From NCBI GenBank assembly GCA_039585915.1, contig JBDGUZ010000001.1:1-53144 (forward strand): a stretch of 53,144 nucleotides of DNA, read 5' to 3'. The notes beneath the pieces were generated by a model. That model had not been told where the DNA came from. It ran no database searches and was given only the letters and a program-made list of their open reading frames with translations. The position numbers and the translations under genes are program-made. The DNA comes from Gemmatimonadota bacterium. GTDB taxonomy: Bacteria; Gemmatimonadota; Gemmatimonadetes; Palauibacterales; Palauibacteraceae. Each line of letters begins with the position of its first letter. The stretch's first letter is position 1. Positions 1-53,144 of this stretch are shown here, piece by piece.

Positions 1-21
1 GAGCAATCCTCGCCCGGGCGC

Positions 22-1050
22 TCACTGGGCACCTCCCGTGTACAGAACGACTTCTCCGTTCTTCGTGCTCGCCACGTAGAGATCAGTATCGTTCACGATC
101 TCTGCGGCAGTAGGCAGTCGGAGTTCTGGACGCCCCCCAAAGGCTGCTACCTGGGTCTTGGTGTTGCGGTCGAATACGACTACTTGTGCGAGGAGAACGT
201 CCGGTATGAACACCCTTGTGCCCTTGACGGCCAGGTCCCCCGGTCGCGAGAAACCGTCGAAGCATCCGACCATTCCACAATCGCCTTCGCCTGAAATCCG
301 ATCCACGTACGTACCGTCGTACCCGAAAATCTTGACATAGGCGACGGCGGCGTTCGCATTCCCGAAGTCCCCCCAGTCGCTCACGAACACCTCGCCCGCC
401 ACCGGATCCAGCGCGAGCCCCATCGGCGCGAACAGCTGGTCGGGGCTCACGCCCTTGGAAGAGATCGCCCGGATGAACACCCCGTCCGTGTCGAACACGA
501 ACACCTGCCCCGCGCGAACGTCGGAGACGAATAGCAGCCCGGACTCCTCGTCGGCCTCGAGGTCGGACGGTGCCTGCATGCCGGCGTAGCCGATGGAGCC
601 GAGGAAGGCGCCTCCTTCGGCGGCGTACATATCGATTCCGCCGGTATCCCCGTTGCCCACGAAGATCTTGTTCGCGAGCAGTGCAATTCCGGCCGGCCGG
701 CCCTGCGTGTCCAAAGAACTGGTCGGTTGAAGCGACCCGATCGGCACGTACTGGATCGTGTGCGGATCCGCGACCAGGAGGTTGCCGTCGGGCGTGACCG
801 CCATCCGGTTGGGCTTCACGAGCCCGTCGCGCGGGGCCGCGTCCGGGAGGTCCGGCTCCACGGGTCCATCCGGCGGGGGTGGAGGTGGTGGATCTACATC
901 GCACTTCCCCTTCGCCGCCTGTCCCGGGGGACACTCCTTCGCGAATGTCGGCGTCTCCGTGACCTGCCACTCGTCATCCGCGCACGCCCCGACGACGAAC
1001 GCCATGAGGAGCGCGGGCAGAACCCACGAACTGTATGATTTCACCTTCAT
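22..1050 (-). CDS. NHL-repeat / beta-propeller lipoprotein
   Basis: Frame of ORF 22..1281(-), trimmed to the ATG at 1048-1050. This gives MKVKSYSSWVLPALLMAFVVGAC (signal peptide plus lipobox Cys), then a poly-Pro linker (PPPPPPPDGP). Repeated strand motifs follow (LLVADP, IFVGNGD, LLFVSDV, VFVSDWG, VFIPDV, LYVAST), as in NHL-type propellers. The 77 upstream codons are Arg/His-rich and not protein-like. Confidence 0.75.
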   Translation of the reverse strand: MKVKSYSSWVLPALLMAFVVGACADDEWQVTETPTFAKECPPGQAAKGKCDVDPPPPPPPDGPVEPDLPDAAPRDGLVKPNRMAVTPDGNLLVADPHTIQYVPIGSLQPTSSLDTQGRPAGIALLANKIFVGNGDTGGIDMYAAEGGAFLGSIGYAGMQAPSDLEADEESGLLFVSDVRAGQVFVFDTDGVFIRAISSKGVSPDQLFAPMGLALDPVAGEVFVSDWGDFGNANAAVAYVKIFGYDGTYVDRISGEGDCGMVGCFDGFSRPGDLAVKGTRVFIPDVLLAQVVVFDRNTKTQVAAFGGRPELRLPTAAEIVNDTDLYVASTKNGEVVLYTGGAQ

Positions 1051-1669
1051 GCTTTGAATCTCCTGTAGGGCCGTATAGACTCGGTAAATATACCGAGCAA
1101 GAACCCTGCCGCGAAACTCATCCCATAACTCGGTCTGATGCCCTGACTTCCGGGCCGAAACATGTGTCGTATCGTCCCGATTGGGTATCTTTGTCCCATT
1201 CGGTGCGAAGCGTTGGAACCGTAGTGGATTACGGTGTGGCAATGAGGCGTGGCGAAATTCCGTCAATTCGACGCCGGGCACGGCGGTTCAGGAACACCTG
1301 GAATGGCCAGCCGCAGTGACTCTGGCATGGTAACTGCGACTCCCGGACGAGCGCGGACGTCCGTCGTCGTGCTTGCTCTCCAAAGCGTATGACCCGGTGC
1401 GGCGGCGGGCGTTCGACTCTTTCCACTTCTCCTTTCAGCGGCATTGGTTACGTCACGGCAGGTGCCACACCCATCTATGGCACCCGGCCCCTTTATCGTT
1501 CGTCATATCGGAGTCCGGCAGACTGCGCCCCTGACCTACTTCGTAAGGCGCGCATGTACGTGTTGCAGACGCTCGGGGCTGTCGCCCTCCCCACCAGGAA
1601 TCGGGGGACGACCTCACGCACCGCCGGTTTCCGACCGCCGATGGCCTCACGGCAGAGGCATGGGGGCGG

Positions 1670-2104
1670 GTGCCACTGACCGGCGCCCACTTCCAGACCT
1701 GGAGCCTCTATCTGGCGGGCGGGACGCTCCGCGATCCGGCTACCGGGGAGCGCCACCTCGAGGATCGGTCGGGGTGGATCCAGTTGATCTCGGAGGGAGC
1801 GGCCCGTCCCCCTACCGCGTTTCTGATCTTGCAGTCGCTGTACGCCTCCGTCCCCGAGCCGGGCCGAATCGGCAGGTGGCACCTCCACACCCTCGAGGTG
1901 CACCCCGATGGAACGGCCGAGTGGGTTATCGACGGCCGGCGACACGCCTCCATCCGCACCGAGCAGCCGTTGCCGGACAGCGTGGACGTGGCGATCGAAG
2001 GCCGCACCGTCGGCACTGACGTCGAGCACGGGAAGCTGCGGGTATGGCTGGGGATCCGGTACGGGCCGGCTCGGGCTCATCCACAATCGAGCGCCTCGCC
2101 TTAG
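1670..2104 (+). CDS. hypothetical protein, possible concanavalin/LamG-like beta-sandwich remnant
   Basis: GTG-initiated ORF with coding-like GC3. The text WHLHTLEVHPDGTAEWVIDGRR...VAIEGRTVG resembles C-terminal strands of LamG/DUF1080-type domains. There is no signal peptide and no clear N-terminus, and the ~620 nt upstream lacks a convincing ORF. Confidence 0.35.
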   Translation: MPLTGAHFQTWSLYLAGGTLRDPATGERHLEDRSGWIQLISEGAARPPTAFLILQSLYASVPEPGRIGRWHLHTLEVHPDGTAEWVIDGRRHASIRTEQPLPDSVDVAIEGRTVGTDVEHGKLRVWLGIRYGPARAHPQSSASP

Positions 2105-2120
2105 CCTGATCCCGAGGATA

Positions 2121-2150
2121 ACGGTTCCGCGGAACCGTTTCCGCGGAAAC
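2121..2150. repeat. two abutting perfect palindromes, ACGGTTCCGCGGAACCGT (2121-2138) and GTTTCCGCGGAAAC (2137-2150)
   Basis: Read directly; each is its own reverse complement. They lie between convergent ORF ends (2104 and 2165). The same core recurs at 4679-4696. They could be hairpin terminators or protein-binding sites. Confidence 0.8.
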
Positions 2151-2164
2151 ATCCGGGATTGGAC

Positions 2165-2587
2165 TCAGAGGCGTGTCTGATTCCGCGCCCGGTGAAACAC
2201 GAACCCCAGCAGGAACAGGCACCCCGCAGCGATGTGCGCGACTGCCATCGGCTCCAGCAAACCAGGGGAAGTAAGGACCTGAAGCAGATATCCGGTCACC
2301 ACCATGGGAAGGATCGTCCACACCATCACCAGCCCTGTCCGTCGTCCATCCGGCTGGCGGTCGCGCAGGTGCGGAACGATATGACGGGTAGTCACGAGTC
2401 CGACCGCGAACAGAAACAGTGGCGCCGCGAGCACGTGAAGCTTGAGAAACCAGGGTTCGAGCGGATGATTGACGACGGCCCATGGGTCCTCGGAATCCGC
2501 GATGTACTTCGCCCAGGTGAATCCGAGGCCGGTCAGTGACACGGCGATCGTCGAGACCCACAGCGACCAGCGCTCGAACCGGGTCAC
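2165..2587 (-). CDS. 4-TM His-containing membrane protein (DUF4405 / cytochrome-b-like architecture)
   Basis: The GTG start overlaps the upstream stop (GTGA). Four hydrophobic helices are visible (WSLWVSTIAVSLTGLGF, LHVLAAPLFLFAVGLV, GLVMVWTILPMVVTGYLLQVL, AVAHIAAGCLFLLGFVF), with His in or near them. The family name is from memory and unverified. Confidence 0.7.
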   Translation of the reverse strand: MTRFERWSLWVSTIAVSLTGLGFTWAKYIADSEDPWAVVNHPLEPWFLKLHVLAAPLFLFAVGLVTTRHIVPHLRDRQPDGRRTGLVMVWTILPMVVTGYLLQVLTSPGLLEPMAVAHIAAGCLFLLGFVFHRARNQTRL

Positions 2588-3201
2588 TGGCTGCCTGCTT
2601 CGGACGGAGCTTCGGCCGCCGCGAACGGCCGGATCACCTCGTGCAGGGCGAGACTCCTGCGGACCGCGCCGGAAGTCGAGTGGGCCGTGAGGGTGGCCCC
2701 GGTGATCAGTGGGATGTCGCCCCGTGTCGAGGTACGCTCATCGAGTCCGCGTCCGGTGAACAGCTCGATCCAGCCGTCCGGCGCCATGTACTCCGGCGGC
2801 TCGGCGAATCCCAGCACCTCGATCTGCGACACTAATCCATCGGGACTGACGACTACCATCAGGACTTCCTGCATCGTGCGAACCCTGTGCGCATCGAAGT
2901 ACGCGGCGCCCATCGGCCGCTCTCCGTCGAAACCCACGTAGTAGGTGACCACCGAGCGCCGGCTCCGTCCCGCGGGCTCGGCCAGCCGGTTCACGTCGGC
3001 GAGTTCCTCCTCGCTCAGGAACGCGGTGCGCCGTTCCACGGCGGCCGGCTCGGGAAACGCTATCGCCAGGGCCTGTTCCTGGGTCAGCAGCACCTGTGAA
3101 TCAGCTTCCACCGGCGCCCCGAGGGTCGCCGCGAGCCAGAGGGCCCCCGCCAGGCTCGATCGCCCGATATGCAACTCAGAACATGTAGCTGAGCGAGACA
3201 C
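2584..3201 (-). CDS. secreted FMN-binding domain protein
   Basis: Signal peptide SSLAGALWLAATLGAPVEA. LITGATLTAHST matches the FMN_bind flavinylation motif (SGATLT of NqrC/RnfG). The start is uncertain: GTG at 3201 overlaps the porin gene by 26 nt, and TTG at 3174 is an alternative. Confidence 0.8.
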   Translation of the reverse strand: MSRSATCSELHIGRSSLAGALWLAATLGAPVEADSQVLLTQEQALAIAFPEPAAVERRTAFLSEEELADVNRLAEPAGRSRRSVVTYYVGFDGERPMGAAYFDAHRVRTMQEVLMVVVSPDGLVSQIEVLGFAEPPEYMAPDGWIELFTGRGLDERTSTRGDIPLITGATLTAHSTSGAVRRSLALHEVIRPFAAAEAPSEAGSQ

Positions 3202-4567
3202 TGAATCGATCCACGCCGGTATTCGCGGCGTTGGAGGCGAAGGTGTAGTCCGCTTTGAGTGCGATGTTCGGGATCGGCAGCACCTGGGCCCCCGCGCTGA
3301 TCAGCGTGCGGTCGTTGGCGGGGTCGGCCTCGAAACCTTCCGGGACCTCCTGTTGCGTGTTGATCTGTTCGTAGCGCACGTACGGCATCAGCAGCACGTC
3401 TGTCCGTACCGAGCGCAGGACGTCATAACCCGCTTGCAGGTACCAGCCGGTCAGCCGCTCTCCGATCGACTCGTCGCCGGTGAGATCGTTGGCTGCATTG
3501 AGCGCGGAGACATCGGCCACGGTGGAGACCGCGAACAGACCTCGCAGGTCGAGTCCACGCCATCGATAGCCGGCGTGCCCCTCGACGATCAGCGTTGCGG
3601 CGCCGATCGTCTCGCCCGGAGCGGTCGGGTCCGCGGCGCCCTGGCCGGAGCCCCCGTAGTAGCCGGATGCTCCTATGATCAGGCCCGGAACACCCGTCCA
3701 GTCCACGCGCCCGGTCGCTGCGAAGTCCTCCGCCAGCGCCTTCGAGCCCTTCTGCCTCCCGCCGCGCAGGCCTCCGCCGGCGAACCCGGAGCCGTCGAGC
3801 CCGTTCACGATGAACGCGCGCCAGTCGAAGTCTCCCGCGCTCCCGAACAGGCCGACACCGAGCTCGCGCCAGGTGGTCGGGATGATCCGGAGCTCCGTCT
3901 CGGGACGCGACACGCCCAGATATGTGGGCGGTTCGTGGAGCTCGTTGATGAACCCCATCGGCAGCAGCACGAGGCCGCCGCGCGCTCCCGTGCTGCCCTG
4001 CAGGCCGTGCCATCGCCAGTCGATGTAAGCGAATTCCAGCGACACCGAGCCGTCCTCGGAGGTGCTGCCGTGCTCGAATTCCACCTCAGAATTGAACAGG
4101 AACCGGTCGTCGAACTTGTAGCCGAAGTACAGCACGCCTCGCAGCGCGTCGATCTGGTCCGAGACGCCGGATGGGGTCCCGTCTTCCCGCGTCGCTGCCG
4201 GGTTCGTGTATACGAACTCGCCGTACCCACCGATCGATACGCCCTGTTCGGCCCGGTAGACCTTCGAGGCGGCCGGCCCGAGCCCGAACCCTATCGTGTC
4301 GGCCTTTGCGGTCACGTCGTCTCCAAGCCGCAATGCCTCAAGCTCGCGGGTGATCGCATCGATCTGCCGCCGGATCGCTTCCATGTCCAGGCTGTCGGGA
4401 CTCGCATCCAGCCGGCTGAGGAGCTCTTCGACCTGGCCTTCGAGCCGCTCGATCCGGGTGTCGATCGGTTCGTCGGGCTCCTGCGCCGCCACGGGTCGCG
4501 CGAGTACCAGCGCCATTCCACACAACAGAACAAGGAACGCGTCACGTCGGGGGTGCGTGGTGCGCAT
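3176..4567 (-). CDS. outer-membrane porin with N-terminal coiled coil (phosphate-selective porin O/P-like)
   Basis: ATG start and signal peptide FLVLLCGMALVLARPVAAQ. A coiled-coil stretch follows (IERLEGQVEELLSRLD...ITRELEALR). The rest is G/Y/F-rich with an alternating beta-strand pattern, ending in the aromatic terminus VSLSYMF. Confidence 0.8.
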   Translation of the reverse strand: MRTTHPRRDAFLVLLCGMALVLARPVAAQEPDEPIDTRIERLEGQVEELLSRLDASPDSLDMEAIRRQIDAITRELEALRLGDDVTAKADTIGFGLGPAASKVYRAEQGVSIGGYGEFVYTNPAATREDGTPSGVSDQIDALRGVLYFGYKFDDRFLFNSEVEFEHGSTSEDGSVSLEFAYIDWRWHGLQGSTGARGGLVLLPMGFINELHEPPTYLGVSRPETELRIIPTTWRELGVGLFGSAGDFDWRAFIVNGLDGSGFAGGGLRGGRQKGSKALAEDFAATGRVDWTGVPGLIIGASGYYGGSGQGAADPTAPGETIGAATLIVEGHAGYRWRGLDLRGLFAVSTVADVSALNAANDLTGDESIGERLTGWYLQAGYDVLRSVRTDVLLMPYVRYEQINTQQEVPEGFEADPANDRTLISAGAQVLPIPNIALKADYTFASNAANTGVDRFSVSLSYMF

Positions 4568-4678
4568 CGCTTCACTCGGGAATTCTGGGGTACTGCAGGC
4601 CTCGGAACCCGCAGTTGAAACTCGTTCTCAAACAGACGAAATGCTATGATCCTTAGGAGGATCCGTCAAGCATACGAA

Positions 4679-4696
4679 ACGTTTCCGCGGAAACGT
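4679..4696. promoter_or_regulatory. 18-nt perfect palindrome ACGTTTCCGCGGAAACGT in a divergent promoter region
   Basis: Read directly. It sits between the porin start (4567, -) and the HsmA-family start (4768, +). It shares the TTCCGCGGAA core with 2121-2150. An ACGTTTC half-site recurs at about 4755 just before the ATG. Confidence 0.6.
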
Positions 4697-4767
4697 CCAA
4701 CGGGGCTCGAGCACGGTCGGGGGCCAGCCCGCTGACCCGCACCGGCCGCGCTGATACGTTTCATCCC

Positions 4768-5148
4768 ATGAATATCCTGATGATCGCCTCGGCGACGCTG
4801 ATCACCCTCGCGCTCGTGTTCTATACCGTGGGGGTGTGGTCCGAGCGGATCGCCCGGTACCTGAAGCCGTGGCACGTCGTCACCTTCTGGATCGGGTTTG
4901 CCTTCGACCTTGCGGGCACCCTCCACATGCACATGATGTCCGAGGGCCAGTTCAACCTGCTCGATTCGCACACGCTTACCGGGCAGATCGCTCTGTGGCT
5001 GATGCTGGCCCACGCGATCTGGGCCACGAAGGTGTCGCGCACGGGCAGCGAAGAGCAGCGCCGCAACTTCCACCGCTACAGCCTGGTCGTGTGGCTGATC
5101 TGGCTGATTCCCTACTTCGGGGGCTGGTACCTGGGGATGAGCGGATAA
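4768..5148 (+). CDS. HsmA-family (TIGR03987-like) integral membrane protein
   Basis: 126 aa with 4 TM helices. The text FYTVGVWSERIARYLKPWHVVTFWIGFAFDLAGTLHMHMM...HAIWATK matches my memory of the HsmA/TIGR03987 family. Confidence 0.7.
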   Translation: MNILMIASATLITLALVFYTVGVWSERIARYLKPWHVVTFWIGFAFDLAGTLHMHMMSEGQFNLLDSHTLTGQIALWLMLAHAIWATKVSRTGSEEQRRNFHRYSLVVWLIWLIPYFGGWYLGMSG

Positions 5149-5278
5149 GGAACGATGAACCCGGCGCGGAACTTGCTCATGTATGGTCCGGTACCGTAGC
5201 GTTAGACAGCGACCCCGGCCGTACCGGGAACGCAATCCGAGGCGAACCGACAGCTTCAACTGGAGAACCCGCGAGCCC

Positions 5279-5662
5279 GTGTTTCACGCGCGTCGAAATC
5301 CGTTTGCCGGCTTGATGTTGCTGGCGATTCTCACCCCGCTGCTCGCGGCGGGGCCGGGAATGCCGTGCGCCGGCGAGGATTCGGAGCATCACGAGTCCGT
5401 GGGGCACGTCGTGGATCACGATCACGCGGCGATGCAGGCGGATATGCACATGGCCGGCGTGACGCAGGCTCCCGACACGGACGAGGATGCCCCTGAGCCG
5501 ATGTCGTGCTCGATGGGCATGATGTGCTCCGGAACGGTCGTCACTCCGCTGTCGGCGGTGTTCGCCGCGGCGCCGGCAGTGAGCTCGGCGCAGGTCTCCA
5601 CGACCCTGTGGGCGCCGCACCTGTCCGACCTCTCTCTTCCGGATCGACCCCCCAGGGCCTGA
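5279..5662 (+). CDS. secreted Met/His-rich small protein (putative periplasmic metal-binding accessory of the cus operon)
   Basis: In frame with ORF 5183..5662. GTG at 5279 (or ATG at 5315) gives the signal peptide VFHARRNPFAGLMLLAILTPLLAAGPG. The mature part is rich in H/M/C/D (HHESVGHVVDHDHAAMQADMHMAG, MSCSMGMMCSG). It lies directly upstream of cusC. Confidence 0.55.
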   Translation: MFHARRNPFAGLMLLAILTPLLAAGPGMPCAGEDSEHHESVGHVVDHDHAAMQADMHMAGVTQAPDTDEDAPEPMSCSMGMMCSGTVVTPLSAVFAAAPAVSSAQVSTTLWAPHLSDLSLPDRPPRA

Positions 5663-5752
5663 CCCCGATCTGACAGTTCGAGTACCGATTCCGGGTTCGC
5701 GCAGGCGTGACCCCGGGCCGGTGGATGCATCACGCTCAGGGGAGGGGTCCCC

Positions 5753-7132
5753 GTGTACCGACATATTGGCAGGTCCATCGCGGCCATCGGGCTCGCAATA
5801 GCAATTGTGCCCGCGTCGCTCGCGGCCCGCACGACGGCCCCGGCGCCGTTGCCGGCACAGGCAGGGCCGACAGCCGAATCCGACACGCTCCGGCTCACCG
5901 ATGCGGTAGCCGCGGCCCGCACCGCGAATCCGGCCGTGCAGGCATCCCGTCTGCGGGCCGAGGCGGAACGCGAGTACGTATCGCCCGCCGGCGCGCTGCC
6001 CGACCCGGTGCTCGAGCTCGGCCTGCTCAACCGGCCGCTCGACGACTTCGGGACTGACGAGCGCATGACGATGAACGTCATCGGGCTGAAGCAGGCGTTC
6101 CCGTGGCCCGGCAACCAGGGGTTCTCCGGGGAGGCCCGGCAGCACGCTGCCCGGGCCGCGGAGCTGGATGCCGCGGAGGTGGAGGCGCAGGTCGTGGCCC
6201 GCACCCGCGCGGTGCATGCGCGTCTCGGCTACCTGGACCGGGCGATCATGATCACCTCCGACACGCGCGACATGCTGCGGGACTTCCTCGAGGTCGCCGA
6301 GACCCGGTACGCCTCGGGCTCGGGGGTGCAGCAGGACCTTCTCCAGGCACAGGTCGCGGTTGGGCGCACCACGGCAGACCTGGCGGCGATGGAACAGGAG
6401 CGGGTCGCCACCGCGGCGCGGCTGAACGCGCTGATGGGCCGGCCCGCGGGCGAGCCGATCCCGGCCGTGGACCTGCCGTTGCCGGGCGGTGAAGCGCTGC
6501 CGCTCGACTCGCTGATGGTCCTGGCGCAGTCCGGTCGGCCCGCCCTCGCTGCCGCTCAGGAGCGGGCCCTGGCCGCGGAGGCTTCCTACCGCGCAGCCGG
6601 GCGCTCCGCATATCCGGACTTCGAGCTGCGCGTCGCGTACGGACAGAGGCCTCAATACACGGACATGGGCTCGATCGCGCTCGGCGTGTCGCTGCCGATC
6701 TGGGGCGGCTCGAAGGACAAGCCGCTCGAGCGTGCCGCCGCGGCGAACCAGGCGGAGAAGGGTGCCCGGGCGCTCGAGCTGCACTACGAGACCTGGGCCC
6801 GGCTGGGCGAGCTGCGGGCCGCCGATGAGCGCGCCCGGACGCTGGAGGAGATCTACCGGGTTCAGATCCTCCCGCAGGCCGAGGCGGCCGTCGAGTCGGC
6901 GCTCGGCGCCTACCAGGTGGGCTCGGTGGACTACGCCACGCTGCTCGACGCGCGGCTCACGGTGAACCGATACGCGATCGACCGCGTACGCCTCGCCGCT
7001 GAGCGGCTCCAGGCGACGGCCGAGATCGAGGCCCTGACACGGGCATCGGCGCTCGATCCGTCAGATCTCGACTCGCAGACGCTCGACGCAGATACGCAGA
7101 ACTTCGATTCCAGCATGGGAGGCGACCGATGA
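5753..7132 (+). CDS. cusC: TolC-family outer-membrane efflux protein (CusC/CzcC-like)
   Basis: GTG start preceded by AGGGGAGGGG, with a signal peptide. Two OEP-type repeats are visible (LTDAVAAARTANPAVQ..., YQVGSVDYATLLDARLT). Its stop overlaps the adaptor gene start. Confidence 0.9.
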   Translation: MYRHIGRSIAAIGLAIAIVPASLAARTTAPAPLPAQAGPTAESDTLRLTDAVAAARTANPAVQASRLRAEAEREYVSPAGALPDPVLELGLLNRPLDDFGTDERMTMNVIGLKQAFPWPGNQGFSGEARQHAARAAELDAAEVEAQVVARTRAVHARLGYLDRAIMITSDTRDMLRDFLEVAETRYASGSGVQQDLLQAQVAVGRTTADLAAMEQERVATAARLNALMGRPAGEPIPAVDLPLPGGEALPLDSLMVLAQSGRPALAAAQERALAAEASYRAAGRSAYPDFELRVAYGQRPQYTDMGSIALGVSLPIWGGSKDKPLERAAAANQAEKGARALELHYETWARLGELRAADERARTLEEIYRVQILPQAEAAVESALGAYQVGSVDYATLLDARLTVNRYAIDRVRLAAERLQATAEIEALTRASALDPSDLDSQTLDADTQNFDSSMGGDR

Positions 7133-8427
7133 TTCGCCCCGTTCGATATATCCGATCGACGCTTTCGCTCCTGCTGCTCGCCTTCGCCCTCGGCGCCTGT
7201 GCCGGCGAGCCCGCCGGCGACGCCGCTTCCGATGCCGTGGCCCCCGCGGAGATGGACCACTCGCAGCACCAGATGGGGGCCGGCGGAGCCACGGACTCCA
7301 CCGGAGCCGCCGCGCGGGAGCCCGTGAGCCTGACCGCCGCGCAGGAGCGGGCTCTCGGGGTCACCTACACGCAGGTGTCCCGCAGTCCGCTCGAGACTTC
7401 GGTCCGCACGGTGGGCCGGATCGAGGCGTCCGAGGAGAGACTCGCCGACGTCACTCCGAAGATCGACGGCTTTGTTGAGCGGCTCCACGTGAGCACCACC
7501 GGAGAAGCCGTGCATCGCGGGCAGGCTCTTCTCACGCTGTACAGTCCGGAGCTCGTCGCTGCCCAGGAAGAGCTGCTCACGGTGCTGCGGCTCCGCGACC
7601 GGCTGGACGCCGAGTCCGGCCCGGCGCGCGATAACGCCGACCGGATGGTGGAAGCGGCCCGCAAGCGACTCTCCTGGTGGGACATCACCGATGTCCAGAT
7701 CGAGCGACTCGTCTCGTCCGGGGAAGCCACCAAGACCCTCACCCTCGTATCGCCGGTCAGCGGGGTGGTGCTCGAGAAGCTGGTAGTCGAGGGGCAAAGG
7801 GTGCTCGCTGGCCAGCAGCTGTACCGGATCGCCGACCTGTCGGAAGTCTGGGTGGAGGGGGACGTATTCGAGCAGGACATCCGGTTCGTCACCGAGGGCT
7901 CGGTGGCCCACATCGAGGTCGCCGCCTACCCCGGGCGTCACTTCATGGGCACGGTTTCGTTCATCTATCCGATCGTCGATCGCGGCAGCCGGACGAACCG
8001 GGTGCGCGTCACCCTCTCCAACCCGGACCTCGATCTGAAGCCGGGGATGTTCGCGACGATCTTCTTCGACGTGCGGATCGACGACGACGCGGTCGTGGTG
8101 CCGATGGAGGCGGTGATCGTCACCGGGGAGCGGAACCTCGTGTTCGTCCGCGAGCCGAACGGCACCCTGCGACCGCAGGAGGTGGTGCTCGGACCGGCCG
8201 CCGGGGAGCGGGTGGAGATCCTCGAGGGACTCGTGCCCGGCGAGGAGATCGTGGCTTCGGCCAACTTCCTGGTGGACGCGGAGTCGCGCCTCGCGGCGAC
8301 GGGCGGCGGGATGCCCGGCATGCAGCACGGGACGATGGAAATGGCACCGGCGGAACCGACCGACGCTCCCGAGCCGGCCGATGCTCCCGAGCCCGAGCCG
8401 ATGGGCGCGGAGCACGATCATGATTGA
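7129..8427 (+). CDS. cusB: efflux RND periplasmic adaptor (CusB-like)
   Basis: Lipoprotein-like N-terminus (LLLLAFALGAC) followed by a Met/His-rich segment (MDHSQHQM). HlyD/barrel-sandwich motifs are present (GQALLTLYSPELVAAQEE, SPVSGVVLEKLVVEGQRV, FVFV). The acidic Pro-rich tail ends in EHDHD. Confidence 0.9.
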   Translation: MIRPVRYIRSTLSLLLLAFALGACAGEPAGDAASDAVAPAEMDHSQHQMGAGGATDSTGAAAREPVSLTAAQERALGVTYTQVSRSPLETSVRTVGRIEASEERLADVTPKIDGFVERLHVSTTGEAVHRGQALLTLYSPELVAAQEELLTVLRLRDRLDAESGPARDNADRMVEAARKRLSWWDITDVQIERLVSSGEATKTLTLVSPVSGVVLEKLVVEGQRVLAGQQLYRIADLSEVWVEGDVFEQDIRFVTEGSVAHIEVAAYPGRHFMGTVSFIYPIVDRGSRTNRVRVTLSNPDLDLKPGMFATIFFDVRIDDDAVVVPMEAVIVTGERNLVFVREPNGTLRPQEVVLGPAAGERVEILEGLVPGEEIVASANFLVDAESRLAATGGGMPGMQHGTMEMAPAEPTDAPEPADAPEPEPMGAEHDHD

Positions 8428-11400
8428 GCGCATCATCGAATGGTCGCTGCGCAACCGGGGGCTGGTGCTCCTGGGCTCGCTCGCCCTGGTCGCCGCCGGC
8501 GTATGGGCGGTGCTCGACACGCCGCTGGACGCGATCCCGGACCTGTCGGACGTGCAGGTGATCATCCAGACCGACTTCCTCGAGCAGGCCCCGCAGATCG
8601 TTGAGGACCAGGTCACCTATCCGATCGCCTCGGAGATGCTGAAGGTGCCGGGCGCCCGGGTGGTGCGGGCGTACTCGTTCTTCGGGATCAGCCTCGTGTA
8701 CGTGATCTTCGAGGACGGGACCGACATCTACTGGGCCCGCTCGAGGGTGCTGGAATACCTGAGCGGAATCCGCCCGCAACTCCCGGGCGGGGTCGAACCG
8801 ACCCTGGGGCCCGACGCTACGGGCGTGGGCTGGATCTACCAGTACGTGCTGGAGTCGGACAGCCTCGATCTCGCCGCGCTCCGGACCCTTCAGGACTGGT
8901 ACATCCGCTACCAGCTCACGGCCGTGCCGGGCGTGGCGGAGGTCGCGAGCCTGGGCGGGTTCGAGAAACAGTACCAGGTCGAGGTGAGCCCGGAGCGGCT
9001 GCGCGCGTTCGAGATTCCGGTCACCCGGGTGGTCGAAGCGATCGGCGATCACCAGGTGGACATCGGCGCCCGGGTGCTGGAGATGGGCGGCCGGGAGTAC
9101 ATGATCCGCGGGCTCGGTTACCTGGGCGGGCTGGATGACATCCGGGATGTCTCGGTTGGCGCCACGCCCAACGGCACTCCGATCCGGGTGGCGGACGTGG
9201 CCAACGTGTCGATCGGTCCCGCTCCGAGGCGGGGCGCGGCCGATCTCGACGGCAAGGGCGAGGTGGTGTCGGGGATCGTCGTGATGCGGTTCGGCGCCGA
9301 TGCGTACGAGACGATCGACCGGGTGAAGGAGCGGCTGCGGGAGATCGAAGCGGGGCTTCCGCCGGGCGTCCGGCTGCGCACCGCCTACGACCGCAGCGAC
9401 CTGATCGAACGGGCGATCCGCACCCTGCAGGAGAAGCTGCTCGAGGAGTCGCTGATCGTCGCGGCGGTGATCGCGCTGTTCCTGTTCCACGCCCGCTCGG
9501 CGCTGGTGGTGATCGTCACCCTGCCGCTCGGGATCCTGTTCTCGTTCCTCGTCATGCGGGGGTTCGGGGTGAGCTCGAACATCATGAGCCTGGGCGGGAT
9601 CGCGATCGCCATCGGGGCGATGGTGGACGCGGCGATCGTGATGGTCGAGAACATGCACAAGCACCTGGAGCGGGCCGAGGAGGAGGGCCGCGAGGTGGAC
9701 CGGTGGGAGATCGCCCGCCAGAGCGCCGTGCAGGTCGGCCCGGCGCTGTTCTTCTCGCTGCTCATCATCACCGTGAGCTTCCTGCCCGTGTTCGCGCTCG
9801 AGCAGCAGGAAGGCCGGCTGTTCAAGCCGCTCGCGTTCACCAAGACGTTCGCCATGGCCGGCTCCGCGCTGCTGTCGATCACCCTGGTGCCGGTGCTGAT
9901 GGGGTGGCTGGTCCGGGGCCGGATCCGGCCCGAGTCGAAGAACCCTGCGAGCCGCCTGCTGCAGGTGCTGTACGAGCCGGTCATCCGCTTCGCCACCTGG
10001 AAGCCGTGGATCGTCATCGCCGCGGCAGTCGCCGTGGTCGCGGTCACGGTGATCCCGTTCCGCCGGCTGGGCAGCGAGTTCATGCCCCCGCTGCGCGAGG
10101 GCTCGATCCTGTTCATGCCGACCACCGTGCCCGGGGTGTCGATCGCCCAGGCCCGGGAGATCCTGCGCTGGCAGGATAGCGTGCTGTACTCGTTCCCCGA
10201 GGTGGAGACGGTGCTCGGAAAGGCCGGCCGGGCGGAGACCGCGACCGATCCCGCGCCGCTGGACATGTTCGAGACGACGATCACCCTGAAGCCGGAGTGG
10301 GAATGGCGACCGGGCGTGACGCACGACGGACTGCTGGCGGAGATGGACGCAGCCGTTCGGCTGCCGGGCGTGACGAACGCCTGGACGATGCCGATCAAGG
10401 GGCGGATCGACATGCTCGCCACCGGCATCCGCACCCCGGTGGGGATCAAGATCTTTGGCCCCGATCTCGACACCCTGCAGGCCCTCGGCGAGCGCGTCGA
10501 GCGGATCGTGTCGGGAGTCCCCGGCACCCGCAGCGCCTTCGCCGAACGGGGCGTGTCCGGCTACTACGTGGACATCGAGATCGACCGGCACGAGGCCGCG
10601 CGGTTCGGTCTCAACACCGGCGCCATCCACGACGCGATCACCGCCACCGTGGGGGGGATCAGCGCCGCGATCACGGTGGAGGGCCGTGAGCGCTACGCCG
10701 TGAACGTGCGCTACCCGCGGGAGCTGCGGGACGACGTAGCGAAACTGAGGGACGTCCTGGTCCCGGCCGGCGAGGGAGTGCAGATCCCGCTCGGGCAGAT
10801 CGCCAGCGTGGAAGTCCACCGCGGACCGATGGCCGTGAAGACCGAGAACGCCTTCCCCGTCACCACCGTGTTCATCGACATCGAGGGACGCGACGTGGGG
10901 AGCTACGTCGAGGAAGCCCAACAGACAGTGGCGGCGGGGATCGTGCTGCCGGCCGGCTACTCGCTTCAGTGGAGCGGGCAGTGGGAGTTCATGCAGCGGG
11001 TGAAGCAGAAGCTGGCAGTCGTCGTTCCGGTGACGATCGCGCTCATCTTCCTGCTCCTGTTCCTCAACTTCCGGGGCGTCACGGAATCCCTGCTGGTGAT
11101 GATGTCGGTGCCGTTCGCCCTGGTGGGCGGCGTCTGGTACCTCTGGTTCGCCGGCTACAACACCAGCGTCGCGGTGTGGGTGGGGTTCATCGCGCTGGCC
11201 GGTGTGGCGGCCGAGACCGGGGTCGTGATGCTGCTGTACCTCGACGAGGCCTGGCAGGAGCGCCGGGATCGGGGCCAGCTCCGTGAGGACGCGGACCTGG
11301 TGGCAGCCGTGCGCGCCGGGGCAGTGGGCCGGCTGCGGCCGAAAATCATGACCGTGGCCACGATCATCCTCGGCCTCATGCCGATCCTGTGGGGCCACGG

Positions 11401-11560
11401 GACCGGCTCGGAAGTGATGAAGCGGATCGCGGCGCCGATGGTCGGGGGAATGGTCACCTCCACCCTGCTCACGCTGGTGGTGATCCCGGCCGTGTATCTG
11501 CTGTGGAGGCGGCGCGGGCTGGACGGGGAGGGAGGGCGTGATCTTCCCGTGGAGACTTGA
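8420..11560 (+). CDS. cusA: CusA/CzcA-family heavy-metal efflux RND pump, CusA-like
   Basis: Start moved to the ATG at 8420 (MIERIIEWSLRNRG), 8 nt overlapping the cusB stop. It looks near-collinear with E. coli CusA as I remember it (DAIPDLSDVQVII, YVIFEDGTDIYWARSRVLEYL, GPDATGVGWIYQY, NIMSLGGIAIAIGAMVDAAIVMVEN). Met residues alignable to the CusA three-Met site sit in LFMPTT, PLDMFET and RIDMLATG. Confidence 0.95.
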   Translation: MIERIIEWSLRNRGLVLLGSLALVAAGVWAVLDTPLDAIPDLSDVQVIIQTDFLEQAPQIVEDQVTYPIASEMLKVPGARVVRAYSFFGISLVYVIFEDGTDIYWARSRVLEYLSGIRPQLPGGVEPTLGPDATGVGWIYQYVLESDSLDLAALRTLQDWYIRYQLTAVPGVAEVASLGGFEKQYQVEVSPERLRAFEIPVTRVVEAIGDHQVDIGARVLEMGGREYMIRGLGYLGGLDDIRDVSVGATPNGTPIRVADVANVSIGPAPRRGAADLDGKGEVVSGIVVMRFGADAYETIDRVKERLREIEAGLPPGVRLRTAYDRSDLIERAIRTLQEKLLEESLIVAAVIALFLFHARSALVVIVTLPLGILFSFLVMRGFGVSSNIMSLGGIAIAIGAMVDAAIVMVENMHKHLERAEEEGREVDRWEIARQSAVQVGPALFFSLLIITVSFLPVFALEQQEGRLFKPLAFTKTFAMAGSALLSITLVPVLMGWLVRGRIRPESKNPASRLLQVLYEPVIRFATWKPWIVIAAAVAVVAVTVIPFRRLGSEFMPPLREGSILFMPTTVPGVSIAQAREILRWQDSVLYSFPEVETVLGKAGRAETATDPAPLDMFETTITLKPEWEWRPGVTHDGLLAEMDAAVRLPGVTNAWTMPIKGRIDMLATGIRTPVGIKIFGPDLDTLQALGERVERIVSGVPGTRSAFAERGVSGYYVDIEIDRHEAARFGLNTGAIHDAITATVGGISAAITVEGRERYAVNVRYPRELRDDVAKLRDVLVPAGEGVQIPLGQIASVEVHRGPMAVKTENAFPVTTVFIDIEGRDVGSYVEEAQQTVAAGIVLPAGYSLQWSGQWEFMQRVKQKLAVVVPVTIALIFLLLFLNFRGVTESLLVMMSVPFALVGGVWYLWFAGYNTSVAVWVGFIALAGVAAETGVVMLLYLDEAWQERRDRGQLREDADLVAAVRAGAVGRLRPKIMTVATIILGLMPILWGHGTGSEVMKRIAAPMVGGMVTSTLLTLVVIPAVYLLWRRRGLDGEGGRDLPVET

Positions 11561-11757
11561 CCGTGAGTGGGCGGAACTCTGTAGCCGGATCCGCAAGAAC
11601 TTTCAGTATCGGACAGGAGGACGCTGGATGATATAGCCGAAATATAGCCAGTTATAGTATCGCCTCCGATGGAACGATTCTGGTATCCCCCTCAGTTGCC
11701 GGGACGTGCGCGAGCAGCCTGACCTCGTCCGGTAGACTGCAAGTTCGGGGGGATCCG

Positions 11758-13173
11758 ATGGACAGACCTGCGTCAGACAGAGCTGATTCTCTTTCAATCG
11801 AGACGAAGTCGGTTCATCTTGGAAGAGAAATCCAAAGATGGAGACGAAACTTGGCAGGAGGCGGTCGTTTGCTCGTTCTCGCGATGCTCGTCGCAGCCGT
11901 CGCATGCAGTGACGTGCTGAACCCCGGTGAAGAGGTCGTGGATCTGCAGTTGACGCCGGGGGACGTCACGCTGACCGTGGGGAGCTCGGCGTACCTTACC
12001 GCCACCGGCTTGAATGCAGAGGGTCTACCGGTGGACGGGGATGTCACCTGGACGAGCAGCGATCCCGCTGTTGCGACGATTTCCGAGTCCGGCCTGGCCA
12101 CGGCCCTCGCGATCGGAACCGCGTCGATCGAGGCGGAGTTCAAGGGCAAGGGCAACGCGTACGGCAGGCTTAAGAAGGAAGCGAAGGTCAAGGTCGAGGA
12201 CCCGTCGGATCCGCAGATTCCGCCGGGGGACACGGTGCCGACGGTAGACCCGCCACCGCAGGATACGGTACCGACGGACACTGTGCCGACACCGCCACCG
12301 CCGCCCGAGGACACGGTGCCGACGGACACGGTTCCGCCGCCGCCACCGCCGCCACCGCCGCCACCGCAGAATACGGGGATTCCGTTCGGACCGTCGAGGA
12401 TGGACATCACGATCGACTATCCGTTCAATGCCTCACTCTACTACCGGGTCCACGATGGCGACGAGGAAGAGGAACTCTCGTTCCTGAAAGCGTCTGGTTA
12501 TCGCGGATCGCTCTACATCGCCGGGAGCCGATCGCGGTACATGAACCCTGACAAGACGCTGAACGTCGATATGTGGAAAGCTGAAGTCGATAAGTTCGAC
12601 GTGGCGATTATCCAGCGATATATCGACGACGGTACGCTCGTCGCGCATTACGCGCTCGACGAGCCGCACGTTGCGGGGATCTGGGGCGGTCAGGACGTGC
12701 CACCGGAGGACGTGGACGAGCTTGCCTGTTACTCAAAGTCGAAATGGCCGAACCTGCCGGTACTGATTCGGACACATCCGGGTTGGGCAGCGAACGAGGA
12801 AGGCGCAGCACACGACTTCCAGTGCGTCGATATCTGGGTAGCGCAGTACAGGTCCATGAAGGGGCCGGTAGACGAATACGTGGCGCAGAACGTGGCGGAT
12901 GCCGCAGCGATCGGTGCGCAACTGTATGGTGCACTGAACCCGATTGGCGGCGGTGACGGCTCGAGCGGTGTCCGTTCACCGTATGATTCCGAAAAGTGGA
13001 TGATGTCCGCTGACGAACTCCGGACCTACGGTGCCGCGTGGATGAATGCGCCGATCGCGGGATTCAGCATCTGGAACTGGGGCTGGGAATCTTATTCCAG
13101 CGACTATTCCTGGTACTGGATGCAACCGGAGATCCAGGCGGCAGTCCAGTACCTCGCCGACATGAAGCCCTGA
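11758..13173 (+). CDS. secreted Big_2 domain / Pro-rich repeat / TIM-barrel-like (putative glycoside-hydrolase-like) protein
   Basis: Lipoprotein-type signal (LLVLAMLVAAVACSD). A Big_2 domain follows (LTVGSSAYLTATGLNAEG...VTWTSSDPAVATISESGLATALAIGTASIEA), then a DTVPT/poly-Pro linker. The C-terminal ~260 aa contain ALDEPH (NEP-like acid/base motif) and are aromatic-rich. The exact start could lie downstream of the ATG at 11758. Confidence 0.75.
   Translation: MDRPASDRADSLSIETKSVHLGREIQRWRRNLAGGGRLLVLAMLVAAVACSDVLNPGEEVVDLQLTPGDVTLTVGSSAYLTATGLNAEGLPVDGDVTWTSSDPAVATISESGLATALAIGTASIEAEFKGKGNAYGRLKKEAKVKVEDPSDPQIPPGDTVPTVDPPPQDTVPTDTVPTPPPPPEDTVPTDTVPPPPPPPPPPPQNTGIPFGPSRMDITIDYPFNASLYYRVHDGDEEEELSFLKASGYRGSLYIAGSRSRYMNPDKTLNVDMWKAEVDKFDVAIIQRYIDDGTLVAHYALDEPHVAGIWGGQDVPPEDVDELACYSKSKWPNLPVLIRTHPGWAANEEGAAHDFQCVDIWVAQYRSMKGPVDEYVAQNVADAAAIGAQLYGALNPIGGGDGSSGVRSPYDSEKWMMSADELRTYGAAWMNAPIAGFSIWNWGWESYSSDYSWYWMQPEIQAAVQYLADMKP
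12229..12366 (+). repeat. in-frame tandem repeat encoding (D/E)TVPT units and a poly-proline run
   Basis: GACACGGTGCCGACGG-like units recur about 5 times (DTVPTVDPPPQDTVPTDTVPTPPPPPEDTVPTDTVPPPPPPPPPPPQ), followed by CCGCCGCCACCG repeats. Confidence 0.9.
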
Positions 13174-13197
13174 CCATTCTTGAGTCGAGAGGCTGAA

Positions 13198-13234
13198 GAC
13201 GGGGGCGACGCCGAATCCCGGCGTCGCCCCCGTC
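13198..13234. terminator. bidirectional intrinsic-terminator-like hairpin
   Basis: GACGGGGGCGACGCC-gaatccc-GGCGTCGCCCCCGTC forms a perfect 15-bp stem with a 7-nt loop. It sits between convergent gene ends (13173 and 13264). There is no strong U-tract. Confidence 0.7.
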
Positions 13235-13263
13235 GGGCGTGAGCGACAGTTCGTCGGCCTGTC

Positions 13264-14448
13264 CTACGATGCACCCGTCTCATCCTCGAGCAGTTTCGCC
13301 GAGTGCTTCGCTTCCTGCTGAGCTGCGCCGGATGCGGCCGTCAACGTGAGCACCAGCCAGGTCAGCTTTCTTAGTTCCCACGTCAGAGATGACGCGCCGA
13401 GGGCCCAGATCAGAATCAGCGTCACCCAGAATCTTGCCCCCCAGGGCGGGTGCCTCAGAGCCTGGATCAGTGCGACTCCCACGATCCCGAGAAACAAAGC
13501 GATCCCTGCGATCCCCAGCTCCACGAGGATCGAGATGAATGTATTGTGGGCCACCTTTCCGATTCCGACCGCTGCCTTGAACGCACCGGCCCCGACTCCG
13601 AGCACCGGATGCTGCGTATACGTCTGAAGGCCCATCTTCCAGATGTGCCCGCGACCGCTGAGATTGCCGGTCGAGATCTCCGTTCCCGTGGTCAGGAATC
13701 GATCGACCGAGGTCTGCGGAATGAGCGGCACGATCGCCAGGACCCCGGCGACCGCGACCACGCCGATGAGCAGCCTTTTCCCCGTGCTCAATCGTGCCAG
13801 GGAGGCGACCGCGAACACGACCGCTGGCAAAGTCGCAATCAGCGCCGTACGTGTCCCGGTAAGTGCGATTCCGAGGAAAGCGAGAGGCATGTACGTCAGG
13901 TTCACCCACCGGAGCAGGCCATGGCGACCCTCCCGAGTCTGTGCCATGCCGAGTCCCCAGGCGATTGGCATAGCGATCGCCAACATGAGTCCTGCGGTGT
14001 CGGCATTGAAGCCTTTTACCGTGAGTCGATTGAACCCTCCGCCTCGGCCGATCAACATGTTGAATACCATGCTTCCGACAGCAATGTACGCACCCAGCAC
14101 ATAGGCCTGGAGTCCGGCCCGAATCCTCGTCGGCGTCGCGTACAGGTCCCACAGGAGATACACGAGAACCAGGAGTTGGATGTAGGTCCGAACCGTGTCG
14201 ACCGTCTCCGGTGGATCGACACTCCAGAACAGGCTGAGAGCGGCCCACGCGACGAACGACGTCACGAGCCCGTGAAACAGCCCGGGCCGCCGCAGGTCGC
14301 CTTCGATCACGACCGCCAGCAGCCATACGGCGGCAACCACCATTCCGACCATGCGGCTCAGCGTGCCGACGTTCGTGATCATGATGGAGTTCTCCAGCGG
14401 GATCACGAAGATCAGCACCAGCGACATCGTCCAGGCCAGTTGCTTCAC
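13264..14448 (-). CDS. O-antigen ligase family protein (Wzy-type polymerase or WaaL-type ligase)
   Basis: About 10 TM helices. The characteristic Wzy_C motif is present in VAHNTFISILVELGIAGIALF. The GTG start overlaps the upstream stop (GTGA). Confidence 0.85.
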   Translation of the reverse strand: MKQLAWTMSLVLIFVIPLENSIMITNVGTLSRMVGMVVAAVWLLAVVIEGDLRRPGLFHGLVTSFVAWAALSLFWSVDPPETVDTVRTYIQLLVLVYLLWDLYATPTRIRAGLQAYVLGAYIAVGSMVFNMLIGRGGGFNRLTVKGFNADTAGLMLAIAMPIAWGLGMAQTREGRHGLLRWVNLTYMPLAFLGIALTGTRTALIATLPAVVFAVASLARLSTGKRLLIGVVAVAGVLAIVPLIPQTSVDRFLTTGTEISTGNLSGRGHIWKMGLQTYTQHPVLGVGAGAFKAAVGIGKVAHNTFISILVELGIAGIALFLGIVGVALIQALRHPPWGARFWVTLILIWALGASSLTWELRKLTWLVLTLTAASGAAQQEAKHSAKLLEDETGAS

Positions 14449-15557
14449 CGGCCATCTCCCAGCAGGACCCGCCGGTACTGCTCGACGACGGTGTCCAACT
14501 CGTACGGCTTCCAGCTTTCGGGCCCCGGCAACGGCGTGGCGTCGTCGATGGCCGCTTCGATGGCCGCCTCGAGGGCCGCACTGTCACTCATCGGCACGAG
14601 CCGCCCGTAGGCGCCGTCATCGAGGATCTCGTTCGGGCCGCTGGGGCAGTCGGTGGACACGATGCGTGCGCCACTGGCGAGCGCCTCGATCAGCACCGTC
14701 GGCAGCCCTTCGTACAGGGAAGACATGACGTAGACCGAGCAGCGGCGCATGTACGCAAACGGGTTTTCGACGAAGCCCGGCAGCCGGACATCGGCTTCGA
14801 GACCGAGCCTCGATACCGTCGATTCGAGCTCCCGGCGCAGCGGTCCCTCTCCCAGGATCATCAACCGAACCCCCCGGCGCGCCCTGAGAGAGGCGAAGGA
14901 CTCGAGCAACGTCGGGTAGTCCTTTTGCGTGTCGAGCCGCCCGACGGCGAGAATCACCGGGTCGGACCCCGGTGCGAACCACTCGTCCTCGACCGACTCC
15001 ATCGATCGGGCGATCAGATCGGGGGTCACCACGGGATTGTGAATCACCTCGATGATATCGCCCGGGATACCGATCGTGCTGGCAAGGTCCGATGCGACAC
15101 CTTTCGACACAGCCACGACCGCCGCGGCGTGCGGAAACGTCCGACGGGCGAGCGGCGGGACCAGTCGCCCGCGCCGGTACGGCGCGTCCGCCGCCGCCCG
15201 GGACATGTTGTTCTGTACGTTCAGCACCAGTCTCGGTCGTGTACCCGACAGGGCCCGTGCCCAGGTTGCCACCACGTTGGCGTAATCGAGCGTGGATAGC
15301 AGAACGTCCGGATGGTTGGCTCGCAGGTAGCCCGCGAGGCTCGGAAGGCTGGTGATGATGCGGCTCGCGCCAAGGTCCACGACCCGGATGTCGTCAGGGA
15401 TGTCTTCGACGTACGCTCCTTCGGCCATCGCCAGGACGAGATCCAGCGATACGCCGGAACGGGACAGGGCGATCGCGAGCTTGAGCATGGCGCGTTCGGC
15501 GCCTCCGCCCCGCATGGAGGGGACGAAGATCGCCAGATCTTTGTTGCTCATCGTCAT
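14445..15557 (-). CDS. glycosyltransferase family 4 (GT-B)
   Basis: Start trimmed to the ATG at 15557 (MTMSNKDLAIFVPSMRGGGAERA), which forms an ATGA overlap with the flippase stop. The C-terminal EX7E-type region reads VYVMSSLYEGLPTVLIEALASGARIVSTD. Confidence 0.9.
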   Translation of the reverse strand: MTMSNKDLAIFVPSMRGGGAERAMLKLAIALSRSGVSLDLVLAMAEGAYVEDIPDDIRVVDLGASRIITSLPSLAGYLRANHPDVLLSTLDYANVVATWARALSGTRPRLVLNVQNNMSRAAADAPYRRGRLVPPLARRTFPHAAAVVAVSKGVASDLASTIGIPGDIIEVIHNPVVTPDLIARSMESVEDEWFAPGSDPVILAVGRLDTQKDYPTLLESFASLRARRGVRLMILGEGPLRRELESTVSRLGLEADVRLPGFVENPFAYMRRCSVYVMSSLYEGLPTVLIEALASGARIVSTDCPSGPNEILDDGAYGRLVPMSDSAALEAAIEAAIDDATPLPGPESWKPYELDTVVEQYRRVLLGDGR

Positions 15558-17104
15558 GCCCCTCTCCCGCCTCTGAATGTTCCCACGACACGTGACGCTC
15601 GCCGCGTGAGGTGGTGCCTCATACCCCCGCCCAGCCCCGCAAAGAAAGCAGCTGGTCCTGCCACGAATACCGTGGCAATCGTCACGCCGATCAACGGGAC
15701 CCATGCATCCACATCGAGTCGCCTGCCGAGGAACAGGGCGAGTCCGAAAAGTATGGCACTCGCGATGGCCGGTCGTACCGACTGCCTCAGTTGATCGGCG
15801 AGTCCGATCTTGAGGATCCTCCCCACCAGCCTCGGATACAGAATGCTCAGAAGGCCACGGCCCATGAGGAATCCTGCGCAGAGGCCGACGATCCCTCCGT
15901 CCAGCACGATCACGAACCCCGCGGCAAGAGCCACCGCCAGGACAGCGGCGAGCGCTCCAAGGAGGACCTTCTTCTTCAGATCGAGCGTGAGATCAATGAT
16001 ATGGGCATCATTCCGCAAGAAGACGAACTGGATGACGAGAATCACGATCAGGAGGTTCGCCAGTTCACCGGCATAGAATTCCTCTCCCACCCAGAGCCCG
16101 ACGAACGACCTGTTCCACAAGAGGATGCCGACGCCGGCGACCGTGGCCAGAACCCATGTGAAGGCCATGATCTCGGCTCTCACGCTGGCGCTCTTCGAGA
16201 TGTTGCCTGCGCCGATGAGACTCCCGAGACCGGGAGCCGCTCCGATCACGATCATCATGACCATCGTGACGAGGGCTTCCGGGACGTAGCGGGTCAGAGT
16301 ATAGACGCTCACGAGTTCGGGAGAGTCGGCGATGCCGAGAACCACGATATCACCAGACCTCAGGACCTGTCCCACCAGCCGCCAGCCCAGAAACCACCAG
16401 CTGAGCCCCAGAAACCACCGGGTCTCGCTCCCGGTCGGTCGGTTGAGACCGAACCACGGGACGAAGCTCTTGACGATGAAGAAGTACGTCGCCCCGGTGA
16501 GAATCGTGGTCACGAGCATCGCCGCCGCGACACCGGGGAGTCCCGTTTCGGTCTTCACGGCGAGAATCATCAATCCGCCGCCCACGATCACCAGAAGAGC
16601 GGAGAAGCCCATTCGCCTGTAGCCGAGGTTCTCGCCATCAAGAACCGAACGCGGAACGCCTACGAAGTTGAGCACGACGAGATTCGTCACCAGGAGAACG
16701 GTGGCCAGGCGGATAGGCCACACCATGTCTGGAGGAGAGTCGAGCCAGCCGGGAACGAACCAGGCGGTGACGAATCCGATCGGAACGAGAATCGGAAGGA
16801 AGATCAACGCTACGACCAGCGAGCTTCCGACCTGCCGCCGCTTTTCCTCGAGATCCGGCGATGACTGACGGTTGGCAATCGACCACTTCAGCGCCTGCGA
16901 TGGCCTCCCACCAGCTGCAGACATGTATCCCATGAGACGCCCGAGCACCTGCCATACGCCATATGCAAAATCGCCCAGTCCGGCGACGAGAATCGGGTTG
17001 ACGAAGAAGGCGACGCCCAGGCGAGTGATGAATTCGATACCCGCGGCAATCGAATTCAGTGAGGCGCGCTTCGTCAGTTGGCTGTCGGTGGCCTGATTAC
17101 CCAC
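15554..17104 (-). CDS. wzx: oligosaccharide/polysaccharide flippase (Wzx, MOP superfamily)
   Basis: 516 aa with about 12-14 TM helices and an N-terminus typical of PST-family flippases (SLNSIAAGIEFITRLGVAFFVNPILVAGLG). It sits inside a polysaccharide locus. Confidence 0.85.
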   Translation of the reverse strand: MGNQATDSQLTKRASLNSIAAGIEFITRLGVAFFVNPILVAGLGDFAYGVWQVLGRLMGYMSAAGGRPSQALKWSIANRQSSPDLEEKRRQVGSSLVVALIFLPILVPIGFVTAWFVPGWLDSPPDMVWPIRLATVLLVTNLVVLNFVGVPRSVLDGENLGYRRMGFSALLVIVGGGLMILAVKTETGLPGVAAAMLVTTILTGATYFFIVKSFVPWFGLNRPTGSETRWFLGLSWWFLGWRLVGQVLRSGDIVVLGIADSPELVSVYTLTRYVPEALVTMVMMIVIGAAPGLGSLIGAGNISKSASVRAEIMAFTWVLATVAGVGILLWNRSFVGLWVGEEFYAGELANLLIVILVIQFVFLRNDAHIIDLTLDLKKKVLLGALAAVLAVALAAGFVIVLDGGIVGLCAGFLMGRGLLSILYPRLVGRILKIGLADQLRQSVRPAIASAILFGLALFLGRRLDVDAWVPLIGVTIATVFVAGPAAFFAGLGGGMRHHLTRRASRVVGTFRGGRGA

Positions 17105-17771
17105 CGCGTGTCTCGATCAACTCGATCAATGATTCGGCGATCTCGTCAGGACTCATACTCGACGTGTCGAACCGAACCAGGTCTGTGGGGCGGAGTTGCC
17201 TGATGATTGACAGTGACGACTCGAACGCGGTGCGATAACGGCCGAGCCAGGCCAGCGCCTCGTCGTCGTTCAACGCCTCGCAAGGATGTCCGCGATTCCG
17301 GTTTCGGATCCGAGCCAGGAGGATGGAGTCCTGAGCATCGAGCCAGATGACGAGCGTCATCGTCCCGGACCAGGCGTCGCGCATCGATTCCCACCATCTG
17401 CGAAACCTGACTGTGTCCGGAGGGCCGAATGCCTGGAGTTTCGCCAGGCGAAAGAATGGACCGTGGTCGTACAGTACGGGGGGCGATTCACCATCGGATC
17501 GGTGCGTCAGCTTCCCGAGCCAGGACTCCAGGTAGACCATCGACTGCAGTATCTCCCGCGGAAATCGGCCGTGTCTGACCTCTCTCCACAGGAAGGAGGC
17601 CGGCAGTACGGGAAGAAGCCGGAGGGCTACGGGAATGCAGGAACGATCGCACGACTCAGCACCAGGACGGATGGACGTCCGACCGGCGAGTGCATCGATG
17701 AGCGTAGTCTTACCTGCGCCCGCAGGGCCGGCGACCTCGATCACTCCGCCGGCATGCCGAAAGCTTTCCAT
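17097..17771 (-). CDS. orphan P-loop NTPase, nucleotide/nucleoside-kinase-like
   Basis: Walker A motif VAGPAGAGKTTL, a hydrophobic strand plus Asp (LVIWLDAQD), and an Arg-rich lid-like segment (RIRNRNRGH). The size (224 aa) fits a kinase fold. It overlaps the wzx start by 8 nt. I recognise no specific family. Confidence 0.7.
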   Translation of the reverse strand: MESFRHAGGVIEVAGPAGAGKTTLIDALAGRTSIRPGAESCDRSCIPVALRLLPVLPASFLWREVRHGRFPREILQSMVYLESWLGKLTHRSDGESPPVLYDHGPFFRLAKLQAFGPPDTVRFRRWWESMRDAWSGTMTLVIWLDAQDSILLARIRNRNRGHPCEALNDDEALAWLGRYRTAFESSLSIIRQLRPTDLVRFDTSSMSPDEIAESLIELIETRGG

Positions 17772-17886
17772 TCAGATCGCGGGCCTGATGTACTGCTTCA
17801 AATCAGCGGCGAGGAGCGTGATCGGATCCGCTCGGGCTCGGTCGATCATTTGGCGTACCAGCTGTGAATGGCGCCCGGCTGACTCG

Positions 17887-20289
17887 TCAGGCATCCACGT
17901 ATTCGGCTGTAGCGGCGTACAGGTAGGGGTTCCTGCTCCGGCCGTACTTCCGCCTCTTCCCGTCGGGGTCGTTGAAGATCGCTCCGAGCACACGGACCTT
18001 GGCCAGGGTCAACTGAGCGTACGCTCTCTGTGCTTCTTCGCGGTCCGTCTGGCCAGCGCGGATCACGATCACCGCCCCATCGACCAACTGTCCGAGAATC
18101 GCCGTGTCCGCAGCCGCGAGCACGGGGGGCGTGTCGAGAATCACCATGTCGTAACGGTTGTTCAGATCTGCAAGTAGCCGCCGGATCGGTGCGCCCTCGA
18201 AGAGTTCCAACGGATCCGACGGAGGCGTGCCACACGAGATCGCCGACAGGTTCATCAGCGATGTCTTCTTGACCACCTTCGGAACACGCAGGAAATACGA
18301 ACTCCGCGGGTCGAGCAGGTCGGCGAGTCCCGGGGCCCGCGGCAGGTCGAGGACCTTGTGCATGCGCGGACGACGCACGTCACAGTCGACGAGCACGATG
18401 CTCATTCCCTTGTGTGCGACCGAGATCGCCAGGTTGACCGCGGTGAGCGTCTTTCCCTCTCCCGGTCCGACGCTGGTGACGGCGACACTCTCGAGACTCT
18501 CGTCTCCCACGGAAGACAGGACGCTCGTACGCAGCACACGGAACGCTTCGCGAGACACCATGTCGGTCGTTCCGAGCTTCTCGATATACACCGGCGCGTC
18601 CTCCTTCACCGGGTCCGATCGCGACGGGAGCCGAGGCAGGAGGCCGGCGACTTTCCGGGAGCCGTGCAATGCGAGTTCTGGTGTACGAGGAATAATGGCC
18701 AGCTGAGGCAAATGGAGGACCTCTCCGAGCTCTTCGGGCCTGCGGATCGAGGTGTTCCTCGCCTCGCGGATAAAGGCGAGCGTGACGCCGACGCCGAGGC
18801 CAAGGAACAGTCCGATCACGATCTTGATCGGCCACAGGCCGAAGGCGGGCTTGTACGGGAGCGCGGCCATGTCCACGATATCGACATCGCCGATCTGCAC
18901 GTTCTCCGCGATCTGCGCCTGCTGGTACTCCAGGCGGAGCTCGTCCGCCATCTCGGTCGTGACTTGCACCTGTCGGCTAAGGCGTGTTTCCTCTGCCTCT
19001 TTCCCCGGCAGCGCCTGTACGGATGAGGCCGTGCGGCTGCGAAGCGACTCGAGCGCCGCGATCCGCGCATCCGCCGAGGCCACGTAACTCATCAGAGCTG
19101 CTGCGATCCGGTCTTCTGTTGACCGGATCAGGTTCTTCAGTTGCGCGACATCCGGGTTCGTCGGCGCGACGCGGAACGGACCCGTCGTGAGCGAGTCGTA
19201 CCGGGTCTGATATACCATGATCTGCTCGTAATTGCCGATGATCGCCGGTTGCGCCGCCAGCTGCGGCAGCGCCGCGACGGCCCTTACCGCCGCGGCTCGG
19301 CTGGCCTCGTCGTCGGTGCTGAGATTCGCCGCCAGCCCGGCGACGAGCCGGCGGTCGGCCCGCAGCTCGTGCAGGCGTGTCTCGAGTGACAGCAACTCGG
19401 TCTGTTCGGCTGAGATCCGCTCAGCAGTGCCGGCCAGGTTCTGCGAACTTCGGAAGTTGGTCAGACTCGACTGGGACGCCCGGAGGACGCTTTCCGTCTG
19501 GCTGAGTTGCTCCCCGAGGAATTCTCGACGAACTCGTGACTGCTCCCGCGCGGCTTCCACGCCCTGTGCCCGGAAAGTGACGATGAGTGCGTTCGCCACC
19601 GACTGCGCAACATACGGATTCGGGCTCAAGTAACTCACGTCGACGACATCCGTACCTTCGCGCCGTACTACCTGGAGATTCGCGAGGACGCGATCGATAG
19701 CCAGTTCCCGGGGAAGGACCGCTACTATGAGCTCCGTGATCTCGGGGCGCTCGGCGAGGCTGAACTCGATTCCTTCGTAACGGACAGTATCTCCATAGGC
19801 CACCCGAGTGGTCCCCTGCTGTCCACTTACGACAAGTCCCCCCGGGTCGAACACGACGGTAATCGTGTCCGGCCCTGTTTCTTCGGAGACTCTCATTCCG
19901 GACACTTCGGACGTGAGCGGATCGCCTCCGACCGCTACGAGCCTGAGGCCGAGAGAGTCGACAACGCTGCCGATGAGCGTCCGGCTACGCAGGACCTCGA
20001 GCCTGGACAGCAGCGGATCGGTCGCCCGGCTGAGACCGATCTCCGGGACCTCTCTGTCACCTATCAGGATTGGACGGACATCGCTCAATCTGATCACGGC
20101 CTGTGCCTGGTAAACGCGCGACTCCGTGAAAGCGAGGAGTCCTGCAGCTACCAGGAACAGAGTCACGACAACGGCGATCAGACGCCTGTGGTTGTCCAGG
20201 ACATTCAGCACCTCTCGAATCGTGATCGACTCGGTGGGTGGTACGGGTGAATCGTTGAAGAACTCCGGCATCTGCTGGTTTTGCCTCAC
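17887..20289 (-). CDS. wzc: polysaccharide co-polymerase / tyrosine autokinase (Wzc/GumC-type, PCP-2a)
   Basis: N-terminal Wzz-type TM plus a long coiled-coil periplasmic region, then a second TM (LWPIKIVIGLFLGLGVGV). The C-terminal CpsD-like ATPase carries Walker A VTSVGPGEGKT, A' VLVDCDVRRP and B MVILDTPP. The tail is Tyr-containing (KYGRSRNPYLYAATAEYVDA). The start could be Met7 (20271). Confidence 0.9.
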   Translation of the reverse strand: MRQNQQMPEFFNDSPVPPTESITIREVLNVLDNHRRLIAVVVTLFLVAAGLLAFTESRVYQAQAVIRLSDVRPILIGDREVPEIGLSRATDPLLSRLEVLRSRTLIGSVVDSLGLRLVAVGGDPLTSEVSGMRVSEETGPDTITVVFDPGGLVVSGQQGTTRVAYGDTVRYEGIEFSLAERPEITELIVAVLPRELAIDRVLANLQVVRREGTDVVDVSYLSPNPYVAQSVANALIVTFRAQGVEAAREQSRVRREFLGEQLSQTESVLRASQSSLTNFRSSQNLAGTAERISAEQTELLSLETRLHELRADRRLVAGLAANLSTDDEASRAAAVRAVAALPQLAAQPAIIGNYEQIMVYQTRYDSLTTGPFRVAPTNPDVAQLKNLIRSTEDRIAAALMSYVASADARIAALESLRSRTASSVQALPGKEAEETRLSRQVQVTTEMADELRLEYQQAQIAENVQIGDVDIVDMAALPYKPAFGLWPIKIVIGLFLGLGVGVTLAFIREARNTSIRRPEELGEVLHLPQLAIIPRTPELALHGSRKVAGLLPRLPSRSDPVKEDAPVYIEKLGTTDMVSREAFRVLRTSVLSSVGDESLESVAVTSVGPGEGKTLTAVNLAISVAHKGMSIVLVDCDVRRPRMHKVLDLPRAPGLADLLDPRSSYFLRVPKVVKKTSLMNLSAISCGTPPSDPLELFEGAPIRRLLADLNNRYDMVILDTPPVLAAADTAILGQLVDGAVIVIRAGQTDREEAQRAYAQLTLAKVRVLGAIFNDPDGKRRKYGRSRNPYLYAATAEYVDA

Positions 20290-20305
20290 CGTCTCGGGTT
20301 CAGTT

Positions 20306-20959
20306 CTAGTCTCTCGTGAATCGTTCGACTACCAGCAGCACCGCTGCGGCGGCCCCGACCAACGCGATAAACAGGCCCGTGGTCCACGTCTTCGTCGGAA
20401 CCACGATCTGGTCGCCGGACCGGATGGTCTCACGGAATGCGAGGTTCGACGGATCGGTGAGATTCAGCTTCTGACTGACGATCCCTCGACCCGGTTCCTC
20501 CCGCAGCAGCACTACGGCGTCCGTCTTCGCGTTCAGCCCCGGCCCGCCGGCCCTCGCTACGGCCTGTACAAGTGTCGTCGCAGGGTGCATTGCGTAGGTC
20601 CCGGGGAGAATTACGGTTCCCACCACAACGACTTGAAACAGGGGCTCGACTACCAGGTTCGGTTCATCAATAAACTCACGTAGCACATCGGTGATCGCCG
20701 CGTCCAGGCCCGACAGGGGAATATCGGTTGCGTGGACATCCTGATACAGCGGGTGCGCGATCGCCCCATCGGTCCCGATCCCGAACACGCCGCTGTACTG
20801 CTCATATCGCCAGACCGCGATCCGGATCGAGTCTCCGGGGGCGAGGGTCACCGGACTGGTATCCGGAGATATGTTGATCGGGGCTGGTGACGAACTGCAC
20901 GCTCCGGATACGATGACGAAACATGCCAGGAGCACGTCCACGGTTCGACGGACTGTCAT
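20306..20959 (-). CDS. wza: polysaccharide export outer-membrane lipoprotein (Wza-like; Poly_export + SLBB)
   Basis: Trimmed to the ATG at 20959 (MTVRRTVDVLLACFVIVSGACSS, lipobox), with GAGGAG 6 nt upstream. PGDSIRIAVW...G..GAIAHPLYQDV matches the Poly_export motif, and there is an SLBB-like GTVILPGTY. The 153 upstream codons of ORF 20306..21418 are not protein-like. Confidence 0.85.
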   Translation of the reverse strand: MTVRRTVDVLLACFVIVSGACSSSPAPINISPDTSPVTLAPGDSIRIAVWRYEQYSGVFGIGTDGAIAHPLYQDVHATDIPLSGLDAAITDVLREFIDEPNLVVEPLFQVVVVGTVILPGTYAMHPATTLVQAVARAGGPGLNAKTDAVVLLREEPGRGIVSQKLNLTDPSNLAFRETIRSGDQIVVPTKTWTTGLFIALVGAAAAVLLVVERFTRD

Positions 20960-21274
20960 CGACCACTCCTCACTGTTCACCATGTCGGGGCATCTGACCG
21001 CCAGACCTCGGGTGTTGCCTCGGACCTGACAAAGATACGGTGAATTCGTACCGGTATAGAGACTCACCAATGTGAGGCATCGACTCGGTACGCGCGACTG
21101 TGGATCGCCCGCAACACCATGCCTCCTCTGACACGACGGGCGCGCGATCATTATTGCGGCGAAAACGAAGCGCTCGTACTCATTCGCTTGCCACCAGGGT
21201 AGTGTGCTGAAGCGGGAGGTGGAATTGGCGCTAGCAGCTGCAGAAAACAGACCGAGCGCGGGGCAACCGTCGGT

Positions 21275-21904
21275 ATGAAGCGGGCGTTCGACGTATTCGT
21301 GGCCGCGACCGCGCTGGTGCTGCTGTCGCCGGTGATGGCGATCGTCGCCCTCCTGATCCGGGTGTTCCTCGGCAAACCGGTGCTGTTCCGGCAGACGCGA
21401 CCGGGGCTGTACGGCCAACCGTTCGAGATCATCAAGTTCAGGTCCATGTTCGACGAACTCGACGCCAATGGAAACGAGATTCCCGAGGCCGATCGCGTCG
21501 GGCGTTTCGGGCAGTTCATCCGGACGACCAGCCTCGATGAGCTACCCGAGCTGTGGAACGTTCTCAACGGAACGATGAGCCTGGTCGGGCCCCGACCCCT
21601 TCTGATGAGATACCTCGATCGTTATTCCTCCGAACAGGCCCGGCGCCATGACGTTGCGCCGGGGATCACCGGCCTGGCCCAGATCGGTGGACGGAACGCC
21701 ATTTCCTGGGACGAAAAGTTCGCTCTCGACGTGTACTACGTCGATCACCATACGTTCTGGATGGACCTCCAGATCCTCTTAAGAACGGCCGGGAAGGTGC
21801 TCCAACGGGAGGGCATCGCCGCCGCAGGGAGTCCGAGCTCGCCTGAGTTCATGGGCCCGACACCGAACCACCGGTCCGATGGACTCGGAGAAGCGGGCAA
21901 ATGA
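21275..21904 (+). CDS. small monotopic phosphoglycosyl transferase (PglC/WbaP C-terminal type 'sugar transferase')
   Basis: MKRAFDVFVAATALVLLSPVMAIVALLIRV...PVLFRQTRPG..G.PFEIIKFRSM, SLDELPELWNVLNGTMSLVGPRP. These are the canonical bacterial sugar transferase motifs. Confidence 0.92.
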   Translation: MKRAFDVFVAATALVLLSPVMAIVALLIRVFLGKPVLFRQTRPGLYGQPFEIIKFRSMFDELDANGNEIPEADRVGRFGQFIRTTSLDELPELWNVLNGTMSLVGPRPLLMRYLDRYSSEQARRHDVAPGITGLAQIGGRNAISWDEKFALDVYYVDHHTFWMDLQILLRTAGKVLQREGIAAAGSPSSPEFMGPTPNHRSDGLGEAGK

Positions 21905-22848
21905 GCAGCGACACTCCCGCCACTGTGCAGCAATCGACCCTGAGGAAGGTGTACGGCTTCGTTTCTCACCAGCCCCGGTTTCGCAAGGCCGTGATGACGA
22001 CGCCAGGGCTCCGTCAGCTGGCCTGGCGTTTCGTGGCCGGCGAAGACCTCGAAACCGGTGTGGCAGCGGTCCGTTCGCTGAACGCCCGCGGGATCCTGGC
22101 CAGTCTCAACTTCGTTGGCACCCACGTGCACGAGCGGGAGGAGGCACTGTCAGCTACCGACGCCGCCATCGAAGCGCTCCAGCGCATACACGGCGAAGAC
22201 CTGGCGGCCAACCTGTCGGTCAAGCCCACCCAGCTCGGCCTCGACATCGGCGAGGGATTCTGCCGACTTCAACTCCGTCGGGTGGTCGAGCGGGCACGCA
22301 GTCTAGGACTTTTCGTCCGGATCGATATGGAGGAATTCGTCTACGTCGAGCCGACGCTGCGCCTGTTCGAGGAGCTGCGCACCGAGTTCGGGCCGGACAC
22401 GGTCGGAATCGTGATCCAGTCGTACCTGCGCGACCGCGCCGGCGACCTCGAGCGGGTGGTCGCCGTCGGCTCCAGCGTCCGGCTGACGAAAGGTGGGTAC
22501 TGGGAGCCGGAGGTGGCCTTCCGGGACAAGGCCGACATCGATCGATGCTTCGACCGTGACATCGAGTTCCTGCTGTCCCGCGGACGGCTGCCCGCGATCG
22601 CCACCCACGACGAGAACTTCGTGAATCGCACCATGGAGCTCGCCACGCAGCTCGGGCTCGACCGGTCCGATTTCGAGTTCCAGATGCTGTATGGGGTCAG
22701 ACCGGACCTGCAGGAGCGACTGGCCAGCGAGGGCCACGAGGTCCGCTGTTACGTCCCGTACGGCGGGCAGTGGTTTCCTTACTTCATGGGCTGTGTGCGC
22801 CGGCTTCCCGGTGGGGCCATGAGACGACTGCGGGGGCGAAGCCGATGA
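21901..22848 (+). CDS. monofunctional proline dehydrogenase family protein
   Basis: Appears collinear with Thermus-type ProDH as I remember it (RFVAGEDLE, SVKPTQLGLD, FVRIDMEE, GIVIQSYL, VRLTKGGYWEPE, IATHDEN, EFQMLYGVRPDLQ, VRCYVPYG.QWFPYF). ATGA overlaps are present at both ends. Confidence 0.88.
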   Translation: MSSDTPATVQQSTLRKVYGFVSHQPRFRKAVMTTPGLRQLAWRFVAGEDLETGVAAVRSLNARGILASLNFVGTHVHEREEALSATDAAIEALQRIHGEDLAANLSVKPTQLGLDIGEGFCRLQLRRVVERARSLGLFVRIDMEEFVYVEPTLRLFEELRTEFGPDTVGIVIQSYLRDRAGDLERVVAVGSSVRLTKGGYWEPEVAFRDKADIDRCFDRDIEFLLSRGRLPAIATHDENFVNRTMELATQLGLDRSDFEFQMLYGVRPDLQERLASEGHEVRCYVPYGGQWFPYFMGCVRRLPGGAMRRLRGRSR

Positions 22849-23948
22849 TTGACGCGTACACGCTGACGACCGGTGACGAGGAGAGATGGCGGAAGATCCT
22901 GCCGGCCGACTTCAGGGCCGGTGCCAGCCTGGAGTACGTACGGATCGCTGAGCGGCAGACCGGATTGTCGGCGCGGCTATTCGTGGTAACGGACGACGGA
23001 AAGCCGCTCGTAGCCTATCCCTACTTCCTCCGGCCCCTCGACACCCTGCCGTTCACGGCGAGCGCCGATTCGACCCGGTACGACACCAGTACGCCCGAGT
23101 ACCTTGGGCCCGTCTGGCTCGACAGCGACCTGACCCCGGAGGGGGCCCCTTTCCGGTTTCCCGACGTGTTCTCCAGCTATTGCCAGGAGCACGGTATCAT
23201 CGCCGAGTTCGCTCACCTCGACCCCTGGATTCCGGATGAGCTACTGAAGCCGGGGTGCGTCAAACCCAACCGGGAGATCGTCTACGTCGACCTGACGTGG
23301 CCCGAGGACGAAATCTGGATGAAATCCCTGTCCTCCGATGCCCGCCGGCAGACCAAGCAGGGCCTCCGGGCCGGCGTGCACACCCGCCGGGCGACCAGCC
23401 CGGACGACGTGCGGGAATTCTATCGCCTGTACGCGATGACGATGGAGCGCCTCCAGGCCAGGGAGGGCTACTGGTACCCACTCGAGTATTTCATGGCGTT
23501 CTTCGAGACGATGTCCGACAATTCGTTCTTCGTCCTCGCCGAATACGAAAGGCAGGTGGTGGCGGGAGGACTGTTCCTCCACGATGACCGTGAGATCCGC
23601 TGGCACCTTTCAGCGGCCGATCGGGAGTGGAGCCGTGTGCGACCGGTCAACGTCTACCTCTACAAAACCATCCGTGAGTCACTCGGACAGAAATGGACCC
23701 GGATGATCCTCGGAGGGGCGTATGAGGATGGTGATGGCGTCTTCCGGTTCAAGGCGAACTTCTCCAGGCTGCGCGCAGACTTCAACACCTACGAACGTGT
23801 GCACGACACCGAGGCCTGCGCCGAGATCATGACGCGCTGGCATCGATTCCACGACGGAGCGTCCCCCCCTGACGATTACTTCCCCGCCTACCGCTCGTCG
23901 CCCGGAGCGAGTGACGATCAGGCAGCGGTTGAAGCCGACACGGCCTGA
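22845..23948 (+). CDS. FemAB-like / BioF2-like GNAT-fold acyl(aminoacyl)transferase
   Basis: Start moved to the ATG at 22845 (ATGA overlap with the ProDH stop). About 367 aa, with the FemAB/Acetyltransf_6 pattern (SSDARRQTKQGLRAGV, FYRLYAMTMERL, VLAEYERQVVAGGLFL, FRFKANF). Confidence 0.75.
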   Translation: MIDAYTLTTGDEERWRKILPADFRAGASLEYVRIAERQTGLSARLFVVTDDGKPLVAYPYFLRPLDTLPFTASADSTRYDTSTPEYLGPVWLDSDLTPEGAPFRFPDVFSSYCQEHGIIAEFAHLDPWIPDELLKPGCVKPNREIVYVDLTWPEDEIWMKSLSSDARRQTKQGLRAGVHTRRATSPDDVREFYRLYAMTMERLQAREGYWYPLEYFMAFFETMSDNSFFVLAEYERQVVAGGLFLHDDREIRWHLSAADREWSRVRPVNVYLYKTIRESLGQKWTRMILGGAYEDGDGVFRFKANFSRLRADFNTYERVHDTEACAEIMTRWHRFHDGASPPDDYFPAYRSSPGASDDQAAVEADTA

Positions 23949-24052
23949 CCGGCGCTGTTCAAGTAGAGGGAAGCCTGGCGGAGTCCGCGACTGGTGCCTG
24001 CCCGGCCCGCGGTCAGTTGAATACCAGGTCAGAGACGAGCGACTCATGTGTG

Positions 24053-24080
24053 GCAACAATGCAACAAGTGGCATTGTTGC
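24053..24080 (+). other. 10-bp perfect stem-loop in an intra-cluster spacer
   Basis: GCAACAATGC-aacaagtg-GCATTGTTGC, read directly. It sits in the 306-nt, visibly less GC-rich gap between the FemAB-like gene and the GT4 gene. No U-tract follows. Confidence 0.5.
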
Positions 24081-24107
24081 GACGGCTATTGTGCCCCTGA
24101 ACGTAGA

Positions 24108-24149
24108 GTCAACGCCACTCGTTGACAGGTATGGCAATTGTCCTACAAT
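24108..24149 (+). promoter_or_regulatory. near-consensus sigma70-type promoter with an inverted repeat over the -35
   Basis: TTGACA (24122-24127), a 16-nt spacer, then TACAAT (24144-24149), about 105 nt upstream of the ATG at 24255. GTCAAC-N7-GTTGAC (24108-24126) overlaps the -35. Confidence 0.55.
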
Positions 24150-24254
24150 GTATGAATAGGACATGGAGTTACGGTAGTCAGGGTGAAGTTCGGGTAAAAA
24201 TGACCCGGGGTCTTTTCCACACAGAATCACCACCAGCAGAACCAGAGCATTTGC

Positions 24255-25424
24255 ATGTCATCTCGCCCGTTACGCCTGGTTTGCATCTCGACAGTGCCGA
24301 TAACGCAGTATTATCGGCTCGATGGGCAAAGCGCGTATCTCACGTCTCACGGTATCGAAGTACACGTCATCGCTTCACCGGGCACATATCTGGACCGAAT
24401 TGCGGAGCGTGACCAGGTACCCGTCCATCCCGTCGAGATCAGCCGCCCTGTGGCTCCTGTCTCGGATCTCAAGACCCTTCTGAAGCTGGTCCGAACGCTT
24501 CGGACCATTCAGCCGGATATCGTGAATGTGAGCACTCCCAAGGCGGCACTCCTGGGAGCGATCGCCGCGCGGATTGCTCGTGTTCCGCATACCGTTTTCC
24601 TGGTTCGGGGACTGGTGACGGAAACGGCCTCGGGTCCAATGCGCAGGCTGTATCGGGCCGCCGAACGCCTCACGGCAAGGTTGTCGGATACCGTGATCTG
24701 CGTATCTCCCTCACTGCTGGAGTTTGCTCGCCGTGAGTCGATCGTCGATCGCGATCAGGGGCTGGTGATCGCGTCGGGGATGTCGAACGGAGTCGACGCT
24801 GACCGGTTCAGGAAAGCGTACGACGTAGGGCGACAGGAGGCGCCGGTAGTCGGTTTCGTGGGTCGTCTCGCAGCCGACAAGGGGATCGAGGATCTGGCGG
24901 GCGCCTGGCCTGCCATCCGGAACTCTCATCCGGATGCTCGCCTGTTACTGGTCGGGAACTGGGAGGATACCGGTTCCGTGTCCAGCCAGACGAGAGAGAG
25001 TATCGAGAACGACCCCTCGGTGAAGGTCACCGGCTTCGTCGAAGATGTCGTTCAGTTCTACGAGCAGATGTCGGTATTCGTATTCCCGACTCACGGAAGC
25101 GAAGGCTTTCCAAATGCGCCCATGGAAGCGGCGGCGAGCAGCCTGCCCGTGGTTGCGACTGAGACGGTTGGCTGCGTTGACGCCGTTGTCGAAGGAAGCA
25201 CTGGTACGCTGGTGCCCCGCGGCTCACCCGACCGCCTCGCAGAGGCCGTCATCGGCTACCTGAACGATCCGGATCTGAGGCTGGAACAGGGGCGGGCAGG
25301 ACGCATGCGAGTTGAGACTGAATTCCGGCAGGAGTTGATCTGGGAAGGGATAGCCGATGTCTATCAGGGGATCGGCAGGTCCGTATCGGGGAGATTCGAC
25401 CAAACGCGAGGCGTGACGGCGTGA
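24255..25424 (+). CDS. glycosyltransferase family 4 (GT-B)
   Basis: VGFVGRLAADKGIEDL and VFVFPTHGSEGFPNAPMEAAASSLPVVATETVG (EX7E region). The stop overlaps the next gene's start (GTGA). Confidence 0.9.
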   Translation: MSSRPLRLVCISTVPITQYYRLDGQSAYLTSHGIEVHVIASPGTYLDRIAERDQVPVHPVEISRPVAPVSDLKTLLKLVRTLRTIQPDIVNVSTPKAALLGAIAARIARVPHTVFLVRGLVTETASGPMRRLYRAAERLTARLSDTVICVSPSLLEFARRESIVDRDQGLVIASGMSNGVDADRFRKAYDVGRQEAPVVGFVGRLAADKGIEDLAGAWPAIRNSHPDARLLLVGNWEDTGSVSSQTRESIENDPSVKVTGFVEDVVQFYEQMSVFVFPTHGSEGFPNAPMEAAASSLPVVATETVGCVDAVVEGSTGTLVPRGSPDRLAEAVIGYLNDPDLRLEQGRAGRMRVETEFRQELIWEGIADVYQGIGRSVSGRFDQTRGVTA

Positions 25425-26575
25425 ATCGACCCGAACGCGCCCGACTCTACCTTTCCCCGCCACACCTGGGTGACTCCGAGCGTGCCTTCGTTGCGGAGGC
25501 CTTTGATTCGAACTGGATCGCTCCGCTCGGGCCCAACGTGGACGCATTCGAGGCGGAATTCGGGCAGTACACAGGTGCGTCCAACGCCGTGGCCCTGAGC
25601 TCGGGCACGGCCGGGCTTCATCTTGCCCTGCTTCTGGCAGGCGTCGAGCGGGGCGATGCCGTTCTCGGGAGTGACCTGACGTTCGCGGCGAGCGCGAATG
25701 CGGTCGTCTATGCAGGCGCCGAGCCAGTGTTCGTGGACAGCGAGCGGGAATCCTGGAACCTGGATCCGGAGTTGCTGGCGGATGACCTGCGCCGCCGGGC
25801 ATCAGCCGGGCGACTTCCGGCTGCGGTGGTTGTCGTCCACGTCTTCGGTCAAGCCGCCAGCCTCGGTCCGATTCTGGAAGCGTGCGCCGAATACGAAGTC
25901 CCGGTCATCGAGGATGCCGCGGAGGCGCTCGGCTCGACGTATCAGGGCAAGGCCGTGGGCACTTTCGGTCTGCTCGGCGTCTACTCGTTCAACGGGAACA
26001 AGATCATCACCACGTCGGGCGGTGGGATGCTCGTCGCGGCCGACGACGAAGTGGCGCGACGAGCCAGAAAGCTGGCGACGCAGTCGCGAGAGCCGGCCCC
26101 GCACTACGAGCATGTTGAGATCGGTTTCAACTATCGCCTGAGCAACGTTCTCGCCGGAATAGGCCGCGGGCAACTCCAGGTCCTGGAGGACCGTATTGCC
26201 GCCCGACGAAGGAACTTCGAGTACTACGCGAGGCACCTGGGGGGTCTTCCAGGAATTCAATTCATGCCGGAGGCACCGTGGGGACGACACACGCGGTGGC
26301 TCAGCACGCTTACCATCGATCCGGATGAGTTCGGCGCAGACCGCGAACAACTCAGACTGGCGATGGAACAACAGAACATAGAGGCCCGGCCAGTATGGAA
26401 GCCGATGCACATGCAGCCGGTGTTCAAGGGATGCGATTTCCTGGGCGGCAGGGTGTCTGAGGACTTATTCGCGCGGGGCCTGTGTCTGCCATCGGGCTCC
26501 AACATGACAGAGGAGGATCTCGAGAGAGTGGTCTCAGCAGTTCACTCGCTGTGTCCTGCTACCGCGACCGGGTGA
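25421..26575 (+). CDS. DegT/DnrJ/EryC1/StrS-family sugar aminotransferase (PglE/WecE-like)
   Basis: YLSPPHLGDSERAFVAEAFDSNWIAPLGP, SGTAGLHLALL, SFNGNKIITTSGGGMLV (PLP lysine), FNYRLSNVLAGIGRGQL. Confidence 0.92.
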   Translation: MNRPERARLYLSPPHLGDSERAFVAEAFDSNWIAPLGPNVDAFEAEFGQYTGASNAVALSSGTAGLHLALLLAGVERGDAVLGSDLTFAASANAVVYAGAEPVFVDSERESWNLDPELLADDLRRRASAGRLPAAVVVVHVFGQAASLGPILEACAEYEVPVIEDAAEALGSTYQGKAVGTFGLLGVYSFNGNKIITTSGGGMLVAADDEVARRARKLATQSREPAPHYEHVEIGFNYRLSNVLAGIGRGQLQVLEDRIAARRRNFEYYARHLGGLPGIQFMPEAPWGRHTRWLSTLTIDPDEFGADREQLRLAMEQQNIEARPVWKPMHMQPVFKGCDFLGGRVSEDLFARGLCLPSGSNMTEEDLERVVSAVHSLCPATATG

Positions 26576-26706
26576 TTCAGCCGGACGATTGCCGGACACT
26601 GTAGTAGACGAACAAAGCACATCCACCCGCCGGAAATCACGCGCGGCGGCCCCGTGTGGAGGGTGGATGACCACAAAGAACATGAAGCAAGAACAGAGAA
26701 CTTCGC

Positions 26707-28713
26707 ATGCACAACGACGGGGCCGGAACGAAACCGGGGTCGGACCCGAGTGCCAGTCCAGGTGATCTCGCTCGCTTACACCCACTTCGAGGGATCGCGC
26801 AGAAGTTAGTCAACAGCCTGCGTCGGCGACGCAGGGCGATAGCGCTTGTTTCGACCATCGTCGTTACGATCGCTACGTACGCGTCCAGCTACGCCATCCG
26901 CTTCGATATGCAGTGGCCAACGGCGTACACGAGTACTTTCCTGGCCACCCTGTTCTGGCTCGTTGCGGCCCGGATTTTCACATCGAGCCTGTTCAAGCTG
27001 AACGTGCATCGCTGGCGCTACAGCGGAATCCGAGACATCATCGACATGGTGGCGGCCACCACGCTGTCGACTCTCCTGTTCTATCTGATCGTACAGCGTC
27101 TTCCTTTGCAGCCCATCGTGCCCCGCTCAGTGATTCTGCTCGAGTTCATCCTTGCCTCGTATACCCTCGGGGCGCTGCGGATGACGTACCGATTCGTCGG
27201 CGAGTGGAGCCAGCGGCGGCTGGTGACAAGACGCCAGGTGGGGCCCTGCCAGCGGACGATGATCGTCGGGGCTGGAGAAGCCGGAATCCTGGTCAGCCAG
27301 CACCTCGTTCACCATCCGGAGCTCGGATGCGAGGTCATCGGATTCGTAGACGACGATCCCGGCAGGGCGAAGACCCGGATGGGGGGCATCCCGGTTCTCG
27401 GGAGCCTGGTGGACTTACCCAGGCTGGTCAAATCGCATGTGATCGACGAACTCGTGGTGGCCATGCCATCCGCTCCACCAGAAGCCATCCGTCGAGTGGT
27501 CTACATCTGCAAAGATTTGGATGTCGGACTCAAGATCCTCCCTGCGGAGCGCAGTGTGCTGCGGGGTCCGGAGTCGCTCGTTCGGATTCGCGACGTCCAG
27601 ATCGAGGACCTGCTGGCTCGAGATCCGATCGAGCTCGAGCTGCCACAGCTGTCGGCCGACATCGAGGGCAAGTCGGTTCTGATCACGGGTGCGGCGGGCT
27701 CGATAGGATCGGAGCTGGCCCGCCAGGTGGCGCTGCACAAACCGAAGAGGCTCATTCTATTCGACCAGGCCGAGACCGACCTGTTTTATGTGGACATGGA
27801 GCTGAGGGAGAAACACCCTGATGTCAGGATCATTCCCGCGGTCGGCGACATCCTGAACAAGGCGCGAGTAGCGGACATTTTCGCGAAATGGAAGCCGTCC
27901 CGAGTCTATCACGCCGCCGCCTACAAGCACGTACCGATGATGGAGGCAAATCCCTCCGAGGCGGTTCGGAACAACGTGGTTGGCACCTGGAATGTGGCCA
28001 CGGCCGCAGGCAGAGGAGGGGCGAAGAAATTCGTGCTCATTTCGACCGATAAGGCAGTGAACCCGACCAATGTGATGGGTACGACGAAGCGAGCTGCGGA
28101 GCTCGCTATCCTGTCATGCGCCGATCTCTACACGAAAACGGCGTTCACAGCGGTTCGATTCGGCAACGTCCTGGGAAGCCAGGGAAGCGTGATCCCGATC
28201 TTCAAGCGCCAGGTGGCGGAGGGCAGGGACCTCACGGTCACCCACCCCGAGGTCACACGCTACTTCATGACGATTCCCGAGGCGGTGCAACTCGTGCTTC
28301 AGGCATCGCTTCTGCCAGAGGCCCGAAGCCATATCGCGATGCTGGATATGGGACAACCCGTGAGTGTTCTCGAAATGGCCCGCAACTTCCTCAGATTACG
28401 CGGTGAGACCAGCCCCGACGAGCACATCGAGTTCATCGGACTTCGGCCGGGAGAGAAACTGCACGAGGTCCTGACGGGAGAGAACGAGGAAACGCGACAG
28501 ACGACCCATCCGAAGGTTCGGGTCGTCGTACGAGCGCAGGAGAACTGGAGGCTGGAGCTGTACGCGAGATTGCATACAGCCCCTCTGGGAGCGGTGATCG
28601 GCAATAACTTCGATCACCTGGAGCAGATGTGGGAGATCCCCGGTGAGCCAGCGACTGCTGCAGTCAAGAAGAAGTATTCGGCAAAGGTCGAGCCCACCGA
28701 GAAGACGGCGTAA
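26707..28713 (+). CDS. membrane-anchored NDP-sugar 4,6-dehydratase/epimerase (CapD/PglF/WbpM-like)
   Basis: Four N-terminal TM helices. There are two Rossmann segments (MIVGAGEAG; VLITGAAGSIGSEL), then YHAAAYKHVP, LISTDKAVNPTNVMGTTKR and VRFGNVLGSQGSVIP. Confidence 0.92.
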   Translation: MHNDGAGTKPGSDPSASPGDLARLHPLRGIAQKLVNSLRRRRRAIALVSTIVVTIATYASSYAIRFDMQWPTAYTSTFLATLFWLVAARIFTSSLFKLNVHRWRYSGIRDIIDMVAATTLSTLLFYLIVQRLPLQPIVPRSVILLEFILASYTLGALRMTYRFVGEWSQRRLVTRRQVGPCQRTMIVGAGEAGILVSQHLVHHPELGCEVIGFVDDDPGRAKTRMGGIPVLGSLVDLPRLVKSHVIDELVVAMPSAPPEAIRRVVYICKDLDVGLKILPAERSVLRGPESLVRIRDVQIEDLLARDPIELELPQLSADIEGKSVLITGAAGSIGSELARQVALHKPKRLILFDQAETDLFYVDMELREKHPDVRIIPAVGDILNKARVADIFAKWKPSRVYHAAAYKHVPMMEANPSEAVRNNVVGTWNVATAAGRGGAKKFVLISTDKAVNPTNVMGTTKRAAELAILSCADLYTKTAFTAVRFGNVLGSQGSVIPIFKRQVAEGRDLTVTHPEVTRYFMTIPEAVQLVLQASLLPEARSHIAMLDMGQPVSVLEMARNFLRLRGETSPDEHIEFIGLRPGEKLHEVLTGENEETRQTTHPKVRVVVRAQENWRLELYARLHTAPLGAVIGNNFDHLEQMWEIPGEPATAAVKKKYSAKVEPTEKTA

Positions 28714-28803
28714 AGTCGACGTGAAGCCCCTGATCGCGTAGGATCATCCTTCGCCCGGCGGTCCCTCCGTCGGACGAACCGAGGCTGTGAACAAGGAGAT
28801 ACG

Positions 28804-29349
28804 ATGAACCTGCGCACAAACGGCGCGACGCTCGCGTTCGCCGGAATCTTGACGATGGGACTCGCTGCCTGCGGCGGATCGGCCGATGCCGAGACGGCGG
28901 ACGCAGCGCCGCCGCCGGTAGAAAAGGCCGACTACGCAGAGGCTGCCGCGACCGCCTACGGCTCGAGCGAGACGCTCGTCGTCTATAAGAGCGCGACCTG
29001 CGGCTGCTGCGGGAAGTGGGTGGAGCACATGGAGACTGCCGGCTTCGACGTGGAAGTGCACGAGACGTCGCCGGAGGAACTGAGTGCCGTGAAGGCGGAA
29101 AAAGGGATCACCTCCGATCTCGCCTCCTGCCACACCGCAGAGATCGCGGGCTACCTGGTCGAGGGTCACGTGCCGGCTGACGACTTGAAGCGGCTGCTGA
29201 AGCAGAGCCCTGACGACGTGAAGGGGATCGCCGTGCCCGGGATGCCGGTCGGGTCGCCCGGGATGGAGATGGAGGGCAAGGCGGCGGATGAGTACGACGT
29301 GGTCACGTTCGACGAGGCCGGTGAGACGAAAGTGTTCGCCAGCCACTGA
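28804..29349 (+). CDS. DUF411 (CopG-type) periplasmic metal-binding lipoprotein
   Basis: AAGGAG RBS and a lipobox (TMGLAAC). YKSATCGCCGKWVEHM, CHTAEI.GY.VEGHVPA and GIAVPGMPVGSPGME are typical DUF411 motifs. Confidence 0.88.
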   Translation: MNLRTNGATLAFAGILTMGLAACGGSADAETADAAPPPVEKADYAEAAATAYGSSETLVVYKSATCGCCGKWVEHMETAGFDVEVHETSPEELSAVKAEKGITSDLASCHTAEIAGYLVEGHVPADDLKRLLKQSPDDVKGIAVPGMPVGSPGMEMEGKAADEYDVVTFDEAGETKVFASH

Positions 29350-29400
29350 CCGATTCGCTTCCTCTCGCGGGAGCGGACGAAGGGAGTCAGAACGATCGAG

Positions 29401-29442
29401 GCCCGGGCGCGCATTGGTGTGCGCCCGGGCTCTTGTCTTCTT
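29401..29442 (+). terminator. Rho-independent terminator
   Basis: GCCCGGGCGC-gcattggtgt-GCGCCCGGGC followed by TCTTGTCTTCTT, located downstream of the DUF411 gene and between convergent genes. Confidence 0.75.
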
Positions 29443-29473
29443 GGCTGCTCCTGCCTGAGTCGCGGAGCCTCGT

Positions 29474-30109
29474 TCAGTCGCCTTCCTCGAGCACCTGCGC
29501 CCGCAGGCGCGCCACCAGCATCGAGATCGCCACCCTGTTCTCTCGCCCGAACGGGACGATCACGTCCGCGTGACGGCGGCTCGGCTCGACGAACTCGAGA
29601 TGCATCGGTCGCACTGTCTCCTGGTACTGGCGGATCACCGAGTCCACCGAGCGCCCCCGTTCCTGCGTGTCGCGCAACAGCCGCCGGATGAACCGCAGGT
29701 CGGAGTCGGTCTCCACGTATACTCTGATGTCCATCAGCTCGCGTAACTCGGGCTCCGCGAGGATCAGGATCCCGTCCACGATCACCACCGGGTTCGGCTC
29801 GATGCGCCGCGTCTCGTCCGTGCGACTGTGGGTCGTGAAGTCGTACACGGGCTCTTCGACGGCCTGTCCGGCCAGCAGCTCCCGCAGGTGGTCCGCCAAC
29901 AGCGGCGTCTCGAGCACCTCAGGGTGGTCGTAGTTGAGTCGGGCTCGCTCCTGGTCAGACAGGTCCGGGTGGTCCCGGTAATAGGAGTCGTGGTGCAGAA
30001 GACTCACGGGCACCGGCTCCATCGCCCGGATGATCTGCGACACAACCGTGGTCTTTCCGGAACCGCTACCCCCGGCGACGCCGAGGATGAGGGGACGTGA
30101 GCCCGGCAT
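29474..30109 (-). CDS. udk: uridine kinase
   Basis: ILGVAGGSGSGKTT P-loop, HDSYYRD, NYDHPEVLE, VVIVDGILIL, RFIRRLLRDTQERGRS. Confidence 0.93.
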   Translation of the reverse strand: MPGSRPLILGVAGGSGSGKTTVVSQIIRAMEPVPVSLLHHDSYYRDHPDLSDQERARLNYDHPEVLETPLLADHLRELLAGQAVEEPVYDFTTHSRTDETRRIEPNPVVIVDGILILAEPELRELMDIRVYVETDSDLRFIRRLLRDTQERGRSVDSVIRQYQETVRPMHLEFVEPSRRHADVIVPFGRENRVAISMLVARLRAQVLEEGD

Positions 30110-30222
30110 TCGAGCGCTCCGTTCCAGGGGACGAAACAGGGATCCTGATCAGGCCTGTTCAGGATACTGCGCGGTGCGCCGGGACGCGAAGATCACTGTA
30201 GAGGAGGGCTCAACTGGCCAGG

Positions 30223-31017
30223 CTACTCAGCCGGAGCGCACGCCCGGCAGGCAAGGGACCAGTCGTAGGGCAGGAAGTCGATCGTCGGCCCGGTCTGCAC
30301 GATCCACTCCGACAGTTCCGGTTCAAGCCAGCGCGCCAGGTTCCGGATGATCGAGCGTTTCCGGGCCGGCAAGATCAGCGGCATCCGGCCCGGGCGCACG
30401 AAGTCGCCGCCGAACCACTTGAAAACCCGGGACAGCGCGACCAGGCGATCCGGAAGATCCACCACCACTGACTCCTCCAGGTACTCGCGCATGGCCGAGT
30501 CGAGGCGGGCATCGAGGTCATTTCCACGGAAGGGCTCCGCCGGAAGCGACGGGCAGGAAGACGAGGCGCAGGTCAGCGCCGCGTGAATTCGCGGATCCCT
30601 GAATCGGCGGACCTTGCCGTGCTCGATGTCGTCGAGTGACAACTCCTCCCTCGCGATTCGGGTGACCGGTCTCGAAAAAGCCCCGTCCATCTCGAGCAGC
30701 GAGCCGTGTCCGTGCTTCATTCCCTCCAATGCCAGGGCCAACGCCTCGGCGTTGTAAAGGTTGAGCCAGAAGGCGAGGGCCCCGCTCCGGTCGAACGCAT
30801 CCGGTTCGAGGTCGAGCAGGAAAGCCCGGTAGGCGTCCAGCTCGTCCGCGGCATCGCGCAGGCCCGCGAGCCCATCCGACGCGACCGCGTTCAGCACGGG
30901 TGCGAATCCGTCGTGACTCGGACCGGCAGTACGCCCCTCGGGCGAGGGACGCCGCCGCGTCGCTGCGTGGATCCACGATCGCATGACAGGAACAAAGTCC
31001 GGCCCGGTCTGGCTCAT
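30223..31017 (-). CDS. DUF547 domain-containing protein
   Basis: AFWLNLYNAEALAL, RIHAALTCASSSCPSL and VSRVFKWFGGDF are DUF547 hallmarks. The start is trimmed to the ATG at 31017 (or 31041), because the longer ORF would overlap the divergent gene at 31187. Confidence 0.8.
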   Translation of the reverse strand: MSQTGPDFVPVMRSWIHAATRRRPSPEGRTAGPSHDGFAPVLNAVASDGLAGLRDAADELDAYRAFLLDLEPDAFDRSGALAFWLNLYNAEALALALEGMKHGHGSLLEMDGAFSRPVTRIAREELSLDDIEHGKVRRFRDPRIHAALTCASSSCPSLPAEPFRGNDLDARLDSAMREYLEESVVVDLPDRLVALSRVFKWFGGDFVRPGRMPLILPARKRSIIRNLARWLEPELSEWIVQTGPTIDFLPYDWSLACRACAPAE

Positions 31018-31186
31018 GCCTTCCCAACCCCGTGGCGGCATCGGCCGTTCCCCTGCGGAGTGACCCGATCCCGGACGGCCGGACGAGCAGAGATGTGCCG
31101 CCCCCGGGAACCTCTCACGCGCGCTCCCGGTTCGGATGACAGGACCGTCGATCGATGGGCTACCGGAACGGAAGAAAGGGAAGCGG

Positions 31187-31855
31187 ATGAAGCCGTCGAG
31201 GTTCACGGTCCTGGTCCCGATGCTGGCTCTGGTGGGGCTCGTCTCTGTTTCGTGCGGCGATTCGCTCACCGAGCCAGCCCCGGGGCCTCTGGTACTGCCT
31301 CTTCTCGTGCACCTGTTTCAGTCGCAGACAGTACCAGAGCTGAACGTGACCCTGAGTGACGTCGAGGTCGAATCCCTCGCAGCCGCGGTGAACGCAGTGT
31401 GGCAGCAGGCGGACATACGGTTCGAGCTCGTCGGCCTTGGGCGGGAACCGGCGGTGGCCGAAGACTCGTACTCGGCGGCGATTCGCGGCGACATTCCACT
31501 CACCCCTTCCGTACTGCTGTCACAGATCCCCGTCGACAATTTCGACCAGGGGTCATGGAACGTGTACATGGTAAACGACTTCGGCGGGTCGATCGGGGGC
31601 GTGTACATAGACCTCGGCCCGGCCGTGTTTTCGGCCGAGGTCGATCCGACAGGCGTTCGCGATCCCACCGGATCGATGGCCAGGGTCCTGGCACACGAAC
31701 TCGGTCATGCGCTCGGTCTTCCGCACGTGTCGTGCACGGCGGAAGGCAACCTGATGGCGGCCGGATGCGCCTCGACGAACCGAACGAGGCTTGAGTCCGA
31801 CCAGATCGCCGCCGCGCGAAGCCAGGCCGCAACCGGCAGGCCCGCCACCTTCTGA
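31187..31855 (+). CDS. secreted zinc metalloprotease-like lipoprotein (metzincin motif)
   Basis: Start at the ATG at 31187 (MKPSRFTVLVPMLALVGLVSVSCGDS, lipobox). HELGHALGLPH matches HExxHxxGxxH. Confidence 0.75.
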   Translation: MKPSRFTVLVPMLALVGLVSVSCGDSLTEPAPGPLVLPLLVHLFQSQTVPELNVTLSDVEVESLAAAVNAVWQQADIRFELVGLGREPAVAEDSYSAAIRGDIPLTPSVLLSQIPVDNFDQGSWNVYMVNDFGGSIGGVYIDLGPAVFSAEVDPTGVRDPTGSMARVLAHELGHALGLPHVSCTAEGNLMAAGCASTNRTRLESDQIAAARSQAATGRPATF

Positions 31856-31863
31856 AGGTCCTG

Positions 31864-32358
31864 CTAGAACAGCAGCGCGGCCGCTCCCGCGACGAGAATC
31901 ACGAGCCCGGCCGCCATCTTAAGGGCGACCGCCGCCGCCCTTCCGAGCAGCGCGCCCCAGCCCGCCTTCAGCGCCGCGTCCGAGTCCTTCACCAGGGTCC
32001 AGGTGGCGATCGCCGCTCCGACCATCGTGCCCGCGAACACACCCAGCAGTGACCCGATCACGGGAACCGGTGTTCCGACGATCGCGCCGACGATGCCTCC
32101 GACCAGTGCCCCCCAGAAGGTGCGCTGCGTGCCGCCGTACTTCCGGCCCAGTCGCGCCACGGCGACCCATTCGAGGAATTCGGCCAGTCCCGCCAGGGCC
32201 AGCAGACCGACGAACAGGAGTGGAGACACGGCGCCGGTCCAGGCTGCCACCGCGAGGATGAGCAGCATGATCCACAGGCCGGGCAGCCCGAGCGGGATGA
32301 GGAACAGCGACGCGGCCATGGCCGCGATGCCGAGCAGGGCGAGTCCGTTGATCTCCAT
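31864..32358 (-). CDS. DUF456 family membrane protein
   Basis: 164 aa, with a Gly/Ala-rich 4-TM pattern (LIPLGLPGLWIMLL...FLEWVAVARLGRKYGG...GAIVGTPVPVIGSL). Confidence 0.75.
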   Translation of the reverse strand: MEINGLALLGIAAMAASLFLIPLGLPGLWIMLLILAVAAWTGAVSPLLFVGLLALAGLAEFLEWVAVARLGRKYGGTQRTFWGALVGGIVGAIVGTPVPVIGSLLGVFAGTMVGAAIATWTLVKDSDAALKAGWGALLGRAAAVALKMAAGLVILVAGAAALLF

Positions 32359-32554
32359 GTCTCAACATACGGCCGGATCGCGCACAGGATTCAGTAGGGT
32401 GCGGACCGGGCCAGCGGCCGGCGAATCACGACTGCTGCGTTACGCGGGCGTTTGCCCAGGGTGACAGGACCGTGACACTGCCCGCCCATCATCGAGGCGG
32501 ACGAATACGAAATTGACCAGTACGCGGCGATGCCGCATTGCAGGAGGTATAGAA

Positions 32555-32656
32555 ATGGTGACTCTGTTCTTGATCGAGATTGCGATCGCGGTGGTCGTCG
32601 CCGTCGTGGTCGCTGCCGACATGGCGTACAACGGTCGCCCTTTCCTCGGCGACTGA
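32555..32656 (+). CDS. unannotated 33-aa single-TM small protein
   Basis: ATG preceded by AGGAGG with a 7-nt spacer. It encodes MVTLFLIEIAIAVVVAVVVAADMAYNGRPFLGD and is below the ORF-track size cut-off. It lies in the divergent region upstream of the TetR gene. Confidence 0.45.
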   Translation: MVTLFLIEIAIAVVVAVVVAADMAYNGRPFLGD

Positions 32657-32780
32657 AGCGAGACTCAACCAGGCTACCAGGCCCACCACATCATCTCTCT
32701 GCGACGGCCATCACGGCATGTCGCTGTCAGCGAAACATACAGGCTTGCATTGAGCGCATACATGAGTGTATGATTCACTC

Positions 32781-33407
32781 ATGGCGCCACCCACCGCGAC
32801 ATCGGACAGGAGAGCGCCAGGCCGACTCGACCGGGACGATTGGGTGACACAGGCCTGGAGGGAGTTCGTGTCCGGTGGGATCGGCGCCGTCAGCGTAAAC
32901 GGCCTCGCCAGGCAGCTCGGAGTCAGCCGGGGAAGTTTCTACCACCATTTTACCAGCCGCCAAGATCTCCTCCAGGAGCTGCTTCGCTATTGGGAGGAGG
33001 AGTGGACGGTACAGGTCCGGGAGGACGTCCAGGTCCTCCGCCTCGATCCATCGCATACTCTGCTCGCCCTGGCGCGAACGATCCGCCACCGGGGGGCATC
33101 GCGCTACGATGTCAGGGTGCGGGCCTGGGCGCTCGAGGAGCCGCAGGTACGGAGCCTCGTGCGCCGGGTGGATGAAGAGCGGCTGGAGTTCATCCGGGGC
33201 CAGTTTGCGGCGCTCGGGTTCGACGAGCTGGAGGCCGAGAATCGCGCCCGCCTGTTCCTGTACTACGAGATGGCCGAGCCGGCCGTGCTGGCCGAGCAGT
33301 CGCCCGAGCTGGAGGAGGAGCTGCTGCTCGCCCGGCATGCCTTGCTGACAGGCAGGGACCCTGCGACTGTTCTTGAACCCCCCCCGCTGCTTGAAGAAGG
33401 ACGCTAG
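32781..33407 (+). CDS. TetR/AcrR family transcriptional regulator
   Basis: HTH VSVNGLARQLGVSRGSFYHHFTSRQDLL. The ATG at 32781 is preferred over the GTG at 32766. The inverted repeat CATACA-tgag-TGTATG (32757-32772) lies just upstream. Confidence 0.88.
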   Translation: MAPPTATSDRRAPGRLDRDDWVTQAWREFVSGGIGAVSVNGLARQLGVSRGSFYHHFTSRQDLLQELLRYWEEEWTVQVREDVQVLRLDPSHTLLALARTIRHRGASRYDVRVRAWALEEPQVRSLVRRVDEERLEFIRGQFAALGFDELEAENRARLFLYYEMAEPAVLAEQSPELEEELLLARHALLTGRDPATVLEPPPLLEEGR

Positions 33408-33455
33408 GAATACCGAGGTTCCTTTTCCGTGCCGCACCCAGAACAAGAGGTCAAA

Positions 33456-34754
33456 GTGGAGACCAGGAAATCCCCGAGGCTGCCAACCCGATTCGCATTC
33501 CCACTCCTGTTCGTGGCGGCATTCTCGCTCGGCATTGCCGCCGATCGCGCGGGCCTGCTGAGCGCGCCCGAGGCGGGAGCTGTCGCACCATCTCCCGCGA
33601 CCGCTGCGCTCCAGGATGCGTCGCCAACCGCGGCGCTGGCCGACCGCGACGTCTACTACCCGGGCTCCGAAGACATCGCTCCCGACGAGATGCGGATCGT
33701 GGCCTGCGGCACCGGAATGCCGAATGCCCGTCCGAAGCAGGCGGCCGCCTGCTGGCTGGTCGAGCTCGGAAACGGGGACAAGTTCATCTTCGACATCGGG
33801 CTCGGGTCGGCGGAGCGGATCTCTGCCCAGAAGATCCCCTACGACTACCTGGACAAGCTGTTCATCGGCCACCTGCACGCCGACCACATCGGCGACCTGG
33901 ACGCGCTGTGGATCGGCGGAGTGATCTCCAATCGGCAGGGCAAGCTTCGCGTGTGGGGTCCGAGCGGAGCCAAGACGAATCTCGGTACCGCGTACATGGT
34001 GGACCGGATGAAGGAAATGTACGCGTGGGACATGGCCTCGAGGCAGGGGAACGTGAACACGCTCGGCCTTGAGATCGACGTCACCGAATTCGACTACAAG
34101 GCGGTCAACGAGGTCATCTACCGGGAGAACGGCGTCACCATCCGGTCGATCCCGGCGATTCACGCCGTTGACGGCTCGGTCAGCTTCATCCTCGAGTGGA
34201 ACGGGTTGAAGTTCGCTTTCAGCAGCGACACCTATCCGAACAACTGGTGGATGGAACACACGAAGAACGCCGACCTGGCAATCCACGAGTGCTTCGCCCC
34301 GCCGTCAATCATGGTGAACAAGCAGGGCTTCGGCGTCCAGGACGCGCTCAACGTGGCGACACAGGTGCACACATCGCCCGCGATGTTCGGTAAGGTAATG
34401 AGCCTGATCAGGCCACGGATGGCGGTGGGCTACCACGTGTTCAACGACTTTGACACCAAACCGGAGATCATGAAGGAAGTCCGCTCGACCTACGACGGAC
34501 CGTTCGAGCTCGCGGTGGATTACATGGTGTTCAACGTGACGAAGGACGATATCAAAGTCCGGATGTCGGCGATCGACGAGGACATCTGGCCGGAGCCGTC
34601 GGTCACCACGAAGCTGTCGGCCGACCCGAAGGACCGTGTCGGATTCTCCGACTACATCAACGGCGGCCGCCGGGTCTTCCAGGACGTGATCGAGCAATAC
34701 TACAAGCAGACGAACGAGATGTTCGGGACGAGCTTCGATCCGCCGTCCGAATGA
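33456..34754 (+). CDS. secreted MBL-fold metallo-hydrolase
   Basis: GTG at 33456 with AAGAGG 6 nt upstream (GTG at 33429 is an alternative). Signal peptide FAFPLLFVAAFSLGIAA. The HxHxDH motif reads IGHLHADHIGD. Confidence 0.85.
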   Translation: METRKSPRLPTRFAFPLLFVAAFSLGIAADRAGLLSAPEAGAVAPSPATAALQDASPTAALADRDVYYPGSEDIAPDEMRIVACGTGMPNARPKQAAACWLVELGNGDKFIFDIGLGSAERISAQKIPYDYLDKLFIGHLHADHIGDLDALWIGGVISNRQGKLRVWGPSGAKTNLGTAYMVDRMKEMYAWDMASRQGNVNTLGLEIDVTEFDYKAVNEVIYRENGVTIRSIPAIHAVDGSVSFILEWNGLKFAFSSDTYPNNWWMEHTKNADLAIHECFAPPSIMVNKQGFGVQDALNVATQVHTSPAMFGKVMSLIRPRMAVGYHVFNDFDTKPEIMKEVRSTYDGPFELAVDYMVFNVTKDDIKVRMSAIDEDIWPEPSVTTKLSADPKDRVGFSDYINGGRRVFQDVIEQYYKQTNEMFGTSFDPPSE

Positions 34755-34851
34755 CGCCATAAGTCTGGTTCGATCGCTCTGATCGTTGAAGATCAGCCAG
34801 GGAGTACATCACCCCCGGGCCAAGGGCACGATAGCGGTGCATGGTTTCTCG

Positions 34852-35613
34852 ATGCTCTGCGTGGCACTGCTTCCGCTCCTGGTACTGCCGCACGGCGCGG
34901 CCGCGCAGGACCCAAGCAGCCAACTCTGGGGCGACCTGGGGCTCGTGTTTCCCCGAGAGAACGCCTCGTGGCTGTTCACGGGTGACCTGAAACCCAAAGT
35001 CCAGTTCAGCGGCGACGAGAAATGGGCGAAACTCGACCTGCAGGGGAGTGCCGTCTACCAGTCCCCGAAGCTGTTCGACCTGTTCGGTGACCTCGTCGTC
35101 GGGTACACGGTCCAGAACAACGACGTCGAGACGCTGGAGCTGGTGCCCCGCGTGGGGATCAGCCTGCACCTGGTCTCGGATGTCCGTGATGTTCAACCCG
35201 TCGGCCGCTTCGCGAAGCGTTTGGGCCTGGCGACGACGGCTCGCCTTGAGCACCGGCATTTCTGGTACTACGGCTCGGGCGCGACCGAGGACTACTCGAA
35301 TGACTGGCGATTCCGACTCCGGCTGGAGATGCGCGTTGGTCTGAACAGGGCGGATCGCTCACGATCTGGAACGTGGTTTCTTTTTGCGGATGCGGAAGCG
35401 TTCATCCCGCTGGGAGACAGGAACCCCGAGACCTTCGCGAATCTCTGGCGATTCCGCGTAGGCCCCGGGCTCAGGTACAGTCACGACTGGCTGTTCGAGT
35501 TGCTCTATATCCACGACATCACGCGGAACACGCTGAAGGATGACTTCGAGTCGGACGTGAATGCGGTAGATCTGCGGGCGACGCACTATCTCGGGCTACC
35601 CGGTGGCTCGTGA
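34852..35613 (+). CDS. predicted outer-membrane beta-barrel protein (DUF2490-like)
   Basis: Signal peptide MLCVALLPLLVLPHGAAAQ, alternating aromatic/charged strands, and several W..R.R motifs. The family name is from memory and unverified. Confidence 0.6.
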   Translation: MLCVALLPLLVLPHGAAAQDPSSQLWGDLGLVFPRENASWLFTGDLKPKVQFSGDEKWAKLDLQGSAVYQSPKLFDLFGDLVVGYTVQNNDVETLELVPRVGISLHLVSDVRDVQPVGRFAKRLGLATTARLEHRHFWYYGSGATEDYSNDWRFRLRLEMRVGLNRADRSRSGTWFLFADAEAFIPLGDRNPETFANLWRFRVGPGLRYSHDWLFELLYIHDITRNTLKDDFESDVNAVDLRATHYLGLPGGS

Positions 35614-35734
35614 GAATCGTGGATCATCGCTGAGATCTTCCCGCCGCCTCCTTGCAGGACACGCTGCGCCTTCCCCATCGTAGGCCCGAGAAATCGTCCG
35701 GGGGATCCTTGAAGTTTCGGATCATGGAGCAAAT

Positions 35735-36697
35735 GTGGATTCAGGCGCGAAACAGATCAGGGTCATATATATCGGGGGCTCTGCCCGTAGCGGGACGGGA
35801 ATCCTGGGACGGGTATTCAGCCTGATCGGTGGCGCGGCGCACGGAGGAGAGCTCCGGCGCCTGTGGAGCCGCGGGATCCGCCCGGGGAAGACCTGCGACT
35901 GCGGACGGCCGCACGCGGAATGTCCGGTGTGGTCGAAGCTGCTCGAGCCCGGCGCCAGCTACATCGAGCCGAGCATCGCCGAGCGCGCTCGGGTCCAGGA
36001 AGCTGCCGCCCCCGAGATCCACGCCTGGAGGCGTGCTCTCAAGCTCCTGCGTCGGCGTACCCCTCCATCTCCCTCATCCGCCGAAGCCCACTACGTCGAG
36101 ATGTACTCAGATCTCTACAGGGCGTTCGCGCGCGTGACAGGCGCTTCGGTGATCCTCGACAACTCCAAGCACCCGGGCGACGCTGCGCTGCTGGTGGACG
36201 CACCTGACATCACTGCGTACTCCGTCCAGATCGTCCGGGACCCGCGCGGCGTTCTGTTCTCCCGCCGCAAGCGTTTTTCGGCCGACGATCCCGGGCGATC
36301 TCGTCCCATCGAGACCGCGAGAGTCGCCGTGTACTGGGTGGTGCGACAACTCACGTTCGACGCGATCCGCCGAAAGTACGGCAACGACCGTTCACTCCTC
36401 GTGATCTACGAGGAGCTGATGAAAGATCCGAATCCTGCTCTACGCGCCGCCTGCCGCATGCTCGGGGTGCCTGCGCCTGACGTCGAGCTCGAGGCAGGAG
36501 CCCCGGCCCGGGTGCCGGAGGTCCACGGACCCGACGGGAGCACCGTGCAGAGGTTCGTGTCGACAGAAGTAGTGCTGCGGGAGGACGATCGGTGGCGAAG
36601 CGAACTCCACCGATTCGATCGCGGCCTGATGACGTTCCTGACCTTTCCGCTGCTCAGGCGTTACGGCTACCCGATCCGGACAGCAGGGGATGCGTGA
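35735..36697 (+). CDS. PAPS-type sulfotransferase family protein
   Basis: 5'-PSB-like loop YIGGSARSGTGILG, 3'-PB-like IVRDPRGVL and ILDNSKHP. A Cys cluster (CDCGRPHAECPVW) is as seen in bacterial Sulfotransfer_3-type proteins. GTG start. Confidence 0.8.
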   Translation: MDSGAKQIRVIYIGGSARSGTGILGRVFSLIGGAAHGGELRRLWSRGIRPGKTCDCGRPHAECPVWSKLLEPGASYIEPSIAERARVQEAAAPEIHAWRRALKLLRRRTPPSPSSAEAHYVEMYSDLYRAFARVTGASVILDNSKHPGDAALLVDAPDITAYSVQIVRDPRGVLFSRRKRFSADDPGRSRPIETARVAVYWVVRQLTFDAIRRKYGNDRSLLVIYEELMKDPNPALRAACRMLGVPAPDVELEAGAPARVPEVHGPDGSTVQRFVSTEVVLREDDRWRSELHRFDRGLMTFLTFPLLRRYGYPIRTAGDA

Positions 36698-36709
36698 GGC
36701 GATGCGCGA

Positions 36710-38986
36710 CTAAGACGAAGTCTGGGCTCCTGCTTCCTCGAAGACCTGTTCCCCGTCGTTCAACGCGTCCAGGACGATATCGGATATTTCGGGCCGCATG
36801 AACCAGCCTGGCGGCCTCTCTCCTCGCGAGAACATCTCCCTGGCCTGCGAGCCGCTGATCAGACTCAGCCTGTCGGTCTCGTCGTGAGAGGATTCGTCCG
36901 TCTGGTGGACGTATTCCTCCAGCCGCGGGGAATAGAATACTTCGTTGAACTCGACGATCGTGATTCCCAGGTCCGGGAACTGATCGAAGATCCTCTGTGA
37001 AGCGTACGGGCCATAGTAGTCTCCCACGCCCGTATGATCCCGTCCGACGATGAAATGGCTGCATCCGTAGTTCTTTCGGCACAGGGCGGTGAATACCGCT
37101 TCTCTGGGCCCGGCATATCTCGAGAACGTCGGAAACACGGAAAACACGACTTTTTCTTTCGGGTAGAAGTCCGCGATCATCGTCTCGTAACTCTTGATGA
37201 TGTACTCGGGCTTGAAATCGCCGTGCTTCTTCTTGCCGACAACCGGGTGCACGAGCAGGCCATCGCAGTTTTCGTCTTCCATTGCCCTGAGCTGCATGAA
37301 CTCATGTCCCCGGTGCAGAACATTCCGGGTATGGAAACCCAGGACTGTCGCCCAGCCGCGCTCTTCAAACAGTCTTCGCAGCTGTTTCGGGGTCAGCTCA
37401 TAGGCCCTGGTGTCTGATTCCCGGCCCTGGATCAGGTCGATCTTTCCGGCCAGAAGGACCGGCTGCATCGCCTGGATCATTCTGACTCCGGGGTGATCTG
37501 CGCTGCTCGTGCCGTACAGCTTCTCGGCCGTGTCATCCCGGTCGAAGTTGAACTTCTCACTCAGATGAAGGAGGGCCATCACTTCTCCCCGATCATCCGT
37601 CAATCCGACGACGTCCCCGATCGACAGCTCATCCGCCGCCTCCTCAGTCACATCCAGGACTATGGGGAGCGGCCAGGCGATACCGCTGGCCAACCGCATG
37701 CTGGCCAGGACGGAGCGGAAGTCTGCGTGGTCCATGAATCCTTCCAGCGGGCTGTAGGTGCCGAACGCGATCTGCTCGATGTCCATCTGCCTGTTCCTGT
37801 CGAGCGATATCTTCGGCAGCGAGTCCAGGTATTCGTCACCAGGTGCGTCGGCGAGGACACGATTCACCAGCTTCCCCCCGTGCGGGGGAACCAGGGACGA
37901 CGAGATGTCTTCCAGGAGATAATTCGAAGTTTCCAGGGAGCCGATCAGCCCCTTGACCAGGTTTCGCGGATCACTGCTGTGGATCACGGACTCCGCGTGC
38001 TGGATCAGCTTGTTCAGCATGTTGATGCACTCCATCGGATACTTTCCGATGGCGGTTTCCGCAGCCAGGGTCAGTCCGAGCGCGCCGTCGATGATGGTGT
38101 TCAGAACGTCGTGCACCTCAGCCCGGGTCGGCTTCCTCTTCTCGATCATGGTCTCCAGCAGATTCGTCGCGACGAATACGCCGGTATGATTTCGACCGGC
38201 CTTGTGCAGGATGACCTTCTGTGTAAACGGAATCTTCTCGATCGGGATTTCCTTGCTCAGGTCTCCCCGATCGATCAACAGGAAGTCTGACTTTCGAATG
38301 ATTTCGTCGATATTCTCCAACGCATCGACGCATTCGATCTTCGAGATGATCTTCATCCGATCGCGCGTGGCTCTTCGCACCTCATCGATCGCCTCGCCGG
38401 ACCGGACGAATGAGACGGCGATGTGTTCGATGTCCGCCTTCAGTCCCAGCTCGATGGACTGGTAATCCTTGGGCGACAGGGGAGGGAGATTGAAGTGCTT
38501 CCTGAACACCGGGTCTACCGCGACAGCCTTGTTCTTGCCGATGAGCCCACCGGTGATCGTCCTGGCTGTGACGTATCCGTCTGAAACCGTGGAGACATCC
38601 GTAACGCGCAGGATCAGCGTATCGAAGTCGATATGGATCAGATCCCCGACATCCAGCTGCTCAATCACGTAGCCAGGCTTCAGGGCCAGTTTCGTGACGT
38701 CACCGGCGATCGCCTTCGCGTGCAGCTCAACCCGTTCGTTTTCCTTGAATCGAATCGTGTTCTGCTGCAGATCACCCGTCCTGATCTGAGATCCCTCGGT
38801 GTCGATGATGAACGGGACTCCGACCTTCCGGGATAGATCGATGAAGTACTCGAGGTCTTCCAGGCTGGAATGGGACATGTTCACCCGGACAAAATCGACC
38901 CCCCTGGCCTTGATCTGCCTCAAGGCCCGCTCATCGTTCGTGGCTGGCCCAAGGGTGACGATGATCTTCGTGTGTTTCTCAGTCAT
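36710..38986 (-). CDS. fusion protein: pyruvate-kinase catalytic barrel (N) + sulfate adenylyltransferase / ATP sulfurylase (C)
   Basis: ATG at 38986 with GGAG 7 nt upstream. The N-terminal half carries KIIVTLGP, RVNMSHS, IIDTEGSQIRTG, ISKIECVDALENIDEI, LIDRGDLSKEIP, ATNLLETM, PTRAEVHDV and AAETAIGKYP. The C-terminal half carries HGGKLVNR, YSPLEGFM, GFHTRNVLHRGHE and GPREAVFTALCRKNYGCSHFIVGRDHTGVG. Confidence 0.85.
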   Translation of the reverse strand: MTEKHTKIIVTLGPATNDERALRQIKARGVDFVRVNMSHSSLEDLEYFIDLSRKVGVPFIIDTEGSQIRTGDLQQNTIRFKENERVELHAKAIAGDVTKLALKPGYVIEQLDVGDLIHIDFDTLILRVTDVSTVSDGYVTARTITGGLIGKNKAVAVDPVFRKHFNLPPLSPKDYQSIELGLKADIEHIAVSFVRSGEAIDEVRRATRDRMKIISKIECVDALENIDEIIRKSDFLLIDRGDLSKEIPIEKIPFTQKVILHKAGRNHTGVFVATNLLETMIEKRKPTRAEVHDVLNTIIDGALGLTLAAETAIGKYPMECINMLNKLIQHAESVIHSSDPRNLVKGLIGSLETSNYLLEDISSSLVPPHGGKLVNRVLADAPGDEYLDSLPKISLDRNRQMDIEQIAFGTYSPLEGFMDHADFRSVLASMRLASGIAWPLPIVLDVTEEAADELSIGDVVGLTDDRGEVMALLHLSEKFNFDRDDTAEKLYGTSSADHPGVRMIQAMQPVLLAGKIDLIQGRESDTRAYELTPKQLRRLFEERGWATVLGFHTRNVLHRGHEFMQLRAMEDENCDGLLVHPVVGKKKHGDFKPEYIIKSYETMIADFYPKEKVVFSVFPTFSRYAGPREAVFTALCRKNYGCSHFIVGRDHTGVGDYYGPYASQRIFDQFPDLGITIVEFNEVFYSPRLEEYVHQTDESSHDETDRLSLISGSQAREMFSRGERPPGWFMRPEISDIVLDALNDGEQVFEEAGAQTSS

Positions 38987-40251
38987 TTCTGGATCTCCGC
39001 GGCCAAGGCCTCTACGTCGCGCCATACGCGAAGCAGGTTTCCGCCCCACAGCTTTCGAATCTCTTCTTCTGAGTACCCGCGGCGCACCAGCTCAAGCGTC
39101 ACGTTGAAGGTCTCCGACGCATCCGTCCAACCTGTCAGACCGCCGCCCCCGTCGAAGTCGGAGCTGATCCCGACATGGTCGATCCCGATCAGCTCGACCC
39201 CGTAGTCGATGTGGTCCACGAAATCGGACACCGTCGCGCCGGGGAACCGGTCGTTGATCTTCGCCCTCGACTCGCGGTACGAGTCAAGCTGCTCAGGGGT
39301 CGCGGCCGCCCAGGATTCAAACTCGACGTTGTCTCGCAGCTCCTGGATCGCCGCCTCCTTCTCCTCCGATCGGACCATCACGTAGCCATCGAAAGCCACG
39401 ACCTGGATTACGCCGCCATTGTCCCGAATCGCTATGAGCTCCTCATCCGTGAGGTTTCGAGGCGAGTCTGCCAGCTTTCGTATCGCCGAGTGTGAAGCGA
39501 TGATCGGCGCTCTGGATAGACGGGCCGCGTCGAGCGTGGTGTTCCTTGATGAGTGCGACACGTCCACCATCATCCCGAGTCGGTTGGCCTCGTCGATCGC
39601 CTGCTCGCCTAGCTCACTCACGCCGCCGTGCTCCTGCTCCGCATCCCCCAGGTTCTCCCGCGGGATGGAAGAATCCGCCAGGTCGTTGTGCCCGATGTGC
39701 GTGAGGCCGAAATAGCGGGCGCCGCGCGCATGGTACTCCTCCATCAGCGACAGGTCGGTGCCGATCGAGTAGCCGTTCTCGATCCCGATCGTGGCGACGA
39801 GCTTGCCCTCGGCGTGCAGCCGTTCCACGTCGTCGGGCGTCCAGGCAAAGCCGATCTCGTCCGTGTACATGTCGTCCGTCAGCCGGTGGATCGCCTCGAA
39901 CTTCCGGATCGCTTCGGCCTTCGCTTCGGCGTAGTTCTCTGGCGTTCGCTCAGTCTGACCCACATAGACGATGAAGAAGGCCATGTCCAGCCCGCCTGCC
40001 CGCATCTTCGGAAGCGTGACCTGCCGCCCCTCGTACTCACCGGGGTCGGACTCGGCGGTCGCGAAGTTGGACGAGATGTCATCGTGCGTGTCGACCGTGA
40101 TCACGCTCTCGTGAATGGCCCGGGCGCGCGTCTCGAGGTCGGGATCGGGCATCGGGCTCTCCTGTGAACACGCAGTAGCCGGCAGGAAGAGAGCAGCCGC
40201 TAAAATCCGGGCGAACGGGACACGTATCCGAGGACTGTGTGCTACATGCAT
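38983..40251 (-). CDS. membrane dipeptidase (peptidase M19) lipoprotein
   Basis: Trimmed to the ATG at 40251 (MHVAHSPRIRVPFARILAAALFLPATACSQ). VITVDTHDDIS, FGLTHIGHNDLADS, MVDVSHSS, IIASHSA and GISSDFDGGG are present. The stop overlaps the PK::Sat start (ATGA). Confidence 0.88.
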   Translation of the reverse strand: MHVAHSPRIRVPFARILAAALFLPATACSQESPMPDPDLETRARAIHESVITVDTHDDISSNFATAESDPGEYEGRQVTLPKMRAGGLDMAFFIVYVGQTERTPENYAEAKAEAIRKFEAIHRLTDDMYTDEIGFAWTPDDVERLHAEGKLVATIGIENGYSIGTDLSLMEEYHARGARYFGLTHIGHNDLADSSIPRENLGDAEQEHGGVSELGEQAIDEANRLGMMVDVSHSSRNTTLDAARLSRAPIIASHSAIRKLADSPRNLTDEELIAIRDNGGVIQVVAFDGYVMVRSEEKEAAIQELRDNVEFESWAAATPEQLDSYRESRAKINDRFPGATVSDFVDHIDYGVELIGIDHVGISSDFDGGGGLTGWTDASETFNVTLELVRRGYSEEEIRKLWGGNLLRVWRDVEALAAEIQK

Positions 40252-40430
40252 CGCGATTCCTGTTATCGAATGTCTGTGAATTGAAGCCGTACGGTCGCCC
40301 GGCAACCTCCGCCCCGAATGCGAAGCGCGCAACGGGCCAGCCGTACCGGCTCCCTCACGGACGCTTGCCCGGGCAACCAGGGCCCGCCGATCTTGAACGC
40401 CTGACCGGCACCACACCGGGAGGTATTTCC

Positions 40431-42251
40431 TTGAAGCCGCTGACATCGTGGGTTCCCGCTTTGCTGGCTGTGCTCGCCCTCGCCGCGCCGACCGCGGCCC
40501 AGGAACTGGATCCGCCGCCGCCCCAGGAATCGCGATTCGAATCCGCCTCGTGGGAGACTCTCCGTGCCCGCGCCTATCCGCAGTGGTTCACCGAGGCGAA
40601 GCTCGGGATATTCATCCACTGGGGTGTCTACTCGGTACCCGCTTACTCGGGTCCCGAAGACTACGCCGAGTGGTTCTTGCGCGGCCTGCAGACGGGCGAT
40701 TCTCTCCGCATCCGGTATATGCGCGACAACTACGGCGAGGGCTTCGAGTACGAGGACTTCGCACCGCTGTTCAAGGCCGAGCTGTTCGAGCCGGGAGAGT
40801 GGGCGGAGCTGTTCCGGAGCTCCGGGGCCCGCTACGTGGTCCTCGTCTCGAAGCACCACGACGGCTTTGCGCTGTGGCCCAGCGCGTACTCGAAGGGCTG
40901 GAACAGCTTGGATGTCGGGCCGGGGCGCGATCTGGTCGGAGAACTCACGGATGCCGTGCGTGAAGCCGGACTCCGGATGGGGCTCTACTACTCGCTGTGT
41001 GAGTGGACGAACGCGTTGCACCGCTGGTACACGGACCCGCCCGAGGCCATCGGCCCGTACGTGGACCGGCACATGGTCCCGCAGTTCAAGGAACTCGTCA
41101 CCGCCTACCGGCCCGATCTCATGTTTGCCGACGGCGAATGGCTGAACTCGGCCGAGCAGCTGCGCTCCCAAGAGCTGATCGGGTGGTATTTCGACACGGT
41201 GGGACCGGACGCCGTGGTAAACGATCGGTGGGGCGGGGGCAGCGATATCGGGTTCCGAACGCCTGAGTTCAGCTCGGGAATCGAACTCACCGACAGACCG
41301 TGGACGGAGGTCCGCGGCATCGGCCGATCGTTCGGGTTCAACCGGAACGAGAGGCTCGGGGCATACATGACGCCGGAGGCCCTGGTCCATTTCTTCGCAG
41401 CGGCGGTGGCAGGTGGCGGAGGGATGATCCTCAACGTGGGCCCGAAGGCAGACGGCCAGATCCCGTTGCTCCAGCAGGAACGCCTGCGGCAACTCGGTGA
41501 GTGGCTGGACGTGAACGGCGAGGCGATCTACGGGTCGCGTCCGTGGCTGAAAGCCGGCGAGGAACGCGAGGTCACGCTCGAGCGGGTCGATCCTACGGTG
41601 GACTTCTCCTGGAATCGAAACGGCCCCGGGAACCCGATCCGCGAGGACGACTTCACGGCCGAGTGGACGGGATACCTCGAGGCTCCGGAAACGGGCGACT
41701 ACACGTTCTCGGCTTCGGCCGACGACCGCGTGCGAGCCCGGGTGGACGGCCGGCTCGTGGTGGATGAGTGGGACGAGGAAGTGAACTCGGCGGACCCGAC
41801 GATCCGCCTGGTCGGTGGGACCAGGGTTCCGGTCCGGGTCGAGTACCGCGAAGAGAAACTCCAGGCTTCCGTGCGGTTCGAGTGGTCCGGCCCTGGACTG
41901 GAGACCGGGGTCATCCCGCAGGCACGCCTGTTCTCGGCGGCCGACCGCAGGGAGGGGGACGGCCTCGCCGGCACCTACCGCTCGATGCAGCGGTACCTCG
42001 CCTATACCCAGAAAGATGGGAACCTGTACGCGATCACCTTCGAATGGCCAGACGGTGAGCTCGGTCTGCCGATCGCCGAACCGCCACGGGGGACGCGCAT
42101 TACGCTCCTCGGGCATGACGGCGACCTGCCGTGGCGGTACGCCGACGGGATACTCAGAATCGACCTGGGCGGCGTGCCACCGTCCGAGATCTCGGGACGG
42201 TGGGCGTGGACCGTCCGGCTCGAGCGGTACACGGCGGAGGAGGAGAACTAG
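40431..42251 (+). CDS. secreted alpha-L-fucosidase (GH29) with C-terminal PA14 domain
   Basis: [27 protein letters not shown] and FADGEW are GH29 motifs. The PA14-like region reads [40 protein letters not shown]. The signal peptide ([24 protein letters not shown]) only fits an in-frame TTG at 40431, which has GGGAGG 7-8 nt upstream. Confidence 0.85.
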
Positions 42252-43579
42252 GGCGATCGTGCCACCACGCCGTCCTTCATCACGAATACCACGTCCCGGA
42301 CGGCCCGGATGTCGATCGTCGGGTCCCCCTGTACCGCGACGAGGTCTGCCAGCGCGTCCTCGGCGATCGAGCCGAGATCTTTCATCCCGAGGGCCCGGGC
42401 GTTGACGATCGTCGCTGCCTGCAGGGCTTCGGTGGGCGACATTCCCCCGCGAACCATCCATTCGAGCTCACGCCAGCTCTCTCCGTGCGGGAACACTCCT
42501 ACATCGCTGCCGAGTCCGATCGTGACGTCCGCCTCGAGGGCTGCCTGGAACGCTTCGAGCGTCCCCCGGATCCGGGGGCTCAGGCCCTGATCAGGTGTGT
42601 CCGGGTCCCAACCGCCGGACAGTCCGCTGAAGTACTCGTCGTAGGCCGCCGCGGCGGCGAGGGTTGGATAGAACACCACGCCGTGATCGGCCATCAGGCG
42701 GAATACCTCCGGCGTGCCGCTCGATCCGTGCTCGATCGTCTGCACGCCTGCGATAGTCGCGCGCTGCATCCCATCCGGTGAACTGGCGTGGGCGGCAACC
42801 GGGAGACCTGCTGCGTGCGCTTCGTCGACCAGTGCCTCCAACTCGTCCAGAGTGAAGGTCGGTGCGACGCCTCCCCTGCGACCGAAGTCGGCGTACACCT
42901 TGATCACGTCAGCTCCGCGGCCCGCCTGTTCGCGCACTGCCCGCCGGATCTCCGTCACTCCGGTTACCGGCTGCGCTCCCTGCGGAAGCACGAGGTCCGG
43001 GTCCCACCCGCTCGGGCCGGGGGCGTACGAGGCGGTGGCGGCCAGCGCGAGCGTGGCCGCGAGCACCCGCGGACCGGGGATCAAGCCGTCGTCGATCGCG
43101 TCGCGGATCCCGAGATCGGCCCAGCCGGCTCCTTCGGTTCCCAGGTCGCGCAGCGTGGTGAAGCCCGACATCAGGGTCTGCTCGGCGTGGACCGCCGCGC
43201 GCACCGTCCGGTAGGAGCGGGCCTCCCGCAGGACCTGATCGTCCCACAATGTCTCGGAGTACGGGTGGAGGAACAGGTGCGCGTGGGCCTCGATCAGGCC
43301 CGGCAGCAGCGTGGTCCCCGGCAGATCGATGATCTCGGCACCCGCGGGAGTCTGGACGTCGTCTGCCGCACCGACCGCCGTGATGCGATTCCCCTCGACG
43401 AGTACCACCCAGCCCTCGTGGGTCCGCCCGTTCTCAGCATCGAACAGGCGGTCGGGTCGGACGAGGGTGGTCGGGTTCGGGGCGGACGCCTGAGCGCGTG
43501 CCGAATCAGGGGCATCCACCACGAGCGCGAAACAAAGCGCGAGGCTGAGAATCGTGCGGCTGACGACGTGCGGTCTCAT
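42248..43579 (-). CDS. secreted amidohydrolase-family metallohydrolase
   Basis: Trimmed to the ATG at 43579 ([29 protein letters not shown]). HxH motif LIEAHAHLF, then VAAHA, IEHG and GSDVG. It makes a 4-nt tail-to-tail overlap with the fucosidase gene. Confidence 0.85.
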
Positions 43580-43666
43580 GACGTTCCTCTGGGTCGGATC
43601 GGTCGGAGCATGTGCCGGAAACAGCCTGGCCCGAGCCAAACTACGTGAGAGTCCGTGGTTCGGCAT

Positions 43667-43690
43667 ATGGGAAAGTGGGAAAGTGGGAAT
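43667..43690 (+). repeat. 24-nt motif ATGGGAAAGTGGGAAAGTGGGAAT (three 8-nt GGGAAAGT-type units), copy A
   Basis: Read directly. It lies in the divergent region between the amidohydrolase gene (-) and the PDZ ORF (+). It matches 45926-45949 at 22 of 24 positions in the same orientation. Confidence 0.85.
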
Positions 43691-43820
43691 CATCCCGTAG
43701 GGTGCTGAACGGGGCACGCAATCCGCTCGCCCGTGAGGCCGACCCGACCCCTCAACTAACTGCCTCGCCCGGGTGTCCAATAAACATATGGACGCATGAG
43801 ACCTGCCATGGGAGGGGATT

Positions 43821-44324
43821 GTGAAAGCCCCTATCTCGAGCATGATCGTCGTCGGCACCCGCCTGGATGTCGACGAATTCCACGACCGCTACATCGGCGG
43901 GCGCGATCCGTACCCGTGGGACGAGATCCTGCCGCTCGCCGGCATACGGTACCTCGAACAGGAACAGGTGGTACCCTACATCGGAGTGATGTTCAACGCG
44001 GGCATCGGAGGCGTCCACGTCAACGCGGTGACTCCGGACGGCTCGGCCACAAATGCCGGTGTCAGAGAGGGTGATATCCTGGTCCGAGCCGGCGAGATCG
44101 TAGCCGATGGGCCCGAGTGGGCCAACCAGTTCCGGGCCAGGTATGCCAAGGATCCGGAAGGGACGCCGGTCGAGTTCGTCGTCGTCCGCGACGGCAGCGA
44201 GCTGGCTCTGCCCGGACAGTTGGGTTTCGCGCCCCGGTCATCGCACCAGATCGACCCGATTCCAGATGCGTCGGAGAAGGCGGTACGAATTAGAAACGGG
44301 ATTCTGACGGGCACGACGGACTGA
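43821..44324 (+). CDS. PDZ domain protein, resembles the C-terminal part of M61 glycyl-aminopeptidases (possibly a 5'-truncated remnant)
   Basis: PDZ text [29 protein letters not shown]...[18 protein letters not shown] start, no signal peptide and no protease domain upstream. Confidence 0.55.
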
Positions 44325-44404
44325 TGGAAAGCAGAATCGAGTGAATCACGAGAACGAAGTCGACGTCGGGAGCCTGCTCGCAGTCCTCGAGCGCCGCAAC
44401 AGTC

Positions 44405-45766
44405 CTACGGCCAGATTCCTCTGCGCAGCGTCACGTCGGCCACCCGCTTCACTGCCAGGATATAGGCGGCCGTGCGGAGGTCGATCGGGTCGAGCCCGTC
44501 CTGGCCCCGTCCGAGGTTCTTGCGCGCCGCCTCGATCTCGGCCAGTGATCCGTTGACTCTGTCCCTGGTGTCGAGCACCGCGTCTGTCGCCCGAATCATC
44601 TTGCGGAGCAGCTTCGCGTTGACCTCTTCTTCGTCCCACTGTTCGTGCTCGATGTTCTGCACCCACTCGTAGTAGCTGACCGTAACCCCGCCGGCGTTGG
44701 CGAGGATGTCGGGCAGGACCGGGATCCCCTTCTGGTTGAGGATCCGGTCGGCCGCTGGAGTCGTGGGGCCGTTGGCGGCCTCGGTGATCATCAGGGCGTT
44801 CACGTGGTCCGCGTTATCGGCCCGGATCTGGTTCTCGAGCGCGGCCGGTATCAGGATGTCGCACCGGAGCGCGAGCAGCTCCTCGTTACTGATTTCCTCT
44901 GTGTCGGGAAGGCCGACCACCGAGCCCGTCTCCCGCTTGTGGGCTATCGCCTCGTCGGGGTCGAAGCCGTCCGGGTTGTAGATTCCACCACGTGAATCGC
45001 TGCACGCGATGATGATCGCGCCCTGCTCGGCATACAGCTGTGCGGCGATCGAGCCGGCGTTTCCGAATCCCTGCACCACGACCCTGGCGCCGTCCACCGA
45101 GTCCAGCCCGTCCACGAGGCCCCGCGACAGGGCGTGCTGGGTGCAGAACAGGGAGCCGCGCGACGTCGCCTCGTTACGACCGAACGAGCCGCCCATGTCC
45201 ACGGGTTTCCCGGTCACGACCGGCGCGTTGTTCCGGCCCGGGTGCATCATGTCATAGGTGTCGAACACCCAGGCCATGGTCTCGGCGCTCGTGTTCACAT
45301 CCGGTGCCGGGACGTCGGTGTGCGGGCCGATCGCATCGCCGAGCTCCGCGATGAACCGTCTGGTGATCTTCCGCAGGTCGTCCTTCGTGAGCACCTTTGG
45401 ATTGCACACCACACCACCCTTGGCCCCGCCGAACGGAATATCCATCACCGCGCATTTCCACGTCATCCACGTGGCCAGCGCCCGCACCTCGTCCGCGGTC
45501 ACGTCCGGGTGGTAGCGGATCCCGCCCTTTCCCGGTCCGCGCGCCCGGTTATGCAGCACCCGGTATCCCGTGAAGTTGCGGACCGTTCCGCCGTGCGTCT
45601 CGATCGGAAACTCCGTGATGAGCACGCGCTCTGGCCTGACCAGGTAATCGACCAGCCCCTTCTGGTACTCGGGGAGATAACGGATCGCGTGCTCGAACTG
45701 CTGCTGCGCGATGTGGAACGGATTCAGGTCCTCCTGCAGGGAGGCGTCGGTCGCTTCGGAGTTCAT
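44405..45766 (-). CDS. gdhA: Glu/Leu/Phe/Val dehydrogenase family: glutamate dehydrogenase
   Basis: GPGKGGIRYHP, KCAVMDIPFGGAKGGV and VVVQGFGNAGSIAA (Rossmann). The length, 453 aa, fits. Confidence 0.92.
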   Translation of the reverse strand: MNSEATDASLQEDLNPFHIAQQQFEHAIRYLPEYQKGLVDYLVRPERVLITEFPIETHGGTVRNFTGYRVLHNRARGPGKGGIRYHPDVTADEVRALATWMTWKCAVMDIPFGGAKGGVVCNPKVLTKDDLRKITRRFIAELGDAIGPHTDVPAPDVNTSAETMAWVFDTYDMMHPGRNNAPVVTGKPVDMGGSFGRNEATSRGSLFCTQHALSRGLVDGLDSVDGARVVVQGFGNAGSIAAQLYAEQGAIIIACSDSRGGIYNPDGFDPDEAIAHKRETGSVVGLPDTEEISNEELLALRCDILIPAALENQIRADNADHVNALMITEAANGPTTPAADRILNQKGIPVLPDILANAGGVTVSYYEWVQNIEHEQWDEEEVNAKLLRKMIRATDAVLDTRDRVNGSLAEIEAARKNLGRGQDGLDPIDLRTAAYILAVKRVADVTLRRGIWP

Positions 45767-45875
45767 GGCAGGTCTGCCTCGGTCAAGCGGTTCACTCGGT
45801 GAGGGGTGAGTTCGTTCGCCTCAATCTACTCCGATCGGCTCGCGGGCGTTAGCGACGGGGAAGCGATGACGGGCA

Positions 45876-45907
45876 ACGGCGATGGGGGGCGACGGCGATG
45901 GGGGGCA
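45876..45907 (+). repeat. 16-nt tandem direct repeat (ACGGCGATGGGGGGCG / ACGGCGATGGGGGGCA)
   Basis: Read directly. The second unit runs into a G6-caga-C6 hairpin (45900-45915). It lies in the gdh/SDR divergent intergenic region. Confidence 0.85.
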
Positions 45908-45925
45908 GACCCCCCTGCACGAAAA

Positions 45926-45949
45926 GTGGGAAAGCGGGAAAGTGGGAAT
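45926..45949 (+). repeat. 24-nt motif GTGGGAAAGCGGGAAAGTGGGAAT, copy B
   Basis: Read directly. It matches copy A (43667-43690) at 22 of 24 positions and sits about 108 nt upstream of the SDR start. Confidence 0.85.
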
Positions 45950-46057
45950 ACGGCTGCAGGGAGCGAACAGGAGTGATGATGAGTCAGCCCTTCCGCAAAT
46001 CCGCGCCCGTTCTATCTTGGGGTTCGAACAGTTTCAAGTGACCAGCAAGGAGGACCA

Positions 46058-46954
46058 GTGCCCAGGACCGTAGTCATCACCGGATGCAGCACCGGCTTCG
46101 GCCGTCTCGCCGCCCTTCGTCACGCCCGCCAGGGTGACCGGGTCTACGCGACTATGAGGGGCGTGGGTGGAAAGAACCGGGGAAACGCGGAAGCGCTCAC
46201 TACTGCAGCCGCGGCCGAGGGGATCGATCTTCGGGTGCTCGAGATGGATGTAACATTCGACGCGTCTGTAAACGCCGCCGCGCAGACGGTCCTCAACGAA
46301 TCCGGAGCGCCCGACGTCGTGATCAACAACGCGGGCCAGATGTACGTGGGCCTGGCGGAGGCCTACACGTCTGACGAGGTGGGCCGGCAGATGGACGTGA
46401 ATGTCCTCGGTATCCACCGGGTGACACGCGCCTTCCTCCCGGCGATGCGCAACAGAGGCGATGGGCTGTTCATCAACGTCAGTTCTGTCGCCGGCCGGTT
46501 CGGCGCACCGTTCTTCGCCGTGTATAACGCGAGCAAATGGGCCGTCGAGGGATACTCGGCCGGGATCCGCACCGAGCTCGCGTCGTCGGGCGTGGACGTG
46601 GTCGTGGTAGAACCCGGACCGTTCACCACGGAACTTTTCCCGCAGGCCCCGGCGCCGGCGGACGCGGACGGTCGCGGCGCCGCATATCCGGCAGCGCTGC
46701 ACGAGGCGTTCGAGGGCATGGGCGCAGCGTTCGAGGAGATGTTCGCCAGCCCCGAGGTCAACACGGACCCCGAGTTGGTCGTGGACACGTTCATCGAGCT
46801 CGCGGACATGGCGCCCGGAACCAGGCCGTTTCGCAGCGTCGTCGGCTTCGACTTCGGTGTGGTCGGCCCGATGAACGCCGCGGTCGAGCCGTTCTACGGC
46901 GAAGTGTTGGATGCGATGGGCATGGCGGAAGTCGCGACGATCAGGCCAAGTTGA
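46058..46954 (+). CDS. SDR-family oxidoreductase
   Basis: GTG start with an AAGGAGGA RBS. VVITGCSTGFGR (TGxxxGxG), NNAG, and S...YNASKWA (YxxxK). Confidence 0.9.
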   Translation: MPRTVVITGCSTGFGRLAALRHARQGDRVYATMRGVGGKNRGNAEALTTAAAAEGIDLRVLEMDVTFDASVNAAAQTVLNESGAPDVVINNAGQMYVGLAEAYTSDEVGRQMDVNVLGIHRVTRAFLPAMRNRGDGLFINVSSVAGRFGAPFFAVYNASKWAVEGYSAGIRTELASSGVDVVVVEPGPFTTELFPQAPAPADADGRGAAYPAALHEAFEGMGAAFEEMFASPEVNTDPELVVDTFIELADMAPGTRPFRSVVGFDFGVVGPMNAAVEPFYGEVLDAMGMAEVATIRPS

Positions 46955-46967
46955 CTGACCTCACGGT

Positions 46968-46999
46968 TGCCATACTGCCAGATATATGGTAGTATGGCA
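46968..46999. promoter_or_regulatory. inverted repeat (putative VapB operator) spanning the vapB start codon
   Basis: TGCCATACT-N14-AGTATGGCA, perfect 9-bp arms read directly. The right arm contains the ATG at 46994. Confidence 0.5.
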
Positions 47000-47296
47000 T
47001 CCGTGGCTTCTACCAAAGTGACGTTCACGCTGGACGAGAAGACCGTCGCGCGGCTCAACCGGGCCGCCGGGTACCTCCGTATCCCCAAGAGCCAGGTCGT
47101 CCGCGAGGCGATCGGCGAGTACAGCGCCAACCTCGGGCGACTGAGCGAGGAGGAGCGCGACCGGATGCTCAGTGTGTTCGACGAAGCAGTCGCCAGCATC
47201 CCCACGCGGCCGCGGAAGGAAGTAGAGGAGGAGCTCCGGGCGATTCGTGACGCCCGCCGCGGTGGAGGTCGCCGGACGCCGTCCGGGGATCAATGA
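46994..47296 (+). CDS. vapB: ribbon-helix-helix (CopG-type) antitoxin
   Basis: MASVASTKVTFTLDEKTVARLNRAAGYLRIPKSQVVREAI is an RHH fold pattern. ATGA overlap with the PIN gene. Confidence 0.85.
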   Translation: MASVASTKVTFTLDEKTVARLNRAAGYLRIPKSQVVREAIGEYSANLGRLSEEERDRMLSVFDEAVASIPTRPRKEVEEELRAIRDARRGGGRRTPSGDQ

Positions 47297-47673
47297 TCTT
47301 CCTCGACACCTCCGTCCTGATCGACGGATTTGGCGGCGAAACGGACACCCGGAAGAGCCTCAGGACAGCCCTCGCTCGGAGTGAGGTCATCCAGCTTCCG
47401 AGTCTGGTGCTGTACGAATGGCTACGCGGTCCGCGCGCACCGGCGGAACTCGAGGCACAGGAACGCCTGTTTCCGGCGAGTCGGGCCGTGCCCTTCGGAA
47501 CCGAAGCGGCCCAGGCGGCCGCAAGACTCTACTCGACGCTCCCGCGAGTGCGTGGTAGAGAGATGGACTTCGCGATCGCGGCCTGCGCCCTGGTATGGGA
47601 GGCGGAGTTGTGGACGCTGAACCTCGGCGACTTCGACGACATTCCGGACCTGAAGGTCTATCTGCCGGGCTGA
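47293..47673 (+). CDS. vapC: PIN-domain toxin
   Basis: MIFLDTSVLID (first acidic residue), further acidic residues (E, D..AIAA, ..N..DF), 126 aa. Confidence 0.88.
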   Translation: MIFLDTSVLIDGFGGETDTRKSLRTALARSEVIQLPSLVLYEWLRGPRAPAELEAQERLFPASRAVPFGTEAAQAAARLYSTLPRVRGREMDFAIAACALVWEAELWTLNLGDFDDIPDLKVYLPG

Positions 47674-48467
47674 GAGTAGAATCCTACCAGCCCGTCGCGG
47701 AAACTGTGCGGCCATACCGACATGTGATCCTGGTTGTCGTACACGCGGAAGCTCCAGCGAAGACTGTCGGGCGCATTCTGCTCCAGCCAGGCAGCGAACT
47801 CGGTCCCCGCGTCCAGGAAGCGTGGCTCCTCCTCTGCGCCGACGCTAAGAGCGAGGAATGTGTTCCGGTCCTCCCAGGCCGTGAACCGAGCAGCCGCGAG
47901 CTCGCGGACGTACCAATCGTCCCAGGAAATCACCGGACTCGACGCTATGTAACCCGCGAACAACCCCGGGTCGCGCACCATGACGAAGGCCGAGAATAGC
48001 CCCCCCAGAGAATGTCCATACAGGATGCGAGTCGGTCCCGTCCTGTAATTGGCATCGATGTGCGGTATGACTTCTTCCGCGATGAACCGGAAGAACTCCG
48101 CTCCTCCACCACTGCCCGGTCTGCTTTGCAGCGCGGTAGGCGTGAGGTCGGACCGGCGATCCTGGTGTGGAATGCCGACGACGATCATTTCGGGTACGGT
48201 TTCGGCGCGCGACAGGGAATCGACGATCGGGACGGCGATGCGGTCGATAGCCTCGCCGTCGGTGAAGTAGAGAACCGGATAAGAGTCGGTCCTCATTTCG
48301 TAGCCCACGGGCAGTCTGACGTAGACGGCGCGTTCCGTGCCCAGGATCTCGGAAGGGATCGCCAGGGTGACGGCCTGAGCTGCAAGCATCCCGGCAGCGA
48401 GAATCAACCACAGACTTCCCATCGCGGCAGCACGCCAGATCATTCGCATCATGTCTCCTGTCTTCAT
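47658..48467 (-). CDS. secreted alpha/beta hydrolase ('putative esterase' family)
   Basis: Signal peptide after MKTGDMMRMIW..LWLILAAGMLAAQA, and nucleophile elbow LYGHSLGGLFS. The exact start (48467 versus nearby Met codons) is uncertain. Confidence 0.8.
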   Translation of the reverse strand: MKTGDMMRMIWRAAAMGSLWLILAAGMLAAQAVTLAIPSEILGTERAVYVRLPVGYEMRTDSYPVLYFTDGEAIDRIAVPIVDSLSRAETVPEMIVVGIPHQDRRSDLTPTALQSRPGSGGGAEFFRFIAEEVIPHIDANYRTGPTRILYGHSLGGLFSAFVMVRDPGLFAGYIASSPVISWDDWYVRELAAARFTAWEDRNTFLALSVGAEEEPRFLDAGTEFAAWLEQNAPDSLRWSFRVYDNQDHMSVWPHSFRDGLVGFYSQPGR

Positions 48468-48649
48468 GCCTGCAGCCGTGTTCGTAGAGCCGTGCCGGGG
48501 CTGGGACGCGTACCAGGTCACGAGTCGGGTCGGCTACTTCGAACTTACGGCATCCGCGGCGGCTCGGCCCGTCGTTCTTTCTTTGACTTCTCAACGGATC
48601 TTGACCTTCGTGGGTCGGAGGAAATTCCCCCCCCCATTCCGGAGGCAGT

Positions 48650-49138
48650 ATGCGAAAGCTCGTCATCCCGTCCGTCGTTCTTGCCGTCGCCGCGGTGGTT
48701 CTCGCCTTCCGTCCTGCCCCGCCGCCCGAAGTGTCGGCCATCAACGGCGCATGGAAGGCGGTGCACGTCGCCTTCGCGTCTTCCGACACCAGCTGGGCCA
48801 GGGACAATTCCAATCCCAACATTACGATCTACTCGGATGGCCACTGGTCGACCGCGCGAATCCGCGGCGATGGCGGTGCCAGGGCCGACCTGCCCGAGGA
48901 TCCTTCGGATGAGCAACTCCTGGAGGCCTGGAGGCGATTCCGCGGTTCGGCCGGTAGTTACACGATTTCCGGGTCCACAATTCATGGTACCACGCTGGTG
49001 GCCATGAGTCCGAACGCAATGTCCGGTGACAACACCTGGTCCACCGAATACTGGATCAAGGATGGAAAGCTGACCCGGGTGTTCGAGAACGACGAGAACG
49101 GCAACACCTGGACGGTGACGTTCGAGCGGTTGGAATAG
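48650..49138 (+). CDS. secreted lipocalin-like / small beta-barrel hypothetical protein
   Basis: GGAGG RBS and signal peptide MRKLVIPSVVLAVAAVVLAF. The pattern GAWKAV...GSYTISGSTIHG...KDGKLTRVFE...WTVTFERL is typical of lipocalin-like domains. Confidence 0.7.
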   Translation: MRKLVIPSVVLAVAAVVLAFRPAPPPEVSAINGAWKAVHVAFASSDTSWARDNSNPNITIYSDGHWSTARIRGDGGARADLPEDPSDEQLLEAWRRFRGSAGSYTISGSTIHGTTLVAMSPNAMSGDNTWSTEYWIKDGKLTRVFENDENGNTWTVTFERLE

Positions 49139-49147
49139 CCTCAATCA

Positions 49148-49180
49148 GGGGGAGAGGCCTGCTCGACAGGCTTCTCCCCT
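49148..49180 (+). terminator. stem-loop after the lipocalin-like gene (terminator-like, no U-tract)
   Basis: GGGGGAGAGGCCTG-ctcga-CAGGCTTCTCCCCT forms a 13-14-bp stem with two G-U pairs. Confidence 0.5.
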
Positions 49181-49206
49181 GCATGACTTCCCGGCTATAT
49201 TCATCC

Positions 49207-49533
49207 ATGCCCTGGATCTACCTGATCATCGCCGGAGTCTTCGAGTGGGGCTGGCCGGTCGGCCTCAAGCTGGGAATGGCCGAGACCGGGCTGCGCTGGA
49301 ACTGGATCGTGTTCGCCATCGTGTGCATGGCGCTGAGCGGGGTCCTGCTCATGATGGCCCAGCGGACGATTCCGATCGGCACCGCCTATGCCGTGTGGAC
49401 CGGGATCGGAGCAGTCGGGACGTTCTTCCTCGGAATATTCATCTTCAGTGAACCCACGAATCTCGCGCGCTTCTTCTTCGTCGGACTGATCCTCGTGGGG
49501 ATCATCGGGCTGAAGGCGGCGTCAGCCACCTGA
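49207..49533 (+). CDS. sugE: SMR-family exporter (SugE/Gdx-like)
   Basis: MPWIYLIIAGVFEWGWPVGLKLG carries the conserved membrane Glu. Four TM helices, about 108 aa. Confidence 0.88.
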   Translation: MPWIYLIIAGVFEWGWPVGLKLGMAETGLRWNWIVFAIVCMALSGVLLMMAQRTIPIGTAYAVWTGIGAVGTFFLGIFIFSEPTNLARFFFVGLILVGIIGLKAASAT

Positions 49534-49558
49534 GCCGGGCCAGAAGGAGACAGAATCC

Positions 49559-49819
49559 GTGGACCCCATACTGCTCTTCGGAACCATGGTGTTCTGGATC
49601 ATCATTGCCGGCATCATCGGCGGCGTCATTCTGCTCAGACCTGTGTCCAAGCGCCTCGGGCACTTTTTGGATGAGTGGATTGCCATCCGCAAGGCGGAGC
49701 AGGCAGGCTCGAGCGAGCGGCTCGAAGAACTGGCGGCACGCTTCGAGACCCTCGAGGAAGGCCAACGTCGCCTGCTCGAGCACCAGGAATTCATTCAGGA
49801 GTTGAAGCGGGACGGGTAG
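49559..49819 (+). CDS. small membrane-anchored coiled-coil protein (PspB-like architecture)
   Basis: GTG start with an AAGGAGA RBS. One TM helix (LLFGTMVFWIIIAGIIGGVILL), then a Glu/Arg-rich helix (LEELAARFETLEEGQRRLLEHQEFIQEL). Confidence 0.55.
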   Translation: MDPILLFGTMVFWIIIAGIIGGVILLRPVSKRLGHFLDEWIAIRKAEQAGSSERLEELAARFETLEEGQRRLLEHQEFIQELKRDG

Positions 49820-49995
49820 CAGGGCACCACGTCTCGTCCACCCGAATCTGATTTCGGGTAGCGGGTGTAGACCAGTCGAAGGACCATCAATTCGTAACGG
49901 CCGGATCAACCGATCGGTCCAATACTCATTACATTGTCGGAACGAACGACGCAGTCCAAATCTGATGTGGAGACCGAATAAGACCCTTCTTTCTC

Positions 49996-50433
49996 GTGGC
50001 TCTGGTAGTCCTCGGCGTGTCTGCCTACAGCAGTGACGACCCGACTGGTGTCCCAGGTGTTCATCTCGATATCCGGGGGAACTTCGTTGGCCTGTTTGAG
50101 GAGGTGGGAGTTTCGGGGGCAGGGAATACCGAATTCCAGTGTGACATGAAGGTCGGTGTCGTGGATCAGTTCGAAAGCGCCTTCATCGCCGATGTGTACT
50201 TTCTCCAGGGAATGGACTGCGCGGAGGAGACGCTGTGGGTCGAAGCAGCGTCCGGCAGCATCGACCTGGATGGCAATGTCGTCCTGGCATGGGATAACTC
50301 GCCTTCCTGCAACGTCTTTGATGGCGATAAACAACTGACAGGAACTCTGGTCGGTAACGTGCTCGCGCTGACAGCCGATCAGGTCTGTGATGACATCGCT
50401 TTCACGGATACGTACACGGGGAACCGAAGCTGA
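49996..50433 (+). CDS. hypothetical Cys-containing secreted protein, N-terminus apparently frameshifted
   Basis: Coding-like GC3. The text begins in mid signal peptide (ALVVLGVSA/YSSDD). An ATG at 49965 in the +1 frame encodes MWRPNKT..., which would complete the signal. Confidence 0.45.
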   Translation: MALVVLGVSAYSSDDPTGVPGVHLDIRGNFVGLFEEVGVSGAGNTEFQCDMKVGVVDQFESAFIADVYFLQGMDCAEETLWVEAASGSIDLDGNVVLAWDNSPSCNVFDGDKQLTGTLVGNVLALTADQVCDDIAFTDTYTGNRS

Positions 50434-50513
50434 TTCGTGACGTCTGGAGCGCACCGCTCGTCATCTGAATAGAGAACAGCTGGATGACGAGGCTTCTGGC
50501 GAAGGGCTGACTG

Positions 50514-51152
50514 GTGCTGACGAGAGCGAAGCATGCACTCGTGGCGACATCTGTTGTCACGGCCTTGCTGGTACTCATGAGTTCCTCTTGTTCCACCGTC
50601 AGCTACAGCGAAGACTTCGACCGCCAGGCCCCCGTGCCGTCTTCGGGGACCTGGGCCTGGAAACCGTTGACGACTGGCCAGCAGCAATCCCTCGCCGCGA
50701 TCAGCCCGTTCCTGCAACGACGAGTCGAACGAGCCGTCGAGCGCGAGTTGTACGACCGTGGCTTCGAGCTCGTGTCGGACGCATCGCCTGACTTTCTGAT
50801 TTCCGCATACCCGATCCTGCCGGATCGTTCGTCCAGGGCACTCGGCACCAATCGGAACCGCTCCCCGGTGCGTGTCTCTGTGGGCATCGGAGTCGGCTTC
50901 GGCCGGCCTTACGGCTGGGGTCGACCCTATGGGTACCGCGGCTGGGGCCGCGGATTCGGTCCCACCGTCAGCTTCTGGAATCCATATCCGTGGTGGGGTT
51001 GGAACCGGCCTTACTTCGGCTACATGAGCGTCGGCTGGACACCAGGGTTCGGATACGGCGCCTACTCGGTCGGAGGGTATGGACGATCCTCCGTGATCGG
51101 GTCAGGCGATCGCGGTCCCGGTACACTGGTGATCGATGTGATCCTCCGGTGA
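50514..51152 (+). CDS. DUF4136-like lipoprotein with G/Y/W/R-rich C-terminal tail
   Basis: Signal plus Cys (VVTALLVLMSSSC), a DUF4136-like core (FLISAYPIL), and the tail GFGRPYGWGRPYGYRGWGRGFGP...NPYPWWGWNRPYFGY. Confidence 0.65.
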   Translation: MLTRAKHALVATSVVTALLVLMSSSCSTVSYSEDFDRQAPVPSSGTWAWKPLTTGQQQSLAAISPFLQRRVERAVERELYDRGFELVSDASPDFLISAYPILPDRSSRALGTNRNRSPVRVSVGIGVGFGRPYGWGRPYGYRGWGRGFGPTVSFWNPYPWWGWNRPYFGYMSVGWTPGFGYGAYSVGGYGRSSVIGSGDRGPGTLVIDVILR

Positions 51153-51260
51153 CGAACTCGACTCCTACATCGATCAGATCGTGCAGAGGACTCTAGCAGG
51201 CTTCCCACCTGAACGGAGTGACTGAGGAAATCGCACCTTGGTCCGCCCCGAATCTTGTCC

Positions 51261-51884
51261 TCAGGGCCGGTCCGCGACGAAGATCCTGGTCTCGTCCTTT
51301 CCTCCCGCCAGGAAATACAGGCGTCCTCCTTGCGCCGTTACCCGTGCGGTCAGCAGATGAAAGTCGGCGTCCACCGCATGGAAATCCAGTTCCTCACCGT
51401 TATCCGAAAGGTGTAGAAAGCCCTTGCGGTCGGGACTCAGAACGTAGAGCCAGATGTCCCCAGTCTCATCGACCAGGAGGTGTTGGATCAACTGGTAGTT
51501 CTCGGGCACGTTCATGAACAGCGGCGGGCTGAGACTGGCCTGCTCTTCCCGGATCGCCCGGATTTCATCTGGCGGGAAGGGGAGTGCGGGCCAGGAGGCC
51601 GAATAGACGGTCTCGTCCAGCCCGGCGCGCCTGACGTGAATCCTGGCCTCATCGGTGACAGCCCATACGAGTCATCCGTCTGGCAGAAAGTCGTAGACGT
51701 AGGACCGGGCCTGGGTAGGCCCGATGAAGAACATCTCTCCCGGCTCGACGCCCGCGAATAGCTCGCCGAGTCCATAGGCCGCTACCCGGGACTGCTCCAG
51801 CCCGTCGGCGCTCCTGTGAGTGAGGGCCTTCTCGGCGGTCTCCTCGATGATCCACTCCCCGGTCCACTGCCCGTCCGGATGGAG
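51261..51884 (-). pseudogene. beta-propeller-like gene remnant: 5'-truncated and interrupted by an in-frame TGA (51672-51674)
   Basis: ORF 51672..52232(-) (protein-like only from ~51884) and ORF 51261..51515(-) are in the same frame. Translating across the stop gives ...SYVYDFLPDG*LVWAVTDEARIHVRRAGLDETVYS...MNVPENYQLIQHLLVDETGDIWLYVLS...RLYFLAGGKDETRIFVADRP. Confidence 0.6.
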
Positions 51885-51965
51885 CCGTGGAAGATCGCAG
51901 ACGATCGTGTCGGCGAGCGCCCGCCGACTCCGAATCTGTGGCCGTGGAAGGGAGCGATCGCCGAT

Positions 51966-52349
51966 TGGGAGCTGGATTTCAGCGCGGGCTACCGTGCGCA
52001 TATCGACTCGATGATCGTGATCGGCGGTTCGTCCCGCGACTGGGAGAACGAGCGGGTCCACATGAACCTGATGGTGAATGAACCTCACATTCTCCTGACG
52101 GACCTGCGTGCGATCACGAGTCCGGTGCTGGTGATGACCAGCGATGACGACATCATCAAGCCCAGGCACATCCTCGAGATCTACGAGAACATTCCGAACG
52201 CCCACCTGTTCGTCATGCCCGGGGCGACACACTTCATGCTTAGGAACGAATACGAACTGTTCAACTACATGGCCGACAGGTTCTTGAAGGCGCCGTTCGA
52301 GTGTCTGACGAGCCGGGATGTACTGATGGAGCTGCTCGGCATCGAGTAG
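51966..52349 (+). pseudogene. C-terminal fragment of an alpha/beta hydrolase
   Basis: ITSPVLVMTSDDDIIKPRHILEIYENIPNAHLFVMPGATHFMLRNEYELFNYMADRFL is the Asp/His end of an alpha/beta-fold enzyme. No nucleophile-elbow part is visible in any upstream frame. Confidence 0.55.
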
Positions 52350-52510
52350 ACTCAGTGGCTCAGCGGGATCCTATTTCAGTTCCGGGAAAGCCTGACTGAA
52401 CGTCCGACGCCGCTCGCAAAGCCAGGTACTGAGCCCTATATTATATTCCTTAGCCGGACCCGCCAGTCGCCCCCTCCTGACGTGTCTCTCTCGTAACGGA
52501 GGAGGCGAGA

Positions 52511-52849
52511 ATGCCTGCCAGGATCCTGCAGATCAATTTCAAGCTGAACGTTCCTCGCGAGGAGTTCGAGGGGATCGCTCGGTCGCTTGTCGGCGACTTC
52601 GCTCAGCTCGGCGGCCTGACCTGGAAGATCTGGCTGATGAACGAGGACGAGCGCGAGGCCGGGGGCATCTATCTGTTCGAGGATGCCCCAGCCCTGGACG
52701 CCTATCTCGCGGGACCGCTTGCGGCCGCAGTCATGGCGCATCCCGCACTGTCAGACCTCGTAGCAAAGCAGTTCGATGTGATCGAGGACTGCACGGCCAT
52801 TACCAGGGGCCCCGTGGAAGTGTTGGGGGCGGCCCGGGGACCCCACTGA
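52511..52849 (+). CDS. ydhR: YdhR-family putative monooxygenase (dimeric alpha-beta barrel)
   Basis: GGAGGAGG RBS. LQINFKLN...GLTWKIWLMNEDEREAGGIYLFEDAPALDAYL...VAKQFDV parallels E. coli YdhR as I remember it. Confidence 0.8.
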   Translation: MPARILQINFKLNVPREEFEGIARSLVGDFAQLGGLTWKIWLMNEDEREAGGIYLFEDAPALDAYLAGPLAAAVMAHPALSDLVAKQFDVIEDCTAITRGPVEVLGAARGPH

Positions 52850-53032
52850 GCCCGGACTGAACTGCAGAGTCTGACTCCGGGGAACAGCGGTCCTCCTGGC
52901 TCTGATCTACCGACCCCTGATCATGGATGCATGCAGGGGAGTCCGTGGTCTATGGCCCTGCGGCTGGGCTCCCGCCTCTGTATCTTAAGAAACCTGACCA
53001 CACAAAGTTCGCGTCGTAGCGGGGGTTCGCGC

Positions 53033-53144
53033 ATGATCCACCGGTCACTGTCTGCCGTCATCATTTCGAAGAATGAGGAAGACAGGATCGGGTCATGCCT
53101 GCGCGCTCTGGCCGGCTGGGCGGGAGAGATCATCGTCGTTGACT
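53033..53144 (+). CDS. glycosyltransferase family 2, 5' partial (runs off the window)
   Basis: My own translation from the ATG at 53033 gives MIHRSLSAVIISKNEEDRIGSCLRALAGWAGEIIVVD, a typical GT2 N-terminus ending at the first Asp of the DxD region. Confidence 0.7.
   Translation, partial: MIHRSLSAVIISKNEEDRIGSCLRALAGWAGEIIVVD

Follow-up and report, generated by a model that had tools for sequence, protein, structure and literature searches.

The prolyl-S-PCP dehydrogenases PltE, RedW and CloN3 oxidise carboxyl-tethered proline in pyrrole biosynthesis, and since the proline carboxyl is held in the tether, these pathways need no carboxylate clamp. In structural terms, they possess the acyl-CoA dehydrogenase fold and not the barrel of the proline dehydrogenases (ProDHs). 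CarD is a ProDH paralogue of carbapenem biosynthesis that is thought to use free proline, and in the PutA proteins the redox state of the flavin is coupled to membrane binding and regulation. The pyrrole-pathway enzymes and CarD share with the ProDH-like protein considered here the proposed logic of a flavoenzyme oxidising proline for biosynthesis but, unlike it, are without a known link to glycan assembly or Fem-type enzymes.

The closest described relatives of this protein are the monofunctional ProDHs of Thermus thermophilus (Tt; 2G37/2EKG) and Deinococcus radiodurans (4H6Q), which combine a (β/α)8 barrel with an N-terminal helical arm. Here, the clamp on the carboxylate of proline is a pair of arginines, Tt R288 and R289, equivalent to Ec R555/R556 (PMC10651016, PMC6017737), the first of which also forms the active-site gate with E65 (PMC6017737). 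The closest known Fem-type transferases with a double-GNAT fold belong to peptidoglycan and antibiotic pathways, namely FemX_Wv, in which K305 is the catalytic lysine (PMC12945691), and Orf11/Sba18/Sbb17 of the streptothricin-type antibiotics. The third relevant system is the Campylobacter Pgl bacillosamine pathway (PglF, PglE, PglD, PglC), in which PglD is a hexapeptide-type N-acetyltransferase and the phosphoglycosyl transferase (PGT), PglC, displays in Campylobacter concisus an aromatic box (Y118, Y122, W150, F154, F197) along with a C-terminal extension (PMC10186338).

Three overlapping genes in a polysaccharide locus

The window, i.e., the whole 53,144-nucleotide stretch of Gemmatimonadota DNA that was analyzed, contains three forward-strand ORFs, which the preliminary description had reported to be linked by stop/start overlaps. 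Direct reading of the sequence confirms both the coordinates and the two ATGA overlaps. ORF1 (21275..21904) codes for a PglC-type small monotopic PGT of 209 aa and overlaps at 21901-21904 with ORF2 (21901..22848), which codes for a ProDH-fold flavoenzyme of 315 aa; this in turn overlaps at 22845-22848 with ORF3 (22845..23948), which codes for a Fem-type double-GNAT transferase of 367 aa. Alignment of ORF3 with its homologs supports the ATG at 22845 as the start over an upstream GTG at 22770.

The earlier assignment of ORF1 as a PglC-type PGT is borne out by a 213-bit match to PF02397 (Bac_transf) and by an end-to-end phmmer alignment with C. concisus PglC (8e37) at 207.7 bits (E = 1.3e-60), as against 131 bits with WbaP, the former score being used as a stand-in for the published diNAcBac-cluster HMM (score of at least 200). 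The Asp-Glu dyad and the PRP motif are kept, with L87-D88-E and P106-R107-P108 aligning with PglC, and the diNAcBac-type aromatic box is complete at 5/5 positions (Y113, Y117, W145, F149, F192). ORF1 differs from the Campylobacter enzyme in having GNEIP where PglC has GLLLP, i.e., with the G and P kept and I for L (motif as defined in PMC10186338), and in that the E117-K196 salt bridge of PglC appears to be charge-swapped to R112/E191.

Downstream on the same strand lie genes for a GT4 glycosyltransferase (24255..25424; Glyco_trans_1_4 117.7 bits, Glycos_transf_1 104 bits), a PglE/LegC-like sugar 4-aminotransferase whose GTG start overlaps the GT4 stop (25421..26575; PF01041 328 bits, TIGR04181 LegC family 381 bits against a cutoff of 420, PseC 236 bits) and a PglF/CapD/WbpM-type membrane-anchored UDP-HexNAc 4,6-dehydratase (26707..28713; Polysacc_synt_2 354 bits, CoA_binding_3 60 bits, PseB 178 bits). 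The window hence holds PglF-like, PglE-like and PglC-like steps of a 4-amino-sugar pathway in common with Campylobacter. However, no PglD/hexapeptide homolog was found on searching the six-frame translation of the whole 53 kb by phmmer with two PglD/hexapeptide queries, and the window has the Fem-like and ProDH-like pair in place of PglD.

On the other side of ORF1, the gene coordinates delimit a divergent intergenic region of 315 bp (20960..21274), presumed, from the divergent layout only, to be a promoter region. It is followed on the reverse strand by genes for a Wza-like polysaccharide export lipoprotein (20306..20959; Poly_export and SLBB domains, with the ATG at 20959 leading into a lipoprotein-like signal), a Wzc-like chain-length determinant/tyrosine autokinase (17887..20289; GNVR, Wzz and ParA/AAA_31 domains, TIGR01007 135.6 bits, above cutoff), a P-loop NTPase/kinase-like protein (17097..17771; weak RapZ-like_N, AAA_18 and AAA_33 matches), a 516-aa protein with zero Pfam matches (15554..17104), a second GT4 glycosyltransferase (14445..15704; Glyco_trans_1_4 111.8 bits) and a Wzy_C-family polymerase/ligase (13264..14448; PF04932 58.9 bits). 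In a close relative, locus L053, the same P-loop gene is found upstream of the PGT, and a 516-aa gene without a Pfam match occupies the corresponding position. The neighbors of ORF2 are polysaccharide genes, and in line with the earlier claim that this ProDH is without a P5C dehydrogenase partner, there are zero Aldedh matches among the window ORFs scanned. Nor was a second ProDH found in a search confined to the 53-kb window.

The ProDH-like clade and its genomic associations

ORF2 is recovered by the Pro_dh profile (PF01619; 121.4 bits, cutoff 27), is 36-42% identical to the monofunctional ProDHs, sharing their barrel and N-terminal helical arm, and its AF2 model (pLDDT 83.5) has ProDHs as its top Foldseek matches (DrProDH, 4H6R, and TtProDH, 2G37; TM 0.87-0.91). 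Its previous labeling as a full-length Thermus-type ProDH nevertheless has to be corrected as regards function: the score against NCBIfam NF045947 (ProDh_Thermus) is 226.2 bits, under the equivalog cutoff of 500, and both the proline-binding arginine pair and the gate are replaced. In phylogenetic placement, which the preliminary description had proposed as a check, ORF2 falls in a monophyletic clade apart from the housekeeping ProDHs, to which only ~13 of the 150 highest-ranking clusters (50% identity) belong.

The positions involved in FAD binding and catalysis (Tt K99, D133, Q163, R184, K187, Y190, H227, Q252, L254, Y275 and Y285, corresponding to K108, D142, Q173, R194, K197, Y200, H236, Q261, L263, Y284 and Y294 of the window protein) are at least 90% conserved in both clades. 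When 124 clade members are compared with 117 canonical ProDHs, the only fixed substitutions are E65 to T74, A189 to G199, R288 to G297, R289 to C298 and E292, in helix 8, to R301; single-residue insertions at G164 and D220 also separate the two clades. Thus, the clamp positions, which are arginine in 100% of canonical ProDHs, are occupied in the clade by G297 (100%) and C298 (98%), and with T74 and G297 in place of E65 and R288, the gate is likewise not kept. The helix-8 motif of the clade is Y-x-L-G-C-x-R-R, with its LGC being present in 105 of the 107 readable top homologs. The newly invariant residues include H75, G199, W201, C298, R300 and R301, of which the last two lie one helical turn past the lost arginine pair, R301 taking the place of the glutamate that pairs with R289. 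With clamp and gate missing, the active site would be better suited to a carboxyl-tethered (amide-linked) substrate than to proline in free form; a carboxyl engaged in an amide bond would make the clamp dispensable. It is also possible that R300 and R301 constitute a relocated carboxylate/phosphate site, and the substrate would thus be free and anionic.

Gene-neighborhood comparison of 31 independent clade loci with 10 canonical ProDH loci shows that the clade is associated with glycan assembly and not with put/P5CDH genes. A Fem-like gene is detected by HMM at a distance of at most 2 kb in 25/31 clade loci but in 0/10 canonical loci (p = 7e-6), and this count rises to 28/31 with the inclusion of Acetyltransf_6+GNAT neighbors. 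A PGT is present within 10 kb, or fused, in 20/31 as against 0/10. The adjacency of the ProDH-like and Fem-like genes, which is met with again in many phyla, is far beyond chance. Of 14 unique ortholog loci, 7 also show the ATGA overlap between the two genes. In the reverse direction, starting from two Fem orthologs (P0213, P0180), the ProDH-like gene is found directly upstream. The cassette extends across at least 7 phyla, including Verrucomicrobiota, Planctomycetota, Myxococcota, Desulfuromonadota, Chloroflexota, Acidobacteriota and one MAG labeled Bacteroidota; Anaeromyxobacter oryzisoli SG63 is one of its carriers. Outright ProDH-PGT fusions are seen (P0100, P0106, P0115, P0241, P0242, L017, L023, L024, L028), with the Chloroflexia having a ProDH-like protein fused to a PGT, and translational coupling to the PGT is observed both in the window and in L053.

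These results uphold the co-occurrence of ProDH, PGT and Fem-like genes in other genomes that had been suggested as a check on the preliminary description, to the point of fusion, while narrowing its view of the triad as a unit. Conservation centers on the ProDH-like and Fem-like genes as a pair, with the PGT as a frequent but non-obligatory neighbor; moreover, the partner PGTs fall into two subtypes, of which only some are PglC/diNAcBac-like. Three loci (L003, L012, L052) have the pair without adjacent sugar-nucleotide genes, and variants in the Holophagae differ in possessing one more GNAT domain and in having a carbamoyltransferase as neighbor. A Fem ortholog of Geothrix oryzisoli that has no companion ProDH is placed beside PglF-like, PGT and DegT genes, i.e., in the PglD slot. 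In locus L001, the aminotransferase encoded just upstream of the pair carries a fused PglD_N/hexapeptide domain; the 4-amino group may be acetylated there, and the acceptor of the Fem-like enzyme may differ. No tRNA or aminoacyl-tRNA synthetase genes linked to the cassette were found.

The Fem-like transferase

The identification of ORF3 as a FemAB-like GNAT-fold transferase stands, with matches to PF02388 (FemAB; 47.9 bits, gathering score 24) and PF13480 (38.9 bits, gathering score 22). Its best PDB match by sequence is FemX_Wv (E = 2.6e-6), and Foldseek searches with its AF2 model (pLDDT 90.8) retrieve, in order, FemX, Sba18/Sbb17 and FemA (E 1e-14 to 1e-15), and then MprF, the Sba18/Sbb17 matches being structures bound to the amino sugar streptothrisamine. 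Although ORF3 is only 16-18% identical to FemX_Wv, Orf11, Sba18 and Sbb17, it shares their Phe-Lys motif in addition to the double-GNAT fold: FemX F304-K305 aligns with F302-K303 of ORF3 ('YVFKHVF' versus 'FRFKANF'), and both residues are invariant across the family in alignments of 30 and of 60 members. Each of the best matches, by sequence or by fold, is a transferase that depends on aminoacyl-tRNA, and some of them aminoacylate an amino sugar; ORF3 is probably aminoacyl-tRNA dependent as well. The position aligned with FemX_Wv R211, which we take to bind the phosphate of UDP-MurNAc, is apparently not an arginine in ORF3, as counted by hand in a low-identity alignment. The polysaccharide-locus context argues against a role in peptidoglycan; unlike FemX_Wv and Orf11/Sba18/Sbb17, ORF3 is paired with a flavoenzyme in Wzx/Wzy polysaccharide loci.

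Proposed function and competing explanations

The best explanation for these observations is that ORF2 and ORF3 form a conserved two-enzyme cassette unrelated to proline catabolism; the most likely product of the remodeled ProDH is a surface-polysaccharide decoration of a chemical kind not yet described. With considerable confidence, the cassette can be regarded as dedicated to glycan tailoring and its ProDH as re-specialised. In the scheme that we favor, the PglF-like dehydratase and PglE-like aminotransferase would yield a UDP-4-amino-4,6-dideoxy-HexNAc, whose free amino group would, with no PglD present, be N-acylated by the Fem-type enzyme, an aminoacyl-tRNA supplying the amino acid; Pro-tRNA, and with it L-proline, is the most plausible choice. 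The ProDH-like flavoenzyme would then oxidise the tethered pyrrolidine ring (N-C5), passing the electrons to the membrane quinone, to give a 1-pyrroline-5-carboxamide, the equivalent of a glutamyl-semialdehyde amide, which could stay as such or, on further oxidation, become an acyl group of the 5-oxoprolyl, glutamyl or pyrrole type. Transfer of the sugar phosphate so modified to undecaprenyl phosphate would finally fall to the PglC-type PGT. We infer, in particular, the donor (aminoacyl-tRNA), the amino acid (proline), the acceptor (a 4-amino sugar), the sequence of events and the group that is formed in the end. Taken whole, with N-acylation, most plausibly by proline, and ring oxidation as the means by which the cassette would tailor a sugar in a surface polysaccharide of the Wzx/Wzy type, the proposal has somewhat better than even chances; the prolyl amide taken by itself is less likely than not. 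The central idea of the preliminary description, namely, that a proline-derived acyl group is installed on the primer amino sugar, thus gains from the PglF/PglE/PglC steps without PglD, the cross-phylum linkage and the separate clade, but has to give up a ProDH that is Thermus-type in function and a core wider than the pair.

Among the alternatives, the one that reverses the order of events is unlikely but the least so: the ProDH-like enzyme would act before transfer, its substrate being either Pro-tRNA or an imino acid in free form, such as pipecolate, an analogue of proline or an N-alkyl amino acid, with the Fem-like enzyme installing the oxidised product on the glycan. From the invariant R300/R301, H75 and K108, a new anion site might arise that accommodates a larger carboxylate or an ester/phosphate; the pair is self-contained and at times apart from sugar-nucleotide genes; and CarD provides a precedent for a ProDH paralogue feeding biosynthesis. 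However, imines of the P5C type are unstable when free and are not known to be charged onto tRNA or used by Fem enzymes, the PGT fusions indicate action on the substrate or product of the PGT, and a small free amino acid is hard to square with the loss of both clamp arginines and the gate. Marginally less probable is that the pair, only loosely tied to the PGT, leaves the primer sugar alone and modifies something else, e.g., a different amino sugar within the repeat unit, the polymer once finished, a protein or a lipid-linked intermediate from a separate pathway. The pair-only loci, the PglD-like domain that L001 has of its own, the varying PGT subtypes and the Holophagae variants are in keeping with such a target, as against the ProDH-PGT fusions, the translational coupling to the PGT, the lack of PglD in the window and the Fem ortholog of Geothrix oryzisoli in the PglD slot.

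The remaining two explanations deny the ProDH-like protein a catalytic role in glycan tailoring. It might be a non-catalytic or regulatory pseudoenzyme that controls the PGT, e.g., as a membrane tether or by sensing proline or the flavin/redox state, which would agree with the loss of the canonical substrate clamp, the fusions to the PGT and the redox-dependent membrane binding and regulation of PutA. We consider this improbable: all of the FAD-binding and catalytic residues are strictly retained across phyla, the new invariant pocket residues (C298, H75, G199, R300, R301) resemble re-specialisation and not decay, and the obligatory partner is the Fem-like enzyme and not the PGT. That ORF2 is an ordinary proline-catabolic ProDH lodged in the operon by chance would be consonant with its PF01619 match and ProDH fold and with its being the only ProDH in the window. 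Yet, the replacement of R288, R289, E65 and E292, the score below the equivalog cutoff, the clade-specific linkage to Fem-like and PGT genes, the PGT fusions and the absence of a P5CDH among the window ORFs scanned leave this reading with hardly any probability and effectively refute it.

Returning to the favored tailoring scheme, we found no literature on a ProDH-like/Fem-like glycan cassette. It is conceivable, albeit speculative, that the cassette represents a widespread route in which aminoacyl-tRNA-dependent, Fem-type prolylation at the 4-amino group of a bacillosamine-type nucleotide or lipid-linked sugar is followed by ring oxidation at the membrane by a re-specialised, sometimes PGT-fused, ProDH. 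If the scheme is true, the reducing-end sugar of the exopolysaccharide would bear a cyclic-imine/aldehyde, 5-oxoprolyl or pyrrole-type acyl group, and the cassette would supply both the first ProDH-fold enzyme with a substrate other than free proline and the first tRNA-dependent step of surface-polysaccharide assembly.

Organization and genomic setting of the cassette

Inspection of the sequence bears out both the positions and the stop/start overlaps that the preliminary description had given for the three genes. ORF1 (21275-21904, plus strand; 209 aa) and ORF2 (21901-22848, plus strand; 315 aa) match the Pfam/NCBIfam models Bac_transf (213 bits) and Pro_dh (121 bits), respectively, and ORF3 (22845-23948, plus strand; 367 aa counted from its ATG) matches FemAB (47.9 bits) and Acetyltransf_6 (38.9 bits). 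ATGA overlaps are present at 21901-21904 and 22845-22848; the GTG at 22770 was ruled out as the start of ORF3, its homologs starting at the ATG at 22845. A Wzx/Wzy-type polysaccharide locus surrounds the three genes, which stand first in its plus-strand arm; this arm continues downstream with a GT4 glycosyltransferase (24255-25424), a PglE/LegC-like aminotransferase (25421-26575) and a membrane-anchored PglF/CapD-like 4,6-dehydratase (26707-28713), all on the plus strand. The stop of the GT4 gene overlaps the GTG start of the aminotransferase gene as GTGA at 25421-25424, and hence translational coupling reaches past ORF1-ORF3. The divergent, minus-strand arm upstream of ORF1 contains a Wza-like exporter (20306-20959), a Wzc-like kinase (17887-20289), a 516-aa protein lacking a Pfam match (15554-17104), another GT4 and a Wzy_C protein (13264-14448), in that order. 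The gene for the 516-aa protein overlaps a P-loop/kinase-like gene (17097-17771, minus strand), whose product has weak matches to RapZ_N, AAA_18 and AAA_33, and in L053, the locus of a close relative, this pair is kept at 6981-9274, directly upstream of the phosphoglycosyl transferase (PGT) gene. No aldehyde/P5C dehydrogenase was found among the window ORFs scanned, and neither a second proline dehydrogenase (ProDH) nor a PglD-type hexapeptide acetyltransferase anywhere in the 53-kb window.

Elsewhere in the window, an unusual 779-aa fusion of a pyruvate-kinase barrel with PUA_2 and ATP-sulfurylase domains (36710-39049, minus strand) adjoins a Sulfotransfer_3 family gene (35735-36697, plus strand), and the two could serve together in sulfate activation and sulfation, perhaps of the same or another surface polymer. 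A complete RND efflux set, comprising an OEP outer-membrane factor, an HlyD_D23 adaptor and an AcrB-family pump (5753-11560), lies upstream of the polysaccharide locus; it is ordinary and probably unrelated to it.

The ProDH fold and its substrate site in ORF2

ProDH is regarded as a single-purpose catabolic enzyme. The AF2 model of ORF2 (pLDDT 83.5) finds its best Foldseek matches in the Deinococcus radiodurans and Thermus thermophilus ProDHs (TM 0.87-0.91), and ORF2 shares the fold and the cofactor site of the ProDH superfamily. Alignment to these two enzymes gives helix 8 of ORF2 as P-Y-F-M-G-C-V-R-R-L-P-G-G, as opposed to the canonical P-Y-L-T-R-R-I-A-E-R-P-E-N. A comparison of 124 members of the clade carrying this Y-x-L-G-C-x-R-R motif (hereinafter the G-C clade) with 117 canonical monofunctional ProDHs revealed that the only fixed but different positions, from T. 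thermophilus (Tt) to ORF2 numbering, are E65 to T74, A189 to G199, R288 to G297, R289 to C298 and E292 to R301, together with two one-residue insertions. Within the clade G297, C298, R300 and R301 are invariant, as are the clade-specific H75, W201 and W42 of the same comparison. All shared FAD-binding and catalytic positions are kept (Tt K99, D133, Q163, R184, K187, Y190, H227, Q252, L254, Y275 and Y285). In canonical enzymes Tt R288/R289, equivalent to E. coli PutA R555/R556, bind the carboxylate of proline (PMC10651016, PMC6017737), and the R288-E65 pair forms the conserved Arg-Glu active-site gate (PMC6017737). The new invariant residues, as judged from the alignment, appear to line the pocket that the canonical clamp occupied. 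As the flavin residues are kept and the device for recognizing free proline is lost in a coordinated way, the pattern reads as a signature of an altered substrate rather than of decay. ORF2 differs from L-proline dehydrogenase in its Arg pair, gate, catabolic context and score against the NCBIfam Thermus-type equivalog (226 bits, under the cutoff of 500); it fails the substrate-defining features of that family and hence is not to be filed as an L-proline dehydrogenase.

Among the readable sequences of the top 120 homologs, the L-G-C-x-R-R motif is present in 105 of 107, and the remaining 2 of 107 carry L-G-S. An exhaustive search over 1.84 billion cluster representatives, from which the best 150 clusters at 50% identity were viewed, recovered only about 13 clusters of the G-C type, mostly top-scoring with two standing lower down, and two of these are PGT fusions; the others among the best 150 carry the canonical Y-x-M-R-R-L-A-E-R-P-A-N. 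In a neighbour-joining tree the G-C clade is monophyletic, with 125 tips and zero canonical sequences within it. No model in Pfam or NCBIfam separates it from canonical ProDH, and its members are publicly named 'proline dehydrogenase (family protein)', with their partners named 'GNAT/FemAB/serine-alanine adding enzyme'. Additionally, two Chloroflexia ProDH-like proteins (L032, 9989-10954; L046, 9815-10921) contain neither G-C-x-R-R nor the canonical R-R in helix 8, reading W-L-M-L-T-I-H-G and W-L-L-L-A-A-H instead. Their genes still adjoin Fem-like, PGT and DegT genes, and they may represent a further diverged or degenerate branch.

Linkage to Fem-like and PGT genes across phyla

A one-genome-per-species scan yielded 41 loci, each spanning 20 kb, to which more were added by exact protein look-up; the pooled set comprises 31 independent loci of the G-C type and 10 canonical ones, with linkage counted from a six-frame HMM search. 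A Fem-like gene detected by HMM lies within 2 kb in 25/31 G-C-type loci as against 0/10 canonical ones (p 7e-6), rising to 28/31 against 0/10 (p 2.6e-7) on inclusion of the Holophagae Acetyltransf_6+GNAT neighbours. A PGT is found within 10 kb, or fused, in 20/31 against 0/10 (p 5e-4). The carriers belong to Verrucomicrobiota, Planctomycetota, Myxococcota (Anaeromyxobacter oryzisoli SG63), Desulfuromonadota, Chloroflexota and Acidobacteriota (Geothrix rubra Red803, Holophaga), with one further carrier being a MAG labelled Pedobacter. In the Chloroflexia loci L017, L023, L024 and L028 the ProDH-like domain stands N-terminal to the PGT in one protein, as it does in the proteins P0100, P0106, P0115, P0241 and P0242. 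The genes in the window run in a different order from these domains, indicating that the ProDH/PGT link arose more than once.

Of the 14 unique loci whose Fem gene is orthologous, 7 show an ATGA overlap between the ProDH-like stop and the Fem-like start, and L053 (82% identity) keeps the PGT-ProDH-Fem triad amid rearranged surrounding genes. In the reverse test, two of three Fem orthologs picked regardless of ProDH have a ProDH-like gene directly upstream; the third, from Geothrix oryzisoli, has no ProDH-like gene, adjoins PglF-like, PGT and DegT genes and occupies the usual place of PglD. The triad as a whole is rejected as the invariant unit; its ProDH-like and Fem-like part stands as that unit, and the PGT is a frequent member that varies in position and subtype. 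Neither the window nor any of 35 loci shows a tRNA gene travelling with the cassette, nor is an aminoacyl-tRNA synthetase gene linked, and hence no dedicated tRNA indicates which amino acid is used.

Several loci depart from the layout in the window. In L003 (4882-13879) and L052 (4387-18001) the pair stands apart from sugar genes, beside biofilm-regulation genes, with neighbours encoding a VpsR-like sigma-54 activator, PilZ, an EF-hand protein, a BcsQ/ParA-like ATPase, GGDEF/EAL proteins and a polysaccharide deacetylase. In the Holophagae/Geothrix loci L018 (8162-12565), L019, L026 and L027 a NodU/CmcH-type carbamoyltransferase precedes the G-C-type ProDH. This is followed in L018 and L019 by a 538-593-aa protein combining Acetyltransf_6 (Fem-like) with a classical GNAT domain; in L026 such a protein is encoded in the opposite orientation, a few genes upstream of the ProDH, and L027 has the carbamoyltransferase only. 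The variant cassette hints at a further N-modification. The Pedobacter-labelled contig (L015, 7900-13500) places an L-G-S ProDH-like gene beside HAD hydrolase and flagellin/FlgK genes, has neither a Fem-like nor a PGT gene at the locus, and could be mis-binned or reflect a tie to flagellin glycosylation.

Partner enzymes, proposed chemistry and implications

Among solved structures, the best sequence match of ORF3 is Weissella FemX (E 2.6e-6), with F302-K303, both invariant in the ORF3 family, aligning with F304-K305. K305 is the sole recognised catalytic residue of FemX, and the equivalent Phe-Lys of DhpH-C is essential (PMC12945691). The top Foldseek matches of the AF2 model (pLDDT 90.8) are FemX, Sba18/Sbb17, FemA, S. 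aureus FemX and then MprF domains, all aminoacyl-tRNA-dependent transferases; of these, Sba18/Sbb17, described as 'aminoacyl-tRNA-dependent peptide synthases', were crystallised with streptothrisamine, an amino sugar. On sequence and modelled fold, ORF3 has the testable features of Fem-type transferases and is predicted to use aminoacyl-tRNA.

ORF1 aligns end-to-end with Campylobacter concisus PglC at 207.7 bits, as against 131 bits with WbaP, and was compared with the fingerprints of the UDP-diNAcBac-specific small PGTs (PMC10186338). The aromatic box is complete (5/5: Y113, Y117, W145, F149, F192), a C-terminal extension is present and the GLLLP loop of PglC reads GNEIP. The E117-K196 salt bridge, which positions the C-terminus of C. 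concisus PglC, seems charge-swapped to R112/E191 in ORF1 and L053, a change that looks compensatory and supportive of the published structural model. ORF1 has most features of PglC-type PGTs. Taken with the PglF- and PglE-like genes and the lack of PglD, this suggests a 2-acetamido-4-amino-2,4,6-trideoxyhexose with N4 modified other than by simple acetylation. The partner PGTs fall into two subtypes. The PglC-like one comprises the window, L053, L009, L010 and L011. The second, which replaces GLLLP with V-W-Y-x-T and has F/L at two aromatic-box positions, is seen in Chloroflexia fusions (P0100, P0106, P0115, P0241) and Anaeromyxobacter, and accounts for most PGT partners outside the lineage of the window (L005, L013, L017, L021, L023, L025, L028, L046, L047, L054). 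It may be a class specialised for the modified sugar. Given the two subtypes, the acceptor sugar may differ by lineage.

Given the observed gene identities, folds, active-site remodelling and conserved linkage, we infer that the Fem-like enzyme would attach an amino acid from an aminoacyl-tRNA to the 4-amino group of the sugar, in its UDP-linked or undecaprenyl-diphosphate form. Proline is the most plausible amino acid, given that the obligatory partner has a ProDH fold. After transfer the proline carboxyl would be tied up in an amide, which would explain the dispensability of the clamp arginines and the gate, and the ring nitrogen would remain a free secondary amine, such that ProDH-type N-C5 oxidation would still be chemically possible. 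The immediate product would be a 1-pyrroline-5-carboxamide equilibrating with the glutamyl-semialdehyde amide; hydration and a second oxidation, in which the invariant C298 could join, would yield a 5-oxoprolyl group, with glutamyl and pyrrole-2-carbonyl groups also conceivable. R300/R301, one helical turn past the lost Arg pair, might grip the sugar diphosphate, and the PGT fusions would fit both substrate hand-over and ProDH-type electron delivery to the membrane quinone.

Rival readings concern the timing of the oxidation, the acceptor and the nature of ORF2 itself. ORF2 might oxidise on the donor side, ahead of transfer, and R301, which replaces the Glu that pairs with R289, could restore anion binding for a substrate in free form; the loss of the clamp and gate would be explained by oxidation after transfer. 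The pair might alternatively modify a different acceptor, as a PglD-like domain adjoins it in L001, which counts against the mechanism as proposed, and in some loci no sugar-nucleotide genes accompany the pair. The ProDH-like protein might also be a regulatory pseudoenzyme, a reading to be set against the retention of its flavin residues. A housekeeping ProDH is effectively excluded by motif, clade and context.

Full-text searches found no paper that connects ProDH with Fem enzymes, PGTs or the synthesis of polysaccharides, and nothing relevant on prolyl with bacillosamine or on FemAB with exopolysaccharide and aminoacyl-tRNA. A widespread, uncharacterised ProDH-like/Fem-like tailoring cassette is well supported, its chemistry being inferred. 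Since the carriers include the cultured A. oryzisoli SG63 and G. rubra Red803, the proposal is directly testable. Thousands of metagenomic 'proline dehydrogenase' and 'GNAT/FemAB' proteins at such loci are probably misnamed, and Y-x-L-G-C-x-R-R offers a simple diagnostic for annotation. A clade with kept flavin chemistry and a swapped proline clamp would broaden the substrate range of the ProDH fold and would serve ProDH enzymology and inhibitor design as a natural experiment. To our knowledge, most amino-acid-derived N-acyl substituents of amino sugars lack an assigned origin; the proposed pairing of a Fem enzyme that depends on tRNA with a flavoenzyme would, if true, account for one such route and connect the assembly of exopolysaccharide with the substrates of translation and the respiratory quinone pool.
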